DNA of 64,000 bases from an uncultured Actinomycetes bacterium (GCA_963782515.1 CAWAJY010000006.1:349988-413987), one strand, 5' to 3'; positions 1-64,000 are shown, counted from the stretch's first letter. Numbers and translations: made by a program. The notes: generated by a model from the sequence alone, not told the origin.

Positions 1-22
1 TACGAAGACTGTTGGAGTATTG

Positions 23-44
23 TAGTGGTGTACTGTACCCACTA
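23..44 (+). promoter_or_regulatory. candidate operator: inverted repeat TAGTGG-N10-CCACTA ending in the ATG of the first gene
   Basis: Read directly: tagtgg (23-28) and ccacta (39-44) flank a tgtac-tgtac direct repeat. This lies in the only AT-richer stretch at the window start, and there is no Shine-Dalgarno before ATG 44. Function is inference only. Confidence 0.2.
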
Positions 45-504
45 TGGCATTCGTCACCGCTGGCCGCAACGGCACGTTCGAGGTCAGGGAGTCGCGATCG
101 ACGCCAGGCGGGCCTCGGAGCCGAACGCTCGCCTCGTTCCGCGAGCTCGACGAGCCGACGATCCGGAAGGTGATCGAGCGAGCCGAGAAGGCTCCCGAGC
201 GCGACGAGTTGATCCAGGCAGCACTGCGGGCCGGAGCGACCGTTGCCCTGGCGCCGGTCGACGAGGCGGTCCGCACTCTTCTCCGCTCGCTGGCCCGCGG
301 AGAAGCCCCAGCCCGAAGCATCGACGCCTGCTGCTCGACGCGCTGGGTGGCGAATCCAACTCCGCCGCCGAATGGCTGGGGGCCTCCCCGGCCGAGCGGG
401 GTGAGGCGCTCCGCGAACTGCTGCTTTTTTCAGATGCCGTCCCGGTCCGCCGCCGGCCACGGAAGATCGGCTTCCCCCGGATCGACTCGAACCGGAACCC
501 ATGA
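44..504 (+). pseudogene. small hypothetical protein, apparently frameshifted
   Basis: The frame of ATG 44 gives a plausible N-terminus (MAFVTAGRNGTFEVRESRS...LARGEAP). After about nt 300-325 that frame turns into P/R/G-rich junk. The frame of ORF 25..504 then becomes protein-like (RRLLLDALGGESNSAAEWLGASPAERGEALRELLLF...) and ends in an ATGA overlap with the next gene at 501-504. Confidence 0.4.
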
Positions 505-1088
505 GCGCCGACGAGTCGCGCGGCGGCATCTCCCTCCCCGACAAGGTCATCGCGATCGATCGCGCCCTCGCCGCCGCCAAGATCCCCCATGCGATCGGCG
601 GAGCGATGGCCCTCGCCTACTACGCGGAGCCGCGCGCGACCATCGACGTGGACGTCAACGTCTTCGTATCGACCGAGCGCTGGCCGGACGTCGGAGCAGC
701 ACTCGCCCCCCTCGGTGTCGAGGTCGACCTGGACGAGTCGGCGCTGGCGCGGGACGGCCAGGTCCGCCTTTGGTGGGGTTCCAATCCGGTGGACCTCTTC
801 TTCTCCTATGACGCTTTCCACCACGAGATGGAGGAGACGACTCGCCGGGTGCCGTTTGCCGGCGCACGCATCCCGATCCTCGCGCCCGAGCACCTCGCAG
901 TCTGTAAGGCGATCTTCAATCGGCCGAAAGATTGGCTCGACATCGAAGCGATGCTCGTCGTTGCCGAACCGCTCGACGTCGCCGCGATCGAATCCTGGCT
1001 GACGAGGATGGTCGGTGCGGATGACGAGCGACTCGGGAAGCTCGGCGCGATCCTCGACCGCCTTGAGGTTCCGCGCGGACCCGGATGA
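501..1088 (+). CDS. nucleotidyltransferase-fold protein (minimal Pol-beta/AbiEii-like NTase), copy 1
   Basis: 195 aa. It has the motif HAIGGAMALAYYAEPRATIDVDVNVF (GG...DxD of Pol-beta-type NTases) and a C-terminal RPKDWLDIE motif. ATGA overlaps at both ends. Confidence 0.55.
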   Translation: MSADESRGGISLPDKVIAIDRALAAAKIPHAIGGAMALAYYAEPRATIDVDVNVFVSTERWPDVGAALAPLGVEVDLDESALARDGQVRLWWGSNPVDLFFSYDAFHHEMEETTRRVPFAGARIPILAPEHLAVCKAIFNRPKDWLDIEAMLVVAEPLDVAAIESWLTRMVGADDERLGKLGAILDRLEVPRGPG

Positions 1089-1582
1089 CGGACCCGAGCC
1101 CTGAGGAGAGGGTGCTCGCGGTAGATCGGGCCCTCGCCGTGGCCGGGATCCCGCACGCGATCGGCGGCGCGATCGCCCTCGGCCACTACGCCGAACCGCG
1201 TCCGATCAGGGACATCGACGTCAACGCCTTCGTCGCACCCGAGCGACGGCCGGAGGTCGAGGCGGCGTTGGCCGGGATCGACGCCGACGGCCCTCCCGTA
1301 CACCTCTTCTTCTCCGACGACGCGCTGCACGAGGCGATGCCCGCCGCGGTCCGCGAAGTGCCCTTCGCCGGAACCACGATCCCGATCGTCTCCCCCGAGC
1401 ACCTCGTCATCCGTAAGGCGATGCTCGATCGTCCGAAGGACTGGCTCGACATCGAGGCGATCCTCGCCGCCGAGACGCCGCTCGACCTCGACGTGATCAG
1501 ATCCTGGCTGGAGCGCCTCGCCGGCCGCGACGATCCACGCCTGGAGAAGCTCGACGCGATCGTTCGAAGACTTGGAGGCTGA
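1085..1582 (+). CDS. nucleotidyltransferase-fold protein, tandem paralog (copy 2)
   Basis: 165 aa, roughly half identical by eye to copy 1 (HAIGGAIALGHYAEPRPIRDIDVNAF, RPKDWLDIEAIL). ATGA overlap with copy 1 at 1085-1088. Confidence 0.55.
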   Translation: MTDPSPEERVLAVDRALAVAGIPHAIGGAIALGHYAEPRPIRDIDVNAFVAPERRPEVEAALAGIDADGPPVHLFFSDDALHEAMPAAVREVPFAGTTIPIVSPEHLVIRKAMLDRPKDWLDIEAILAAETPLDLDVIRSWLERLAGRDDPRLEKLDAIVRRLGG

Positions 1583-1593
1583 CGGCGGCCAGA

Positions 1594-1987
1594 AGGGACG
1601 GGGCGTTTTGAAGCCGGCGCCCGAGGTGAGGGACGCAAGGCGGTGCCGACGAGTGCGGCCGTCTCGGCCACGGCCCTGGCTGGCTGTGACCGTGGCCGAG
1701 ACGGCCGGGGCATGAAAGCTGGGTTCTCCACGGTCCGAAGCCACCGAGACGAACCCATAGACCTTGGTAGCCCTTTGGGCTACCAAGGTCTATGGGTTGG
1801 GTCCGGGCCCGACAGAAGCGTGACGAGGGTGGGAACTTCCGGGCGGACGCGTGACGGACCATCGGAGATTCACACGAGACCCTCACGGTCCAGGGCGTCT
1901 CATGGAGGTCACAGCCTGCCAGGACCTCCATGAGACGCCCAGGGCACCGCTTCTAGAACTGCCGGGGGGCCGGGAGAACGGCCGTCC
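1594..1987 (+). repeat. mosaic hairpin repeat, locus A (type I: M1-M2-M3-M4-M5)
   Basis: M2 hairpin 1657-1706. M3 perfect 19-bp hairpin 1754-1796. M4 hairpin 1893-1940 (18-bp stem). Ends in acggccgtcc. Lies between convergent gene ends (1582 / 2002). Confidence 0.85.
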
Positions 1988-2001
1988 GCCGGCTACCACC
2001 C

Positions 2002-2673
2002 CTACTGCGGAGCCGCAGCCGGATCCGCGACGATCGTGACGGCGTCGTTCTTCACGCGGCCCGCGGGGATCGAGGGGTCGCCCGCGATCAGTTGCTGGAG
2101 GGGATCGCGCTTTTCCTCGCCGGTGACGAGGAAGAGGATCTGGCGGGCCTCCGCGAGGGCCGGGTAGGTGAGGGTCATGCGGCGGTGGCCCTGGTAGGGG
2201 TTGGTGGTGATCGCGACGCGGCGGTCGTCGACCTCGAGGACCGGGTCGCCGGGGACGAGGGAGGCGGTGTGACCGTCTGGGCCGAGGCCGAGGTGGACGA
2301 GGTCGAGGCGCCCGGGGAGCGAGGTGTCGTATTCGTGGGCGGCGGCGTCGAGGTCGCGGTTGGTGACCGGCATCGGGCGGAGCGCCGACTGGTGGTCCAT
2401 CGAGAGTCCGAGGACCATGTGGGTGAGGTTGCGCTCCTCGGAGCCGGGCGAGGCGATGCGCTCGTCGACCTGGAAGAGCTCGGTCTCGGCCCAGGGCATC
2501 TCCTCGAGTTCGCCGAGGATCGCCAGCATCGCCCAGGGCGAACGGCCGCCGCTCATCGCGAAGGCGAAGTGGCCGTGGTCGGCCACCGCGGCCGCGCCCG
2601 CCTTGGCGATCAGCTCGGCCGCGCGCCGGGCGGCGGCCTTTTCGTCCTTGGTGACCTCGAGGTCCAGGGGCAT
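2002..2673 (-). CDS. pgl: 6-phosphogluconolactonase
   Basis: 223 aa. Family-typical FAFAMSGGRSP and LGLGPDGHTASL motifs. Downstream of gnd on the same strand. Confidence 0.85.
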   Translation of the reverse strand: MPLDLEVTKDEKAAARRAAELIAKAGAAAVADHGHFAFAMSGGRSPWAMLAILGELEEMPWAETELFQVDERIASPGSEERNLTHMVLGLSMDHQSALRPMPVTNRDLDAAAHEYDTSLPGRLDLVHLGLGPDGHTASLVPGDPVLEVDDRRVAITTNPYQGHRRMTLTYPALAEARQILFLVTGEEKRDPLQQLIAGDPSIPAGRVKNDAVTIVADPAAAPQ

Positions 2674-2692
2674 GGTCGGTTGCTCCTCGCTC

Positions 2693-3709
2693 CTAGTTGT
2701 CGCGCTCTTTGTGGCCGCCGAACTGGTAGCGCATCGCCGAGAGGACCTTGTCGCCGAAGTCGCCGAGGTCGCGCGAGTAGAAGCGCTCGTGCAGCGCGGT
2801 GGTGAGGACCGGGGTCGGCACGCCCTCCTCGATCGCCGCGATCGAGGTCCAGCGACCCTCGCCGGAGTCCGAGACGCGGCCGCTGTATTCGGCGAGCTGC
2901 GGGCTCTCGGCGAGCGCCGCCGCGGTCAGGTCGAGGAGCCAGGAGCCGACCACCGAGCCGCGCCGCCAGACCTCCGCGATCGCCTGGATGTCGAGGTCGA
3001 ATTCGTAGTACTCGGGCTGGTCGAGCGGCGCCGTCTCGGCGTCGTCGAGCCGCTTGGTCTTGCCCGCGTCGGCGTTCTCGAGCACGTTCAGCCCCTCGGC
3101 GTAGGCGGCCATGATCCCGTACTCGATCCCGTTGTGGACCATCTTCACGAAGTGGCCCGCGCCGCTCTGGCCGCAGTGCAGGTAGCCCTGCTCGGCGGCG
3201 CTCGGCTCACCGGTCAGGCCCGGCGTGCGCTCCGCCGCCTCGACCCCCGGCGCCAGCGTCTTGAAGATCGGGTCGAGCCGCGACACCGCGTCGTCGGGCC
3301 CGCCGATCATCAGGCAGTAGCCGCGCTCGAGGCCGAAGACGCCGCCGCTCGTCCCGCAGTCGACGTAGTCGATCCCCTTCTCGGCGGCGCGTTTGCCGCG
3401 GCGCATGTCGTCGCGGTAGTAGGAGTTGCCGCCGTCGATGATCGCGTCGCCGGAGTCCAGCACCCCTTCCAGCCCCTGCACCGTCTCTTCGGTGATCGTG
3501 CCCGCCGGGACCATCACCCAGACCGAGCGCGGCGCGGACAGCTTCGCGGCCAGGTCCTCCAGCGAGGAGGCACCGTTGGCGCCCTCCCCCGCGAGGCCCT
3601 CGACGGCGTCGGGGTTGACGTCGTAGGCGACGATCGTGTGGCCGTCCTTCATCAACCGGCGGGCCATGTTGGCCCCCATGCGGCCGAGGCCGACGATTCC
3701 AAGCTCCAT
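2693..3709 (-). CDS. gnd: 6-phosphogluconate dehydrogenase (decarboxylating, short form)
   Basis: Start taken at [19 protein letters not shown] (ATG 3709), preceded by GGAGGAG. GxGxMG Rossmann motif and [16 protein letters not shown] motif. The longer ORF to 3769 has no RBS. Confidence 0.85.
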
Positions 3710-3804
3710 GGTTCTCCTCCTGGTGGGCCTTACTGGTGCGGGGCGCTGTTCGAACGGGGCGCCTCGCATCCTAGGCGCTGACAGCAGGTAGCCTGCGCGC
3801 CACG

Positions 3805-5214
3805 ATGGCGAAACGGACGAAGGGACACGTCGACAAGGCCGCGGACGTCCTGGCGATCTTCGGGATCAGCGGCGACCTGGCGAAGAAAATGACCTTCCGG
3901 GCGCTCTACCGGATGCAGCGCGCCGGGATGCTGAAGTGCCCGGTGGTCGGCGTCGCGCTCGACGACTGGGACGACGAGGGGCTGCGCAAGCACGCCCGCG
4001 AAGCGGTCGAAGCGACCGTCGCCGAGTGCGACATGGAGTCGCTCGACGCGATGCTCTCCCGCCTCTCCTACGTGCAGGGCGATTACGGCGACGCGTCCAC
4101 CTACGAGCGGGTTGCGCAGGCCCTCGGCGACGCCAAGCAGCCGGTCTTCTACCTCGAGATCCCGCCCTTCCTCTTCTCCACCGTGGTCAAGGGCCTCGGC
4201 AAGGCCGGGCTCGTCGACCGCGCCCACGTGGTGATCGAGAAGCCCTTCGGCCACGACCTCGAATCGGCCCGCGCCCTGAACGAGGAACTGCGCGAGGTGC
4301 TGGAGGAGGAACAGATCCTGCGGATCGACCATTACCTCGGCAAGGAGCCGGTGATGGACATCGCCTACATGCGCTTCGCCAACTCGACGCTCGAGCCGGT
4401 CTGGAACCGCGAGCACGTCTCCCACGTGCAGGTGACGATCGCCGAGAACTTCGGGGTCGACGACCGCGGCCATTTCTACGACTCGGTCGGGGCGATGCGC
4501 GACGTGATCCAGAACCACGCTCTGCAGGTGCTCGGGCTGATCGGGATGGAGCCGCCGAGCAGCAACGACCCCGACTCGATCCGGGACCAGAAGCTCTCCT
4601 TCTTCAAGGCGATGCGCGCGGCCGACCCGCAGCGTTACGTGCGCGGCCAGTACGACGGCTACCTCGACGTCAAGGACGTCGACCCGAAGTCGACGACCGA
4701 GACCTTCGCCGCGATGAAACTCGAGGTCGACAACTGGCGCTGGGCGGGCGTCCCCTTCTTCATCCGCGCGGGCAAGTTCCTGCCGGAGAAGACGAGCGAA
4801 GTGACCGCCGTGTTCCGGCGGCCGCCGCTGCTCGGCATCGGCCACGGGAAAACGCCGGAACCGAACCACCTGACCTTCCGGATCGAGCCCGAACCGGGAG
4901 CGCGGTTGCGGCTGTGGGCGAAAGCGGCCGCCGACGAAGGGTTCGAGCCGGCCGACCTCGAGGTCCTCTTCGAACGCGAACCGGGCTCCGACCCCGAGCC
5001 CTACGAGCGCCTCCTCGGCGACGCCCTGAACGGCATCCACACCCTCTTCACCCGCCAGGACGCGATCGAAGAGACCTGGCGGGTGGTGCAGCCGCTGCTC
5101 GACGACCCGGGCCCGGTGCTCCCCTACGCGCAGGGCACCTGGGGACCCGAGGCGGCGCAGCATCTGGTCAAAGGCACCACCGCCTGGGCCGATCCGTGGC
5201 TGCCCGGTAGCTAG
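3805..5214 (+). CDS. zwf: glucose-6-phosphate 1-dehydrogenase
   Basis: 469 aa with the RIDHYLGKE active-site motif and an N-terminal GxxGDLA NADP motif. Divergent from gnd-pgl. Confidence 0.9.
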
Positions 5215-5238
5215 TAGAGGCTGATTCGGGGCCCGCGC

Positions 5239-5759
5239 GGGACGGCGGTTGTTCCGGCGGTGGCGGCCGTCCGAGGTGCGTCCTGGGCGTCTCATGGGCG
5301 GTCCTGGCAGGCTGTGACCGCCATGAGACGCCCAGGACTTGAGGGGTTCGTGAAGCAGCCGGCACACCTCGGCCGGATCGGTGACGAAGATGCCGGGAAG
5401 GTCACACCCGCGTGAGCCTCCGGTCTGTCTCCGGGCCCGGGACAAGGGCCCGAGGCCTCGATGCAAGCATTGACGTCGTCATGGCGACACCAAAGCTTGC
5501 ATCGCGGTCGTGACCGTTGGACAACACGCACGGAAGCGTGGAGTTCCCACGGTCTCCGTGACGAGGTACGTCTTCCGTGACGGATCCGTGTCCCTCCCGT
5601 GACGAACCCGGGGCACCGTCGCGAGAGATCCGCCACTCCCCGCACTCCCGGCCGTCTCGGCCACGGCCACAGCCGGCCAGGGCCGTGGCCGAGACGGCCA
5701 CGCTCGCCGCCGGCCCTTGCGTCCCTTGCCCGGGCGCCGGCTTCAGACGGCCCCGTCCC
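5239..5759 (-). repeat. mosaic hairpin repeat, locus B (type II, reverse orientation)
   Basis: M5 5239-5275. M4 5280-5338. Conserved small hairpin 5381-5405. Variable hairpin VH1 5460-5503. Conserved core 5504-5610. M2 5650-5699. M1 5700-5759. Lies between the zwf stop and the efeU start. Confidence 0.85.
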
Positions 5760-5839
5760 TCCCCGGAACCATCCTCCCGCCCCAACTCCTAGCGGCCTGC
5801 TAGGTTTTCGGGCGCCCTTATTAGGGGGGCCGAATACCC

Positions 5840-6697
5840 ATGATCCCCACCTTCGTCATCACGCTGCGCGAGGGCGTCGAGGCCTCGCTGATCGTCGGCA
5901 TCATCGCCGCCTTCCTGGTCAAGGAGGGGCGCCGGGACGCGCTGCGGCAGATGTGGATCGGGGTCGGCATCGCGGTCGTCCTCTGCACGGCGGTCGGCGT
6001 CGGCCTGGACGTGGTCGGCGAAGAACTGCCGCAGAAGGAGCAGGAGGGGCTGGAGACGATCGTCGGCCTGATCGCGGTGGCGATGATCAGCTACATGATC
6101 ATCTGGATGACCCGCCACTCGCGGGAGATCAAGGCCGAACTCGAGGGCGAGGCGGCGAGCGCGCTGGCCCACGGCTCGGCGATGGCGCTGGTCGGCATGG
6201 CCTTCCTCGCGGTCCTGCGCGAGGGCTTCGAGACCTCCGTCTTCCTGCTCGCCGCCTTCCAGGACGCGACCGACACGACCGCCGCCGGCGCCGGCGCGGT
6301 CCTCGGCCTGCTCGCCGCGGTGCTGATCGGCGTCGGCCTCTACCGCGGCGGCGTCCACATCAACCTCTCGAAGTTCTTCAAGATCACCGGGCTCGTCCTC
6401 GTCTTCGTCGCCGCCGGCCTGCTGGCGACCGCCGCCCACACCGCCCACGAGGCGGGCTGGATCAACAGCTTCCAGTCCGAGGCGGTGAGCCTGCGCTGGC
6501 TGGTCCACCCGGGGACCGTCTCCGAATCGCTCTTGACCGGGATGCTCGGCCTGCGCGCCGTGCCGACCCAGGTCGAGGCGTTCGTCTACCTGGCCTACGC
6601 GATCCCGATGGCCACCTACGTCCTCTGGCCGCGCGGCCGCCGCGCCCCCAGCCGCAGCGCGGAGGCGGGCGGCACCGCCGCCCAGAACCCGGCCTAG
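5840..6697 (+). CDS. efeU: FTR1/EfeU-family iron permease
   Basis: 285 aa polytopic membrane protein with two REGxE motifs (REGVEASL, REGFETSV). Confidence 0.8.
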   Translation: MIPTFVITLREGVEASLIVGIIAAFLVKEGRRDALRQMWIGVGIAVVLCTAVGVGLDVVGEELPQKEQEGLETIVGLIAVAMISYMIIWMTRHSREIKAELEGEAASALAHGSAMALVGMAFLAVLREGFETSVFLLAAFQDATDTTAAGAGAVLGLLAAVLIGVGLYRGGVHINLSKFFKITGLVLVFVAAGLLATAAHTAHEAGWINSFQSEAVSLRWLVHPGTVSESLLTGMLGLRAVPTQVEAFVYLAYAIPMATYVLWPRGRRAPSRSAEAGGTAAQNPA

Positions 6698-6699
6698 CG

Positions 6700-7932
6700 A
6701 TGCCGCTCTCACGTCGTCGCCTGCTCGCCTCGGCGGGGCTCGGCGCCGCCGGCGTCGGCCTCGGCGCGGGCGGCTACCTCGTCGGCCACGAGGCCGCCAC
6801 GGCCGACGCCGCCGAAAGCGCCGGCACCGTCCCCTTCTACGGCGAGCACCAGGCGGGCATCGCGACGCCGGTCCAGGACCGTCTCCACTTCGCTGCCTTC
6901 GACCTCGAAACGGAAAGCAAGGCGGAGCTGCGCGAACTGATGGAAGAGTGGTCGCAGGCGGCGCGGGAAATGACCGAAGGCCGGATGATCGGCGCCGAGA
7001 ACGACAACGTCTACGCGCCCCCCGACGACACCGGCGAGGCGAAGGGCCTCACCGCCTCCAACCTGACCGTCACCTTCGGCTTCGGCCCTGGCATCTTCGA
7101 CCGCCCCGGCCTCGGGCTCGCCGCCCGGCGCCCGGCCGAGCTTAAACCGCTCCCGGCCCTCCCCGGCGATGAGCTGAACGGTCTCGAATCCGGCGGCGAC
7201 ATCTGCGTGCAGGCGTGCGCCGACGACCCCCAGGTGGTCTTCCACGCGATCCGCAACCTCGCCCGGATCGGCCGCGGCACGGTGACCATGCGCTGGTCCC
7301 AGCTCGGCTTCGGGCGCACCTCGAGCACCAGCCGCGGCCAGGAAACCCCGCGCAACCTCTTCGGGATGAAAGACGGCACGGCCAACATCAAGGCCGAGGA
7401 CACCGACGCGATGTCGAAGTTCGTCTGGGTCGACGACGGGCCGGCGTGGATGCGGGGCGGCAGCTACCTGGTCACCCGTCGGATCCGGATGAACCTCGAG
7501 GTCTGGGACCGGTCCTCGCTCGGCGACCAGGAGGAATCGATCGGCCGGCAGAAGTACAACGGGGCGCCGCTCGGCGGCAGCGAAGAGTTCGAACCGCTGC
7601 CGCTCGACGACAAAGATTCGAACGGCGAACCGGTGATCCCGGCGAACTCCCACGTGCGGCTCGCCTCGGCACAGGAAAACGACGGCCTGCAGATCCTCCG
7701 GCGCGGCTACTCGTTCACCGACGGCGTCGACCAGAGCCTCGGCCAGCTCGAAGCCGGCCTCTTCTTCATCGCCTTCCAGCGGGACCCGGACAAGCAGTTC
7801 GTCGCGCTGCAGCGCAAGCTCGGCGTCAACGACGCGCTCAACGAGTACATCAAGCACGTCGGCAGCGCCGTCTTCGCCGTCCCCGGCGGAGTCGCGAAGG
7901 GCGGCTACGTCGGCGAAGCGCTGTTCGCCTGA
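6700..7932 (+). CDS. efeB: Dyp-type peroxidase / deferrochelatase EfeB (Tat-exported)
   Basis: Start taken at MPLSRRRLLASAGLGAAG (twin-arginine signal), in frame within the long ORF 5599..7932. The Dyp family C-terminal region is recognisable (GLFFIAFQRDP). Confidence 0.85.
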   Translation: MPLSRRRLLASAGLGAAGVGLGAGGYLVGHEAATADAAESAGTVPFYGEHQAGIATPVQDRLHFAAFDLETESKAELRELMEEWSQAAREMTEGRMIGAENDNVYAPPDDTGEAKGLTASNLTVTFGFGPGIFDRPGLGLAARRPAELKPLPALPGDELNGLESGGDICVQACADDPQVVFHAIRNLARIGRGTVTMRWSQLGFGRTSSTSRGQETPRNLFGMKDGTANIKAEDTDAMSKFVWVDDGPAWMRGGSYLVTRRIRMNLEVWDRSSLGDQEESIGRQKYNGAPLGGSEEFEPLPLDDKDSNGEPVIPANSHVRLASAQENDGLQILRRGYSFTDGVDQSLGQLEAGLFFIAFQRDPDKQFVALQRKLGVNDALNEYIKHVGSAVFAVPGGVAKGGYVGEALFA

Positions 7933-8080
7933 AATTATTCCGACCGGATCCGTCGGTTTTTGTTAGGGTCCCCTAAGTAGGACCCACCTGTGCCCGGGAT
8001 CCGCGCCGAACGAGACGACGTCGCGGTCCTGGGCACGCCTTACCTCGAACCATCCACCTCTCACCAAGGAGTCTGTCCAG

Positions 8081-9229
8081 ATGAACCGTGTCCCTCTGCG
8101 TGCCCTGATCGCGGCGGTCGGCTTAGCCCTCGTCGCGCTGTTCGTGGCGGCCTGCGGCTCCAGCGGCGACAGCACCGCCTCCTCGGCCGACTCCACCCAG
8201 CTCACCTTCAAACTGACCGACGACGGCTGCGATCCGATCAAGGCGAGCGCCCCCGCCGGCCCGATCGACTTCACGGTCGAAAACGGCGGCACGAGCAAGT
8301 ACACCGAGCTCGAGATCCTCGACGGGGAAACGATCCTCGGCGAGCGCGAGAACATCATCGACGGCACCACCGGCAGCTTCTCGCTGACCCTCGAAGAAGG
8401 CGAATACGCGGTGCGCTGCCAAGAAGGAGGCGGCGACGGCGAAGCCACGCTGAAGGTGACCGGCCAGGTGGAAACCAAGAAGAGCCCGGAAATCGACAAG
8501 GCGATCGCCGACTACCGCGCCTACCTCGAGGAAAACACCGCCGAGCTGACGGCGAAGACGAAGCCGTTCGTCGCCGCGGTGATCGCCGGGAACATCGCGA
8601 AGGCGAAACAGCTCTACCCGGAACCGCGCATCCCGTACGAGCGGATCGAGCCGGTGGCCGAGTCCTTCGGCGACCTCGACCCGCGCATCGACGCGCGTGA
8701 AAACGACGTCGAGCCGAGTGAATTCGGCGGCTTCCACCGGATCGAGAAAGCGCTCTGGGAAGAAGAAAGCCTGAAGGGGATGAAGCCGGTCGCCGAAGAG
8801 CTGATGGCGAACGTCGAAGAACTGGAAGCGAAAGTCAAGGGCGTGAAACTGCAGGCGGTCCAGATCGCCAACGGCGCCAACGAGCTCCTCACCGAGGTCT
8901 CGACCTCGAAGATCACCGGCGAGGAGGAGCGCTACTCGCACATCGACCTGGTCGACTTCAAGGCCAACGTCGAAGGATCGGAAGACGCCTTCCAGGCGGT
9001 CGCCCCGCTGATGGAGAAGCAGGACCCGAAGCTGGCCAAGGAAATCGAAGCCGACTTCGCCAACGTCTACGCGACGCTGAAGCCCTACGAAACCGACAAG
9101 TGGCCCGGGTTCGTCTTCTACGAAGAACTCAACGAAGAAGACACCCGCAAATTGGCGCAGGGCATCAACGCGCTGGCCGAGAAACTGTCGCTCGTTCCGG
9201 CCCAGATCGCCAAGGGGGAACAGGCCTAG
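8081..9229 (+). CDS. efeO: EfeO-like iron-uptake lipoprotein (cupredoxin-like N-domain + M75/imelysin-like domain)
   Basis: AAGGAG RBS. Lipobox LFVAAC. GGFHRIEKALW (HxxE) motif typical of EfeO/EfeM. Confidence 0.75.
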   Translation: MNRVPLRALIAAVGLALVALFVAACGSSGDSTASSADSTQLTFKLTDDGCDPIKASAPAGPIDFTVENGGTSKYTELEILDGETILGERENIIDGTTGSFSLTLEEGEYAVRCQEGGGDGEATLKVTGQVETKKSPEIDKAIADYRAYLEENTAELTAKTKPFVAAVIAGNIAKAKQLYPEPRIPYERIEPVAESFGDLDPRIDARENDVEPSEFGGFHRIEKALWEEESLKGMKPVAEELMANVEELEAKVKGVKLQAVQIANGANELLTEVSTSKITGEEERYSHIDLVDFKANVEGSEDAFQAVAPLMEKQDPKLAKEIEADFANVYATLKPYETDKWPGFVFYEELNEEDTRKLAQGINALAEKLSLVPAQIAKGEQA

Positions 9230-9268
9230 CGTCAACCCGCCGGGGGAGTCCCTAGCCTGGGACGGTCC

Positions 9269-10888
9269 ATGGATGAGACCGCACAGATGAGCTTGGGTTC
9301 CTCCCCCGGCGGGGCCACGCCCGCCTCTCCCGGCGAGCGCGCCGACGCGTTGCTCGCGGAGCTCGGGTACGCCGAGTGGCGGGCGGGGCAGCGCGAGGCG
9401 GTGATCGCCGCCCTCGAGGGTCGCGATTCCCTGATCGTGATGCCGACCGGCGGCGGCAAGAGCCTCTGCTACCAGCTGCCGGGGCTGGCCTCCGACGATC
9501 TGACGATCGTCGTCAGCCCGCTGATCGCGCTGATGCGGGACCAGTGGCTGCGGCTGACCCAGGCCGGGCACCCGGTGGCGATGGTCTCCTCGGCGATGGA
9601 CGAGGGGGACACCTGGGACGCCCTGGAGAGCGTCCGCAACGGACGGGCGAAGATCGTCTACTGCGCACCGGAGCGCTTCGCCTCGCGGGTCTTCCTCGAC
9701 GCGATCGGGCAGCGCAAGGTCGACCTGCTGGCGGTCGACGAGGCCCACTGCGTCTCCGAGTGGGGGCACGACTTCCGCCCCGACTACCTGCGCCTGCCGC
9801 AGATCGCCGAGCGGCTCGGCCGGCCGACGGTGATGGCCTGCACGGCGACGGCGACGGTGCCGGTCGCGGTGGAGATCGCGCAGCGCTTCGAGATGCGGGA
9901 GCCACTGCGGGTGCGGGCGGGCTTCGACCGTCCCAACATCTCCTTCGACGTGATCGCGCTGGAGGGCAAGGGCTCCAAGGCGCGCCGCCAGGCGCTGCTG
10001 GAGACCGGGCTCGCCGACCCCGCCAACCGCCCCGCGATCGTCTACTGCGGCACCCGCAAGGACACCGACGAGGTCGCCGGAGAGCTGCGCTCGACCGGCC
10101 TGCGGGCGCTGGCCTACCACGCCGGGATGGAAGGCAACGAGCGCTCGATCGTCCAGCGGCGCTTCATGTCCGGCGGCGAGGACGCGGTCGACGTGGTCGT
10201 CGCCACCAACGCCTTCGGCATGGGAGTCGACAAGGCCGACGTGCGGTCGGTCTGGCACATGGCGATCCCGACCTCGGTCGAGGCCTACTACCAGGAGGCC
10301 GGGCGCGCCGGGCGCGACGGCCTGCCCTCGCGAGCCGTGATGCTGGCGATGAAGGCCGATCTCGGGCGGCTCGTGCGCTTCAACGAACAGCGGGCGAACG
10401 ACCCGGAGCTGGCGATCGCCCACGAGCGCGGCTGGCGTGCCTACCACGCGATCAAAGACTTCATCTACGGCACCCGCTGCCGCCGCGTCGCGCTGCTCGC
10501 CCACTTCGGCGACCGCCGCGCCGAGACCCCTCCCCTCGGCCGCTGCTGCGACATCTGCGACATGCTCGACTGGCTGCCCGACCCGGACACGATCGCCGTC
10601 CGCAAGCCGGCCCGCGCCGCCGGCACCTCCACCCCGGCCCCCGACCTCTCCCCCGGCGACGAACCCCTCTTCGAGGCCCTGAAGAAGTGGCGCCTCCAGG
10701 TTGCCGAAGGCAAGCCCGCCTACACGGTGGCGAACAACAAGACCTTGGCCTCGATCGCCGCCCGCCGCCCCACCGGCCGCCCGGCGCTGATCGAGATCTC
10801 CGGCGTCGGCCCCGCCTTCGTCAGCAAGTACGCCGAGGACGTGCTGGCCCTGGTCGCCGAGCACGACGAGTCGCAGCTGGCGGCTTAG
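9269..10888 (+). CDS. recQ: ATP-dependent DNA helicase RecQ
   Basis: PTGGGKSLCYQLP Walker A. DEAHCVSEWGHDFRPDY. A Cys-rich Zn module (CRRVALLAHFGD...CCDICD). C-terminal HRDC-like segment. Confidence 0.85.
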   Translation: MDETAQMSLGSSPGGATPASPGERADALLAELGYAEWRAGQREAVIAALEGRDSLIVMPTGGGKSLCYQLPGLASDDLTIVVSPLIALMRDQWLRLTQAGHPVAMVSSAMDEGDTWDALESVRNGRAKIVYCAPERFASRVFLDAIGQRKVDLLAVDEAHCVSEWGHDFRPDYLRLPQIAERLGRPTVMACTATATVPVAVEIAQRFEMREPLRVRAGFDRPNISFDVIALEGKGSKARRQALLETGLADPANRPAIVYCGTRKDTDEVAGELRSTGLRALAYHAGMEGNERSIVQRRFMSGGEDAVDVVVATNAFGMGVDKADVRSVWHMAIPTSVEAYYQEAGRAGRDGLPSRAVMLAMKADLGRLVRFNEQRANDPELAIAHERGWRAYHAIKDFIYGTRCRRVALLAHFGDRRAETPPLGRCCDICDMLDWLPDPDTIAVRKPARAAGTSTPAPDLSPGDEPLFEALKKWRLQVAEGKPAYTVANNKTLASIAARRPTGRPALIEISGVGPAFVSKYAEDVLALVAEHDESQLAA

Positions 10889-10915
10889 GGGAAGCTCGAC
10901 CCGGCTGTTGTGCCG

Positions 10916-11115
10916 GTCCCCGTTTGACGAGGGTAACGGGGACTCCACACTGCCGGATTCAGCGCTGCAGTCCTTACTGTCGCCATAGCGCCTACAAAGC
11001 TTGCAGCGCTGTCGTGAGTGTTGGACAACACGCACGGGAGCGTGGACTTCCTACGCTCTCTGTGACGATCCCTCGTCACTCCCCGCGGGCGCCGGCTTCA
11101 AGCGCCCCCTTCCGT
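10916..11115 (-). repeat. mosaic hairpin repeat, locus C (truncated type II; lacks M2 and M4)
   Basis: 9-bp hairpin 10916-10943. VH1 10960-11011. Conserved core 11012-11080 (gtgttggacaacacgcacgggagcgtggacttcc...). M1 remnant 11081-11115. Lies between the recQ stop and the MBL-hydrolase start. Confidence 0.75.
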
Positions 11116-11167
11116 TTGCCGGCCACCCCCACCCCGCCCCGCCGGGAGCAACTGAGAGGATTCGCGG

Positions 11168-12163
11168 ATGGCCGAAGCCCAGGTTGTCAAGCCACGGACC
11201 GAACGGATCCAGCCGGGGATCTGGCGGCTGAAGCTGCCCTGCCCGTGGCCGGGCGTGCCGCACGGCAACGCCTGGGCGATGCAGCGGGGCGCCGGGATCG
11301 TGCTGTTCGACACCGGGGTCGGCGGGCGCGGCCGGCTGCGGATGCTCGACATCGCGCTGGCGCAGGCGGGCTTCGGCGTCGAAGACGTGGAGCTGGTCGT
11401 CTGCACGCACTCGCACTCCGACCACTACGGCCTCGCCGCGTCGATCTGCGAGGAGACGGGTTGTGAGCTGTGGATGCACCCGAATTGGGAGCACATCCGG
11501 CTGCAGGCCGACGACCCCGAGGCGGCGCTCGAAGCCCGGCTCGAGGTGGGGCGGATGAGCGGCGTCCCGATGGTCGCGCTCGATCGCTATCGCCAGCGCG
11601 CCGCCAAACCCGAAGACCTGATCGACGGGATCCGGGTGCCGGACCGCGCACTCGTGCCCGGGGTGGAGGTGGAGACCGACGTCGGCACCTGGAGCGTCAT
11701 CGAGACCCCCGGCCACGCGCCCTCGCACGTCTGCCTGCACCAGGCGGAGCGGCGGCTGCTCGTCTCCGGCGATCACCTCCTCGGCCGCACCGCGATCTTC
11801 TTCGACTACGGCCACACGCCCGATCCCGTCGGCGAATACCTGGCGAGCCTCGACGCGATCGAACCGCTGCCGGTCGACCTCTGCCTGCCCGGCCACGGCA
11901 AACCGTTCCGTGAATCCGAGGCGAAGATCGAGGCGGTGCGCGAGCACGCCGCCGAGCTGCTCGACCGGGTCCGCGCCCAGCTCGCCGACGGCGCCGAACC
12001 GACCGCCTTCGAGGTGGTCGAAGGGATCGTCGGCCGCGAGAACCTGTCCCCCACCACCGGCGGCTTCATGCTGCAGATCGTCCTCGCCTGCATCGACCAC
12101 CTGGCGGTGCTCGGCGACGTCCGCAAGGTCCCCGATTCCGACCCGCAGCGCTGGCGTGCTTAA
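11168..12163 (+). CDS. MBL-fold metallo-hydrolase
   Basis: 331 aa with the HSHSDHYG (HxHxDH) motif. GAGAGGA RBS. Confidence 0.7.
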   Translation: MAEAQVVKPRTERIQPGIWRLKLPCPWPGVPHGNAWAMQRGAGIVLFDTGVGGRGRLRMLDIALAQAGFGVEDVELVVCTHSHSDHYGLAASICEETGCELWMHPNWEHIRLQADDPEAALEARLEVGRMSGVPMVALDRYRQRAAKPEDLIDGIRVPDRALVPGVEVETDVGTWSVIETPGHAPSHVCLHQAERRLLVSGDHLLGRTAIFFDYGHTPDPVGEYLASLDAIEPLPVDLCLPGHGKPFRESEAKIEAVREHAAELLDRVRAQLADGAEPTAFEVVEGIVGRENLSPTTGGFMLQIVLACIDHLAVLGDVRKVPDSDPQRWRA

Positions 12164-13673
12164 GCGCCTGCACTCGGCCCTCGCCCTCCTCGTCCACCCG
12201 CGCAAGCTGTGGCGCGAGCATCGTCGCGCCGCCTTCGCGCTGATCGGCGCGGCCGTGCTGGTGATCGCCGGCGCGATCGTCGCCTGGCAGGAGCTGAAGC
12301 GCCCCCCCGACGTCCACAACGAAGACGCGATCCGTCATTTCAAGCCGGAACCGCCGAAGGAACCGCCGCAGACGACGCCGGGGCGGAAAGGCCCGCGGAC
12401 GGTCAACTGGCCGATGTACGGGCTGAACCCGCAGCGCACCCGGTACCTGCCCACCCGTGGGATCAAGCCGCCCTTCCGCAAACTCTGGCGCTACACCCAG
12501 CGCCCGCTGCTCGAGTTCCCGCCGATCTACGTCGACGGCGTCCTCTACGCGGTCAACAACTCGGGCTTCGCCTTCGCCCTGAACGCGAGGACCGGCGCGC
12601 GGCTCTGGGAACGGCGGATCGGCCGCCTCAACGCCTCCTCGCCGGCCTACTCCAAAGGGCGCCTCTACATCGTCAACCTGGTTCCCGGCCACATCGTCAA
12701 GTTGGACGCCAAAAACGGCAGGGTGCTGTGGAAAAAGAGCCTGCCGGGACGGGCCGAGTCCTCGCCGGTGGTGATCGACAACAGCGTCTACTTCGGCTGC
12801 GAGGACGGCAGGCTCTACTCGGTCTCGACCGTCAACGGGAACGTGCGCTGGTCGACCCAGCTCTCCGGCCCGGTGAAGGCGGCGCCCGCCTACTACGGCG
12901 GTCGGCTCTACGTCGGCGACTACGGCGGCTCGATGAACGCGGTCGACGCGAAGACCGGCAAGCTGATCTGGTCGACCGGCTCGCTCGGGACCGGGATCAG
13001 CGGCGGCGAGTTCTACTCGACCCCGGCGGTCGCCTTCGGCCGCGTCTACGCGGGCAACAACGACGACCGCGTCTACAGCTTCGACCTCTCCGACGGCGAA
13101 CTGGCCTGGACCTACTCGACCGGCGGCTATGCCTACTCGGCACCGGCCGTCGCCGGCACGAAGCACAGCCCGCCGACCGTCTACATCGGCTCCTTCGACG
13201 GCAACATCTACGCGCTGAACGCGAAGAACGGCGAAGTGCGCTGGAGCCGCTCCGCGGGCGGGCAGGTGGTCGGGTCGCTCTCGGCGATCGGGGAAATCGT
13301 CTACGTCGCCAACTTCACCAACCAGACGACGACCGGCTTCATGATGCGCAGCGGTCGCAAGGTCTTCAGCTATCCCAAGGGGACCTACACGCCGATCATC
13401 AGCGACGGGCAGGACCTCTACGTGACCGGCTACTCGAGCATCACCAAGCTCGCGCCGATCCGCCCGAAACCGGCACGGATCTCACCCGCGATCGTCGCGC
13501 CCGCGGTGAAACCACTGGAGCTGACGCCGCGCCAACGGCAACGACTGCGGCAGATGTCGCCGGCGCGGCGGCGGGCGACTATTCGGGCGCTACGCCGCCA
13601 GGCGGCGGCGGGGGCAGGTGCGGAGCGCCCGGCGCGTACGCCGGGAACCGCCCGTCGTGGAGGCGCGCGGTGA
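12156..13673 (+). CDS. PQQ-like beta-propeller repeat protein with N-terminal TM anchor
   Basis: In-frame GTG at 12156 overlaps the MBL stop. Hydrophobic segment FALIGAAVLVIAGAIVAW. Repeated G.LY..d..G.v.a.d..tG...W units. Start uncertain. Arg-rich C-terminal tail. Confidence 0.6.
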   Translation: MLKRLHSALALLVHPRKLWREHRRAAFALIGAAVLVIAGAIVAWQELKRPPDVHNEDAIRHFKPEPPKEPPQTTPGRKGPRTVNWPMYGLNPQRTRYLPTRGIKPPFRKLWRYTQRPLLEFPPIYVDGVLYAVNNSGFAFALNARTGARLWERRIGRLNASSPAYSKGRLYIVNLVPGHIVKLDAKNGRVLWKKSLPGRAESSPVVIDNSVYFGCEDGRLYSVSTVNGNVRWSTQLSGPVKAAPAYYGGRLYVGDYGGSMNAVDAKTGKLIWSTGSLGTGISGGEFYSTPAVAFGRVYAGNNDDRVYSFDLSDGELAWTYSTGGYAYSAPAVAGTKHSPPTVYIGSFDGNIYALNAKNGEVRWSRSAGGQVVGSLSAIGEIVYVANFTNQTTTGFMMRSGRKVFSYPKGTYTPIISDGQDLYVTGYSSITKLAPIRPKPARISPAIVAPAVKPLELTPRQRQRLRQMSPARRRATIRALRRQAAAGAGAERPARTPGTARRGGAR

Positions 13674-14658
13674 GCACCGCGAGGCTTTCGCTGTAGTTCT
13701 GGATCCGGTAGTTCGAGGTCGAGCCGAAGTCCTGGTAGTAGACGAGCATCTTCGTCCGCGGGTGGGCTTTCACCCAGGCAAAGAGGTGGGAGACGAAGCT
13801 CGGGTCGTCGCCCGCTTCGACGCCCCACTCGGTGATCGCGAAGGGCTTGTCGGGATAGCGTTCGTACAGCTTCGTCAGCGCGCCCCATTCGGGATAGGAG
13901 GCGTAGAAGTCGGTGCCGGTCCAGTCGACCCAGCGGTCGCCCGGGTAGAAGTTCTGCGGCAGGTTCTTCTTCGTCGTCGGCGACCCGGAGGGCAGCGGGC
14001 TCCAGACGATCGCCACCGGCGCCTTCGGCAGCCCGCCGACGGTCGCGTTCAGCGGCGGCAGCCCGGCTTCGGCGAGGCGCGCGTTGATGAGCTTGGCCTT
14101 GCCGCCGCCGTGGACGATCACGTATATGCGGCGGAACGCGCGCCGGTAGTTGCGGGCCGAATCGGCGGCCGAGCGCGGGTGCCCGGCGCATTCGAGGGCG
14201 GCGTAGACGTTGAGGCAGCGGTTCGGCTCGCCCAGCGGCCGCACGTAGGCGCGCATGTGCTTTTCGGCGAAGAGCTTGTTCAGGCGGATCAGGAAGCTGT
14301 CGCCGGCGCCGCGGGCGATCTGCGCCAGGGTCAGGATCTCGGCGCCCGTCTGCGGGTCGGCGGTGGTGATGTGGACCATCGGCCGGGCGCGGGCGATCTG
14401 CCAGCGCTGGATCGAGTTGCGGATTTCCGACCCCCAGGCCCGGAAGGACTCGATCACCGCCGGGTGCTTGGACACCGCTTCGGAGAATTCGCCGAACGAC
14501 GCCGGGTCGCCGGTGTCGGAGACGCCGAAGTAGATCTGCTTCCCCTTCGGTTCGAGCACCCCCGCCGAGGCACTCCCCGCCGCCACGCCGAGCGCCGCCA
14601 CCACGAGGGCGACGACGAGTGCCGCTGCTGCGGCCCGCGTGCGGTTGGTGCCGTTCAT
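13579..14658 (-). CDS. secreted GH26-like glycoside hydrolase
   Basis: Start taken at MNGTNRTRAAAAALVV (signal peptide). YPGDRWVDWTGTDFYA and FAITEWG motifs resemble GH26 mannanase-type enzymes. Family call is from memory. Confidence 0.5.
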   Translation of the reverse strand: MNGTNRTRAAAAALVVALVVAALGVAAGSASAGVLEPKGKQIYFGVSDTGDPASFGEFSEAVSKHPAVIESFRAWGSEIRNSIQRWQIARARPMVHITTADPQTGAEILTLAQIARGAGDSFLIRLNKLFAEKHMRAYVRPLGEPNRCLNVYAALECAGHPRSAADSARNYRRAFRRIYVIVHGGGKAKLINARLAEAGLPPLNATVGGLPKAPVAIVWSPLPSGSPTTKKNLPQNFYPGDRWVDWTGTDFYASYPEWGALTKLYERYPDKPFAITEWGVEAGDDPSFVSHLFAWVKAHPRTKMLVYYQDFGSTSNYRIQNYSESLAVLTARLHDGRFPAYAPGAPHLPPPPPGGVAPE

Positions 14659-14825
14659 CGGGATGCCGGGGCCGGCCGAGGAGACGCGCCTTGCCGGGCA
14701 GCGCCCCATGCTGCCAAGCGCGACCCGCCGGGCGAGGCTCACCGGGGCACCCTGCAACGCTCGTTGCGCCCCGCTGAGGTGCGGACCCGAGGCAAGCCGC
14801 CGGGGGGAGCCCTAGGAGGTGGAAA

Positions 14826-15375
14826 GGGACGGGGAAGGGACGCTGGCCGTCTCGTCCACGGCCCTGGCTGGCTGTGGCCGTGGCCGAGACGGCCGGGGAT
14901 GTGAGGAGTGGCGGGGATCGCCCACGCGAGCGCCACGGGTTCGTCACGGCAGGGACACGGATCCGTCACGGGACTCGCATCTCGTGACGGAGAGCGTGGG
15001 AAGTCCACGCTTCCGCGCGTGTTGTCCAACGCTCACGACCGCGCTGCAGTACTTGAAGGCGCTATAGCGCCAGTAAGGACTGCAGCGCTGGATCCGGCCC
15101 TCTTTCCAGGCCCGGAAAGCGCCCGAAGGTGCCCGAAGGCCGCGGGAAGTGTGTAGTTCCCGGCATCTTCGTCAACGATCGGGGTGAGGTGTGGCATCTC
15201 TCGCGCGCACCCTTGACGTAAGCCCGACCTCGGCCCGTCCCTGCGCCAGAACCCACACGAACCCCTCACGTCCTGGGCGTCTCATCGCGGTCACAGCCAG
15301 CCAGGACCGCGATGAGACGCCCAGGACGCACATAGGACTGCCGCGACGGCAGGGAGAGCGGGACAACGCCCGTCC
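14826..15375 (+). repeat. mosaic hairpin repeat, locus D (type II, forward)
   Basis: Short M1 14826-14844. M2 14845-14894 (19-bp arms, loop CTGGCTGGCTGT). Core 14930-15040. VH1 15041-15088. M4 15269-15328 (perfect 24-bp stem, loop ACAGCCAGCCAG). M5-like end 15335-15375. Confidence 0.85.
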
Positions 15376-15381
15376 GCGACC

Positions 15382-16077
15382 TCAGCTCCCGTCCGGCGGC
15401 TCCCAGAACTGCATCGCGCCGGCGACGGCGAAGCAGACGGCGCCGCCGAAGGTTCCCCAGTTGGCGATGCCGACGGCGATCATGTCGCCGTCGGCGCGGA
15501 CGAAGGAGGCGACGCCGGAGACCATGAAGAGGACCGAGCCGACCTGGTTGACGAAGACGATCCACCAGCCGAGGCCCTCGCCGCGCAGGCGCCACCAGGA
15601 GCCGGAGATGTCGACCATCGCGAGGAAGCCGGAGATGAGGAAGAGGAGGCAGCCGATGATGTCCGGGTTCCAGACCAGGCGGTCCTCCTGGGTCGGCGTG
15701 AGGTTGCCGAGCAGGGAATCGATGAGGTTGATGCCGAAGACGATGGTCCCGGCGAAGAGGACGGCGGCGGCGAGGTAGTCGATGTTGCCCGGTTCACGCG
15801 CCCACCAACGCCAGCGGTCCCCCGCCCAGGAGCCGTCCCGGCGGCGATGCGGGGCGTTGATCGCCAGCAGCACCGAGGCGTAACCGCCGGTGGAGAAGAA
15901 GACGCCGCCGACGAGGTAGACGACCGCGGCGAGGCGCGGCCCACCGATGTCGGCCTGGGCCAGGAGGGCGCCGATCGCGAAGAGCGAGCCGCCGAGGAGG
16001 AACGCCCCGGCCGCGACCGCGTTCGCTCTACGGAGCGGTGAAGGTGGCCGGGTCGGGGCCGATGCGATGGCCGGCAT
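15382..16077 (-). CDS. polytopic membrane protein of unknown function (YrhK-like)
   Basis: 231 aa with about 6 hydrophobic helices. The only canonical start (ATG 16077) overlaps the AKR gene 3' end by 50 nt. Confidence 0.5.
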   Translation of the reverse strand: MPAIASAPTRPPSPLRRANAVAAGAFLLGGSLFAIGALLAQADIGGPRLAAVVYLVGGVFFSTGGYASVLLAINAPHRRRDGSWAGDRWRWWAREPGNIDYLAAAVLFAGTIVFGINLIDSLLGNLTPTQEDRLVWNPDIIGCLLFLISGFLAMVDISGSWWRLRGEGLGWWIVFVNQVGSVLFMVSGVASFVRADGDMIAVGIANWGTFGGAVCFAVAGAMQFWEPPDGS

Positions 16078-16858
16078 CCAGACGGGCGATCGCCGCCAGG
16101 TCGTCCTCGGTGAGCTCGAAGTCGAAGAGGTCGAAGTTCTCGCGCACCCGCGCCGGGGTGACGGACTTGGGGATCACCACGTTGCCGAGCTGGAGGTGCC
16201 AGCGCAGGATCACCTGGGCGACCGTGCGGTCGTGGCGCCCGGCGATCGCGGTGAGGGTGTCGTCCTTCAGCACCTCGCCCTGGGCGAGCGGGCTCCAGGC
16301 CTCGGTGGCGATGCCGTGCTCGGCGTGCCAGGCGCGCAGCTCGGCCTGCTGGAGCAGCGGATGGAGCTCGACCTGGTTGATCGTCGGCATCTGCCCGGCC
16401 TCGCGTTCCAGCCGCTCGAGGTCGCAGGCGCGGAAGTTGGAGACGCCGATCGAGCGCGCGCCGCCCTCCTCCTTGATCCGTTCGAACGCCCGCCAGGTAT
16501 CCAGGTAGAGGTCCCGCGCGGGGACCGGCCAGTGGATCAGGTAGAGGTCGACGTGACCGGTGTCCAGCGCTTCGATCGAGCGCTCGAAGGCGGCCAGGGT
16601 CGAATCGAAGCCCTGCTCGCTGTTCCAGAGCTTGGTGGTGATGAAGATCTCCTCGCGGGGGACGTCCGAGGCCGCGATCCCGGCGGCGACGCCGCGCTCG
16701 TTGCGATAGGCGGCGGCGGTGTCGAGATGGCGATAACCGGTCGCGAGGGCGTCCTCGACCGCGCGCTGCGTCTCGTCCGGCGGCACCTGGAAGACGCCGA
16801 AGCCAAGCTGCGGGATCTCGACGCCGTCGCTCAGCCTGACGTTCGGGACGTCGGGCAC
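16028..16858 (-). CDS. aldo/keto reductase (2,5-diketo-D-gluconate reductase-like)
   Basis: 276 aa. GFGVFQVP...GYRHLDTAAAYRNE and LYLIHWP motifs. Confidence 0.85.
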   Translation of the reverse strand: MPDVPNVRLSDGVEIPQLGFGVFQVPPDETQRAVEDALATGYRHLDTAAAYRNERGVAAGIAASDVPREEIFITTKLWNSEQGFDSTLAAFERSIEALDTGHVDLYLIHWPVPARDLYLDTWRAFERIKEEGGARSIGVSNFRACDLERLEREAGQMPTINQVELHPLLQQAELRAWHAEHGIATEAWSPLAQGEVLKDDTLTAIAGRHDRTVAQVILRWHLQLGNVVIPKSVTPARVRENFDLFDFELTEDDLAAIARLDAGHRIGPDPATFTAP

Positions 16859-16862
16859 CGAG

Positions 16863-17036
16863 CTAACTCGAGGCGAGGCCGATGGCGATCAGCGGGAAGG
16901 CGAGCATGAAGCCCATGAACAGGCCCATCGCGGCACCGGACGCGAACGTCATGGTGTTCGAGCGGGCGCCGTACATGGCGCTTATGAGGGCGACGAGCGC
17001 GGCCACGCCGCATCCGATCCAGAAGATGGAAGGCAT
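16863..17036 (-). CDS. 57-aa hydrophobic small protein (two predicted TM helices)
   Basis: Hand-translated and not in the ORF track: MPSIFWIGCGVAALVALISAMYGARSNTMTFASGAAMGLFMGFMLAFPLIAIGLASS. High GC3. Its TAG lies 4 nt upstream of the AKR ATG. Confidence 0.4.
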   Translation of the reverse strand: MPSIFWIGCGVAALVALISAMYGARSNTMTFASGAAMGLFMGFMLAFPLIAIGLASS

Positions 17037-17103
17037 CAAGTCGGCACCCTACCGAACCGATAAGCGGGGAGGAATCCACGAAAGGCCTCGGAAAGCTCCT
17101 CCT

Positions 17104-18672
17104 ATGAACGCAACGCCCGCCAAGAACTCGAAACTGATCCTCGCGGCGATGATCTTCGCCGTCTCGATGACCTTCATCGACCAGACGATCGTCGCGATCT
17201 CGCTGCCGACGATCCAGGAAGACGTCCACCTCTCGACCACCGGCTCGCAGTGGATCATCAACGGGTACCTGCTCTCGCTCTCGGCGCTGTTCGCCTTCGG
17301 CGGGCGCCTTGCCGACATCGCCGGCCACCGCCGCATGGTGGTCATCGGCACGATCATCTTCGCCGTCTGCTCCGCCCTCTGCGGGGCGACGCCGACCGGC
17401 TCCGGCGCCGAGGCCTGGCTGATCACCTTCCGCATCCTGCAGGGCGCGGGCGCGGCGATCATGTTCCCGGCGGCGCTGGCGATCGTCCTCGAGTCCTTCC
17501 CGGTCTCCGAGCGCGGCCGCGCGATGGCGATCTTCTTCGGCATCGCCGGCGGACTCACCTCGATCGGCCCGATCGCGGGCGGCTACCTCACCGAGTGGAC
17601 CTGGCGCTCGATCTTCTGGATCAACATCCCGGTCGCGATCATCGCCCTCCTCCTCACCTGGAAGGCGAAGCCCGCCGACGAGCGCCACCCGGGCAAGATC
17701 GACTACAAGGGCACGGTGCTCGTCTGCGGCGGCATGGGCCTGCTGGTCCTGGGACTGCAGCAGTCGGCGATCTGGGGTTGGAGCGACGTCAAGACCTGGG
17801 CCTCGATCGTCCTCGGCGTCGGGATCCTCATCTGGTTCGTCAAAGACCAGCTCGCCTCCGCGAACCCGCTGCTGCGCCTGCGGATCTTCGAGAACCGCGC
17901 CTTCGCCGTCGACAGCGCCGTCCTCTTCTTCCTGATGATCGCCTTCGTGCCGTTGTTCTTCTTCGCCAGCGAGTACGCGCAGATCTCGCTCGGGGAATCG
18001 GCCTCGGAAACCGGCCTCTACCTGCTGATCTTCTTCGCCGGGTTCGCCACCGCGACCCAGTGGGGCGGAAAAATGCTCGACCGGATCGGGGCGCGGCGGC
18101 CGATGGTCCTGGGCTGCCTGATCGGCGCGATCGGCTTCTGGCTCTGGGGAAGCTCGATGACCCACCTCTCGGTCAGCGAACAGTGGTACTACATCGTCCT
18201 CGCCGGGCTCGGGGTCGGGCTCGTCCTCTCCCCCGCCAACACCGACGCGCTGAACCGCGTGCCGCGCAGCCGCTACGGCGAGGCGACCGGGATCACGCAG
18301 ACGGTGCGGAACTTCGGCTCGAGCCTCGGCCTGGCGATCCTCGGGTCCCTGCTGATCACCTGGAACCGGTCGAACCTGGAGAGCGCCGCGACCGCAAAGG
18401 GCCTGTCGAAGGACAAAGCCGACGCCGTCGCCGAATGCGTGTCCCAGGGCGAAGCCGCCTGCCAGGCGATCGGCCACGCGCTGGGGCCGAAAGCGGGCGA
18501 GGTCTTCACCGCCGTGCCGATGGCCTTCGCCGAAGCGAGCCGGGACGTCTTCCACGGGATGGCTATCGCGCTCGCGATCGGCTTCCTCATCGCGCTGAAA
18601 TTCATGCCCGGGGACAAAGTCGAAGAAGGCGAGGTCCCCGAGGACGACGCCGTCCCCAGCGTCACGGTCTGA
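17104..18672 (+). CDS. MFS transporter, DHA2/EmrB-type (14-TMS)
   Basis: Start taken at MNATPAKNSKLILAAMIF. FIDQTIVAISLPTIQ and GGRLADIAGHRRM motifs. Confidence 0.8.
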   Translation: MNATPAKNSKLILAAMIFAVSMTFIDQTIVAISLPTIQEDVHLSTTGSQWIINGYLLSLSALFAFGGRLADIAGHRRMVVIGTIIFAVCSALCGATPTGSGAEAWLITFRILQGAGAAIMFPAALAIVLESFPVSERGRAMAIFFGIAGGLTSIGPIAGGYLTEWTWRSIFWINIPVAIIALLLTWKAKPADERHPGKIDYKGTVLVCGGMGLLVLGLQQSAIWGWSDVKTWASIVLGVGILIWFVKDQLASANPLLRLRIFENRAFAVDSAVLFFLMIAFVPLFFFASEYAQISLGESASETGLYLLIFFAGFATATQWGGKMLDRIGARRPMVLGCLIGAIGFWLWGSSMTHLSVSEQWYYIVLAGLGVGLVLSPANTDALNRVPRSRYGEATGITQTVRNFGSSLGLAILGSLLITWNRSNLESAATAKGLSKDKADAVAECVSQGEAACQAIGHALGPKAGEVFTAVPMAFAEASRDVFHGMAIALAIGFLIALKFMPGDKVEEGEVPEDDAVPSVTV

Positions 18673-18697
18673 CCCTTCCCGCGCGGCGCGGCCCGAA

Positions 18698-18722
18698 CCT
18701 TCCCGCGCGGCGTGCGGGAAGG
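18698..18722 (+). terminator. 9-bp GC hairpin after the MFS gene, overlapping the RBS of the next gene
   Basis: ccttcccgc (18698-18706) pairs with gcgggaagg (18714-18722). Preceded by a direct copy of the 14-mer ccttcccgcgcggc at 18674-18687. No U tract. Confidence 0.3.
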
Positions 18723-18735
18723 TAGGTTGGGCCGG

Positions 18736-20748
18736 GTGAAGCGGCCGCGTCGCCTGCTCGTCCTCGTCTCGTCGCTGCTGCTGCTTGCGCTGACGCCCGC
18801 CGCGGCGGGCGCGGCGCCGAAGGACCACTTCCACGGCGAAGCAAGTGCGAACGCCGCCACCCCGACCGAGTCCGCGGCCGAAGAACTCGCCGAAAAGTAC
18901 GTCCCGATCGTCGAGCTGCGCAAGGAGGAAAACCCTCCCTGCGACACCGCCGAGGAGCAGTACCAGCCGACCTCGGTGGACTCCGTGCTCGGCAACCCGT
19001 CGGTCGAGCTGCAGCACGCCGCCGACGGGGAGTTGACCACCGTCCGCCGCGCACCGAGCGCCGCGGACATCGCCGGGCTGCGCGGCGACTGGTACCTGAA
19101 CCTCGAGGGCCGCGCGCTTGGCGACACCTGTGTCTACGCCAAGGCGTTCAGACAACTGATCGCCGAAGGTAAGGCGCCCGCCGTCACCTACGCCCACATC
19201 GCCCGCGAAAAGGGTCACTCCGGCTTCGCCCTCCAGTACTGGTTCTTCTGGTACTTCAATCAGTTCAACGACCTGCACGAGGGTGACTGGGAGGGCATGC
19301 AGATCACCTTCGAAGCGGGGACGCCGGCGGCGGCGCTGCACGAAGAACCGGCGGAAGTCATCCTCTTCCAGCACGCGGGCGGCGAGCGGGCCTCGTGGGA
19401 AGACGGCAAGGTGCAGAAGGAAGGGACGCACCCGATCGTCTACCCGGCGGCGGGGTCGCACGCGACCTTCTACGACTCCGCGGTGTACGTCGAGAACGGC
19501 CAGCACGGCTCCGGCCTCGGCTGCGACAACACCACCGGACCGCTGCGCGAACTTAAGCTGGCGCCGATCCTGATGCCGAACGGCGTGGTGTCGACCGGCC
19601 CCTTCGCCTGGACCTCCTACTACGGGCGCTGGGGCGAACGCGAAAAGGGCTACAACAACGGGCCGACCGGGCCGCAGACGAAGCACCAGTGGCACGAACC
19701 GTTCGCCTGGATGGCGGCGCAGCGGACCACCAGCCCGCGCCTGCCCGGCGGCACGCTCGCCGGCCCGCAGGTGACGAAGGCGTTCTGCGGCGCCGTCGCC
19801 ACCGCCTCCCAGATCGTCAACCTCGACGCCCAGTCACCCTTCGCCGCGGCGGCGACCGTGATCGTGCTCGCGCTGCTGGTCGTGCTCCTGGTCGCCGTCA
19901 CCCGCTGGCGGCCGGTGGACATCGACACGCTTCGGCGGCGGCGGGCGCTCGGGCAGATCCTCCGCGCGGCGCGCCAGTTCTACGGCCGCCACTGGCGGGT
20001 CCTCATGCCGGTGGCGCTGGCGGCGCTGGTGCTGATCGGGGCGACCAACATCCTCGCCGGGCTGATCTCGGAATCGAACCACGCGGGCGGCTCCGGGATC
20101 AACCTCGCCTGGGCCGACATGCTCGAACAGTTCGTGCGGCCCGTCGCCCAGGCGCTGGTCGCGGCGATCGCGATCGTCGTCGCCCGCGAAGCGCTGCGCG
20201 ACCGCGAGGTGGGCTTCCTCGGCGCGCTGCGCGGCGTGCGCGAGCGCTTCTGGCGGGTGGTCGGCGCCCAGCTCCTGGCGACGCTCGGCGTGCTGGCGCT
20301 GGCGATCACCGTGATCGGCCTCCCCTTCGCGCTCCGGTACCTGGTCGGCTGGTCCTTCGTCCAGCAGGAAGTGCTGTTCACCGACAAGAGCCTCCGCGAG
20401 TCCTTCCGCGGCAGCCTGCGCCTGGTGCGGGGACGCTGGCTCCGCACCGCCCGGGTGATCCTGGTCTTCTACGTGATCGGGGTCGCGACCGGCCCGATCC
20501 TCAGCTTCGCGCTGATCTTCACGGCGCTGCCGCTGATCTGGATCAACCTGCTCGGCTCCTTCGTCTTCGCCCTGCTGATCCCCTTCACCGCCCTCGGCGG
20601 CACCTTCCTCTTCTTCGACCTGAGCGTGCGCGAGGAAGAGGAGGGGGTGACGCCGCGGCGCTCCTGGAAGGTGTGGCGCCCGCGGCAGTTCGGGCGCGTC
20701 GTCCGGTCACCGGGCGTGGATGGTGCGGCTCCCGCGCCGAGCGGATAG
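18736..20748 (+). CDS. secreted Vps62/DUF946-like (GDWE) domain fused to a C-terminal polytopic membrane domain
   Basis: GTG 18736 gives the signal peptide KRPRRLLVLVSSLLLLALTPAAAGA. QYWFFWYFNQFNDLHEGDWEGMQITF resembles the Vps62-family signature. The C-terminal ~300 aa contain about 6 TM helices. Family call is tentative. Confidence 0.5.
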   Translation: MKRPRRLLVLVSSLLLLALTPAAAGAAPKDHFHGEASANAATPTESAAEELAEKYVPIVELRKEENPPCDTAEEQYQPTSVDSVLGNPSVELQHAADGELTTVRRAPSAADIAGLRGDWYLNLEGRALGDTCVYAKAFRQLIAEGKAPAVTYAHIAREKGHSGFALQYWFFWYFNQFNDLHEGDWEGMQITFEAGTPAAALHEEPAEVILFQHAGGERASWEDGKVQKEGTHPIVYPAAGSHATFYDSAVYVENGQHGSGLGCDNTTGPLRELKLAPILMPNGVVSTGPFAWTSYYGRWGEREKGYNNGPTGPQTKHQWHEPFAWMAAQRTTSPRLPGGTLAGPQVTKAFCGAVATASQIVNLDAQSPFAAAATVIVLALLVVLLVAVTRWRPVDIDTLRRRRALGQILRAARQFYGRHWRVLMPVALAALVLIGATNILAGLISESNHAGGSGINLAWADMLEQFVRPVAQALVAAIAIVVAREALRDREVGFLGALRGVRERFWRVVGAQLLATLGVLALAITVIGLPFALRYLVGWSFVQQEVLFTDKSLRESFRGSLRLVRGRWLRTARVILVFYVIGVATGPILSFALIFTALPLIWINLLGSFVFALLIPFTALGGTFLFFDLSVREEEEGVTPRRSWKVWRPRQFGRVVRSPGVDGAAPAPSG

Positions 20749-20758
20749 GTTCCCCGAC

Positions 20759-21355
20759 GTGAAACTGCTTGCCTTCTCCGACCTCCACCGTGACCTCACC
20801 CAGGCGGCCGCGCTGGTCGAGATGTCGGCCGACGCCGACGTCGTGATCGGGGCCGGGGACTTCGCCTCCGTGCACGAAGGGCTGGAGGAGACGATCGGTG
20901 CACTGGCGCCGATCGAGACGCCGACGATCCTCGTGCCGGGGAACAACGAGACGGTCGACGCGCTGCGTGGTGCGGCGGGTGGCTGGCCGGCGGCGACGGT
21001 CCTGCACGGCGAGGGCACCGCGATCGACGGGGTCGAGTTCTTCGGCCTCGGCGCCGGCGTCCCCACCACCCCCTGGGACTGGAGCTTCGACCTCTCCGAG
21101 GAGGAGGCGGCCGGGATGGTCGCCGCGGCGCCGGAGGGCTGCGTCCTCGTCCTCCACTCGCCCCCCTACGGGCACTGCGACGGCGGCGACCCGGACACCC
21201 ACTTCGGCAGCCAGGCCCTGCTGTCGGCGATCGAGGAGAAGCAGCCGCGGCTGGTCGTCTTCGGTCACATCCACGAGGCCTGGGGCTGCGCGAGCACCGT
21301 CGGCATGACGCCGCTGCGCAACCTCGGCCCGAGCGGGACCTGGATCGAGGTCTAG
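20759..21355 (+). CDS. metallophosphoesterase (calcineurin-like)
   Basis: GTG start gives VKLLAFSDLH. GDF, GNNE and GHIH metal-binding motifs in the canonical order. Confidence 0.7.
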   Translation: MKLLAFSDLHRDLTQAAALVEMSADADVVIGAGDFASVHEGLEETIGALAPIETPTILVPGNNETVDALRGAAGGWPAATVLHGEGTAIDGVEFFGLGAGVPTTPWDWSFDLSEEEAAGMVAAAPEGCVLVLHSPPYGHCDGGDPDTHFGSQALLSAIEEKQPRLVVFGHIHEAWGCASTVGMTPLRNLGPSGTWIEV

Positions 21356-22909
21356 GTGAAAAGCTCGGCACCCGCCCGCGCGGGGCTGGTGCTGGCGACG
21401 CTGATCGGCGTCGCCGGGGTCGCCAACCTGAACCTGGCGGTGGCGAACGTCGCCCTGCCGGACATCGGCGCGCACTTCGACGCCGGGCAGACGATGGTCG
21501 ACCTGATCGCGGTCGGCTACTCGCTCGGGCTGGCGGCATCGGTGCTCTACCTCGGCGCGATCGGCGACCGCTACGGGCGCAAGACCCTGCTGGTGCTGGG
21601 GATGGGGCTGACGATCCCGGCCTCGATCCTCGCCTCGATCGCCCCGACCGCGGAAGTGCTATTCCTCGCCCGCGTCTTCGGCGGGGTCGCCGCCGGGATG
21701 GCCTACCCGACCACGCTCGCGTTGATCACGGCGCTCTGGTCGGGCCCCGAACGGACCAAGTCGATCGCACTCTGGTCGGCGCTCGGCGGCGGCATGTCGG
21801 CGCTCGGGCCGCTGCTCGCCGGGGCACTCCTGGAAGGCTTCGACTGGTGGTCGGTCTTCATCGTCAGCGCCCCGCTGGCCGCGATCGCCCTCGTCTTCGC
21901 CTGGCGCTACGTCCCCGCCCACGTCAACGAGACGACCGAGCCGGTCGACCACCTCGGCGGCATCCTCTCGATCGCCATGGTCGGCACGCTGGTGCTGGCG
22001 ATCAACCTGGCGCCGGAACCCGGCAAGGGGACGACGGCGGTGATCCTCGGCATCGTCGCGGTGGCGGCGATCGGCGCGTTCGTCCTGCGCCAGCGGCGCA
22101 CTTCCCACCCCTTGTACGACCTCCACGTCGCCGCCCGGCCGACCTTCTGGGTGGCGGCGCTCGCCGGGATCATCGTCTTCGGCTCGCTGATGGGAGCGAT
22201 GTTCATCGGCCAGCAGTTCGTCCAGAACGTGCTCGGCTACTCGACCCTCCAGGCCGGCCTGGCGATCCTCCCCGGCGCGATCGGGATGATCATCGTCGCC
22301 CCCCAGTCGGCGAAGCTGGTCGAGGCGCGCGGCTCGCGCTTCACCCTGCTGGTCGGGGACACCTTCTGCCTGCTCGCCTTCCTCGTGATGTTCCTCCTCT
22401 GGGACGAAGGGGCCTCCTACCTCCCGGTCGGCCTCGGCTTCCTCTTCATGGGTATCGGGGTGGGCTTCGCCGGCACCCCGGCCTCGCGGTCCCTGACCGG
22501 CTCGGTCCCGGTGAAGAAGGCCGGGATGGCTTCGGGGACGGCCGACCTCCAGCGCGATCTGGGCGGCGCCATCCTGCAGTCGGTCTTCGGCGCCCTCCTG
22601 ACCGCCGGGTACGCCAAGTCGTTCACCGAACAGATCGCCGCCTCCCCGCACGCCGCGAGCGTCAGCGAAAAGGTGCAGAACGAACTCACCAAGTCCTTCT
22701 CCAGCGCCGCGAACACCGCCCAGCAATATCCCGAATACGCCACGGCGATCGCCGCCGCCGCCCGCACGTCCTTCCTCGACGGCGGCGACTGGACCTACGC
22801 CGCGGGCATGATCGCGGTCGCCGCCGGCATCTGCGTCGTCTTCTTCCTCTTCCCCAAGCACGACCGCGAGCTCTCGCTCCTGGACGAGTACCACGCCGAG
22901 GACGCATAG
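21356..22909 (+). CDS. MFS transporter, DHA2-type
   Basis: 517 aa, GTG start directly after the preceding TAG. NLAVANVALPDIG and GDRYGRK motifs. About 14 TMS. Confidence 0.8.
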   Translation: MKSSAPARAGLVLATLIGVAGVANLNLAVANVALPDIGAHFDAGQTMVDLIAVGYSLGLAASVLYLGAIGDRYGRKTLLVLGMGLTIPASILASIAPTAEVLFLARVFGGVAAGMAYPTTLALITALWSGPERTKSIALWSALGGGMSALGPLLAGALLEGFDWWSVFIVSAPLAAIALVFAWRYVPAHVNETTEPVDHLGGILSIAMVGTLVLAINLAPEPGKGTTAVILGIVAVAAIGAFVLRQRRTSHPLYDLHVAARPTFWVAALAGIIVFGSLMGAMFIGQQFVQNVLGYSTLQAGLAILPGAIGMIIVAPQSAKLVEARGSRFTLLVGDTFCLLAFLVMFLLWDEGASYLPVGLGFLFMGIGVGFAGTPASRSLTGSVPVKKAGMASGTADLQRDLGGAILQSVFGALLTAGYAKSFTEQIAASPHAASVSEKVQNELTKSFSSAANTAQQYPEYATAIAAAARTSFLDGGDWTYAAGMIAVAAGICVVFFLFPKHDRELSLLDEYHAEDA

Positions 22910-22948
22910 CGGGGTCCGTCGGACCCCCCGCCCGGCTAACCTCGTCGG

Positions 22949-24457
22949 GTGGAGGGGAACTCGTCCGGCGTCGCGTTTTCGAGTGGGGCCGGCCGCTGGC
23001 TGCTGGCGGCGACGATCGCCGGATCGGGGATGGCGTTCCTCGATTCGACCGTGGTGAACGTGGCGCTGCCGAAGATCGGCGAGGATCTGAACGCGTCGAC
23101 CAGCTCCCTGCAGTGGATCCTGAACGGCTACCTGCTGACGCTCGCCTCGCTGATCCTGCTGGGCGGGAGCCTCGGCGACCGGCTCGGGCGGCGGCGGGTC
23201 TTTCAGGCCGGGGTCATGCTCTTCACCCTCGCCTCACTGCTCTGCGCGGTGGCGCCGAACGTCGAGCTGCTCATCTTCGCCCGGCTGGTCCAGGGGATCG
23301 GCGGGGCGCTGCTGACGCCGGGCAGCCTGGCGATCATCGAGGCGAGCTTCCGCCCCGCCGACCGGGCGCGGGCGATCGGAGCGTGGTCGGGGCTGGGCGG
23401 CGTCGCGGGCGCACTCGGCCCGCTGGTCGGCGGCTGGCTGATCGGCGCGATCTCCTGGCGGGCGATCTTCCTGATCAACCTGCCGCTCGGCGCCTTCGTC
23501 GTCTGGGCGGCGGCGCGCCACGTCCCCGAGTCGCGTGACCCGAGCGCGACCGGCAGGCTCGACCTCGGCGGGGCGGTGCTGGCCGCGGTCGGGCTCGGCG
23601 GCACCACCTACGCGCTGATCGAGGCGCCGGAAGGGGGCGGGCTCGCGGTCGTCGTCACCGCGGTGATCGGCGTCGGCGCCCTGATCGGCTTCTTCTGGCA
23701 GGAGCGCCACAGCGCCAACCCGATGCTGCCGCTCTCGATCTTCCGCTCGCGCGAGTTCAGCGCCGCCAACGCGGTCACCTTCGTCGTCTACGCGGCGCTC
23801 GGCATCGTCTTCTTCCTGCTCGTCAGCTTCCTCCAGATCTCGATGGGCTACTCGCCGATCGCGGCCGGTTCCGCCTCGCTGCCGGTGACCGCGCTGATGC
23901 TGGTCGGCTCGGCGCGGGCGGGCGCGCTGGCCCAACGGATCGGACCGCGCGTGCCACTCACCGTCGGCCCGCTGATCATCGCCGCAGGCCTGCTGCTGAT
24001 GCTGCGGATCAATCCCGGTGACAGCTACGTCTCGACGGTCCTCCCCGCCGTCATCGTCTTCGGCATCGGCCTCACCCTGGTGGTCGCGCCGGTCACCGCG
24101 ACGGTGATGGCGGCGGTCGACTCGGCCAACTCGGGGATCGCCTCGGGCGTCAACAACGCGGTCGCGCGAGTCGCGGGCCTCCTGGCGGTCGCGGTGATCC
24201 CAACCATCGCCGGGCTGACCGGGGACCAGTTCTACGACCCGGACAAGATGACCCACGGCTTCCACGTCGGCATGATCGTCGGCGCGGCGCTGTCCCTCAT
24301 CGGCGCGGCCGTCGCCTGGACGACGATCTCCGCCGACGTCCTCCACGATGAGGAGGACAAGGAGCCGGAGGAGTGCTTCAGCTGCGGCATCGGCGCCCCC
24401 ACCCTGAGCGCCCCCCGCGAGCCCGTCCCGGCCCCAGAGCTCACCGGCGGCGGGTAG
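22949..24457 (+). CDS. MFS transporter, DHA2/EmrB-type
   Basis: 502 aa. FLDSTVVNVALPKIG and GSLGDRLGRRRV motifs. About 14 TMS. Confidence 0.8.
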   Translation: MEGNSSGVAFSSGAGRWLLAATIAGSGMAFLDSTVVNVALPKIGEDLNASTSSLQWILNGYLLTLASLILLGGSLGDRLGRRRVFQAGVMLFTLASLLCAVAPNVELLIFARLVQGIGGALLTPGSLAIIEASFRPADRARAIGAWSGLGGVAGALGPLVGGWLIGAISWRAIFLINLPLGAFVVWAAARHVPESRDPSATGRLDLGGAVLAAVGLGGTTYALIEAPEGGGLAVVVTAVIGVGALIGFFWQERHSANPMLPLSIFRSREFSAANAVTFVVYAALGIVFFLLVSFLQISMGYSPIAAGSASLPVTALMLVGSARAGALAQRIGPRVPLTVGPLIIAAGLLLMLRINPGDSYVSTVLPAVIVFGIGLTLVVAPVTATVMAAVDSANSGIASGVNNAVARVAGLLAVAVIPTIAGLTGDQFYDPDKMTHGFHVGMIVGAALSLIGAAVAWTTISADVLHDEEDKEPEECFSCGIGAPTLSAPREPVPAPELTGGG

Positions 24458-24507
24458 GTCGCGATTCCGTAAGCACCGGGTGCGCGGTCGTCCGTTGGGC
24501 AGGGGGT

Positions 24508-25124
24508 GGGACGTAGGGTCGACCGCGGTGGAGGTTCGGGCCTCGCAAGCCGGCGCCCCGGGACAAAGGACGCAAGGGCCTGCGGCGAGCGCGGCCGTCT
24601 CGGCCACGGCCCTGGCCGGCTGTGGCCGCGGCCGAGACGGCCGGGTCTTGTGGGGAGTGACGAGGATCGTCGGGTGCGGGTCACGCGGGCGCATAAGAGG
24701 GACGCGGGTCCCGCGAGGCGCACGGGAGGCACACGGATCCGTGACGGAAGCCGTACCTCGTCACGGAGACCGTGGGAACTCCACGCTTCCGTGCGTCTCG
24801 TCCGACGGTCACGGAGGCGCGGGCGACCCTGGTTACGCATAGGTTCACTCAGGTCGCCCGCACTCCCGGGGACCTCGATCCCGGTGCCGGGAGGTGACCC
24901 GGAGCGCACGGGGGTGTGACGTTCCCGGCATCTTCGTCACGGATCGGGGCGAGGTCGGGGTAGGTGTGGGCTCTCCCCGGCTTCTCTCGCGCGGGAGGGT
25001 GACGGATGTTTCACGAACCCCTCACGTCCTGGGCGTCTCATGGCGGTCACAGCCTGCCAGGACCGCCATGAGACGCCCAGGACCGATCTCGGACGGCCGG
25101 GGCGGCCGGAAGCACGGCCGTCCC
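24508..25124 (+). repeat. mosaic hairpin repeat, locus E (type II, forward, longest copy)
   Basis: M1 24508-24592 (with an insertion). M2 24593-24642. Core with cacggatccgtg palindrome 24730-24815. VH1 24819-24861. Small conserved hairpin 24916-24940. M4 25026-25083 (23-bp perfect stem). M5 25090-25124. Lies between convergent gene ends. Confidence 0.85.
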
Positions 25125-25148
25125 GCGCCTCCACCCCCACCTCACCCC

Positions 25149-25949
25149 TCAGATCGTGAGCCCACCGTCCACCGGAACGGTCGCGCCGGTGATGCCGCTG
25201 CCGCCGGGGCCGAGGAGGAAGGCGATCGTCGCCGCTACCTCGTCGGGTCGGAGGAGGCGCTCCAGGGGTTGGCGGGGGGCGAAGTCGCGGGGCGAGGGCA
25301 ATTCGAAGAGGCGGGCGGACTCGGCGAGGAGCGGGGTGTCGGTCGAGCCGGGGGCGATCGCGTTGGCGGTGACGCCGCTTCCGTGGAGGTCGGCGGCGAG
25401 GCCGCGGATGAAGCCGACGACGCCGGCCTTGGCGGCGCTGTAGGCGGCGAGGCCCTGCATGGCACGGGCGGCGCCGGAGGAGGTGACGGCGACGAAGCGG
25501 CCGGAGCGCGGTCGCGGTCGTCCCAGGAGCGTCGGGACGACGAGGCGGGCGGCGAGCATCACCGCCTCGAGGTTGACCTCCAGCAGGGCCCGCTGCTCGT
25601 CCGCCCGCAGTTCCCAGGCGGGGACGCCGCCGGCGATCACGCCCGCGTTGGCGACGAAGGCGTCGAGGTCACCCCAGGTTTCGGCACCCTCGACCACGGC
25701 GGCGAGGGCGTCGCGGTCGCTCGCGTCGGCGACCACGGCGCGCGCCACGTCCTCACGTCCCGCCAGCTTCTCCGCCGTCGCCACCGCTTCGGCGAGGTCG
25801 CGCTCGCTCGCCATCGCGTAGGGCAAGCGGCTGTCCGGGGCGCAACGATCGACGGCGACGACGCTCCACCCGTCGGCGGCGAGCGCGGCCACCGTCGCCG
25901 CGCCGATCCCCCGCCCCGCCCCGGTGACGATCGCCACCCGCCGGTTCAA
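25149..25949 (-). CDS. SDR family oxidoreductase (resembles a mycofactocin-coupled SDR subfamily)
   Basis: Only in-frame start before the Rossmann motif is TTG 25949 (MNRRVAIVTGAGRGIGAA). DRCAPDSRLPYAMASERDL insert. YSAAK catalytic motif. Subfamily call is from memory. Confidence 0.65.
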   Translation of the reverse strand: MNRRVAIVTGAGRGIGAATVAALAADGWSVVAVDRCAPDSRLPYAMASERDLAEAVATAEKLAGREDVARAVVADASDRDALAAVVEGAETWGDLDAFVANAGVIAGGVPAWELRADEQRALLEVNLEAVMLAARLVVPTLLGRPRPRSGRFVAVTSSGAARAMQGLAAYSAAKAGVVGFIRGLAADLHGSGVTANAIAPGSTDTPLLAESARLFELPSPRDFAPRQPLERLLRPDEVAATIAFLLGPGGSGITGATVPVDGGLTI

Positions 25950-25957
25950 AACACCAT

Positions 25958-26006
25958 GTTGATGGGCCGAAAACCGGACATATAGACGGGTTTTCGGCCC
26001 ATCAAC
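25958..26006 (-). terminator. perfect 18-bp hairpin with AT-rich loop between the CoA-transferase stop and the SDR start
   Basis: gttgatgggccgaaaacc (25958-25975) pairs with ggttttcggcccatcaac (25989-26006). Loop ggacatatagacg. Overlaps the stop codon at 26002-26004. Confidence 0.5.
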
Positions 26007-27039
26007 GGGGAGGGTCGGGGACGGTGACGCTGAAGCGGGGGGCCGGGGCTGGTTGGGGGATGCCGTCGACGTCGACGAAGACGCCGCGGTCGCGGTTGTG
26101 GCCGTCCTCGCGCGCCTCGCGCATCGAGAGCACCGGGGCGACGCAGCAGTCGGAGTCGGCGAAAAGCTCATGCCACTCGTCCCGGGTGCGCTCGGCGAAC
26201 TTGGCGGTGAAGCGCTCGCGGATCACGGGCCAGGTGGCCGGGTCGAGGTGGTTGGCGATCTCCTCGTCGCCCGCCATCCCGAGCGCCTCCAGCAGCGCCG
26301 CGTAGAACTGCGGCTCGAGCGCCCCGACCGCGACCCACCCGCCGTCGGCGCAACGGTAGGTGTCGTAGAAGGGCGCGCCGCCGTCGAGCAGGTTGACGCC
26401 GCGCTCATCGCGCCAGGCGCCCTGCTCGAGGAAGCCGTGCAGCATGCCGGTGACCGAGACGGCGCCGTCGACGATCGCCGCGTCGACCACCTGACCGACC
26501 CCCCCGGCCCGCGCGTGCAGCAACGCGCCGAGCACGCCGACGACGAGGTAGGTGGCGCCCGCGCCGAAGTCCCCGAGCAGGTTGACGGGCGGGACCGGCT
26601 TGCGGTCCGGCTCGCCCACCATGTGGAGCGCGCCCGAGATCGCCAGGTAGGTGATGTCGTGGCCGGCGGTGTGGGCATAGCGGCCCGACTGTCCCCAGCC
26701 GGTCATCCGGCCGTAGACCAGCGCCGGGTTGCGACCGAGGCACTCCTCGGGCCCGAGGCCGAGGCGCTCCATCACGCCCGGGCGGAAGCCCTCGATCAGG
26801 ACCTCCGCCGCCGCGATCAGCCCGAGCACCTCTTCGACGCCCTCGGCCGACTTGAGGTCGACCTGGCGCGCGTCCCGGCCGCGGTCGAGCACCGGCGAGG
26901 CGCCCCAGGCCAGGCCGCCGCCCCGCGGTCGTTCGATCCGCGTCACCTCGGCGCCGAGGTCGGCGAGCATCATCCCGGCGAAGGAGATCGGCCCGATCCC
27001 GGCCATCTCCACGACCTTCACCCCCTGCAGCGGCCCCAT
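26002..27039 (-). CDS. family III CoA-transferase (CaiB/BaiF; alpha-methylacyl-CoA racemase-like)
   Basis: 345 aa. The N-terminus MGPLQGVKVVEMAGIGPISFAGMMLADLGAEVTRIERP is typical of MCR/AMACR-type members. Confidence 0.8.
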   Translation of the reverse strand: MGPLQGVKVVEMAGIGPISFAGMMLADLGAEVTRIERPRGGGLAWGASPVLDRGRDARQVDLKSAEGVEEVLGLIAAAEVLIEGFRPGVMERLGLGPEECLGRNPALVYGRMTGWGQSGRYAHTAGHDITYLAISGALHMVGEPDRKPVPPVNLLGDFGAGATYLVVGVLGALLHARAGGVGQVVDAAIVDGAVSVTGMLHGFLEQGAWRDERGVNLLDGGAPFYDTYRCADGGWVAVGALEPQFYAALLEALGMAGDEEIANHLDPATWPVIRERFTAKFAERTRDEWHELFADSDCCVAPVLSMREAREDGHNRDRGVFVDVDGIPQPAPAPRFSVTVPDPPR

Positions 27040-27183
27040 CGGTGCAGCCTAGGAGAACGGCCGCCTTTGTGCGAATCACCAAAGCGCCGCGGGCAGGTTC
27101 GGGGCGGACACACCGACCGTCGCTACGGTCGCGTCGTGGATCAACAGGGACGGCACGGGACGTCGCCCCGCGTAGGAGGAACG

Positions 27184-27609
27184 ATGAGCGCTGCCGAGAC
27201 CGGAACGAGCCAGGAGGCTCAGAACAAAGCGCTGGTGACCGAGTTCATGGAGGTCTTCAGCAAGGGTGAAGTCGACGAGATCCTGGAGATGATGGACGAC
27301 TCGGCCACCTGGTGGGTCGCGGGGACCCTCGAGGGCATCTCCGGCACCAAAGACAAGAAGGGCTTCGGCGAAATGCTCGGCGGCATCTCCGAGGGATGCG
27401 AGGGCGGCGCGATCCGCCTCACCCCCCTTGCCTGGACCGCCGAGGGCGACCGTGTCGCGGTCGAGACCGAAAGCTACGCCGACGTCAAGAACGGCCGCAC
27501 CTACAACAACCTCTACCACTTCGTCTTCGAGGTCCGCGACGGCAAGATCCAGAGCGTCAAAGAGTTCCTCGACACCGAGCACACCGCCGCCGTCTTCCTC
27601 GCTCCCTAG
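27184..27609 (+). CDS. SnoaL-like / NTF2-fold protein
   Basis: 141 aa with a GTAGGAGGA RBS. NKALVTEFMEVFSKGEVDEILEMM...WWV pattern of SnoaL-like polyketide cyclase-fold proteins. Confidence 0.7.
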   Translation: MSAAETGTSQEAQNKALVTEFMEVFSKGEVDEILEMMDDSATWWVAGTLEGISGTKDKKGFGEMLGGISEGCEGGAIRLTPLAWTAEGDRVAVETESYADVKNGRTYNNLYHFVFEVRDGKIQSVKEFLDTEHTAAVFLAP

Positions 27610-27629
27610 CTCTCCCCCAACGCCCGACC

Positions 27630-27670
27630 CCCCGCGCGCCGGTTCCCGGATCGGGAGCCGGCGCGCGGGG
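27630..27670 (+). terminator. GC-rich hairpin after the SnoaL-like gene
   Basis: ccccgcgcgccgg (27630-27642) pairs with ccggcgcgcgggg (27658-27670), with inner cccg/cggg pairing. No U tract. Confidence 0.45.
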
Positions 27671-27681
27671 GTGCGCGGGGA

Positions 27682-28099
27682 GGGACGGGCCGGAGGAAGC
27701 CGGCGCCCGAGGTGAGGGACGCAAGGGCTGGCGGCGAGCGCGGCCGTCTCGGCCACGGCCCTGGCCGGCTGTGGCCGCGGCCGAGACGGCCGGGTATGAA
27801 AGCGGCGGAGGAACCGTGACGTCGATGAGGGAGACGCCACGAAGTCCACACTTCCTCCCGGGTTCTTCCACTGTCCGACGCCGCCGCCGGCAACCCTTAG
27901 ACCTTGGTAGCCCTGTGGGCTACCAAGGTCTAAGGGTTGGGTTCCGGCCCATCGAGGCAATCACGGGAGTCCGGACTTCGTGCCGTCCCTGTGCCCGTTG
28001 TTTCACGAACCCCTCACGTCCTGGGCGTCTCATGGCGGTCCTGGCAAGCTGTGACAGCCATGAGACGCCCAGGACCGATCTCGGACGGCCGGAGCGGCC
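27682..28099 (+). repeat. mosaic hairpin repeat, locus G (type I: M1-M2-core fragment-M3-M4-truncated M5)
   Basis: M1 27682-27741. M2 27742-27791. M3 27894-27936 (loop ctgtg). M4 28018-28075 with an inverted loop (ctggcaagctgt). The M5 stub 28082-28099 runs into the stop codon of the RibBA-like gene. Confidence 0.85.
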
Positions 28100-29187
28100 T
28101 AGATCGCGGTGTCGACGCAGCGGGAGCCCGAGCGCCTGCGGGGAGCGGTGCGGGGGCGGGCCACCTCGACGCCGCGCTCGCGCAGTGGGGCTGCCTGGGC
28201 GGGGTCGAGGGGGAGGACCGAGGCCGGTGCGAGCTCGTCGAGGGTGGCGGCGGCCAGGTCGAAGGTGCGGGGGTCCTCCGGGTCGACATCGCGAAGGTGG
28301 ATGAGGATCCCGGCCTCGGCGCGGGCGAAGCGTCGCAGGAGGGCGACCAGGCTGCTCTCGCCGGTCGGGGCGAGGGTGGTGATGAGGTCGTCGATCGGCG
28401 AGGAGGCGCGGATCGCCAGGGGCACCTCCCGGCGACCCTCGACCTCGCCGCGGACCAGCGCCGCGTGCGCCTCGCCGGTCACCTCGTTGGTCAGGCTGAC
28501 CGCGGTGAAGGCCCCGTGCTGGGTGACGACCCTCCGGCGCTCGGTCGCCCGGACCGGCCGCTCGGCCGCGATCCGGCGGGCGGCGACCTCGGTGACCGTG
28601 ACCAGGGGCAGGTGGCGCTCGGCGGCGGTGGCGCGGACCTCGGCCGCGCTCGCGGTCCGACCGGCCTCATCGAGCATCGCGCAGATCGCCGCCGCCCCGG
28701 TGCCACCGGCGAGCCGGACCAGATCGACGGCCGCCTCGGGCGCCCCGCGCGCGGCGAAGACGCCCGCGTCGGCGGCGATCAGCGGCGGCACGTGGCCGGG
28801 GACCACGAGGTCGGAGGACCGCGTCGCCGGGTCGGCGACGACCCGCGCGGTGTTCGCCCGCTCGGCCGCCGAGATCCCGGTCGTCGTCCCCACCCGCGCG
28901 TCCACCGACGCCGCGATCCGCCGCGCCCGACCGCCGGCCGCCGGCCGCCGGCTCCCGATCGGGGAACCAGCGTGCGCGGTGCCGGTGCGGGGCTGCTGCT
29001 CGGGGAGGTTCAGCTCACCGGCGCGGCCGGCGGCGAGGACGACGGAGAAGATCCCGCCGCCCGCGTCGAGCATCGCGACGACGTCCTCGGTGCTCGTGCC
29101 GCGGGCGTCGCGGAGGAGGTGGCCGACGCCCTCGTCGTCAAGCAGGACCACGATCTCACCGCGGGCGATGGCCTCGATCGCCGTCAC
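28099..29187 (-). CDS. RibBA-like protein (DHBP synthase / GTP cyclohydrolase II fold) with degenerate catalytic motifs
   Basis: 362 aa, GTG start in a GTGA overlap with the crotonase stop. Retains VPGHVPPL and EAAVDLVRLAG. The acidic DEDRENEGD loop is replaced by LDDEGVGHLL. The GCH-II Cys cluster is absent. Confidence 0.55.
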   Translation of the reverse strand: MTAIEAIARGEIVVLLDDEGVGHLLRDARGTSTEDVVAMLDAGGGIFSVVLAAGRAGELNLPEQQPRTGTAHAGSPIGSRRPAAGGRARRIAASVDARVGTTTGISAAERANTARVVADPATRSSDLVVPGHVPPLIAADAGVFAARGAPEAAVDLVRLAGGTGAAAICAMLDEAGRTASAAEVRATAAERHLPLVTVTEVAARRIAAERPVRATERRRVVTQHGAFTAVSLTNEVTGEAHAALVRGEVEGRREVPLAIRASSPIDDLITTLAPTGESSLVALLRRFARAEAGILIHLRDVDPEDPRTFDLAAATLDELAPASVLPLDPAQAAPLRERGVEVARPRTAPRRRSGSRCVDTAI

Positions 29188-29963
29188 CGTCCGGTCCAGA
29201 CCGGCGCCCGCTTCTCGGCGAACGCGGCGGCGCCCTCGCGGGCGTCAGCGGACCCCATGATCAGCTGGATGAAATCCTCCTGGCGCGTCCACGCCTCGGC
29301 CTCCGGCAGCTCGACCAGCTCGTCGACGATCTGCTTGGAGACGCGCACCGCGAGCGGCCCGTTGGCGGCGATCTTCGCGGCGAGCGCGAGCGCCTCGGCG
29401 AGCGCGCCACCGTCCTCGCAGACCCGGTTGACCAGGCCGAGCTCGTAACCGCGCCCGGCGTCGACCAGCTCGCCGGTCAGCGCCAGCTCCATCGCCACGT
29501 GGCGGGGAATCCGCCGCGGCAGGCGGAAGAGCGCCCCGGCGCCGGCGATCAACCCCCGCTGCGTCTCCGGGATGCCGAGCCGGGCGCCCCGCCCGGCGAC
29601 GATCAGGTCGCAGGACAGCGCGACCTCGAGGCCGCCGGCGACGGCGAAGCCCTCGACCGCGGCGATCATCGGCTTGGCCGGCGGGCGCTCGCAGATCCCG
29701 GCGAACCCACGGCCGCCCGCGTGCGGCGTCTCGCCGCGCAGGAACGCCTTCAGGTCCATGCCCGAGCAGAACCCCTTGCCGGCGCCGGTGATGACGCCGA
29801 CCCGCAGCTCCTCCTCGGCCTCGAGCCTCTCGACCGCGGCGGCGACGCCCTCGGCCAGCGCGCCGTCCACCGCGTTGCGCGCCTCGGGCCGATTCAGGGT
29901 GACGAGCAGGACCCCGTCGCGCACCTCGGTGAGGACCGCGCCCTCGGCCCCATCGCTCCCCAT
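29184..29963 (-). CDS. enoyl-CoA hydratase/isomerase (crotonase)
   Basis: Start taken at MGSDGAEGAVLTEVRDGVLLVTLNRPEARNA. GAGKGFCSGMDL and AAVEGFAVAGG oxyanion motifs. TGATG overlap with the upstream SDR. Confidence 0.8.
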   Translation of the reverse strand: MGSDGAEGAVLTEVRDGVLLVTLNRPEARNAVDGALAEGVAAAVERLEAEEELRVGVITGAGKGFCSGMDLKAFLRGETPHAGGRGFAGICERPPAKPMIAAVEGFAVAGGLEVALSCDLIVAGRGARLGIPETQRGLIAGAGALFRLPRRIPRHVAMELALTGELVDAGRGYELGLVNRVCEDGGALAEALALAAKIAANGPLAVRVSKQIVDELVELPEAEAWTRQEDFIQLIMGSADAREGAAAFAEKRAPVWTGR

Positions 29964-30805
29964 CACGCGCTCCAGGTCGCGCTGGCACCCATCGTGATGT
30001 CGATCCCGGTGCCGCTGATATGACGACCGCGCTCGGAGGCGAGGAAGACGACGATGTCGGAGACCTCCTCCGGCTCGATCCACGGTTCCGGCAGCTTGTG
30101 CAGCGCTTCCATGATCGTTCCCTCGATGTCCTCGGTCGTCGGGTCCTCGAGGTCGGGGCGGAAGACGTGGTAGAGCGCCTTGTTCTCGAACATCATGTCG
30201 GTCTTCACGCAGGCCGGGCAGATGGCGTTGACGGTGATGTGGTGGGGCGCCAGCTCCAGCGCCGCCGACTTGACCATCCCGATCACGCCCCACTTGGCGG
30301 CGACGTAGTTGCCGAAGTTCGCCATCCCGGCCCGACCGGCGGTCGAGGCGGTGCAGATGATCCGCCCGGAATCCTGCGGGACCATCTTCTGGGCGGCGGC
30401 GCGGAGCGTGTTGAAGACCCCGGTGAGGTTGATGTCGATCACCGTCTGCCACTGCTCGTCGGTCATCTTCGCCAGTTCCTCGGCAGCCCAGATCCCCGCG
30501 TTGCAGCAGGCGACGTCGAGCGAGCCGAACTCTTCGACGGCACGGTCGGCGGCCGCGTCGACCTGGTCGGAGCGGCGCACGTCGACCGTCATCGACACCG
30601 CCTTGACGCCCTCGGCCTCGACCAGCCGGACGGTCTCCGCGAGGTCGCTCGCCGCCGCCATCTTGTAGGGGACGGGCGCGATTTCCTCGTGCAGGTCGGT
30701 GACGACGACGTTCGCGCCCTCGCGCGCCAGCGCCACCGCGTGGGTGCGACCCTGGCCGCGGGCGGCGCCGGTGATCAGGGCGGTCTTTCCTTCCAGCTCC
30801 TTCAT
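29963..30805 (-). CDS. SDR oxidoreductase, carveol-dehydrogenase-like (mycofactocin-coupled subfamily-like)
   Basis: GGAGGAG RBS. MKELEGKTALITGAARGQGRTHAVALAREGANVV...PYKMAAASDLAETVRLVE signature. YVAAK catalytic motif. Confidence 0.8.
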   Translation of the reverse strand: MKELEGKTALITGAARGQGRTHAVALAREGANVVVTDLHEEIAPVPYKMAAASDLAETVRLVEAEGVKAVSMTVDVRRSDQVDAAADRAVEEFGSLDVACCNAGIWAAEELAKMTDEQWQTVIDINLTGVFNTLRAAAQKMVPQDSGRIICTASTAGRAGMANFGNYVAAKWGVIGMVKSAALELAPHHITVNAICPACVKTDMMFENKALYHVFRPDLEDPTTEDIEGTIMEALHKLPEPWIEPEEVSDIVVFLASERGRHISGTGIDITMGASATWSA

Positions 30806-31866
30806 CTCTCCTCCATTTCGGTGAACCAGCGGGCCTCGGCCAGCAGGGCGGGGACGTCGTGCTCGAGCGCCGCCGCGTAGGGGGCGTCGGTGCGGCCGGC
30901 GACGAAGTGGGCGTGGGCCCCCTCGACGATCGCCGCCAGCTTCCAGAAGGCGAGCGCCATGTAGTACGGGAGCGCGGCCAGCGAGCGGCCGCTGCGCTCC
31001 TCGTAGAGCGCCGCCAGCTCGGCCCGGCTCGGCGCCCCCGACACGCGGCTGATCGCCTGCACCCAGGGCATCCCCATCGGCTCGGCGCGCTCGGAGCCCC
31101 AGAAGGCGAGGAAGAGGCCGACGTCGAGCAGCGGGTCGCCGATCGTCGACATCTCCCAGTCGATGATCGCCGCCAGCCGCGGCCGCGGCTCGACCGCGAA
31201 GAGGCAGTTGTCGACGTGGAAGTCGCCGTGGAGGATGCCGGGCGGGACGTCGTCGGGGCGGTTCGCCTCGAGCCACTCGGCAACCGGCTCGAAGTCGGCG
31301 AGCTCCCGGTGGCGATAGCGGTCGAGCTGCTTGCGCCAGCGCGGCACCTGGCGGGCGAGGAAGTCCTCGGGACGGCCGAAGTCCCCGAGCCCCAGGGCGC
31401 GCCAGTCGAGCGTGTGCAGGTCGGCCAGCGCGGTCGCGACCTGCGCGCCGACCGCCCGCACCGCGGCGCCCGGGTCCGCGGCCCAGGCCGCCGGCAGCTC
31501 GTCGCCGAGCGAGGTCCCCTCGACCTCCTCCATCAGCAGGAAGGGAGCCTCGGGGACGGACTCCTCGGTACACAGCCCGCGTGGCGCCGGGACCGGGACC
31601 GCGGTCGGGGACAGTGCCGCCAGCACCCGCTCCTCGCGCCCGACGTTGTGGGCCGAGGAATCGATCGTCGCCCGCGGCGGACGCCTCATCACCAGGCGCT
31701 CGGCCCCGGCGCTGAGCAGCATCGTCTCGTTGGAGTTGCCGCCCGCCAGCGACCGCAGGTCGTAGGGACCCTCGATCCCGGCCTCGGCCAGCCATGCCTG
31801 GAGCGCCGCGCTCGCGGTGCCCGGACCCGTCGCGACGGCTGCCGGCCGTCTCCCCTCGCTACCCAT
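30802..31866 (-). CDS. APH-like phosphotransferase (ACAD10/11 kinase-domain / LvaA-like family)
   Basis: Start taken at MGSEGRRP. GGNSNET, RRPP...SAHNVGRE, HGDFHVDN and IDWEMSTIGDPLLD motifs. The stop abuts the SDR start. Confidence 0.75.
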   Translation of the reverse strand: MGSEGRRPAAVATGPGTASAALQAWLAEAGIEGPYDLRSLAGGNSNETMLLSAGAERLVMRRPPRATIDSSAHNVGREERVLAALSPTAVPVPAPRGLCTEESVPEAPFLLMEEVEGTSLGDELPAAWAADPGAAVRAVGAQVATALADLHTLDWRALGLGDFGRPEDFLARQVPRWRKQLDRYRHRELADFEPVAEWLEANRPDDVPPGILHGDFHVDNCLFAVEPRPRLAAIIDWEMSTIGDPLLDVGLFLAFWGSERAEPMGMPWVQAISRVSGAPSRAELAALYEERSGRSLAALPYYMALAFWKLAAIVEGAHAHFVAGRTDAPYAAALEHDVPALLAEARWFTEMEER

Positions 31867-31981
31867 GGCCGCATCTTCCCCGCGTCCGCCCGGCGCACCC
31901 GCCGGCCCGCCGCGGCACCTTTGGAGTTCTCTCCAACCCCTCTCCGCCGCCCCCCGGCCGGCGCGCCATAAGGTGGCGCCG

Positions 31982-33259
31982 ATGGCGTGGGACTTCTCCA
32001 CCGACCCCGAGTTCGAGGCGCAGCTCGCCTGGATGCGCGACCTCGTCCGCGAGGAGGTCCTGCCCCTGGAGACGCTCGGCCTCGACTTCCCCACCTACCG
32101 GCGCGCGATCGCGCCGCTGCAGCGGCGGGTCAAGGAAAAGGGCCTCTGGGCCGCCCACCTGCCGCCGGATCTGGGCGGCCAGGGCCTCGGCCAGGTGAAG
32201 CTGGCGCTGATGCACGAGATCCTCGGCGCCACCGACTACGCGCCGCCGGTCTTCGGCAACCAGGCGCCCGACTCGGGCAACTCGGAGCTGATCGCGGTCG
32301 CGGGCACCGACGAGCAGAAGGCCCGCTGGATGGCGCCGCTGCTGGCGGGCGAGCTGCTCTCCGCCTTCACGATGACCGAGGAGGGCACCGGCTCGGACCC
32401 GACGCAGCTGAAGACCGCCGCCGTCCGCGACGGCTCCGACTGGGTCCTCGACGGGACCAAGTGGTTCATCTCCAACGCCGACAAAGCCGACTTCCACATC
32501 GTCATGGCACTGACCGACCCGGAGGCCGACCCGCACCGCCGCATGTCGATGATCATCGTCCCCGCCGACGCCGCCGGGATCACCGTGCGCGACCTCGGGG
32601 TGATGAACGACCCGGAGGTCCGCAACCCGATCCACACCCACTCCGAAGTGACCTTCGAGGGGGTCCGGGTCCCGGCCGAGAACCTGCTCGGCGAGCGCGG
32701 CGGCGCCTTCGCCCTGGCCCAGACCCGGCTCGGCCCCGGCCGCATCCACCACGCGATGCGCTGGCTCGGCGTCTCCCGGCGCGCCTTCGACATGCTCTGC
32801 GAGCGCGCCGTCAGCAAGTCGGTCCACGGCTCGACCCTCGCCGACAAGCAGACGATCCGCAACTGGGTCGCCGACTCGGCCGCCGAAATGCAGGCGGCGC
32901 GGATGATGACCATGCACGCGGCCTGGAAATGCGACCAGGTGGGGCCGAAAGCGGCCCGGAGCGAGATCGCGATGATCAAGTACCACGGGCCGAAGGTCAT
33001 GTACAACGTCCTCGACCGGGCGATCCAGGTGCACGGCTCGCTCGGCTTCTCCTGCGACATGCCGCTGGAGGAGATGTACCGCTACGCGCGGGCATCGCGG
33101 ATCTACGACGGGCCCGACGAGGTCCACCGCGAGAGCGTCGCCCGCCGCATCCTGCGCGGCTACGAGCCGCGCGAGGTGCCGACCGAACACATCCCCACCC
33201 GTCGCGCCGCCGCCCAGGCCCGCTTCGCCGAGCTGCTCGACGCCGCCTCGGTCAGCTGA
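31982..33259 (+). CDS. acyl-CoA dehydrogenase family protein
   Basis: 425 aa with an AAGGTGG RBS. FTMTEEGTGSDP and IYDGPDEVHR family motifs. Divergent from the kinase operon. Confidence 0.85.
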   Translation: MAWDFSTDPEFEAQLAWMRDLVREEVLPLETLGLDFPTYRRAIAPLQRRVKEKGLWAAHLPPDLGGQGLGQVKLALMHEILGATDYAPPVFGNQAPDSGNSELIAVAGTDEQKARWMAPLLAGELLSAFTMTEEGTGSDPTQLKTAAVRDGSDWVLDGTKWFISNADKADFHIVMALTDPEADPHRRMSMIIVPADAAGITVRDLGVMNDPEVRNPIHTHSEVTFEGVRVPAENLLGERGGAFALAQTRLGPGRIHHAMRWLGVSRRAFDMLCERAVSKSVHGSTLADKQTIRNWVADSAAEMQAARMMTMHAAWKCDQVGPKAARSEIAMIKYHGPKVMYNVLDRAIQVHGSLGFSCDMPLEEMYRYARASRIYDGPDEVHRESVARRILRGYEPREVPTEHIPTRRAAAQARFAELLDAASVS

Positions 33260-33260
33260 G

Positions 33261-34433
33261 GTGGGCGCCGCCGCCGGGCCGCTCGCCGGGGTCCGCGTCC
33301 TCGACCTGAGCAGGCTCCTCCCCGGCGGCTTCTGCACCGCGACGCTCGGCGACCTGGGCGCCGAGGTGGTGAAGATCGAGCAACCGGGGCAGGGCGACTA
33401 CATGCGCTGGGGCGATCCCAAGTTCGGCGCCGAGTCGGCGGCCAGCTGGACGATCGACCGCAACAAGCGCTCGGTCTCGATCGACCTGAAGAACCCCGAC
33501 GGGGTGCGGGCGCTGCTCGACCTCGCCGCCCGCGCCCAGGTCGTGGTGGAGAGCTTCCGCCCGGGCGTCGTCGACCGCCTCGGAGTCGGCTACGACGCGG
33601 TCCGCGCGGTCAACCCGGCGATCGTCTACTGCTCGATCACCGGCCACGGCCAGGACGGCCCGCTGCGCCTCGCCCCTGGCCACGACATCAACTACGTCGG
33701 CCGCGCCGGCATCCTCAGCATCAGCGGGCCCGCCGACGGGCTCCCCGCCGTCGCCGGCGTCCAGATCGCCGACCTCGGCACCGGCGGGCTCTTCAGCGCC
33801 GTCGGCATCCTCGCCGCCCTCTACCGCGCCCGCGAGACCGGCGAGGGGGACCACATCGACATCTCGATGACCGACGGTGCGCTGGCCTGGCTGTCGATCC
33901 ACCTCGAGGACTACTTCGCCTCCGGCGTCGACCCCGGCCGCGAGGGGATGGTCCTGAACGGGCGTTTTCCCTGTTACAACGTCTACCGCTGCGCCGACGG
34001 CCGCCACATCACCGTCGGCGCGCTCGAGGAGCAGTTCTGGGAGGTCCTCTGCGAGAAGACCGGCCGACCCGACCTCCTCCCCACCCAGTACGACCCAGAC
34101 GCGATCCCGCTGTGGCGCGAGGTCTTCGCCGCCAGGGCCCGCGACGAGTGGGTCGAGCTGCTCGCCGACGGCGCCTGCGTCGGCCCGGTCAACGACTTCG
34201 CCGAGGCGAGCGCCGAACCGCAGGTCCTCGCGCGCGGCATGGTGATCGACCAGGAGCACCCCGAAGCGGGGACGGTGCGCCAGATCGGCTCGCCGATCAA
34301 GCTGCGCGACCACCCGGTCGGGGTGCGCACGCCGGCGCCGAAGCTCGGCGCCGACACGCGGGCGCTGCTCGCCGAGGCGGGCTACCCGGAGGAGCGGATC
34401 GGCTCGCTGCTCGCGGACGGCGCCGTCGCCTGA
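33261..34433 (+). CDS. family III CoA-transferase (CaiB/BaiF)
   Basis: 390 aa, GTG start 2 nt after the ACAD stop. LAGVRVLDLSRLLPGGFCTATLGDLGAEVVKIE N-terminus. Confidence 0.8.
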   Translation: MGAAAGPLAGVRVLDLSRLLPGGFCTATLGDLGAEVVKIEQPGQGDYMRWGDPKFGAESAASWTIDRNKRSVSIDLKNPDGVRALLDLAARAQVVVESFRPGVVDRLGVGYDAVRAVNPAIVYCSITGHGQDGPLRLAPGHDINYVGRAGILSISGPADGLPAVAGVQIADLGTGGLFSAVGILAALYRARETGEGDHIDISMTDGALAWLSIHLEDYFASGVDPGREGMVLNGRFPCYNVYRCADGRHITVGALEEQFWEVLCEKTGRPDLLPTQYDPDAIPLWREVFAARARDEWVELLADGACVGPVNDFAEASAEPQVLARGMVIDQEHPEAGTVRQIGSPIKLRDHPVGVRTPAPKLGADTRALLAEAGYPEERIGSLLADGAVA

Positions 34434-36295
34434 GCGACGCCGACCTGGTCGCCGTCGCTGATCCGCCCGACCAGGCGCAGGATCAGCAGTCCGAGCTGCA
34501 GGGTGAGCTGGTCGTCGGCATCGGCGGCGACGTCGAGGTGGGTGATCTCGCGGATCCGCCCGAGCCGGTAGCGGATCGTGTTCTCGTGGACGTCCAGCAG
34601 CTCGGCCGAGCGGCGGACGCTGCGCGAGGCGGCGAAGAACATCTGCACGGTCGAGAGGAGGTCCTCCATGCCGGGGTCGAGGAGCTCGCCCAGGGTGTCG
34701 CGGGCGAAGCGCTCGGCGTCCTCCTTGCTGGTGCCGGAGAGCAGCAGCCGGGCGGCGCCGATGTCGGCGCTGGCCAGCACCCGGTAGGCGTCGGGCGGGC
34801 AGAAGACCGAGATGCAGCGCGACACCTGCTGCGCCTCGCGGAACGACGACGGGTACTGCGTCGCTTCGTCGCAGATCCCCGAGATCGCCACCGAGGCGAC
34901 CTCCTTGGCGCCCAGCGCGGTGAGCGCGTCGGCGGCGATCGCCTTGGCCTCGTCGATCCCCTTCTCGCCGTCGCGGCTCGCGAGTTCGATCACCGCGGCG
35001 ACGCCGTCCTCGACCCCGACCACCAGCGGGTTCGCCTCCGGATGGTTCTCCTGGAGCGCCTTGAAGACGCGCCCGGAGGGGAGCGGCGCCCGCTTCTCCC
35101 CTGTCGCGAACAGCATCACCGCGTGCGGCGCGGTCAGGTGGAGCCCGTGGAAGTGGGCGCGGCGCAGCAGCGAGGCGGGGTCGTCGGTGCCGACGATCAG
35201 GTCGCGGGCGAGGGTCTCCTGGGCGCGCATCTCGGCGTCGGCGGCGCGCCGCTCGGCGCTCATCTCGAGCGCCACGATCGTCCCCGCGCGGCGGGCGACG
35301 ATGCGGTCGTGGGCGTTGAACCAGCCGCCCTGCTCGATCACCACGAGGTAGCCCCAGGCGTCGCTGCCGACCATGATCGGCGCCGCCATCATCCGCTTCG
35401 CCAGCTTGGTCCGCCCGGCCGCGTCGATCACCGCCGGGTTGCGGCCCTGGATCTTGGTGATCACCCCGGCCAGATCCGGTTCGTGGCGCATCCGTGCCAG
35501 CACGCGGTCGAGCACCGCGCCGCCGTCGGCGTCGTTGCCGGCTGTCGCCAGCGGCCGCATCCCCGCGTCGACCACCATCGTCGGCTTGCCGGTCAGTTCG
35601 GCGACCGCCTCGGTGATCTCGTGCAGGTTGGCGCCTTTGAGGACCAGCGTCGCCAGCCGTTCCTCGATCGCCGCGGCGGTGCGCAGCAGCTTGTTCTGCC
35701 GCTCCACCGTCTGCAGCGAGGTGCGCAGCTCCGAGGTCAGCTGGGCGTGGGAGATCGCGATCGCCGCCAGGTTGGCGAAGGTCCCGCAGAGCGACTGCTC
35801 GTTCTCGGAGTAATCGTGCGGCTGGTCTTCGTTGTCGAGGAAGAGCAGCCCGACGACCTGGCCTTTGCGGACCATCGGCACGCCGAGCATCGTCTGGACG
35901 TTCCACTCGAGCATCGTCGAGCGCACCGGGCGTGGATCCGACTGGGCGTTGACGATCAGCACCGGCCGCTTTGTGGTGAGGATCTCGCGGGTGAAGCCGT
36001 CGGCCTCGATCCCCGCCGTGAGGCCCTTGATCGCGGCGTCGATGTTGCGGTCGGCATGGCCGACCTGGCCACGGAAGAGCCCGGTGCGTTCGTCCCGCAG
36101 GTAGACGCTGCATCGACGGACGTCGAGCAGCTCGCAGATCCGCATCGCGACGATGTGCAGGAGCGCGTCGAGGGCGACGTGCTCGGTGATCGCCCCGGAG
36201 ATTTCGTTGAAGGCCTCGACGACCTCCGGGAATCCGGCGGGCCGACGGCCCCCCTTCACCTTGTCGGACCTGCCGACGAGCTCATCGACGGCCAT
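34382..36295 (-). CDS. GAF-domain PucR/CdaR-family transcriptional regulator
   Basis: 637 aa. N-terminal GAF-like region. C-terminal PucR HTH (LDVHENTIRYRLGRIREIT). Its 3' end overlaps the convergent CoA-transferase by 52 nt. Confidence 0.75.
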   Translation of the reverse strand: MAVDELVGRSDKVKGGRRPAGFPEVVEAFNEISGAITEHVALDALLHIVAMRICELLDVRRCSVYLRDERTGLFRGQVGHADRNIDAAIKGLTAGIEADGFTREILTTKRPVLIVNAQSDPRPVRSTMLEWNVQTMLGVPMVRKGQVVGLLFLDNEDQPHDYSENEQSLCGTFANLAAIAISHAQLTSELRTSLQTVERQNKLLRTAAAIEERLATLVLKGANLHEITEAVAELTGKPTMVVDAGMRPLATAGNDADGGAVLDRVLARMRHEPDLAGVITKIQGRNPAVIDAAGRTKLAKRMMAAPIMVGSDAWGYLVVIEQGGWFNAHDRIVARRAGTIVALEMSAERRAADAEMRAQETLARDLIVGTDDPASLLRRAHFHGLHLTAPHAVMLFATGEKRAPLPSGRVFKALQENHPEANPLVVGVEDGVAAVIELASRDGEKGIDEAKAIAADALTALGAKEVASVAISGICDEATQYPSSFREAQQVSRCISVFCPPDAYRVLASADIGAARLLLSGTSKEDAERFARDTLGELLDPGMEDLLSTVQMFFAASRSVRRSAELLDVHENTIRYRLGRIREITHLDVAADADDQLTLQLGLLILRLVGRISDGDQVGVAQATAPSASSEPIRSSG

Positions 36296-36468
36296 GCGTC
36301 CACTCTCCTCCGGCGCCCCCGGCCCGAATCGTGCCAGGCCCGGATCCCTGCTCCCAGAGCGGAGGATAGCCCTTTGTGCCGATTATCTCCAGTGCCGTTT
36401 GTCGGGTCCCACAGTCCACCGCGCCGCCGCCCGCCACCGTTGGTGGCATTGCTGATTTCGTTCTCAGC

Positions 36469-36966
36469 GTGAGCCAGGCGACCTTCGACAGCCCCCACTT
36501 CCGCAAGGTGATGGGACACCTCCCGACCGGGGTCAGCATCGTCACCGGCCACGGCGAGGAAGGGCCCGCGGGGCTTGCCGTCGGCTCCTTCATGTCGGTC
36601 AGCCTGGAGCCGCCGCTGATCGCGGTCAGCCCGGCGCTCACCTCGACCAGCTGGCCCGCGATCCGCGAGACCGGCGGCTTCTGCGTCAACGTCCTGGGCG
36701 AGGCCCAGGCCGAGCTGGCGCGCCGCTTCGCCGTCTCCGGCGGGGACAAGTTCGCCGATCTCGGGTGGCGCCGCGGACCCTCCGGGGCGCCGATCCTCGC
36801 CGGCGCGGTGGCCTGGATCGACTGCCGGACCGAGTCCGAGCAGGTCGCCGGCGACCACTGGCTCGTCCTCGGCCGGGTGCTGGAGCTCGACGTCGAGGAG
36901 CCCGGCGACCCGCTGATCTTCCACCGCGGCGCCTTCGACCGCTTCCGCGCGACCGAGCGGGAGTAG
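36469..36966 (+). CDS. flavin reductase (HpaC-like, FMN-binding split barrel)
   Basis: GTG 36469 gives 165 aa. FRKVMGHLPTGVSIVT...GLAVGSFMSVSLEPPL signature. Confidence 0.75.
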   Translation: MSQATFDSPHFRKVMGHLPTGVSIVTGHGEEGPAGLAVGSFMSVSLEPPLIAVSPALTSTSWPAIRETGGFCVNVLGEAQAELARRFAVSGGDKFADLGWRRGPSGAPILAGAVAWIDCRTESEQVAGDHWLVLGRVLELDVEEPGDPLIFHRGAFDRFRATERE

Positions 36967-36991
36967 GCGGGTCCACTTCCCTGAAGGACCC

Positions 36992-37795
36992 TCACGTACT
37001 GGGCGTCTCGTCCGACTTCCCGACTCCCGCCGCGGCGACGTCGAGGCCGAGGTAGGCGGAGCGGACCTGGTCCTCGTCGATCACCTTGTCGGCGGTGCCC
37101 TCGACGATGATCTGGCCGCGCTCGAGGACGTAGGCACGGTCCGACATTCTCAGCGTCAGCATCGCCTGCTGCTCGACGATCATCACCGTGATGCCGGTGT
37201 CGCGGAGCTTCTCGAAGGATTCGAACATCTCCTTGGTCACCAACGGCGCCAGGCCCAGGGAGGGCTCGTCGAGGAGGAGCAGCGAGGGGCGGGCCATCAT
37301 CCCGCGGCCGACCGCGACCATCTGCTGCTGGCCGCCGGAGAGGTCCGCGGCGCGGCTGCCCATCCGCTCGCCGAGGACCGGGAAGAGGTCGACCACGCGT
37401 TCCAGCTCCTCCGCGCGGTTGGAGCGCTGCCGGCGGTGGGCGTAGGCGCCGAGGATCAGGTTCTCGCGCACGGTCATCTCGCCGAACAGCTGGCGACCCT
37501 CGGGGACGAGGACGACGCCCTTGCCCGCCATCGCCTCGGGCGGCACCTTGGTGACGTCCTCCTCGCCGAGCGTGATCTTTCCGGCGGTCGGCCGCAGGAG
37601 GCCGACGATGGTCTTCAGCAGGGTCGACTTCCCGGCGCCGTTGGTGCCGAGGACGGCGACGATCTCCCCCGCGTCCACCTGCACCGAGAGGTTGCGCAGG
37701 ACCGAGACGGCCCCGTAGCCGGAGTCCACCCCCTCGACCCGGAGGATCGTCCTTGCCGCCGTCGCCGTGCTGCTCGCCCCGCTCTCCACCGTCAT
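36992..37795 (-). CDS. ABC transporter ATP-binding protein, LivF-like
   Basis: GTNGAGKST Walker A, LSGGQQQ signature and LLLDEPS Walker B. The last ~7 codons derive from a repeat-module (M4) remnant. Confidence 0.85.
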   Translation of the reverse strand: MTVESGASSTATAARTILRVEGVDSGYGAVSVLRNLSVQVDAGEIVAVLGTNGAGKSTLLKTIVGLLRPTAGKITLGEEDVTKVPPEAMAGKGVVLVPEGRQLFGEMTVRENLILGAYAHRRQRSNRAEELERVVDLFPVLGERMGSRAADLSGGQQQMVAVGRGMMARPSLLLLDEPSLGLAPLVTKEMFESFEKLRDTGITVMIVEQQAMLTLRMSDRAYVLERGQIIVEGTADKVIDEDQVRSAYLGLDVAAAGVGKSDETPST

Positions 37796-40602
37796 ACCTC
37801 CACCGTCGTTCCCAGGTATGCCTCGATCACGGTGGGGTCGGCGCCGACCGCGGTCGGCGTGCCCTCCGAGATCTTGGCCCCCTCCTCCAGCACGAAGACC
37901 TTGTCGGCGATCGACATCACCATGCTCATGTCGTGCTCGACCAGGAGCACCGCGACCTCGAGATCGCGGATCGTCTGCACCACCGCGGCCAGCGACTTGG
38001 TCTCGGTGCCGTCGAGGCCCGCCGCGGGCTCGTCGAGGAGCAGGACGCAGGGGTCGGTGGCGAGCGCGCGCGCCAGCTCGGCGAGTCGCTGCTTGCCGAC
38101 CGGCAGGTCCATCGCCACCGTGTCCGCGTCGTCGGCGAGCCCGACGAAGTCGAGCCAGGCGCGCGCCTCGGTCTCGGCCGCCGCTTCCTCGCGGCGCGAG
38201 CGCGGGCCGCGGAAGACGGCGCCGAGCAGGCCGGAGCGGCGAAAGCGCTGGCGGGCGAGGATGACGTTCTCCAGCGCGGTCAGCCCTTCGAAGAGCCGCG
38301 GGGTCTGGAAGGTGCGGGCGACGCCGGACTGGCCGATATCGGCGGGGCGCAGGCCGACCACCTGCCGTCCCATCACGGCGATCCTGCCGTCGGTCGGCAC
38401 GATCGCCCCGGAGAGCATGTTGATCACGGTCGACTTGCCCGCCCCGTTGGGTCCGATCAGCGCCGTGATCTCACCCGAGTCGAGGGTGAAGTCGACGTCG
38501 GAGACCGCAGGCAGCTTGCCGAAGCGCTTGGTCAATTCCTCGACCTCGACCAGGCTGAGGCCGGCGCGGGCGTGACCGTTCCCGTTCGACGGCGCGGCGG
38601 TGATTGCCGCGGCGGGCGCCGAACCTTCCTTGGCGGGAGGGAGGCTCGGGCTTTTCGCCACCGCTTTGCGGATGTACTCCGGGAGCGCCGTCAGCCCGTC
38701 GCGGAAGACGAGAACGAAGAAGATCAGGAAGAGGCCGCTGAGGATGATCGTGTACTGCTGGGTCGAGGCGCCGGCGGAGGAGCTGAACGATTCCTGGACC
38801 GCGTACTGCATCCCGCCGACCACCGCCGCGCCGGCAGCCGCGCCGAACGGGGAGGCGACGCCGCCGACGATCACGTAGGTCAGCAGCGTGATCGTGAAGG
38901 TGACGTCCCAGCTCGTCTGGGTGGCGAAGTTGCCGTAGATCGCCCACAAGACGCCGGCCAGCGAGGCCATCGCGGCGCCGAGCACGAGGATCCGGACCTT
39001 CAGCTTCGAGACGTCGAGGCCGAGGCTCTCGGCCGCCTCCTCGTCGCGCCCCACCGCGCGCAGCGCCAGCCCGGTCTGCGACACCCAGATGTTGCGGGCG
39101 ATCAGCAGGCAGACGCAGAGGAGGCCCATGCCGAGGTAGAAGAACTGCTTGGCGTCGATGAATTCGGTGCCGAAGAGGTGCATGATCGGCAGCCCGGTGA
39201 TGCCCTGCGGGTACTGCTGGGCGGCGACGACAAGCGCGATCAGCTGGATCGCCAGCGTCGCCAGCGCCAGGTTGAACCCGGACAGTCGCACCGTCAGCCG
39301 GCCGATCGCGTAGGCGAGGACGATCGAGCCGGCGACGGCGACGATCGCGGCGGGGAGCAGACCCCAGCCGCTCTTCACGGTGAGGATCGCGACCCCGTAG
39401 CCGCCGATGATGTAGAAGACCGCGTGGCCGAGGCTGAGCTGCCCGGCGAGGCCGAGGATCAGGCCCAGGCCGGTCGCCCCGACGGCGCCGAGGACGATGT
39501 AGGTGGCGGCCGACTGGAAGCCGAGGTCGCTGCTCAGCGAGGGGACGAAGAAGGCCGCGGCGAGCAGCACGACCGGCAGCAGCGAGCGCGCCCCGAGGCC
39601 GTCGAAGACGCCGCGCGGCTGGGGCTTCGCGCCCTCCAGGCGCTCGACGAAGGCGGCGGTGCGCTCGCGGATCCGTTGCTGCAGGGCGACGACCTCCTCG
39701 TCGGTTTCCCCCTTGACCCGGGAGAGCTTCGACATCCGCTGGAGGACGCCGTCGCGGCCGATCAGATCGCGGCCGAGGAGGAACACGATCAGGGTGCCGT
39801 AGACGATCGCCATCCGGTATTCGGAGGAGATCTTGCCCGCCGAGAGCGACTCCAGCATGCCCAGCGCGAGGCCGAAGAGGACGGCGCGGCCGGGACTGGT
39901 GAAGCCCGCCAGGGCGGCGGCGATGAAGGCGACCAGGGTGACTTCCAGGCCCGCGTTCCAGCTGGCCGAGGTGAGCGGCACGGTGACCGCCGCGATCACC
40001 CCGGCGAGCGCGCCCGCGAGGACGAAGGCCATCATCGAGGTCGAGCCGATGCGGATGCCGTAGAGGCGGGCGGCGACCGGGTTGATCGCGCTCGCCCGCA
40101 TCGCCCGGCCGAGGTCGGTGAAGCGGAAGAGCGAGACGATCGCGATCAGGCAGATGATGGTGCCGCCCCAGACGTAGAGGGTCTGGTAGCTGAGGTGGGC
40201 GCCGAGGAGGACGAACGAGCCCGAGCTGAAGGCGGGGACGCTTTTGGTGTATTCGCCCCAGATCGCCAGCGCCACTCCCTGCAGCACCGCCCCGACCCCG
40301 AGCGTCGTGATCAGCAGGCCCAAGGGCCCGAGCTTGCCGCGCACCGGCGCGATCGTCAGCCGCTCCTGCAGCAGGGCGATGCCGGCGACCGCGGCGATCG
40401 TCACCAGGATCGCCGGCGGCACGCTCCAGCCGCCTGCCCCGGCGGTCCCGTACATGATCAGCCCGCCGAACATCACGTAGTTGCCGAGCGCGAAGTTGTA
40501 GACCCCGGTGACGTTGACGATCAGGACGATCCCCAACGCGACCAGAGCGTAGATGCAGCCGAGGGAGAGGCCCGACAGTACGTACTGGACGTATTCGCTC
40601 AC
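37792..40602 (-). CDS. fused LivH-LivM-LivG polypeptide (two permease domains + ATPase)
   Basis: A single uninterrupted frame. GTG 40602 (VSEYVQYVLSGLSLGCIYALVALG, LivH-like). A second permease domain starts around LPVVLLAAAFFVPSL. The C-terminal ATPase has GPNGAGKST, LPVGKQR and LLLDEPAAG. GTGA overlap with the upstream gene. Confidence 0.7.
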   Translation of the reverse strand: MSEYVQYVLSGLSLGCIYALVALGIVLIVNVTGVYNFALGNYVMFGGLIMYGTAGAGGWSVPPAILVTIAAVAGIALLQERLTIAPVRGKLGPLGLLITTLGVGAVLQGVALAIWGEYTKSVPAFSSGSFVLLGAHLSYQTLYVWGGTIICLIAIVSLFRFTDLGRAMRASAINPVAARLYGIRIGSTSMMAFVLAGALAGVIAAVTVPLTSASWNAGLEVTLVAFIAAALAGFTSPGRAVLFGLALGMLESLSAGKISSEYRMAIVYGTLIVFLLGRDLIGRDGVLQRMSKLSRVKGETDEEVVALQQRIRERTAAFVERLEGAKPQPRGVFDGLGARSLLPVVLLAAAFFVPSLSSDLGFQSAATYIVLGAVGATGLGLILGLAGQLSLGHAVFYIIGGYGVAILTVKSGWGLLPAAIVAVAGSIVLAYAIGRLTVRLSGFNLALATLAIQLIALVVAAQQYPQGITGLPIMHLFGTEFIDAKQFFYLGMGLLCVCLLIARNIWVSQTGLALRAVGRDEEAAESLGLDVSKLKVRILVLGAAMASLAGVLWAIYGNFATQTSWDVTFTITLLTYVIVGGVASPFGAAAGAAVVGGMQYAVQESFSSSAGASTQQYTIILSGLFLIFFVLVFRDGLTALPEYIRKAVAKSPSLPPAKEGSAPAAAITAAPSNGNGHARAGLSLVEVEELTKRFGKLPAVSDVDFTLDSGEITALIGPNGAGKSTVINMLSGAIVPTDGRIAVMGRQVVGLRPADIGQSGVARTFQTPRLFEGLTALENVILARQRFRRSGLLGAVFRGPRSRREEAAAETEARAWLDFVGLADDADTVAMDLPVGKQRLAELARALATDPCVLLLDEPAAGLDGTETKSLAAVVQTIRDLEVAVLLVEHDMSMVMSIADKVFVLEEGAKISEGTPTAVGADPTVIEAYLGTTVEV

Positions 40603-41117
40603 TGCTCGCCCAGCCCCTGTCCGGCCTGCTCGGCGAGCCGCGCCGCCGCCTCGGTGAAGACGCCCGCGTTGCCGTCCTGCCAGGCGCAGTGGAGCGTGCG
40701 GTGCTCGATCTGCCAGCCCGCGTCGGTGCGGCGCAGGCGGTCCTCGTAACGACCTCCCACCAGGTAGGTGTTGCCACCCGCCGGACCGGCGAGGAGGTGC
40801 TGGGCCTGGAAGTAGCAGCTCGCCGTCGCGCGCTCGCCTTCGACGGTGACGCGCGGGTTGGCGATCAGATGTTGGCTCGCGTCGAGCCCGGAGAGGACGC
40901 CGCCGCAGAGCTCGACGATCGCGTCGCGTCCCTCGTTGACCCCACCGAACTCGAGGTAGTCGGCGATGCCGTCCTCGGTGAAGGTGGCGCGCAGCAGGTC
41001 CCAGTCGCGGGTGTCCAGTGCGGTCGCGTACTGGTAGAGGAGGTCGGTGATCGCGAGGCGATCCTCGACCTCGGCGATCCTGGCCTCGAGGCTGGTGTCG
41101 GAAGTGGTGGTGTTCAT
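40599..41117 (-). CDS. SnoaL_4/NTF2-like protein
   Basis: 172 aa. EDRLAITDLLYQYATALDTRDWDLLRATFTED pattern typical of the SnoaL_4 family. Embedded in the ABC operon. Confidence 0.65.
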   Translation of the reverse strand: MNTTTSDTSLEARIAEVEDRLAITDLLYQYATALDTRDWDLLRATFTEDGIADYLEFGGVNEGRDAIVELCGGVLSGLDASQHLIANPRVTVEGERATASCYFQAQHLLAGPAGGNTYLVGGRYEDRLRRTDAGWQIEHRTLHCAWQDGNAGVFTEAAARLAEQAGQGLGEQ

Positions 41118-41214
41118 CCGTTCCTCCGCGGCTCCGGATCGCCACCACCCGAGGCCCGTCAGGGCCCCGGGTGGTGAGATCGGAGTCGCCGATCGTGTTA
41201 CTAGGTCGGCGCGA

Positions 41215-42609
41215 CTATCCGGCGTGTGGGCCGGTGGCTTTGGCGCCGGCGGGGTCCGCCCCCGGCGCGAGCACGTATTCCGGTTCTCCCTTCTTGTTCA
41301 CTTTGATCGTCATGTCGACGTAGGCTTCTTCCCAGGTACCGGTGAGCCGGTGGCTTTCCGGGCTGGTCTTGACGAGGCCGTGGCTGGTGCGCAGGCTCCC
41401 GTCCATTTCCTGCATCGCTTCGACGATCGAGTCGCGGGTGACTTCCTTACCTTCTTCTTCCAGGTGTTCGACCGCCCAGGCGTAGGTGTTCACCGCGTCG
41501 TAGCCGTAGATCGAGAACAGCGCGAAGGGTTCGCCGGGGAAATACTTTTCGAATTTTTCGACGTATTCTTCGCACCACTTCTTGGCCGGATCGCTCTTCG
41601 CGATGATTTCCGGCGCGCGGCACTTGTGCCCGCCGAAGACGACGCCTTCGGCGTTCTTGCCGGCCGCTTCGGCCAGTGCCGGAACCGTCAGCCACTGCTC
41701 GGCGATCACCGGTTTGGAGTCCATCCCGAGCTGCTTGGCGGCTGCCAACGCGTTCGGGTTGAGCGACTCGATGTAATAGATTTCCGCGCCGCTTTCCTTC
41801 ATTTTGGTCAGCTGCGGGGTGACTGCTTCGACCGAGTCGGCCGAGCCTGCTTCCTCCACGTCGACGACTTCGCAGCCCAGCTGTTCGCACCCTTCTTCGA
41901 TCGCTTCCGGGATCTGCTGGGAGAAGTCGGTTTCGTAGTGGAGGATCGCGACTTTCTTACCCTTGAGGTTGGTTCCGTTGAATTCACGGCCGAACGCCTT
42001 CGCGTATTCGGGCCCGTGTTCGTTCATGTAGACGAGCGACGACGACGCGTATTCTTTGCCCGCCGAGTTCTCGAATATGTATTTGGTGACCGGCGTGTCG
42101 ATCTTGTCGTTACCGCTTGCCGCGATCAGCGCCAGCTTCACCCGTTCCGACTGTTCGCGGATCGCGAGCGATCCGGTCGCACCGAGGAACGCCCCGATGA
42201 TCTTGCTTTCGGCCCCGGCCTGTTGGTAGGCGCTTGCCGCGCCCTGCGGGGTGCCGCCGGTCTTGAAGATCTTCAGGTCGATTTCTCGACCGTTGACCCC
42301 ACCGGCTTTGTTGATTTCTTCGGTCGCGATCTTCATGCCCTTCATGAAGTCCGGACCGCCCTCGGCGACTTCACCTTCCAGACCGGCGATGCCGATCGGT
42401 TCGGTCGAGCCGCTCGAGCTTTCGCTTTCGGCGGCGGCGTTTTCGGTTTCCTTGGCTTCCCCGGACGGTTCCGACGAGCTCGACGAGCTGCTGCCGCCAC
42501 CGCCGCAAGCCGCGAGCAGAACGCTGAAGGCCGCGAGCAGGAGCGCGAGGCACACAATGAAGGCAACCCGGTGTCGTGGCCCGCGCCGGCGGGTCCTCTC
42601 GTACTGCAT
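41215..42609 (-). CDS. ABC transporter substrate-binding lipoprotein (Leu/Ile/Val-binding family)
   Basis: 464 aa with a GGAGA RBS. Lipobox LLAAC followed by a G/S-rich linker. Type I periplasmic-binding fold pattern. Confidence 0.8.
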   Translation of the reverse strand: MQYERTRRRGPRHRVAFIVCLALLLAAFSVLLAACGGGGSSSSSSSEPSGEAKETENAAAESESSSGSTEPIGIAGLEGEVAEGGPDFMKGMKIATEEINKAGGVNGREIDLKIFKTGGTPQGAASAYQQAGAESKIIGAFLGATGSLAIREQSERVKLALIAASGNDKIDTPVTKYIFENSAGKEYASSSLVYMNEHGPEYAKAFGREFNGTNLKGKKVAILHYETDFSQQIPEAIEEGCEQLGCEVVDVEEAGSADSVEAVTPQLTKMKESGAEIYYIESLNPNALAAAKQLGMDSKPVIAEQWLTVPALAEAAGKNAEGVVFGGHKCRAPEIIAKSDPAKKWCEEYVEKFEKYFPGEPFALFSIYGYDAVNTYAWAVEHLEEEGKEVTRDSIVEAMQEMDGSLRTSHGLVKTSPESHRLTGTWEEAYVDMTIKVNKKGEPEYVLAPGADPAGAKATGPHAG

Positions 42610-42841
42610 TGAATCTCCTCTCTGAAGTGGCCCACCGGGTCCCCCCCGGCGCTGGCAATCGCGAACTTAGGAGGTGCCGATTGCGCCAGGCGCCCGAGTT
42701 CTCGCGAGCGTTGTCGATGTCTCCAATCCGCGCCCCCTCTCCACAGGCCGATCCGGTGACGCCGCGGCCGCCGCGCGCTACGTTCGGTGAGGGTCGGCAC
42801 GCCGCGCGCGAAACCGAGACGACGAGAGGAGAAAGCCGCAG

Positions 42842-44464
42842 ATGAAGAGCACGATGTCGGCGATGCCGCTGACGACGAGGTTGATCTACGACCACGGCAG
42901 GACGGTCCACCACCGCAGCCTCGTCACCACCTACGCGGCCGACGGCTCCTCCACCTCCCAGACCTACGCCGAGGTCGCCGCGCGCGCCGACCGGCTCGCC
43001 GCCGGCCTGCAGGCGATGGGCATCGTGCCGGGCGATCGCGTCGGCACCTTCTGCTGGAACCACGGCGACCACCTCGCCACCTACTTCGGCGTCCCCTGCA
43101 TGGGGGCGGTGCTCCACACGGTGAATCTGCGCCTCTTCCCCGAACAGGTCGCCTTCGTCGTCAACCACGCCGAGGACCGGGTGCTGATCGTCGACCAGAC
43201 GCTGGTCGACCTGCTGGCGCCGATCGCGGACTCGCTCGCCACGGTCGAGCGCTTCCTCGTCATCGGCGGCGACGGCGCCGCCCTGGGCGAGCGGGCGATG
43301 CCCTTCGAGGACGCGCTGGCGGCGCCCGAGGTCGAGCCCGGGTGGCCGGAGCTCGACGAGTCCGCGGCCGCCTCCATCTGTTACACGAGCGGCACCACCG
43401 GCGACCCGCGCGGGGTCGCCTACGGACATCGCTCGACCTTCGTCCACTCGATGGCCCAGTGCGCGACCAACGCCTTCGGCATCGGCCAGGACGACACGAT
43501 CATGCTGATGGTCCCGATGTTCCACTCGAACGCCTGGGGCCTCCCCTACTCGGGCTGGATGTCGGGCGCCGACTTCGTGATGCCGCAGGCGACCCTCGAC
43601 GCGGCCTCGCTCGCGCGGATGTTCAAGGAGCGCCGGCCGACCTTCACCGCGGGCGTGCCGACCCTGTTCAACGACCTGCTGAACCACACCGATCCCGAGC
43701 CGGTCGACCTCTCCACCCTGCGGGTCGCGGTCTGCGGCGGCTCGGCGGTGACCGGCGCGCTGATCGAGGCGATGCGCGCCCGCGGCGTGCCGATGCTGCA
43801 GGGCTGGGGGATGACGGAGACGAGCCCGCTCTGCGCCCTCTCGCACCCGCCCAAGCACACGCCGCCGGAGGAGGACAGCTACTGGCGCTCGAAGAGCGGC
43901 CGGCCCTCCTCGGCCGGGATCGAACTGCGGATCGTCGACGACGCGGGCGCCGAGCTGCCCTGGGACCGGGAGTCGGTCGGTGAGATCGAGGTCCGTGGAC
44001 CGTGGGTGACGACCTCCTACTACGGGATCGACACGCCGGAGAAGTTCGACCAAGGCTGGCTGCGCACCGGCGACGTCGGCTACGGCGACCCGGAGCGCTT
44101 CGTCCAGCTGACCGACCGCGCCAAGGACGTGATCAAGTCGGGCGGCGAGTGGATCTCCTCCCTCGACCTCGAGGACGGCCTCGCCTCCCACCCCGACGTG
44201 CTCGAGGTCGCGGTGATCGGCGTCGCCGACGAGCGCTGGGAGGAGCGCCCGCTCGCCTGCCTCGTCCTGCGCCAAGGCGCCGAGCTCGACCCGGCGGCCC
44301 TCGCCGACCACCTCGGCTCCCAGGTCGCCCGCTGGTGGATCCCCGAGCGCTGGTCGGCCCTCCCCGAGATCCCCAAGACGAGCGTCGGCAAGGCCGACAA
44401 AAAGGCCCTCCGCGCGGCCTACGTCGCCGGCGAGATCAAGGTCGTGAGCCCGACGCGGAGGTGA
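42842..44464 (+). CDS. AMP-dependent acyl-CoA ligase (FadD-like)
   Basis: 540 aa. YTSGTTGDPRG AMP-binding motif, GWGMTET, and a C-terminal PKTSVGKADKK. Confidence 0.85.
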   Translation: MKSTMSAMPLTTRLIYDHGRTVHHRSLVTTYAADGSSTSQTYAEVAARADRLAAGLQAMGIVPGDRVGTFCWNHGDHLATYFGVPCMGAVLHTVNLRLFPEQVAFVVNHAEDRVLIVDQTLVDLLAPIADSLATVERFLVIGGDGAALGERAMPFEDALAAPEVEPGWPELDESAAASICYTSGTTGDPRGVAYGHRSTFVHSMAQCATNAFGIGQDDTIMLMVPMFHSNAWGLPYSGWMSGADFVMPQATLDAASLARMFKERRPTFTAGVPTLFNDLLNHTDPEPVDLSTLRVAVCGGSAVTGALIEAMRARGVPMLQGWGMTETSPLCALSHPPKHTPPEEDSYWRSKSGRPSSAGIELRIVDDAGAELPWDRESVGEIEVRGPWVTTSYYGIDTPEKFDQGWLRTGDVGYGDPERFVQLTDRAKDVIKSGGEWISSLDLEDGLASHPDVLEVAVIGVADERWEERPLACLVLRQGAELDPAALADHLGSQVARWWIPERWSALPEIPKTSVGKADKKALRAAYVAGEIKVVSPTRR

Positions 44465-44475
44465 GGGTCCGGGTC

Positions 44476-44760
44476 GTCTGAGGCTGGCGCCCGGAGGCGC
44501 AAGGGACGCAAGGGCTGGCGGCGAGCGCCGCCGGCAACCCTTAGACCTTGGTAGCCCACAGGGCTACCAAGGTCTAAGGGTTGGGTTCCGGTCCATCGAG
44601 GCAATCACGGAAGTCCGGAGTTCGTACCGTCCCTGTGCCGGATGCTTCACGAACCCCTCACGTCCTGGGCGTCTCATGGCGGTCACAGCCAGCCAGGACC
44701 GCCATGAGACGCCCAGGACCGATCTCGGACGGGTGCCGCGGCCGCGAAGCATGCCGTCCC
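44476..44760 (+). repeat. mosaic hairpin repeat, locus H (type I lacking M2)
   Basis: M1 44476-44527. M3 44538-44580 (loop cacag, flipped relative to locus G). M4 44662-44719 (23-bp perfect stem). M5 44726-44760. Confidence 0.85.
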
Positions 44761-44885
44761 CCGCCCCCCCCAAGCCCTTGTAGAAACCCCCAACCCCCCT
44801 CTCGCGCCGCACCTCGCGCGCGGCTACGTTCTGGCGCACAGGACGAGACCGCGCGGGTGGGACCCGGGCGGAGAGGAGGAGCGAC

Positions 44886-45929
44886 GTGAGCGAGCCGAGC
44901 GTGCCCCGTTGGGGGCTCTGGTACGACTTCCGCAACCCGGCGCAGTGGCGCAAGCCCTGGGAGGACTTCTACGCGGAGACGCTCGACCAGATCGTCTGGG
45001 CAGAGGAGCTCGGCTACCGCGGGGTGTGGCTGACCGAGCACCACTTCATCGACGACGGCTACACGCCCTCGCCGCTGGTGATCTCCGGCGCGATCGGCGC
45101 CCGGACCACCGAGATGCGGATCGCGATGTCGCTGATGCTGCTGCCGCTGCACGACCCGGTGCGCCTCGCCGAGGATTCCGCCACGCTCTCGATCCTGACC
45201 CGCGGCCGCTTCGACCTCGGCGTCGGCATCGGTTACCGCCCCGACGAGTTCGAGGCGTTCCACCGCAGCCTGAAGAACCGGCCCTCGCTGCTGGAAGAGG
45301 GCGCCGAGATCATCCGCCGCTGCTGGGAGGGGCGCTCGCTGGAGTTCGCGGGGAAGCGCTTCACCTATCCCGACGTGACCGCGTCCCCGGTTCCGCCGAC
45401 CTCTCCCCGCCTCCTCGTCGGCGGCATGAACGAGCCCTCGATCGACCGGGTGGCGCGGATCGCCGACGGCTTCCTCTCGACCCAGAACGCCCACCAGCCG
45501 CTCTACCTGGAGGCGCTCGAGCGCCATGGCAAGGACCCGAGCCAGGGCCGCATCCACGCCGGCCAGTGGGCGATCGTCGCCGAGGACCCGGAGGCGATGT
45601 GGGCCGAGATCGGGCAGCACGCGCTCTACCAGCTGAACGAATACATCAGCTGGGGCGCCTTCGGCCCGCCCGACCAGGTGCCCCGCTTCCCCGATGCCGA
45701 CGCGATCGTCGCCGGCGGCGGCTACACCCTCTGGGACGGCCCGACCGCGGTCGCCGAACTGACCAAGCTGCTGCGCGAGCGCCCGCAGATCGAGGACGTC
45801 TTCTTCTGGGCGCAGCTGCCCGGCGAGAGCGTCGAGAGCGGCTCGCGCCGGGTCGAGTACTTCATGCGCGAGGTCGCCCCCAAGGTCGAGGCGGCCCTGC
45901 GCGAGGGCACCACCGTGAGCCCGGGATGA
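44886..45929 (+). CDS. LLM-class (luciferase-like) flavin/F420-dependent oxidoreductase
   Basis: GGAGGAG RBS and GTG start. GYRGVWLTEHHF motif. Confidence 0.8.
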   Translation: MSEPSVPRWGLWYDFRNPAQWRKPWEDFYAETLDQIVWAEELGYRGVWLTEHHFIDDGYTPSPLVISGAIGARTTEMRIAMSLMLLPLHDPVRLAEDSATLSILTRGRFDLGVGIGYRPDEFEAFHRSLKNRPSLLEEGAEIIRRCWEGRSLEFAGKRFTYPDVTASPVPPTSPRLLVGGMNEPSIDRVARIADGFLSTQNAHQPLYLEALERHGKDPSQGRIHAGQWAIVAEDPEAMWAEIGQHALYQLNEYISWGAFGPPDQVPRFPDADAIVAGGGYTLWDGPTAVAELTKLLRERPQIEDVFFWAQLPGESVESGSRRVEYFMREVAPKVEAALREGTTVSPG

Positions 45930-47047
45930 AGTTCGGCGTCTTCTACGTGGTCGAGTCACCGGACGGGGACTTCAAGCGCGCCTACGACGAGATGCTCGAC
46001 CAGATCGAGTACGCCGAGTACCTCGGCTTCGACACCGTCTGGCTGGCCGAGCACCACGGCTCGAGCTACGGCTCGATGCCCTCGCCGCAGGTGATGGCGG
46101 CGGCGGTCGCCCAGCGCACCAAGTACATGCGCATCGGCATGGCGGTGTCGATCCTGCCGTTCGACAACCCGGTGCGGATCGCCGAGGACTTCGCGATGGT
46201 CGACGTGATCTCCGGCGGCCGGCTGGACTTCGGGGTCGGCCGCGGCTACCAGCCGCGCGAGTTCTCGATGCTGGGGATGGAGAAGGTGCAGGGCGAGAGC
46301 CGCGGGCTCTTCGAAGAGTCCCTCGACATCATCCTCGGGCTCTGGACCGAGGACCGGTTCACCTACCACGGCCGCCACTTCCAGATCGAGGACGCCGAGC
46401 TGCACCCGCGGCCGCTGCAGAGCCCGCACCCGCCCATCTACGTCGCCGCGATCAGTCCCGACACCTTCGACCTGGTCGCCGAAAAGGGCTTCAACCTGCT
46501 GGTCACCCCGACCCTGATGGACCTGCCGACGCTGAAGTCGTTCACGCTCGACGCGAAGAAGCGGCTGGTCGAACGAGGGCGCGATCCCCAATCGCTGAAC
46601 TTCCCGCTGAACTGGCAGATCCACGTGGCGCGGACCGCCGCCGAAGCGAAGGAGCGCACCCGCGACGCCTTCGGCTGGTACTTCGACAAGGTGATGTCGC
46701 TGGTCCCGCAGGGTGGCGATGTGCCTGCCACCTACGAGGCCTACGCCGAGATGGCGCGCGCCTACAAGGAGGCCGGCGGCTTCCCGATCGAGCGGCTGCA
46801 GGAGCTCGGCGTGCTGGTGCTCGGCACCCCGGAGGACGCGATCGAGCGGATCGAGGAGGTCTACCGGGACATCGGCCAGCACCACGTCAGCTGCTGGTTC
46901 CGGATCGGCGGCCTCGAGGACGCCAAGGTCCGGGACTCGATGAAGCTCTTCGCGGAGGAGGTCATGCCGCGGTTCCGGGAACGGCCGGTGCTGGTCCCGG
47001 ACGAGGTCGCCGCACAGAACGCAACGGCCGCGCTCAGCGGCCCCTGA
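45926..47047 (+). CDS. LLM-class flavin-dependent monooxygenase
   Basis: ATGA overlap with the previous gene. MKFGVFYV...GFDTVWLAEHH...GRLDFGVGRGY motifs. Confidence 0.8.
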   Translation: MKFGVFYVVESPDGDFKRAYDEMLDQIEYAEYLGFDTVWLAEHHGSSYGSMPSPQVMAAAVAQRTKYMRIGMAVSILPFDNPVRIAEDFAMVDVISGGRLDFGVGRGYQPREFSMLGMEKVQGESRGLFEESLDIILGLWTEDRFTYHGRHFQIEDAELHPRPLQSPHPPIYVAAISPDTFDLVAEKGFNLLVTPTLMDLPTLKSFTLDAKKRLVERGRDPQSLNFPLNWQIHVARTAAEAKERTRDAFGWYFDKVMSLVPQGGDVPATYEAYAEMARAYKEAGGFPIERLQELGVLVLGTPEDAIERIEEVYRDIGQHHVSCWFRIGGLEDAKVRDSMKLFAEEVMPRFRERPVLVPDEVAAQNATAALSGP

Positions 47048-47076
47048 GAAACGTCATCAGACGGAAGGAGAGGTCG

Positions 47077-47880
47077 ATGGGAAAGCTCGCTGTCGAGGAC
47101 AACAAGGAGATCTACTTCGAGGACTACGCCGGGGAGGGCCGGCCGGTCGTGCTGGTGCACGGCTGGGGGATGAGCTGCCGGGTCTGGGACTACAACCTGG
47201 CCGCCTTGCGGGCGGCGGGGCACCGGGTCGTCTCGCTCGACCACCGCGGCTGCGGTCACTCCGACAAGGACTTCGACGACGTCTCGATCGGCGCGATCGC
47301 GTCCGACGTGGTGGCGCTGGTCGACGACCGCGGGCTGGAGTCCCCGGTCATCGTCGGCTGGTCGCTGGGTGCGGCGGTCGCGGTGGAGGCGGCCGAGGCG
47401 CTCGGCGATCGCGCCGCCGGGTTGGCCCTGATCGGCACGCCCTCGCCGCGCTACCTGCAGGCGGCGGACTGGGAGATCGGCGGCACGCCGGAGGCGATGA
47501 AGGAAACGGCGGCGGCCCTGACCGGCAACCGCGCGGGCTTCCTCCACGACCTCACCGTCGGCGTCTTCAAAGACGACCCGGGCCCTGCCGTGATCGAGTG
47601 GATGTGGTCGATCTTCATGGAAACGAGCCCGAACGCCGACCTCACGCTGATCGCGTTGGGGGAGCTCGACCACCGCGAGATGATGCCGACGCTGGAGCTG
47701 CCGGCGCTGCTCTGCGTCGGCGCCGCCGACGTGGTCGTCGACCCCCGCACCTCGGCCAAGGCCGGGGAGCTCCTGCCGAACAGTCGCGTCGTCGACTTCG
47801 CCGAGAGCGGCCACGCCCCGTTCATCGAGGAGCAGGAGAAGTTCGAGGGCGAGCTGCTCGACTTCCTCCGCGGGATCTGA
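47077..47880 (+). CDS. alpha/beta hydrolase
   Basis: 267 aa. HGWG oxyanion motif, GWSLG nucleophile elbow and a C-terminal GH. Confidence 0.8.
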   Translation: MGKLAVEDNKEIYFEDYAGEGRPVVLVHGWGMSCRVWDYNLAALRAAGHRVVSLDHRGCGHSDKDFDDVSIGAIASDVVALVDDRGLESPVIVGWSLGAAVAVEAAEALGDRAAGLALIGTPSPRYLQAADWEIGGTPEAMKETAAALTGNRAGFLHDLTVGVFKDDPGPAVIEWMWSIFMETSPNADLTLIALGELDHREMMPTLELPALLCVGAADVVVDPRTSAKAGELLPNSRVVDFAESGHAPFIEEQEKFEGELLDFLRGI

Positions 47881-47890
47881 GGAGGCGACG

Positions 47891-48574
47891 ATGGTCAAAG
47901 TGCTGGCGCTGATCCCGCGGCGCCCCGACATCTCGAACGAGGAGTTCCACTCGCACTGGGAGTCCCCGCACGGTGAGATGGCCTGCGGCATCGACACCCT
48001 GCAGGCCTACGTCCAGTGCCACCGGCTGCGGCCCGGCCTCAGCGGCCTGCCCGAGGCCGAGTACGAGGGAATCGCCGAGGTCTGGTTCGTCGACGTGGCG
48101 ACGGCGGCGGCGATGGGCGAACACCCGGTCTACGCAGAGCAGGTCCAGCCCGACGAGCCGAACTTCATCGACACCGACCGGCTCGCCTTCGTCTTCGCCG
48201 ACGAGCACGTGGTGCGGAACGGAGCGGAGCTGGAGAAGGACACGCCGACGGTCAAGGCCCAGCTCCTCCTGCGCCGCGCCGCCGGCACCTCGCGGGAGGA
48301 CTTCGAGGCCGCCTGGGCGGCGACCGACGAGGGCTTCGTCGCCGCCTTCCCGAAGGCGATCCGCCTCGTCCGCACCGTGGCGAGGCCGGAGAGCTACGCC
48401 GAAGGCGAGCCCGCCGCCGACGGCTTCGCCGAGCTCTGGTGGCCCGACCGCGAGTCCTTCGAGGAGGACTGGGCCGCCGACGGCGAGCCCTTCCTGCGCT
48501 CACTGGAACCCTTCGCCGACCTCGACGCCTCGAGCGCCTTCCTCTCGGAGGAGCTCCGCCTGCTCTGGCCCTAG
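47891..48574 (+). CDS. tandem EthD-domain protein
   Basis: 227 aa. Two EthD-like halves (KVLALIPRRPDISNEEFHSHWESPHG and KAQLLLRRAAGTSREDFEAAW). Confidence 0.65.
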   Translation: MVKVLALIPRRPDISNEEFHSHWESPHGEMACGIDTLQAYVQCHRLRPGLSGLPEAEYEGIAEVWFVDVATAAAMGEHPVYAEQVQPDEPNFIDTDRLAFVFADEHVVRNGAELEKDTPTVKAQLLLRRAAGTSREDFEAAWAATDEGFVAAFPKAIRLVRTVARPESYAEGEPAADGFAELWWPDRESFEEDWAADGEPFLRSLEPFADLDASSAFLSEELRLLWP

Positions 48575-48586
48575 ATGAGGGTCGGA

Positions 48587-48640
48587 GACGCGTACCGGAG
48601 TTTGACCCTGTCATAGCAAGGTCAAACTCCGGTGCGCGTC
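48587..48640. terminator. 21-bp hairpin between convergent genes (bidirectional terminator candidate)
   Basis: gacgcgtaccggagtttgacc (48587-48607) pairs with ggtcaaactccggtgcgcgtc (48620-48640) with one T/G position. AT-rich 12-nt loop. Confidence 0.5.
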
Positions 48641-48668
48641 CGTGACCGTTCGGGCGCCGGCCCCGTCC

Positions 48669-49709
48669 CTAGGCCAAACCGCCCTCCAGCGCGTCGGCGG
48701 CCTGCTCGGCCAGGCTCGGGACGCCGGCCTCGAGGCGGGCGAAGAAGGGGTCGTCGGTGGTGCCGGCCTGGAAGCGGCGGTAGCTGCCCTCGAGCAGGAT
48801 GGCGAGCTTCCAGAGGGCCAGGGACTGGTACCAGGGGAGGCGGTCGACGTCGAGTCCGGAGGCGGTGGCGTAGCGGTCCACCAGTTGGGACCGGGTCGGA
48901 TAGCCGGCCTCGGTCGGCGCTCGCGAGAGGCCGAGGAGGCGTTCGGGGTCGTCGCCCTGCAGCCAGGTGGCGGTGAGGAAGCCGAGGTCGGCGAGCGGAT
49001 CGCCGATCGTCGCCATCTCCCAGTCGAGGATGGCGACGAGGCGGGCCGGCGAGGTCGGGGCGAAGGCCACGTTGTCGAGCTTGTAGTCACCGTGGACGAC
49101 GGTGGCCGGAGGCGAGGTCGGCAGGGAGCGGCGCAGCGCCTCGCCGGTCCGTTCGATCACCTCCACCTCGCGGGTCTTCTGCTGCTTCCACTGCTTCGAC
49201 CAGAGGTCGACCTGGCGCTCCAGGTAGCCGTTCGCGCGCCCGATCTGGGACAGCGCCTCCGAGCGCCGCCAGTCCACCCGGTGCAGCTCGAGCAGCGTGT
49301 CGACCAGCTCCTCGCCGATCCGCCCGCGGTCGGTCGGGTTGTCGAGCGGCGGGGGCGTCGCCGGGTCGGCGACGATGCCGTCGACCCGCTCCATCACGTA
49401 GAAGGGCGCCCCGATCACCCCCGGGTCGTCACAGGCGAGCACCACCTTCGGCACCCGCACGTCGAACTCCTCGAGCCCGGCGAGGATCCGGTACTCCCGC
49501 AGGACGTCGTGCGCCGAGGGCTGGATCGGCCCGCGCGGCGGCCGCCGGAGGACGAGCCGCCGGCCGCCGGCGTCGAGGAAGAAGGTGACGTTGGAGTGCC
49601 CGGCGGAGGCGCGTTCGAACGCCAGCTCGCCCAGGCCGAGGAGCCGCTCCAGCGCCTCGCGGACGATCAGCGGCTCCTCCGCGGCCTCGGTCTGGACGGG
49701 ACGAGACAC
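48669..49709 (-). CDS. APH-like phosphotransferase, paralog of 30802..31866
   Basis: 346 aa. GHSNVT, RRPPRGPIQPSAHDVLRE, HGDYKLDN and LDWEMATIGDPLADL motifs. Confidence 0.75.
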   Translation of the reverse strand: MSRPVQTEAAEEPLIVREALERLLGLGELAFERASAGHSNVTFFLDAGGRRLVLRRPPRGPIQPSAHDVLREYRILAGLEEFDVRVPKVVLACDDPGVIGAPFYVMERVDGIVADPATPPPLDNPTDRGRIGEELVDTLLELHRVDWRRSEALSQIGRANGYLERQVDLWSKQWKQQKTREVEVIERTGEALRRSLPTSPPATVVHGDYKLDNVAFAPTSPARLVAILDWEMATIGDPLADLGFLTATWLQGDDPERLLGLSRAPTEAGYPTRSQLVDRYATASGLDVDRLPWYQSLALWKLAILLEGSYRRFQAGTTDDPFFARLEAGVPSLAEQAADALEGGLA

Positions 49710-49716
49710 AGCGACG

Positions 49717-50481
49717 TCAGTAGTTCAGCCCGTTGACCGACCAACCGCCGTCGACCGGGAAGAGCAGTCCGGTCTGGAACGCCCCGTCGACCGGGTCGAA
49801 CAGGTAGGCCATCATCCCGGCGATCTCCGAAGCCTTGCCGAGCCGCTTGATCATGTGCGAGTTGGCGTTCTGCTCGCGCATCTCGTCGGTGATGTCCTTG
49901 AGGATCGGCGTGTCGATCGTCCCCGGCGCGATCGCGTTGACGAGGACGTTGTCCTTCGCGTATTCGAGCGCCGCCTGCTGGGTCAGCGCGATCACGCCGC
50001 CCTTGGCCGCCGAGTAGGAGGCCAGGTTGGTCAGCCCCTTGAGCGCCGCCAGCGAGGAGATGTTGACGATGCGGCCGCCGCCGTTGCCCTGGAAGACCGG
50101 GATCGCGGCCTGCATGCCGAGCCAGACCCCGCGCAGGTCGGTGTCGAGGACGTAGTCCCAGCCCTCGTCGGTGAGGCCGACGACCGAGTCCTCGGATTTG
50201 AGGTTGACGACACCGGCGACGTTGCCGAGCAGCTCGACCGGGCCGAAGGCCTCGGCGCACGCCTCGATCGTCCGCTGCCAGTCCTCGCGCTCGCGGGTGT
50301 CCATCTGGACCTGGAGCGCGTCGCCGCCGTCGGCGACGATCTGGTCGTAGGTCGTCGAATCGTCCTGGATATCGGCGCAGACGACCTTCGCGCCCTCCTT
50401 GGCCATCCGCACCGCGCACGCCTGTCCGATCCCCTGCGCGGCGCCGCTGATGATCGCCACTTTCCCGTCGAGTCGACCCAC
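49717..50481 (-). CDS. SDR family oxidoreductase
   Basis: AGGAGG RBS and GTG 50481. GKVAIISGAAQGIG and YSAAK motifs. Confidence 0.8.
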   Translation of the reverse strand: MGRLDGKVAIISGAAQGIGQACAVRMAKEGAKVVCADIQDDSTTYDQIVADGGDALQVQMDTREREDWQRTIEACAEAFGPVELLGNVAGVVNLKSEDSVVGLTDEGWDYVLDTDLRGVWLGMQAAIPVFQGNGGGRIVNISSLAALKGLTNLASYSAAKGGVIALTQQAALEYAKDNVLVNAIAPGTIDTPILKDITDEMREQNANSHMIKRLGKASEIAGMMAYLFDPVDGAFQTGLLFPVDGGWSVNGLNY

Positions 50482-50641
50482 GATTCCTCCTAGTCCATTG
50501 CCCTGTAGTGAGCGCGGGGTTTCCGCGCATCCCTTTTCTAGGCGAGCAACGGAGGCCGGGGGCGGACCTGGGGAAGCAGTCTTGTGGGTTCCCACAGGGG
50601 CCCCCCGCGCCGTTCGGCGGATAGCCGATAGCGTCGCGCCG

Positions 50642-51370
50642 ATGAGGAGATGGCTGGTCACCGGAGCCGGCAGCGGCATCGGCCGCGCCGTGGCGGAGCT
50701 CGCCGGCGCGGCGGGCGACGCCGTCGCGCTGGTCGGGCGGCGGGAGCTCGGCGAGGTCGCCGCGGCGGTCGAGAAGGCGGGCGGCGCGGCGGTCCCGATC
50801 CAGGCCGATCTGGCGGCCTCCGACGGCCCCGAAGCCGTCGCCGCGGCCGCGGCGGAGGGCCTCGACGGCCCGGTCGACGTCCTGGTCAACAGCGCCGCCC
50901 TGCACGTCGGCGGGCGCCTCGCGAGCCTCTCCGACGAGGACTACCGCGCGGTGCTGGAGATCGGACTGGTCGCTCCGTTCCGCTTGATCCGCACGGTCGC
51001 CGCCGAGATGGAGCGCGGCGGCGCGGTGGTCAACATCGGCGCCGTCGTCGGCCTGCGCGGCTTCCCCGGCGACTCGCCCTACGGCTCGGCCAAGGGAGGG
51101 CTCGCCGGCCTCACCAAGGTCCTCGGCGTCGAGCTGGCCCGCGACGGGATCACCGTCAACCTCGTCGTCCCCGGCTTCACCGACACCGAGATGACGGAGG
51201 GCGTCGACGACGTCGCCAAGGAGCGGATCGTCCGCGGCATCCCTCTGCGGCGCACCGCCGCGCCGGTCGAGATCGCCCGCGTCGTCCACTGGGTGGCCGA
51301 GACCCCTTACATGACCGGCGCCGTGATCCCGGTCGACGGCGGCCTGATGGCCGGGTTCGGAACGCACTGA
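50642..51370 (+). CDS. SDR family oxidoreductase (FabG-like)
   Basis: MRRWLVTGAGSGIGRAV and YGSAK motifs. Confidence 0.8.
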   Translation: MRRWLVTGAGSGIGRAVAELAGAAGDAVALVGRRELGEVAAAVEKAGGAAVPIQADLAASDGPEAVAAAAAEGLDGPVDVLVNSAALHVGGRLASLSDEDYRAVLEIGLVAPFRLIRTVAAEMERGGAVVNIGAVVGLRGFPGDSPYGSAKGGLAGLTKVLGVELARDGITVNLVVPGFTDTEMTEGVDDVAKERIVRGIPLRRTAAPVEIARVVHWVAETPYMTGAVIPVDGGLMAGFGTH

Positions 51371-51406
51371 CGATGGAGGCTTGTGGATGTCGACAGGAGG
51401 GCACGG

Positions 51407-52168
51407 ATGGTGAGTGAGGGCGCGGGCGCGATCGTCTTCGGCGGCGCGTCGGGACTGGGCGAGGCGACCGCGAGGCGACTGGCGGCCGACGGCGCCCGGG
51501 TCGTGATCGCCGACCTCGCGGGTGAGCGGGCGGGGGCGCTGGCCGCGGAGCTCGGCGGCGCGGGCGCCGCGGTCGACGTCCTCGACGAGGAGGGCGTGGC
51601 AGCCGCGGTCGAGGACGCCGCGAGCGCCCCGCGGGGCCTGCGGATCTGCGTCAACTGCGCCGGGATCGGGCCACCCGGGAAGCTGGTCGGCCGTGACGGG
51701 CCGAGCCCGCTGGCGAGCTTTCGCAAGATCATCGAGGTGAACCTGATCGGGACGATCAACACCCTGCGGCTGGCCGCGGCGGCGATGCTCGGCAACGATC
51801 CCGACGAGGAGGGCGAGCGCGGCGTCTGCGTCAACACCGCCTCGGTCGCCGCCTTCGACGGCCAGATCGGCCAGGTCGCCTACGCCGCCTCCAAGGCCGG
51901 AATCGCCGGCATGACGCTGCCGCTGGCGCGCGAGCTGGCCGGCCGCGGCGTGCGCGTCGCGACGATCGCCCCGGGCCTCTTCGACACCCCCCTCCTCGCC
52001 TCGCTCCCCGAGGACGTCAAGGCCTCCCTCGGCGCCGCGGTCCCCTTCCCACCGCGCCTCGGCCGACCGAGCGAGTACGCCGACCTAGTCGCCGCGATCG
52101 TCGCCAACCCGATGCTGAACGGCGAGACGATCCGCCTCGACGGGTCGATTCGCATGGCACCGCGCTGA
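51407..52168 (+). CDS. SDR, 3-hydroxyacyl-CoA dehydrogenase type II-like
   Basis: [40 protein letters not shown] and the C-terminal NGETIRLDG typical of HSD10-like enzymes. Confidence 0.75.
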
Positions 52169-52186
52169 GATGATCGATTCCACGGG

Positions 52187-52780
52187 GGGACGGGCGGGCG
52201 TGCTTCGGGGCGTCGCGTCCGTCCGAGTTGCGTCCTGGGCGTCTCATGGCGGTCCTGGCTGGCTGTGACCGCCATGAGACGCCCAGGACGTGAGGGGCTC
52301 GTGAAACATCCCGGCACACCTCGCCCCGATCTGTGACGAAGATTCCGGGAACGTCACACCCGCGTGAGCCTTCGGTCCGTCTCCGGGCCCTCGAGAGAGG
52401 GCCCGGAGACGCGCTGCATGCGTTGACCGTGCCATGGCACGGTCAACGCATGCAGCGCGGTCGTGACCGTTGGACGACACGCACCGAAGCGTGGAGTTCC
52501 CACGGTCTTCGTGACGAGGTCGGGGATCGGTGACGGATCCGTGACCCTCCCGTGACGAACCCGAGGCGCTCGCCCGGGCGATCCCGCCACTCCCCACATC
52601 CCCGGCCGTCTCGGCCACGGCCACAGCCAGCCAGGGCCGTGGCCGAGACGGCCGCGCTCGCCGCAAGCCCTTGCGTCCCTTGCCTCGGGCGCCAGCTTGA
52701 AACCGCCCCGAGCCCTTGGAATCAACCTTCTGACGGGCGTGCCCCCGGCCGCAGCGGCCGTCCGAGTTGCGTCCTGGGCG
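52187..52780 (-). repeat. mosaic hairpin repeat, locus F (type II reverse, plus a truncated second copy)
   Basis: M5 52187-52227. M4 52231-52290 (perfect 24-bp stem). Small hairpin 52334-52357. VH2 52379-52410 (perfect 14 bp). VH1 52411-52458 (48-nt perfect palindrome). M2 52604-52653. M1 52654-52716. Extra M5 plus a 10-nt M4 stub 52732-52780. Confidence 0.85.
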
Positions 52781-52838
52781 AGAGGGCGTGGGGTTTGAAC
52801 GGCCAGGAAGCCGCGTGACCCGCACCCGCCGATCCCTT

Positions 52839-54026
<1,188 letters not shown>

Positions 54027-54075
54027 CGATCCCTCCGTTCGTGTCATCGAAAGTCGCGTCCGGCCCGCGCCGGCG

Positions 54076-54522
54076 TCAAAGCTTGCGGTGGTCCCAGGTG
54101 ACCGTGCGCCGCGGGCGGAACCGCAGCCCGACGCGCTTGCGGGCGTTCCTCGCCAGCGCCGCCTCGGCCTCGGGCCCCGCGCCGGCGCCGTAGCGCGCCC
54201 CGAGCTCTCGCCCCAGCGCGAGGACCCGCTCGGGGTCCCGCTCGATCTCCGCCTCGGCCTCCACCATCACCCCGCGGAGCTCCTCGTAGCCCTCGCCCGC
54301 CTCCACCAGCACCGTCGCCCGCGGATCGCGCTCGAGGTTGCGGACCTTCTGCGAGGTGCCGTAGGTCCAGGACCAGAGCTCCCCGTCGCGGACCACGAAC
54401 CACAGCGGCATCGAGTGCGGCCAGCCGCGCGGCCCGAGGCTGGAGACGACCGCCACGCGCTCCTCGGCGAGGAACGCCAGGCGCTCCTCCTCGGACATCC
54501 GGATCCGGTCGCGCGTGCTCAT
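54076..54522 (-). CDS. PPOX-class (pyridoxamine 5'-phosphate oxidase family) probable F420/FMN-binding protein
   Basis: About 148 aa. Split-barrel pattern (RVAVVSSLGPRGWPHSMPLWFV). Start uncertain (GTG 54534 or ATG 54522). Confidence 0.65.
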   Translation of the reverse strand: MSTRDRIRMSEEERLAFLAEERVAVVSSLGPRGWPHSMPLWFVVRDGELWSWTYGTSQKVRNLERDPRATVLVEAGEGYEELRGVMVEAEAEIERDPERVLALGRELGARYGAGAGPEAEAALARNARKRVGLRFRPRRTVTWDHRKL

Positions 54523-54574
54523 CCGAGTCTGCACGGGGCCGCCGCGGCGGCCCCGCTCGCGACTCGCTCTCCGG

Positions 54575-55672
54575 TCAGGCCGTGGCGGCCTGCTTGGCAG
54601 TGATCTTGTGCAGCTCGGGAACGACCTTCTCGCCGATCAGCATGAGGCTGCCTTCGACCAGGTCGAACGGCATCCCGGCGTAGGAGACGGCCATCGCCGG
54701 GCGCAGTTCGCCGGTCTGTTCGACCCGCTTGCGCCAGCCCTCGATGATTTCTTCCGGCGTGCCCCACAGCTGCGACTGCACGAAACCCTCGGCGGCCGCC
54801 TCGAGGCCCGCTTCGGCGATCGCGTCGGCGCCCGCCTGGTAGGCGGTGTAGCCCTTCGTGTCGCCCCAGTGGGAGCCGTCGAAGTCGTAGTGTTTGATCA
54901 CCGTCAGGTAGTACTTCGAGAGGTACTTGCGGGCCACTTCTTCGGCCACCTTCGGGTCCTCGTGGCAGAAGGTGAAGTCGGAGAAGATCGGCGCCCCTGG
55001 GTCTTTGCCGGGATGCACTTCGTGGAAGCGGTTGCGCCAGGCTTCGACCCCTTCGTGGTGCTGGTCCCAGGGCAGCTGGACGAAGGACATCATCGTGCCG
55101 CCGATGTTGGCCGCGGCGATCCCCGAGTCCGGCGTCATCGCGACCGAGTTGAAGCCGCGCTCGCGCCAGTCGACCTTCTGCCAGGGATGGATCTCCACCC
55201 GGGACTGGGAGAAGTACGGCGTGTCGTATTCGATCACGCCCGACTCCAGCGCGTCGAGGATGATCTCCGAGGCGGTGTCGAAACGCTCACGCGCCTCCGA
55301 CATCGGCACCCCGAACGCCTCGTACTCCTTTTTCGCCAGGCCGCGGCCGAAGCCGAGCATGAAGCGGTCGCCGAGGAGGATCTCCGCCATCGCGATCTTC
55401 TCCGCCACCCGGGTGGGATTGGTCCACCAGGGGAGGATGATCGCGCCGGTGCCGATCGTGATGCGGCTGGTCTTCGCCCCCAGGTAACAGACCCACTGGA
55501 GGTTGTCCGGCATCATCGCGTAGCCGGGGTCGAAGTGGTGCTCGGGAGCCTGGACGAAGTCCATCCCCACGTCCTCGGCGAGGATCGCGACGTCCGTCTC
55601 TTTGCGGAACATCTCCGCGTCGGACATCCCCTCGTGCGTGTTCTGGAAAATGAACTGCAGGCCGACTTCCAT
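54575..55672 (-). CDS. LLM-class flavin/F420-dependent oxidoreductase
   Basis: Start taken at MEVGLQFIFQ. FVQAPEHHF and GFGRG motifs. Confidence 0.8.
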   Translation of the reverse strand: MEVGLQFIFQNTHEGMSDAEMFRKETDVAILAEDVGMDFVQAPEHHFDPGYAMMPDNLQWVCYLGAKTSRITIGTGAIILPWWTNPTRVAEKIAMAEILLGDRFMLGFGRGLAKKEYEAFGVPMSEARERFDTASEIILDALESGVIEYDTPYFSQSRVEIHPWQKVDWRERGFNSVAMTPDSGIAAANIGGTMMSFVQLPWDQHHEGVEAWRNRFHEVHPGKDPGAPIFSDFTFCHEDPKVAEEVARKYLSKYYLTVIKHYDFDGSHWGDTKGYTAYQAGADAIAEAGLEAAAEGFVQSQLWGTPEEIIEGWRKRVEQTGELRPAMAVSYAGMPFDLVEGSLMLIGEKVVPELHKITAKQAATA

Positions 55673-55787
55673 TGAAGCTCTCCGTCCTTTCGATCCAACC
55701 CTTCCCTTGGGTAGCAACGCTAGAGCGGGACCCCCGGGGCGTCGACCCGGCTCCGGAGCGGCTTTGTAGATCTCTACGAACGGCGCC

Positions 55788-57451
55788 TCAGTCGAAGTCT
55801 CCCGCGCTCAGCTGGTCGCGCAGCTCCGACCGGCGGATCTTGCCGCTGATCGTCTTCGGCAGCGCGTCGACGAAATGGATCTCGCGGGGGTACTTGTAAG
55901 GCGCCGTGAGGCTCTTGGCGAAGTCCTGCAGCTCCTTGGCGAGCGCGGCGTCGCCCTCGCGGCCGGCGGCGAGGATGACGAAGGCGCAGACGATCTGGGT
56001 GCGCTCCGGGTCGTCCTTGCCGACCACCGCCGCCTCGACCACTGCCTCGTGCTCGACCAGCGCCGACTCGACCTCGAAGGGGCCGATCCGGTAGGCGGAG
56101 GAGGTGATGACGTCGTCGTCGCGCCCCTCGAACCAGAGGTAGCCGTCGCCGTCGCGCCAGGCTTTGTCGCCGCTGTAGTAGAGGCCGTTGCGGAAGGACT
56201 TCGCGTTGGCGTCGTCGTCCCCCACGTATTCGTCGAAGAGCCCGACCGGGCGGGCGCCGTCGAGGCGGACCGCGATGTTGCCGACCACGTCGTCCTCGCA
56301 GCGGGCCCCCTCGTCGTCGAACACGTCGACGTCCCAGCCCGGCACCGGCTTCCCCATCGACCCGGGCCGCACCGGCAGGCAGCGGTAGTTGGCGACCATC
56401 GCCACCGTCTCGGACTGGCCGTACCCGTCGTAGACGGCCAGCCCCCGGTGCCGTCCGCCCAGGCGCGGATCACCTCCGGGTTGAGCGGCTCCCCGGCGCT
56501 GGTGCAGTGCCGAAGCTTCGAGAGGTCGTGCTTGGAGAAGTCCCCCTGGACGAGCAGGCGGTAGAGGGTCGGCGGGGCGCAGAACGAGGATACCTCCGCG
56601 CGCGACACGATCGAGAGGACCGAGTCGGCGTCGGGCTTCCCCAGCGCCACCTGGACGACGGTCGCGCGCTCGTGGAACTGGCCGAAGAGCCCTCCCCAGG
56701 CCGCCTTCGCCCAGCCGGTGTCCGACACCGTCCAGTGCCGGTCGCCCGGGCGCAGGTCGTGCCAGAAGCGCGCCGTCGTCACGTGGCCGAGCCCGTAGGA
56801 GCAGGGCTGCCGGACCATCTTCGGGTAGCTGACCGTGCCGCTGGTGAAGAAGACGACCATCGGGTCGGTGGCGAGCGTCGGCTCGGCGGGCGTCTCGCCG
56901 TCGCCGGCGGCGTCGAGCAGCGCGTCGAGGTCCTCCCAGCCGTCTCCCCCACCGCCCCAGGCGATCTTCAGGCGCAGGCTGTCGAGGGGCGCGGGGGCCG
57001 CGTCGAGCCGCTCCGCCCCGCCGGCGTCGGTGATCGCCGCGACCGCGCCCGAGGCGCCGATCCGGTAGCCGATGTCACGCGGGGTCAGCATGTTCGGCCC
57101 CGGCAGGACCACCGCGCCGATCCGGATCGCGCCGAGCATCGCCGTGTACCAGGCCGGGACGCGCGGCAGCATGATGAAGACGCGGTCGCCCTTGCCGATC
57201 CCGGCGTCGAGGAGCGCCCGCGCCGCGCGCCGCGATTCCCGCGCCAGGTCGGCGCTGGTCTGTTCGGCGACCACGCCCCCCTGCCCGTCGAGCGAGACGA
57301 GCGCGATGTCGTCCGGCGCCTCGGCCGCCCAGCGCTCGACGATGTCGATGACCGGGCTGAAGACCTCCGGGACCTCCAGCCGGAACCCGGCTTTCTCGGC
57401 GTCGTAGTCGCGCATCCGCGGCTCGGCGGAGCGATTCGGCAATGCACTCAT
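55788..57451 (-). pseudogene. medium-chain acyl-CoA synthetase (AMP-binding), interrupted by a 1-nt frameshift near 56440-56447
   Basis: The N-terminal ~335 codons (ORF 55808..57451: FFTSGTVSYPKMV...EVIRAWADGTG) continue in another frame as ORF 55788..56405. The junction peptide (LAVYDGYGQSETVAMVANYR) and the rest, through PYKYPREIHFVDALPKTISGKIRR, are read there. The junction lies at a C5/G5 run at 56442-56446. Confidence 0.75.
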
Positions 57452-57502
57452 CTCAGTCCTTCCTCCTCTTCCGCACGCTGTTCCCTCAGCGCCCTTTCCC
57501 CG

Positions 57503-58666
57503 CTACCCGGCCATCGCGCGGCTGATCACGACGCGCTGGATCTCCTGCGTGCCCTCGTAGATCTGGGTGATCTTGGCGTCGCGCATCATCCGCTCGACCG
57601 GGTACTCGTTGACGTAGCCGTAGCCGCCGAGGACCTGGACCGCCTCGACCGTCACCCGCATCGCGTTGTCGCCGCAGATCAGCTTCGCCATCGAGGTGTA
57701 CTTGGCGAGGTCGGCCGGGCGCGGGGAGCGGTCGGACATCGCGCAGGCTTTGTAGAGGAGCTCGCGGGCGGCGGCGGTGCCCGCCTCCATGTCGGCGAGC
57801 TTGAACTGGATTCCCTGCAGGGCGTTGATCGGCTTGCCGAACGCGATCCGCTCTTTGGCGTACTCGTTGGCGAAGTCGGTCGCGCCCTGGGCGATGCCGA
57901 CGGCCTGGGCGGCGGCGCCGAGGCGGGTGCGCTCCAGCGTGCCGAGGGCGATGTTCAGGCCCTTGCCGATCTCGCCGATCACGTTCTCCTCCGGCACCCG
58001 CACGTCGGTGAAGGACGGCGAGCCGGTCGGCGAGCCCTTGATCCCGAGCTTGTGCTCGAGCGCGCCGGGGTCGAAGCCCTCCCGGTCCTTCTCCACCACG
58101 AAGGCCGAGGTGCGCCGGTTCTCGCGGTCGGTGGAGGCGAAGACGCAGTAGAAGTCGGCCTGCCCGGCGTTGGTGATCCAGGCCTTCTGGCCGTTGATCA
58201 CCCACTCGTCGCCGTCCTTGACCGCGGTGGTGCGCATCGCGGCCGGGTCGGAGCCCGCCTCGGGCTCCGACAGCGCAAAGGCCGGCGACCACTCGCCGGT
58301 CGCGCATTTCGGCAGGAAGCGCCCTTTCAGCTCGTCGGAGCCGAAGAGCTGGATCGGCAGCGTGCCGAGCTCCTGGATCATCAGGATCAGGGCGCTCGAG
58401 GCGCACGCCTTGGCGATCTCCTCGACCCCGATCTGCAGCATCAGCGTCCCGGTCCCGGTCCCGCCGTACTGCTCGTCGAACGGCAGCCCGAGGATGTCCT
58501 GCTCGCCGAGGATCTTGCGGATGTCGTGCGGGTATTCGGCGTTGCGGTCGATGTCCGCGGCCCGCGGGGCGATCTTCTCGGTCGCGATCTGGCGGATCGT
58601 TTCGCGGAAGTCGACCATCTCCTGCGGGATGTCGTAGAGCCCCGTTCCCACCTCGACGTCACTCAT
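57503..58666 (-). CDS. acyl-CoA dehydrogenase
   Basis: 387 aa with a GAGGGGGA RBS. FALSEPEAGSDP and QIYEGTQEIQR motifs. Confidence 0.85.
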   Translation of the reverse strand: MSDVEVGTGLYDIPQEMVDFRETIRQIATEKIAPRAADIDRNAEYPHDIRKILGEQDILGLPFDEQYGGTGTGTLMLQIGVEEIAKACASSALILMIQELGTLPIQLFGSDELKGRFLPKCATGEWSPAFALSEPEAGSDPAAMRTTAVKDGDEWVINGQKAWITNAGQADFYCVFASTDRENRRTSAFVVEKDREGFDPGALEHKLGIKGSPTGSPSFTDVRVPEENVIGEIGKGLNIALGTLERTRLGAAAQAVGIAQGATDFANEYAKERIAFGKPINALQGIQFKLADMEAGTAAARELLYKACAMSDRSPRPADLAKYTSMAKLICGDNAMRVTVEAVQVLGGYGYVNEYPVERMMRDAKITQIYEGTQEIQRVVISRAMAG

Positions 58667-58743
58667 GCTGCGTCCCCCTCTTTCGGCCGCTCCTGCGGCT
58701 GTGTTCGATCTGCGGTCCTCAGATAGTAGGAGTACCGCGCATC

Positions 58744-59613
58744 TCAGGCGCGGCGGGGGAACTTGCCGAAGTCGGGACGGCGCTTCTCCTTGTAGGCCTC
58801 GCGGCCCTCCTTCGCCTCCTCGTTGCCGTAGAAAAGGAGGTTGGTGTCGTGGGCGAGCTGTTGGATGCCGGCGTAGCCGTCCTCGTGGGCGTTGAAGCTG
58901 GCCTTGACGAGGCGCAGCGCGAAGGGCGAGAGCGCCAGCATCTCCCGGCACCAGCCCACCGTCTCCACCTCCAGGTCGGCGAGCGGGACGACGGTGTTGA
59001 CGAGGCCCATCGCCTCCGCCTGCGCGGCGTCGTACTGGCGACAGAGCATCCAGAACTCCTTCGCCTTCTTCGGGCCGACCAGGTCGCGCAGCAGCGAGGC
59101 GCCGAAGCCGCCGTCCCAGGAGCCGACCCGCGGGCCGGTCTGGCCGAAGCGGGCGTTGTCGGCGGCGATCGTCATGTCGCAGCAGACGTGCAGCACGTGC
59201 CCGCCGCCGACCGCGTACCCGGCGACCATCGCGATGATCGGCTTCGGCAGGCGGCGCATCTGCACCTGCAGGTCGGTGACGTGGAAGCGGCCGACGCCGC
59301 CTTCCTCCGACATGTAGCCGGTGTCGCCGCGGACGCTCTGGTCGCCGCCGGAGCAGAAGGCCAGGTCGCCTTGCCCGGTGAGGACGATGACCCCGACCTC
59401 GGGGTCCTCACGGGCGACCTCGAGGGCGCGCGCGATCTCCATGATCGTCTGCGGGCGGAACGCGTTGCGGACCTGCGGGCGGGCGATCGTGACCTTCGCG
59501 ATCCCCTCCGCCGTCTCGTAGCGGATGTCCTCGTAGTCGCCGGGGCCGGCGATCCACTCGGCCCCGGGACGCTGCACCGTCGCGGCCGGGTCCGGCTTCG
59601 GCTCGGGGGTCAT
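58744..59613 (-). CDS. menB: 1,4-dihydroxy-2-naphthoyl-CoA synthase
   Basis: GGAGGAA RBS. Near-continuous similarity to E. coli MenB as I recall it ([62 protein letters not shown]). Confidence 0.85.
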
Positions 59614-60050
59614 CAGGGTTCCTCCGGGGTCAGCTTCAACGTGCCGGTGTTGGTCGTCGCGACCGTCCACTCGATCTCGTAGACGGCGACGTCGGGCTGC
59701 ATCTGGTTCAGCGGCCCGGTGACGATCACCCTCCCGGTCCCCTTGCGCGGGCCGGTCGCCTTGATCGACACCTTGATCGCCGAGGCGCTCCAGTCGGAGA
59801 CCTTGCCCTTCAGGCTCACGCTCCGCTTCGCGAAGGGCAGCTTGCCCGGGACCAGGGTCACGGTGAGGCGGTTGTCCTTCACCGCGGCGCGGACGCTGAC
59901 CTTGGTGACCACGGTGCCGTTGACCGGGACCGAGTTCGAGGTGACCGGCTTCGGCGGGGCGCTGGCAACGGCGGCGGTGGCGGTGGCGCCCAGGCTGGCG
60001 ACGAGCAGCACGACGGCGACGATGGCAAGGACGTTTCTTCTGGTTCTCAA
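59613..60050 (-). CDS. secreted beta-rich hypothetical protein
   Basis: 145 aa with a signal peptide ([29 protein letters not shown]). TGATG overlap with the menB start. Confidence 0.5.
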
Positions 60051-60122
60051 AGGTTTCCTCCGGAGGCTGGGGGCTGCGAGGTTATCGAGCGGCGAGCGGC
60101 ATCCGGGACGCCCCGGCGCGCC

Positions 60123-60635
60123 TCAGGCGGCGAAGTCGCCGGCCCCCGCGCGCAGCGTGCGCAGGGTCGCGAAGAGGTCGTCGAGCTGCCCGGTGGCGAG
60201 CGGCTCGGTGCCGAAGCTGGCCTCGTTCAGGACGGTCGTCGCGGCCTCCGCCGACTCCCGGCCGGCCGCGGTGATCTCGGCGAGGACGGCGCGGCGGTCG
60301 GACTGGTGCGGGGCGCGGCGGACCAGCCCCGCCTTCTCGAGGCCGTCGAGCGAGTTCGTGATGCTGGTGCGGTGGACCTGGAGGCGCTCGCCGACCTTGC
60401 CGACCGACATCGAGCCCTGGCCGCTGAAGTGGAGCAGCATCAGGACCTCGTAGCGGGGGAACGTGAGGGCGAACGGCTCGAGCAGCTCGTTCAGCCGCGC
60501 CATCAGGATCTGGTGGACCCGCATGATCGAGGTGACCGCGACCATCGACGGCGCCGCCGCGCCCGGCCAGCGCTCGCTCCAGTGGCGACGGGCCTCCTCG
60601 ATCGGGTCGAAGGGGAGCTGTCCTTGCTCGGGCAC
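60123..60635 (-). CDS. MarR family transcriptional regulator
   Basis: 170 aa. Winged-helix region (MSVGKVGERLQVHRTSITNSLDGLEKAGLVRR). Confidence 0.8.
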   Translation of the reverse strand: MPEQGQLPFDPIEEARRHWSERWPGAAAPSMVAVTSIMRVHQILMARLNELLEPFALTFPRYEVLMLLHFSGQGSMSVGKVGERLQVHRTSITNSLDGLEKAGLVRRAPHQSDRRAVLAEITAAGRESAEAATTVLNEASFGTEPLATGQLDDLFATLRTLRAGAGDFAA

Positions 60636-60664
60636 GGCGGGCAGTCTTCCATGCGGCCGGTGGA

Positions 60665-61585
60665 TCAGGGCAGGACGGCGGCGAGGGCGGCGACCGCCGC
60701 CGCGGCGACCTTGTGCCGCCGCTCTTCCTTCACCACCTGCGCGCGGCGCACCGCGATCCGGTCGACGAGCTTGAAGTGGACGGCTTCGGCGATCGGCTGG
60801 GAGCCCGGTTCCGGTTCGGAACCGACGGCGCTCGCCTGGGCGGGCGCTTCCCCGGCCGGTTCGAAGGCTTCGCTCGGGGCGCTCAGTTCACCTTCGGCTT
60901 CGCCGTTGGTGCCTTCGTCGCCGGGAGGGATCGCGCCCTCGTTGGCGCCACTGGCGACCGGCGCGTTCGGTTCACCCGCCAGGCAGCGGTCGATCCCCGC
61001 GGCGATCAGCCGCGCCCGCGCTTCGGAGCCCGCTTCGATCGGATGCAGGTTGTCGGACTGCATCAGCTGCGGGTGGGTGTGGACGAAGCCCGCCCAGTCC
61101 GGCGTCTGGGTGCCGGGACGCGAGGCGGCGAATTCGGCCACCACCCGGTTCTTCCCCGCGTTGTCGACGCCGTTGACGGTGAAGCCGTGGATCGTCGGCA
61201 CGACCAGGCACCGACGGCCGACCGTCTGGGCGACCTTCTGCAGGTTTTCCGCCAAGATCTGGGGATATTCGGGGTTGTCGTTGGTCCCCGCGTCGAACAC
61301 GATCACGGAATCGGAAGGTTCGTAGCTTTCTTGGAACAGGTCGAAGATCTGGAAACTGTTGGAGCCGCCGACCGCGTTGACGGTGATCGGCACGCCGGGG
61401 AGAAGGTGCTGCAGGTAGGGAGCGGTCAGTTCCTCGAGGCTGTCGCCGACGACCAGGACGCGGCCGGAGCCTTCGGCCGCGCGGGCGCCGGGCGCGCCGG
61501 CGCCAACGGCGAGCAGGACGGCGAGGAGCGAGATCGCCGCCACGAAGGCGCGCCGCGCCGAGTGGTTTCCCCTGCGTTTCGGCAT
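60665..61585 (-). CDS. secreted SGNH/GDSL hydrolase with low-complexity acidic C-terminal region
   Basis: Signal peptide. VVGDS block I, GGSN, GTND and DNLHP blocks. Confidence 0.7.
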   Translation of the reverse strand: MPKRRGNHSARRAFVAAISLLAVLLAVGAGAPGARAAEGSGRVLVVGDSLEELTAPYLQHLLPGVPITVNAVGGSNSFQIFDLFQESYEPSDSVIVFDAGTNDNPEYPQILAENLQKVAQTVGRRCLVVPTIHGFTVNGVDNAGKNRVVAEFAASRPGTQTPDWAGFVHTHPQLMQSDNLHPIEAGSEARARLIAAGIDRCLAGEPNAPVASGANEGAIPPGDEGTNGEAEGELSAPSEAFEPAGEAPAQASAVGSEPEPGSQPIAEAVHFKLVDRIAVRRAQVVKEERRHKVAAAAVAALAAVLP

Positions 61586-61594
61586 CGTCGGGCT

Positions 61595-62089
61595 TTGTAC
61601 CGCACCGGGCTGCTGCCGGCAGCGATCGTCACGCTTTTGGCGCTCGCATCGTGCGGGGGCGGCGGCTCCGGCACCCCGTCGACGAGCGCCGCCGAACGGA
61701 CGGTCGAATCCCAGGAATCGCAGCCGGTCGTCAGCAATGCCCCGAAAAGCGAAAGCGCGGACGCCTGCCAGGCCCGCCTCGGCAACTTCCTCGCTCGCAT
61801 GAACGACCTCCGCCAGTCCCTCCTCGCCGGCCTCAGCTACGACGAATACGTGGTCCGGCTACGGGCGATCCGCGACGCCTACGAGGCGGTCCCGGTCGAC
61901 AAGCTCGGCGCCGGCTGCGTCACCGGCCCGGCGGCGGCGGCCGAGGACGCCTTCAACCAGTACCTCCGCGCCGCCAACGCCTGGGGCGAATGCGCCGCCA
62001 CCGCGGGCTGCGCCGCGAGCGAGGTCGAAGGCAAGCTGCAGCATCGCTGGAAGCTCGCTTCCAAGAGCCTCCACTCCGCCGAGACCTGA
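61595..62089 (+). CDS. Cys-rich lipoprotein, unknown function
   Basis: Tail of ORF 60713..62089. TTG 61595 would give MYRTGLLPAAIVTLLALASCGGGG (lipobox). The start is very uncertain, only 9 nt from the divergent GDSL start. Confidence 0.4.
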   Translation: MYRTGLLPAAIVTLLALASCGGGGSGTPSTSAAERTVESQESQPVVSNAPKSESADACQARLGNFLARMNDLRQSLLAGLSYDEYVVRLRAIRDAYEAVPVDKLGAGCVTGPAAAAEDAFNQYLRAANAWGECAATAGCAASEVEGKLQHRWKLASKSLHSAET

Positions 62090-62119
62090 GGCGATCTGGG
62101 GCGCCTCGCCGAGATCGCC

Positions 62120-62749
62120 TCAGGGGCGGGGCGGGCCGATCACGGTGTTGACGATCTGGTCGGCGTAGGCCTCGGCGATCTTCTCCGCCGGGTCGGGACC
62201 GCGCCGCCGGTACCAGTCGGGCAGCCCGTTCAGGGCGCCGAAGATGAAATAGGTGGCGAAGCTGACGTCGAGGTCCGGCGGCGTTTCCCCCGCCTCCTTC
62301 ACCTCGCCGATCAGCCCCGCCAGGCGGCGCTCGTAGGTTTCGCGGATCTCCACCACCTCTTTGCGCCGTTTGCCGGTGAGGTGCTTCCACTCGGTCGCGT
62401 AGATCGCCACCCGCTCGATGTTCTTCATGTACCAGAGCGAGCAGTTGCGGCCGAAGCTGCGCAGCCGCTCGACCGGACGCTCGTCGAGGCCGCACGCCTC
62501 GTCCAGCATCTCCGTGAAGTGGCCCGCCGAGTCCTCGAAGATCCGCGCCAGCAGGTCTTCCTTGGAGTCGATGTAGTGGTAGAGGCTGCCCTTGAGGACG
62601 CCGACCTCTTCGGCGACGTCCTGGATCGACGCCGACGCGTACCCCTTCTTCTGGAAGACACGGATCGCCGCCTCGAGCACCTCCTGACGACGGTTCCGCC
62701 GCTGCCGGTTGCTCACATCGCGCACCTCGGCCGTCGTCACCACCTCCAC
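62120..62749 (-). CDS. TetR family transcriptional regulator
   Basis: 209 aa. HTH region QEVLEAAIRVFQKKGYASASIQDVAEEVGVLKGSLYHYIDSKE. Confidence 0.85.
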   Translation of the reverse strand: MEVVTTAEVRDVSNRQRRNRRQEVLEAAIRVFQKKGYASASIQDVAEEVGVLKGSLYHYIDSKEDLLARIFEDSAGHFTEMLDEACGLDERPVERLRSFGRNCSLWYMKNIERVAIYATEWKHLTGKRRKEVVEIRETYERRLAGLIGEVKEAGETPPDLDVSFATYFIFGALNGLPDWYRRRGPDPAEKIAEAYADQIVNTVIGPPRP

Positions 62750-62813
62750 ACTGGCGTAAAAGTCCTCAAACGGACGGGGACTTTATAGGTACGGGTATGG
62801 ACGCGTGGTGCCG

Positions 62814-63518
62814 CTATGGGGCGACGCTGCGCCCGCCGCAGGCGAAGAGCACCTGGCCGGTGATGTAGGCGGCCTCCGACGAGGCAAGGAAGGCGACGAT
62901 CCCGGCGACGTCGTCGGGGCTCCCGATCCGCCCGGCGGGGATCCGCGCGACCATCTTCTCCAGCACCTCCGGCGGCATCGCCTGGGTCATCGGCGTGTCG
63001 ACCAGGCTCGGGGCGAGCGCATTGACCCGCACCCGCGGCGCCCAGCGCTGGGCGAGCGCCCGGCTGAAGCCGACCAGGCCGGACTTCGAGGCGCTGTAGT
63101 TGGCCTGGCCGAAGTTGCCGAGCGAGGCGCGCGAGCTCATGTTGATCACCGCGGCGCCATCGCGATAGCGCGGCTCGAGCGTCAGCGTCAGCCGCATCGC
63201 GGCCACGAGGTTGATCTCGATCACCGCCGCGAAGGCCGCCTCCTCCATCTTGGTGGCGCGCGCGTCCCGGGTGATGCCCGCGTTGTTGACCAGCACCGCG
63301 ACGTCGGCGCCCGCCGCCGCGAGGACCGCCCCGACGCCCTCGGCCTCGGTCAGGTCGGCGACCACCGAGCGCGCGCCCGCGGCCGCGGCGACCTCCTCAA
63401 CGGCCGGGTCGAGGTCGACCAGGAGCAGCTCGTGGCCCGCGGCGGCGAGCCGCTCGCCGATCCGCCCGCCGAGCCCGCCCGCGGCCCCGGTGACGATCGC
63501 CGTCCCGCCGCCGCTCAT
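62814..63518 (-). CDS. SDR family oxidoreductase (FabG-like)
   Basis: 234 aa. AIVTGAAGGLG and YSASK motifs. Confidence 0.8.
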   Translation of the reverse strand: MSGGGTAIVTGAAGGLGGRIGERLAAAGHELLLVDLDPAVEEVAAAAGARSVVADLTEAEGVGAVLAAAGADVAVLVNNAGITRDARATKMEEAAFAAVIEINLVAAMRLTLTLEPRYRDGAAVINMSSRASLGNFGQANYSASKSGLVGFSRALAQRWAPRVRVNALAPSLVDTPMTQAMPPEVLEKMVARIPAGRIGSPDDVAGIVAFLASSEAAYITGQVLFACGGRSVAP

Positions 63519-63561
63519 CCGACCACTCCGGCCGCGGCTTCCGCGCCGCCCGCCCCGCCGC

Positions 63562-63969
63562 TCACGGCACCACTTTCCCGAGGTTCGCGCCGCCGACCTG
63601 CAGCAGCTGTCCGGTGAGCGAGGACCCGGCCAACATCGCCACGGTCTCCTCGACCACCGCCTCGTCGCCCTCGCCCCCGGCGACGACGTCGATGCTCCAA
63701 CCCGGCTTGACCCCCTCGATCCCGAGCGTCCGCACCATCCCCAAAAGTCCCGTGGCGATCGCCGCGTCGAGCGGCGAGCCCTGCCCGAGCAGATCGCCCG
63801 CCGCGACGACGACCGCGACCGGCCGCCCCGCCCCCAGCGCCTCTCGCGCCGCGACGAACGCCCCGGTCAGCGCCGGCGTCACCGCGTCGAGATCGTCCCC
63901 GACCGTCCCCGGCCGCAGCACCATGATGTCGCCCCCCGCGCTCACGGCGCCGAGACTACTTGCGAGCAC
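63562..63969 (-). CDS. short SDR-like C-terminal-half protein (no Rossmann motif)
   Basis: Resembles only the distal half of an SDR (...MLAGSSLTGQLLQVGG). Possible starts are GTG 63969, GTG 63945 or ATG 63924. The longest start abuts the upstream terminator. Confidence 0.35.
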   Translation of the reverse strand: MLASSLGAVSAGGDIMVLRPGTVGDDLDAVTPALTGAFVAAREALGAGRPVAVVVAAGDLLGQGSPLDAAIATGLLGMVRTLGIEGVKPGWSIDVVAGGEGDEAVVEETVAMLAGSSLTGQLLQVGGANLGKVVP

Positions 63970-64000
63970 AAAAAAGAGGGCCGCCCCGACGGACGGCCCT
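63970..64000 (-). terminator. rho-independent terminator of the gene beyond the right window edge
   Basis: The minus strand reads agggccg-tccgtcggg-cggccct followed by CTTTTTTG. Truncated by the window end. Confidence 0.5.

Follow-up and report, generated by a model that had tools for sequence, protein, structure and literature searches.

A divergent gene cluster of an uncultured Actinomycetes bacterium predicted to encode a split ACAD10/ACAD11-type route for 4-hydroxyacyl-CoA

A six-gene cluster found in DNA of an uncultured Actinomycetes bacterium is likely, with a probability that we put at about 0.7, to encode the ACAD10/ACAD11 (LvaA/LvaC) route in a split bacterial form, which would remove the 4-hydroxyl group from an acyl-CoA. 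The stretch analyzed here, referred to as the window, spans 64,000 nucleotides (GCA_963782515.1, CAWAJY010000006.1:349988-413987). In mammals, ACAD10 and ACAD11, through which 4-hydroxy acids enter fatty acid degradation, join a 4-hydroxyacyl-CoA kinase domain and a 4-phosphoacyl-CoA-eliminating acyl-CoA dehydrogenase (ACAD) domain in one polypeptide (PMC12440821, PMC11342911; PDB 8v3u/8v3v), and split kinase/ACAD pairs of Pseudomonas putida and B. pseudomallei perform both steps (PMC11342911, PMC6692424). The chemistry of the kinase and the flavoenzyme is already known, and what is unusual here is the set of conserved partners, which consists of an apparently dead RibBA-like protein, a mycofactocin-type dehydrogenase, and a CoA-transferase. 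New are the RibBA-like kinase partner, which forms a narrow clade, and a conserved promoter palindrome.

Gene organization of the cluster

A preliminary description of this DNA had proposed a four-gene operon on the minus strand with coupled junctions, a divergently transcribed ACAD gene followed by a family III CoA-transferase gene, and a GAF-PucR regulator next door. This layout was confirmed for all six genes, their domains, and their junctions, with domains called from Pfam and NCBIfam profiles and scores compared to the NCBIfam cut-offs. The minus-strand operon begins with an APH-fold kinase of the ACAD10/11-kinase/LvaA family (30802..31866; Pfam APH, 156 bits), a predicted 4-hydroxyacyl-CoA kinase. 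It continues with a mycofactocin-coupled, carveol-dehydrogenase-like SDR (29963..30805; TIGR03971, 335.5 bits, cut-off 300), a crotonase-fold enoyl-CoA hydratase resembling EchA1 and EchA19 (29184..29963; ECH_1; PRK08252, 368 bits, cut-off 282), and a catalytically degenerate RibBA/RibBX-like protein (28099..29187; Pfam DHBP_synthase and a partial GTP_cyclohydro2). Direct reading of the sequence places the kinase stop and the SDR start in an ATGA with a 4-base overlap (30802-30805), the SDR/crotonase junction in a TGATG with base 29963 common to both genes, and the crotonase/RibBA-like junction in a GTGA (29184-29187), all of which are junctions of translational coupling. On the plus strand, the gene for a three-domain ACAD (31982..33259) is followed by that of the family III CoA-transferase (33261..34433; Pfam CoA_transf_3, 352 bits), the GTG start of which was read 1 base from the ACAD stop. 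The kinase and ACAD genes lie on opposite strands with 115 bp between them.

A GC3 frame analysis of this DNA (72% G+C) is consistent with the called frames. The gene order is repeated in the loci L011, L018, and L019 at 64-92% protein identity and is thus not due to chance; synteny of the operon was found in these three loci and in L017 and G259. The window as a whole has the character of a catabolic island, with an abundance of genes for ACADs, SDRs, thiolase, ligase, and LLM oxygenases.

The ACAD and the kinase

The best PDB match of the ACAD is mouse ACAD11 (268 bits, E 1e-78), compared to 186 bits for the best classical ACAD. The signature residues defined for the mouse enzyme are R626, R631, H634, R637, and D753, of which H634 and R637 belong to the HCMR helix (PMC12440821). 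The motifs tRlgpgRihHAMR and riyDGPdevh provide the equivalents of R626, R631, H634, R637, and D753, and alignment of the latter motif with 'rlaDGPdevh' of ACAD11 places the catalytic Asp where classical enzymes have Glu. The Arg, His, and Arg of the phosphate-binding cluster are kept and its Cys is replaced by Ala; this HAMR in place of HCMR may count against the main explanation. The orthologues in L011, L018, L019, and L017 keep the signature, which reads either HAMR or HCMR. Within the genome, the signature (R..R..H-x-M-R with the Asp in D-G-P) is present in only 4 of 23 ACAD paralogs, and most of the 19 classical paralogs contain E-G-T or variants of it. In an IQ-TREE phylogeny of the 23 paralogs and the mouse ACAD11 domain, a set that does not contain LvaC, the mouse domain nests inside the four-member signature clade with a support of 99/98; the protein groups with ACAD11, apart from the other ACAD subfamilies.

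The kinase has three prominent PDB matches, which are 9o56 (186 bits), 3dxp (174 bits), and the kinase domain of mouse ACAD11 (141 bits, E 5e-40), and the next match reaches only 42 bits; ACAD11 is thus ranked third behind two standalone bacterial homologues. The kinase core was defined by a beta3 Lys/Arg, the alphaC Glu, the catalytic Asp (D220), an Asn (N225), and the metal-binding motif DWE. Aligned with ACAD11, 3dxp, and 9o56, the segments 'lvmRrpp', 'gREerv', 'lHGDfhvDN', and 'iiDWEmst' retain the beta3 Arg, the alphaC Arg-Glu pair, HGDxxxDN, and DWE. Two Arg residues of ACAD11, one beside the alphaC Glu and R176, were proposed to contact CoA from MD modelling (PMC12440821). Both are kept in the kinase, where 'REe' corresponds to 'DREf' and 'flaRQvprW' to 'ycKRQvstW' (R176) of ACAD11. 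The kinase forms an orthogroup with its counterparts in L011, L019, L018, L017, and L012 (support 100/100). Among the five kinases of the genome, two are directly beside an ACAD11-type gene and two more are within 3.4-12 kb of one. The kinase and CoA-transferase genes are kept in L012 with no ACAD gene within 7 kb, which we count against the main explanation.

Taken together, the best-match structures, the published signature residues, and the ACAD tree support the suggestion of the preliminary description that the kinase and the ACAD are a pair of the LvaA/LvaC or ACAD10/11 type, predicted to phosphorylate a 4-hydroxyacyl-CoA and to turn the 4-phosphoacyl-CoA into enoyl-CoA, respectively. The cluster resembles ACAD10 and ACAD11 in that both halves are homologous and the catalytic Asp replaces Glu, with the equivalents of R626, H634, and R637 and of the kinase residues D220, N225, DWE, and R176 of ACAD11 retained. 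It differs from the mammalian proteins in that the two activities are encoded by separate divergent genes instead of one fused polypeptide, in the HAMR variant noted above, in the absence of a HAD domain, and in its neighbours, which are the CoA-transferase, the crotonase, the mycofactocin SDR, and the dead RibBA-like protein.

The B. pseudomallei pair (PMC11342911) and the lva operon of P. putida KT2440 (lvaABCDE and lvaR; Rand et al. 2017, outlined in PMC6692424) likewise encode a kinase and an ACAD of these families by separate genes; the comparison with lva is indirect, by way of ACAD11 and the published motif. As in the lva operon, an SDR is present and the product would enter beta-oxidation. 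The claim that the same enzyme set is found here was overstated, since the cluster has no apparent LvaB, no ligase within the operon, and no sigma-54-dependent LvaR. Where the lva operon has the acyl-CoA synthetase LvaE and LvaR, the cluster has a CoA-transferase and a neighbouring GAF-GGDEF_2-PucR HTH regulator, and it additionally contains crotonase and RibBA-like genes. LvaD is NAD(P)H-dependent, whereas the SDR of the cluster is of the mycofactocin-coupled type, a contrast drawn from family membership. The RibBA-like gene takes the downstream position, and the overlapping junctions leave no space for a 12-kDa LvaB ORF inside the operon.

Proposed pathway and the role of the SDR

The first three steps of the proposed pathway are based on homology and conserved residues; the fourth and fifth steps and the accessory roles are what we infer beyond these. 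The family III CoA-transferase would activate the free acid, either a hydroxy or an oxo acid, probably from succinyl-CoA, after which the APH-fold kinase would phosphorylate the 4-hydroxyl group of the acyl-CoA with ATP. The ACAD10/11-type flavoenzyme would then eliminate phosphate in an FAD-dependent reaction that is redox-neutral overall, forming the enoyl-CoA. The crotonase would hydrate the enoyl-CoA to the 3-hydroxyacyl-CoA, which the SDR would most likely oxidise to the 3-oxoacyl-CoA with transfer of electrons to mycofactocin; alternatively, the SDR could make or epimerise the 4-hydroxy substrate.

The CoA-transferase is most similar in the PDB to human SUGCT (9br7, 244 bits) and scores under all NCBIfam equivalog cut-offs. 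A Pfam search found no AMP-binding ligase gene in the cluster, the nearest ligase being located at 42842-44464. That the CoA-transferase stands in for the ligase, as had been suggested, is plausible because 1 base separates its gene from that of the ACAD, the catalytic Asp is kept in 'iaDlgtG', and synteny extends to L011, L018, L019, and L012. The crotonase matches 3trr (281 bits) and EchA1 (264 bits) and keeps both catalytic Glu residues (agglEva...giPEtq). The operon contains no thiolase gene, the nearest being ∼19 kb away, and this counts against the main explanation.

Further genes adjoin the cluster. A second family III CoA-transferase (26002..27039, minus strand; Pfam), 39% identical to the first, recurs next to the cluster in both L019 and L022, and a homologue with 52% identity is near the ACAD/kinase pair of G259. 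A second mycofactocin-coupled SDR, of subfamily 2 (25149..25949, minus strand; TIGR04504, 315 bits, cut-off 250), has a 48%-identical homologue in the G259 locus. Between the two minus-strand units, a SnoaL/NTF2-like small protein (27187..27609, plus strand; Pfam SnoaL_2, frame from the GC3 analysis) is encoded by a gene conserved in L019, L022, and G259.

By sequence, the SDR of the operon belongs to the mycofactocin-coupled family TIGR03971. Like the LimC-like members of this group (PDB 3t7c, 3s55, and 3uve), it scores above the cut-off and has the GAARGQGR motif and an insert, and it matches PDB carveol dehydrogenases with 212-231 bits. The same genome encodes a mycofactocin system, with an MftC of 639 bits and an MftA ending in IDGMCGVY, the neighbours of which are MftR-, MftD-, and MftF-like as judged by eye from the sequences. 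We know of no TIGR03971 member assigned to a 4-hydroxyacid or beta-oxidation operon and, to our knowledge, the characterised members of the family oxidise alcohols.

These features bear on a levulinate-type reading, in which the SDR is an analogue of LvaD that reduces a 4-oxoacyl-CoA to the 4-hydroxyacyl-CoA upstream of the kinase and the substrate is a gamma-keto acid. LvaD is itself an SDR (PMC6692424), and an SDR adjoins the kinase in three of the five genomic kinase modules (A, C at 48669-50889 of the window, and D). However, LvaD uses free NADH or NADPH (PMC6692424), whereas the cluster SDR is from a family with non-exchangeable NAD. In addition, the SDR gene is directly upstream of, and translationally coupled to, that of a bona fide hydratase, which fits a hydratase/dehydrogenase pair. 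The preliminary description had the SDR supplying the 4-hydroxy intermediate, a role that is not supported as stated. Because it adjoins a true hydratase, the SDR could equally be a 3-hydroxyacyl-CoA dehydrogenase acting after the crotonase, a role that is at least as likely, and we regard the levulinate-type reading as possible but tentative.

It could also be argued that the kinase acts on another lipid alcohol, such as a 1-O-alkylglycerol, and that its link to the ACAD is indirect. The best PDB match, 9o56, is a C. thermarum kinase reported to act on chimyl alcohol and to be stimulated by acetyl-CoA, and a 2026 preprint describes prokaryotic ACAD10-kinase homologues, including 9o56, that phosphorylate 1-O-alkylglycerols in vitro (PMC13596139). 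Against this, the kinase of the cluster has HGDxH as in ACAD11 and 3dxp, as opposed to HYDxK of 9o56, and its divergent pairing with an ACAD bearing the phosphate-binding Arg/His/Arg cluster is kept down to 56-68% identity. Its operon mates, moreover, are acyl-CoA enzymes throughout (Pfam, NCBIfam). We consider a lipid alcohol substrate of this kind improbable.

The RibBA-like protein

The RibBA-like protein scores 154 bits, compared to NCBIfam RibBA cut-offs of 513-569. Bifunctional RibBA was recognized by an acidic catalytic loop (RENEGD) and a His-Thr pair (in GHTEA) of the DHBP synthase domain, and by the zinc-binding Cys triad and catalytic segment of the cyclohydrolase domain. The protein is missing the RENEGD loop, the His-Thr, all of the GTP-cyclohydrolase zinc Cys residues, and a ∼31-residue segment, and all of these elements are missing or replaced across its entire clade. 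This clade is narrow, with at least 47% identity followed by a fall to 35% for true RibBA. The AF2 model has a pLDDT of 89.8 and its closest fold is that of RibBX (6mnz, TM 0.74/0.79). Judged by sequence and model, the protein is catalytically dead in both domains, well folded, and conserved; many invariant positions within the clade, the high pLDDT, and the coupled junction indicate that its gene is under purifying selection.

RibBX of Acinetobacter baumannii has the same two-domain fold and an inactive C-terminal cyclohydrolase-like domain. Its DHBP synthase is active and its GTP cyclohydrolase II domain degenerate, whereas in the protein described here the DHBP synthase domain is degenerate too. 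In further contrast to RibBX, the gene is part of an acyl-CoA operon and is not among riboflavin genes. The genome also encodes a separate, intact RibBA (C4), along with a RibBX-like copy (C2). The gene is downstream of the kinase gene in 6/6 informative contexts, and conservation, context, and fold point to a conserved non-catalytic partner of the kinase, a protein to which the preliminary description had assigned no role. The accessory slot of such systems is variable: P. putida has LvaB there, P. citronellolis a histidine phosphatase, and ACAD10 a HAD domain. The RibBA-like protein may occupy this slot. Elsewhere in the genome, a second degenerate RibBA-like paralog adjoins a different kinase module.

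A generic beta-oxidation cluster, with an ordinary ACAD and with the APH and RibBA-like genes as unrelated passengers (for example, a kinase for resistance and a riboflavin gene in decay), would suit the catabolic island but is very improbable and is at odds with what the residue and synteny tests showed. The ACAD has no classical catalytic Glu (E-G-T) and carries the ACAD10/11 signature, the kinase reaches only 35-39 bits with aminoglycoside and capreomycin kinase models, and the RibBA-like gene appears to be under purifying selection.

Promoter palindrome and regulator

The 115-bp divergent promoter region contains the palindrome TTGGAGttctCTCCAA (31921..31936), a candidate operator of the form TTGGAG-N4-CTCCAA. 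It recurs between the divergent operons at five orthologous loci, with arms that are identical in four of them and that deviate at the outermost base in L017, and the flanking DNA has a mean identity of 62% across orthologous loci. The exact motif has a single occurrence in the 4.5-Mb genome. The GAF-GGDEF_2-PucR HTH regulator (34382..36295, minus strand; Pfam) is convergent with the CoA-transferase gene, the 3' ends overlapping by 52 bp, and is syntenic in L011, L018, and L019. The adjacent regulator probably controls both divergent operons from this one palindrome. A paralog of the regulator, 39% identical, adjoins a second kinase/ECH/SDR/RibBA-like module. Divergent from the regulator is a gene for a flavin reductase (36376..36966, plus strand; Pfam Flavin_Reduct), which is HsaB-like but below the cut-off (NCBIfam HsaB, 167 bits against 230); it is found in L018 and L019, and in L017 it directly follows the RibBA-like gene.

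Gene organization and conservation of the cluster

The window is actinobacterial DNA with a G+C content of 72%, part of contig C6 in a genome of 4.5 Mb and six contigs (88% complete) whose close relatives are metagenome-assembled genomes labelled uncultured Actinomycetes and Solirubrobacterales. Domain profile searches returned the coordinates and domains that a preliminary description had given for six proteins and an adjoining regulator. The minus strand encodes an APH kinase (30802-31866), a carveol-dehydrogenase-like SDR (29963-30805), a crotonase (29184-29963), and a RibBA-like protein (28099-29187), and the coupled junctions proposed for this operon were read directly from the DNA as ATGA (kinase/SDR), TGATG (SDR/crotonase), and GTGA (crotonase/RibBA-like). 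Divergently transcribed on the plus strand are an acyl-CoA dehydrogenase (ACAD, 31982-33259) and a family III CoA-transferase (33261-34433), with a single base separating the stop of the former from the start of the latter. The GAF-PucR regulator (34382-36295) is on the minus strand, and the 3' end of its gene shares 52 bp (34382-34433) with that of the convergent CoA-transferase gene; this overlap recurs in the related locus L019 but is absent in L018.

Four further genes are conserved around this core and are probably part of the same functional neighbourhood: a flavin reductase (36376-36966), a SnoaL-like protein (27187-27609), a second CoA-transferase (26002-27039), and a second mycofactocin-type SDR (25149-25949). 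The stretch that separates the SnoaL-like gene from the RibBA-like gene (27610-28098) shows no coding signal. G259, a relative in the same order, retains the divergent ACAD and kinase genes at 68% and 56% identity, with homologues of the second SDR, SnoaL-like, and second CoA-transferase genes nearby; the RibBA-like gene, the crotonase, and the first SDR are absent from that locus. The cluster is rare among the genomes sampled: of 300 other genomes from the class, one had an orthologue-level kinase and none had a member of the RibBA-like clade.

The kinase and ACAD as probable members of a known two-enzyme system

The preliminary description proposed that, as in the Pseudomonas putida levulinate (lva) operon and in mammalian ACAD10 and ACAD11, the kinase phosphorylates a 4-hydroxyacyl-CoA and the ACAD eliminates the phosphate. 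The best PDB match of the ACAD is mouse ACAD11 (8v3u, 268 bits, E 1e-78), followed by a Mycobacterium abscessus ACAD (4hr3) and human ACAD11 (2wbi), versus 186 bits for the top classical ACAD structure. ACAD10, ACAD11, and LvaC are set apart from other ACADs by a catalytic Asp (D753) that replaces Glu, and their phosphate-binding cluster consists of R626 and the H634-C-M-R637 helix (Rashan et al., PMC12440821). In a HMMER alignment, the motifs tRlgpgRihHAMR and riyDGPdevh of the cluster ACAD keep all four charged residues and the Asp, the sole change being Cys to Ala (HAMR). This signature is present in four of the 23 ACAD paralogs of the genome, the remainder having mostly E-G-T or variants of it, and is conserved in the orthologues of four related loci (L011, L018, L019, and L017). 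In a maximum likelihood tree of the 23 paralogs and the ACAD11 domain, the latter falls inside the four-member signature clade that holds the cluster ACAD (support 99/98). Glutaryl-CoA dehydrogenase was also considered as an identity for this ACAD and was rejected, as the score of 148 bits falls short of the cut-off (470).

Structural matches of the kinase are the Caldalkalibacillus thermarum ACAD10-kinase homologue 9o56 (186 bits), Cupriavidus 3dxp (174 bits), and the ACAD11 kinase domain (141 bits), compared to only 42 bits for the next structural family. The protein retains the beta3 Arg, the alphaC Arg-Glu pair, HGDxxxDN, DWE, and the Arg equivalent to ACAD11 R176; both arginines that modelling in PMC12440821 places on the CoA moiety are present. 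Exactly five kinases of this family are encoded in the genome, two directly adjoining an ACAD11-type gene and two more lying 3.4-12 kb from one. No other APH relative was found in the genome at E below 0.01, hence the kinase tree has no outgroup. An antibiotic-resistance role was rejected, with scores of 35-39 bits against cut-offs of 205-390.

Split bacterial kinase/ACAD pairs from P. putida (PMC6692424) and Burkholderia pseudomallei (PMC11342911) catalyze both steps. Judged from sequence, we estimate a probability of about 0.8 that the cluster kinase and ACAD belong to this kinase/flavoenzyme system; the comparison with lva was made via ACAD11 and published motifs. Since the two genes are unfused here, the pair falls outside ACAD10/11 in the strict sense, where kinase and ACAD are one protein. 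Prokaryotic ACAD10-kinase homologues, 9o56 among them, have been described that phosphorylate 1-O-alkylglycerols (PMC13596139), and the cluster kinase could in principle be an alkylglycerol kinase of this kind. The evidence speaks against it: the kinase is conservedly paired with a phosphate-binding ACAD, its operon mates are acyl-CoA enzymes, and its motif is HGD where 9o56 has HYD. A generic beta-oxidation cluster is contradicted by the signature residues of the ACAD.

The chemistry of the kinase-plus-flavoenzyme system is already known from Pseudomonas, Burkholderia, and mammals, and thus the core finding only adds an actinobacterial (Solirubrobacterales-like) member; a literature search turned up no account of the pathway in actinobacteria. 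The present cluster departs from the known modules in having a conserved, catalytically dead RibBA-like partner, one or more mycofactocin-type SDRs, a CoA-transferase in the place of a ligase, and a GAF-PucR regulator with a palindrome.

Predicted acid activation and hydration, and a mycofactocin-type SDR

The nearest match of the CoA-transferase is human SUGCT (244 bits). The protein retains the catalytic Asp, and its gene is syntenic in L011, L018, L019, and L012; it reached no NCBIfam equivalog cut-off. It is reasonable to infer that the acid is activated by CoA transfer rather than by a ligase. The crotonase contains both catalytic glutamates and belongs to an EchA1/EchA19-like subfamily, which together identify it, at the level of sequence, as a predicted hydratase.

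The SDR resembles the mycobacterial "carveol dehydrogenases" and scores 335 bits against a cut-off of 300 for mycofactocin-coupled SDR subfamily 1. The genome also encodes the mycofactocin protein MftC (639 bits), with an MftA ending in IDGMCGVY beside it, in a locus outside the window on a second contig (C2:33720-40043). MftC was assigned by family score; the rest of this locus was assigned by reading the sequence alone and comprises, besides MftA, a TetR-like MftR, an MftD-like FMN dehydrogenase, an MftF-like glycosyltransferase, and another SDR. The SDR gene of the cluster is located between the kinase and hydratase genes. We slightly favour a role as a 3-hydroxyacyl-CoA dehydrogenase acting after the hydratase because, to our knowledge, members of the mycofactocin-coupled SDR family oxidise alcohols. 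The view taken in the preliminary description, an LvaD-like 4-oxoacyl-CoA reductase, is weakly supported by the adjacency of an SDR and the kinase in three of the five genomic kinase modules. With a mycofactocin-coupled SDR in an operon of this kind, hydroxy-acid catabolism would become a concrete function of mycofactocin.

A doubly degenerate RibBA-like protein follows the kinase

The DHBP-synthase domain of the RibBA-like protein is without the RENEGD acidic loop and the His-Thr of GHTEA, and its cyclohydrolase domain is without all three zinc cysteines and a catalytic segment of ∼31 residues. With both active sites lost, a role in riboflavin synthesis was rejected. The gene is not a pseudogene, based on four observations. 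It belongs to a tight clade of ∼25 homologues at ≥47% identity, followed by an abrupt drop in score to true RibBAs at 35%; many positions are invariant inside the clade; AlphaFold predicts its structure with high confidence (pLDDT 89.8), and the model superposes (TM 0.74/0.79) on RibBX (6mnz), which combines an active DHBP synthase with a degenerate cyclohydrolase domain; and its start overlaps the crotonase stop. Furthermore, it lies downstream of the orthologous kinase in the same operon in all six contexts with upstream DNA (the window, L011, L018, L019, L022, and L017), directly after the kinase in L017. In all, the genome holds four RibBA-derived genes at differing stages of degeneration, with a second, more divergent degenerate paralog at C6:∼117900-118935 (plus strand), a RibBX-like copy at C2:216063-217715 in which the DHBP synthase is intact and the cyclohydrolase is degenerate and truncated, and an intact RibBA at C4:1151257-1153206.

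The partner of the kinase varies by lineage. In P. putida, LvaB pulls down with LvaA, and in P. citronellolis the partner is a histidine phosphatase (PMC6692424), while ACAD10 has a HAD domain (PMC11342911). By analogy, our best guess, held with low confidence, is that the RibBA-like protein may be an accessory to the kinase step. A doubly inactivated RibBA would then be a third conserved accessory protein, after those of the other lineages, and such varying accessories suggest that the kinase step generally requires a partner. A bolder combination, which we regard as rather unlikely, would make the RibBA-like protein an obligatory, non-catalytic subunit of the kinase/ACAD and have the SDR act in mycofactocin coupling or as an epimerase. 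As such, a pseudoenzyme recruited from riboflavin synthesis would bind the phosphorylated acyl-CoA intermediate or control the kinase, taking the part played elsewhere by LvaB or the ACAD10 HAD domain. The SDR, with non-exchangeable NAD, would tie 4-hydroxy-acid breakdown to mycofactocin or, alternatively, would be a redox-neutral epimerase of the 4-hydroxyl that feeds a stereospecific kinase.

In two further relatives (metagenome contigs L016 and L021), a set of opposite-strand genes comes after the RibBA-like gene. They encode a zinc ADH, an SDR, a glyoxalase-fold protein, an LLM oxygenase, a lactonase-like beta-propeller, a YCII protein, and an IclR regulator, which hints at lactone or hydroxy-acid metabolism beside the module.

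Paralogous kinase modules

A second module is found outside the window at C6:117769-123428. It consists of the degenerate RibBA-like paralog and a GAF-PucR paralog (39% identity) on the plus strand, and a crotonase (52% identity), a kinase (39%), and an SDR on the minus strand. Nearby are a type I Baeyer-Villiger-like monooxygenase (C6:126400-128031), an LLM protein, and a zinc ADH, and an ACAD11-type ACAD is located 12 kb away (C6:134555-135751). A third kinase of the family (40% identical) is encoded in the window on the minus strand (module at 48669-50889), directly downstream of an SDR that is below the mycofactocin SDR cut-off; there is no ACAD11-type ACAD near it. Its island also holds an EthD protein, LLM oxygenases, a thiolase (52839-54047), and a PNPOx-like protein.

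A candidate operator in the divergent intergenic region

A palindrome, TTGGAGttctCTCCAA, occupies positions 31921-31936 in the 115-bp divergent intergenic region. Four of five orthologous loci share the same arms, with L017 departing at one outermost base, compared to an average of 62% identity in the flanks. Exact copies in the genome are limited to the cluster site, and a search returned one further, looser site (C6:126417); for the 10-base core, 4.3 sites would be expected by chance, more than were found. The palindrome is a good candidate for the operator of the adjacent GAF-PucR regulator, and the two could provide an induction system for identifying the substrate. A scan of 27500-36500 for sigma-70 promoter and terminator consensus sequences found none, as expected at 72% G+C. 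Two copies of TTGGAG-N4-CTCCAA with two mismatches (42711-42726 and 44778-44793) are not significant, as 16 of 100 shuffles reach three matches. Both copies are intergenic, one upstream of a divergent pair encoding an acyl-CoA synthetase and a Liv-type binding protein and the other upstream of an LLM oxygenase.
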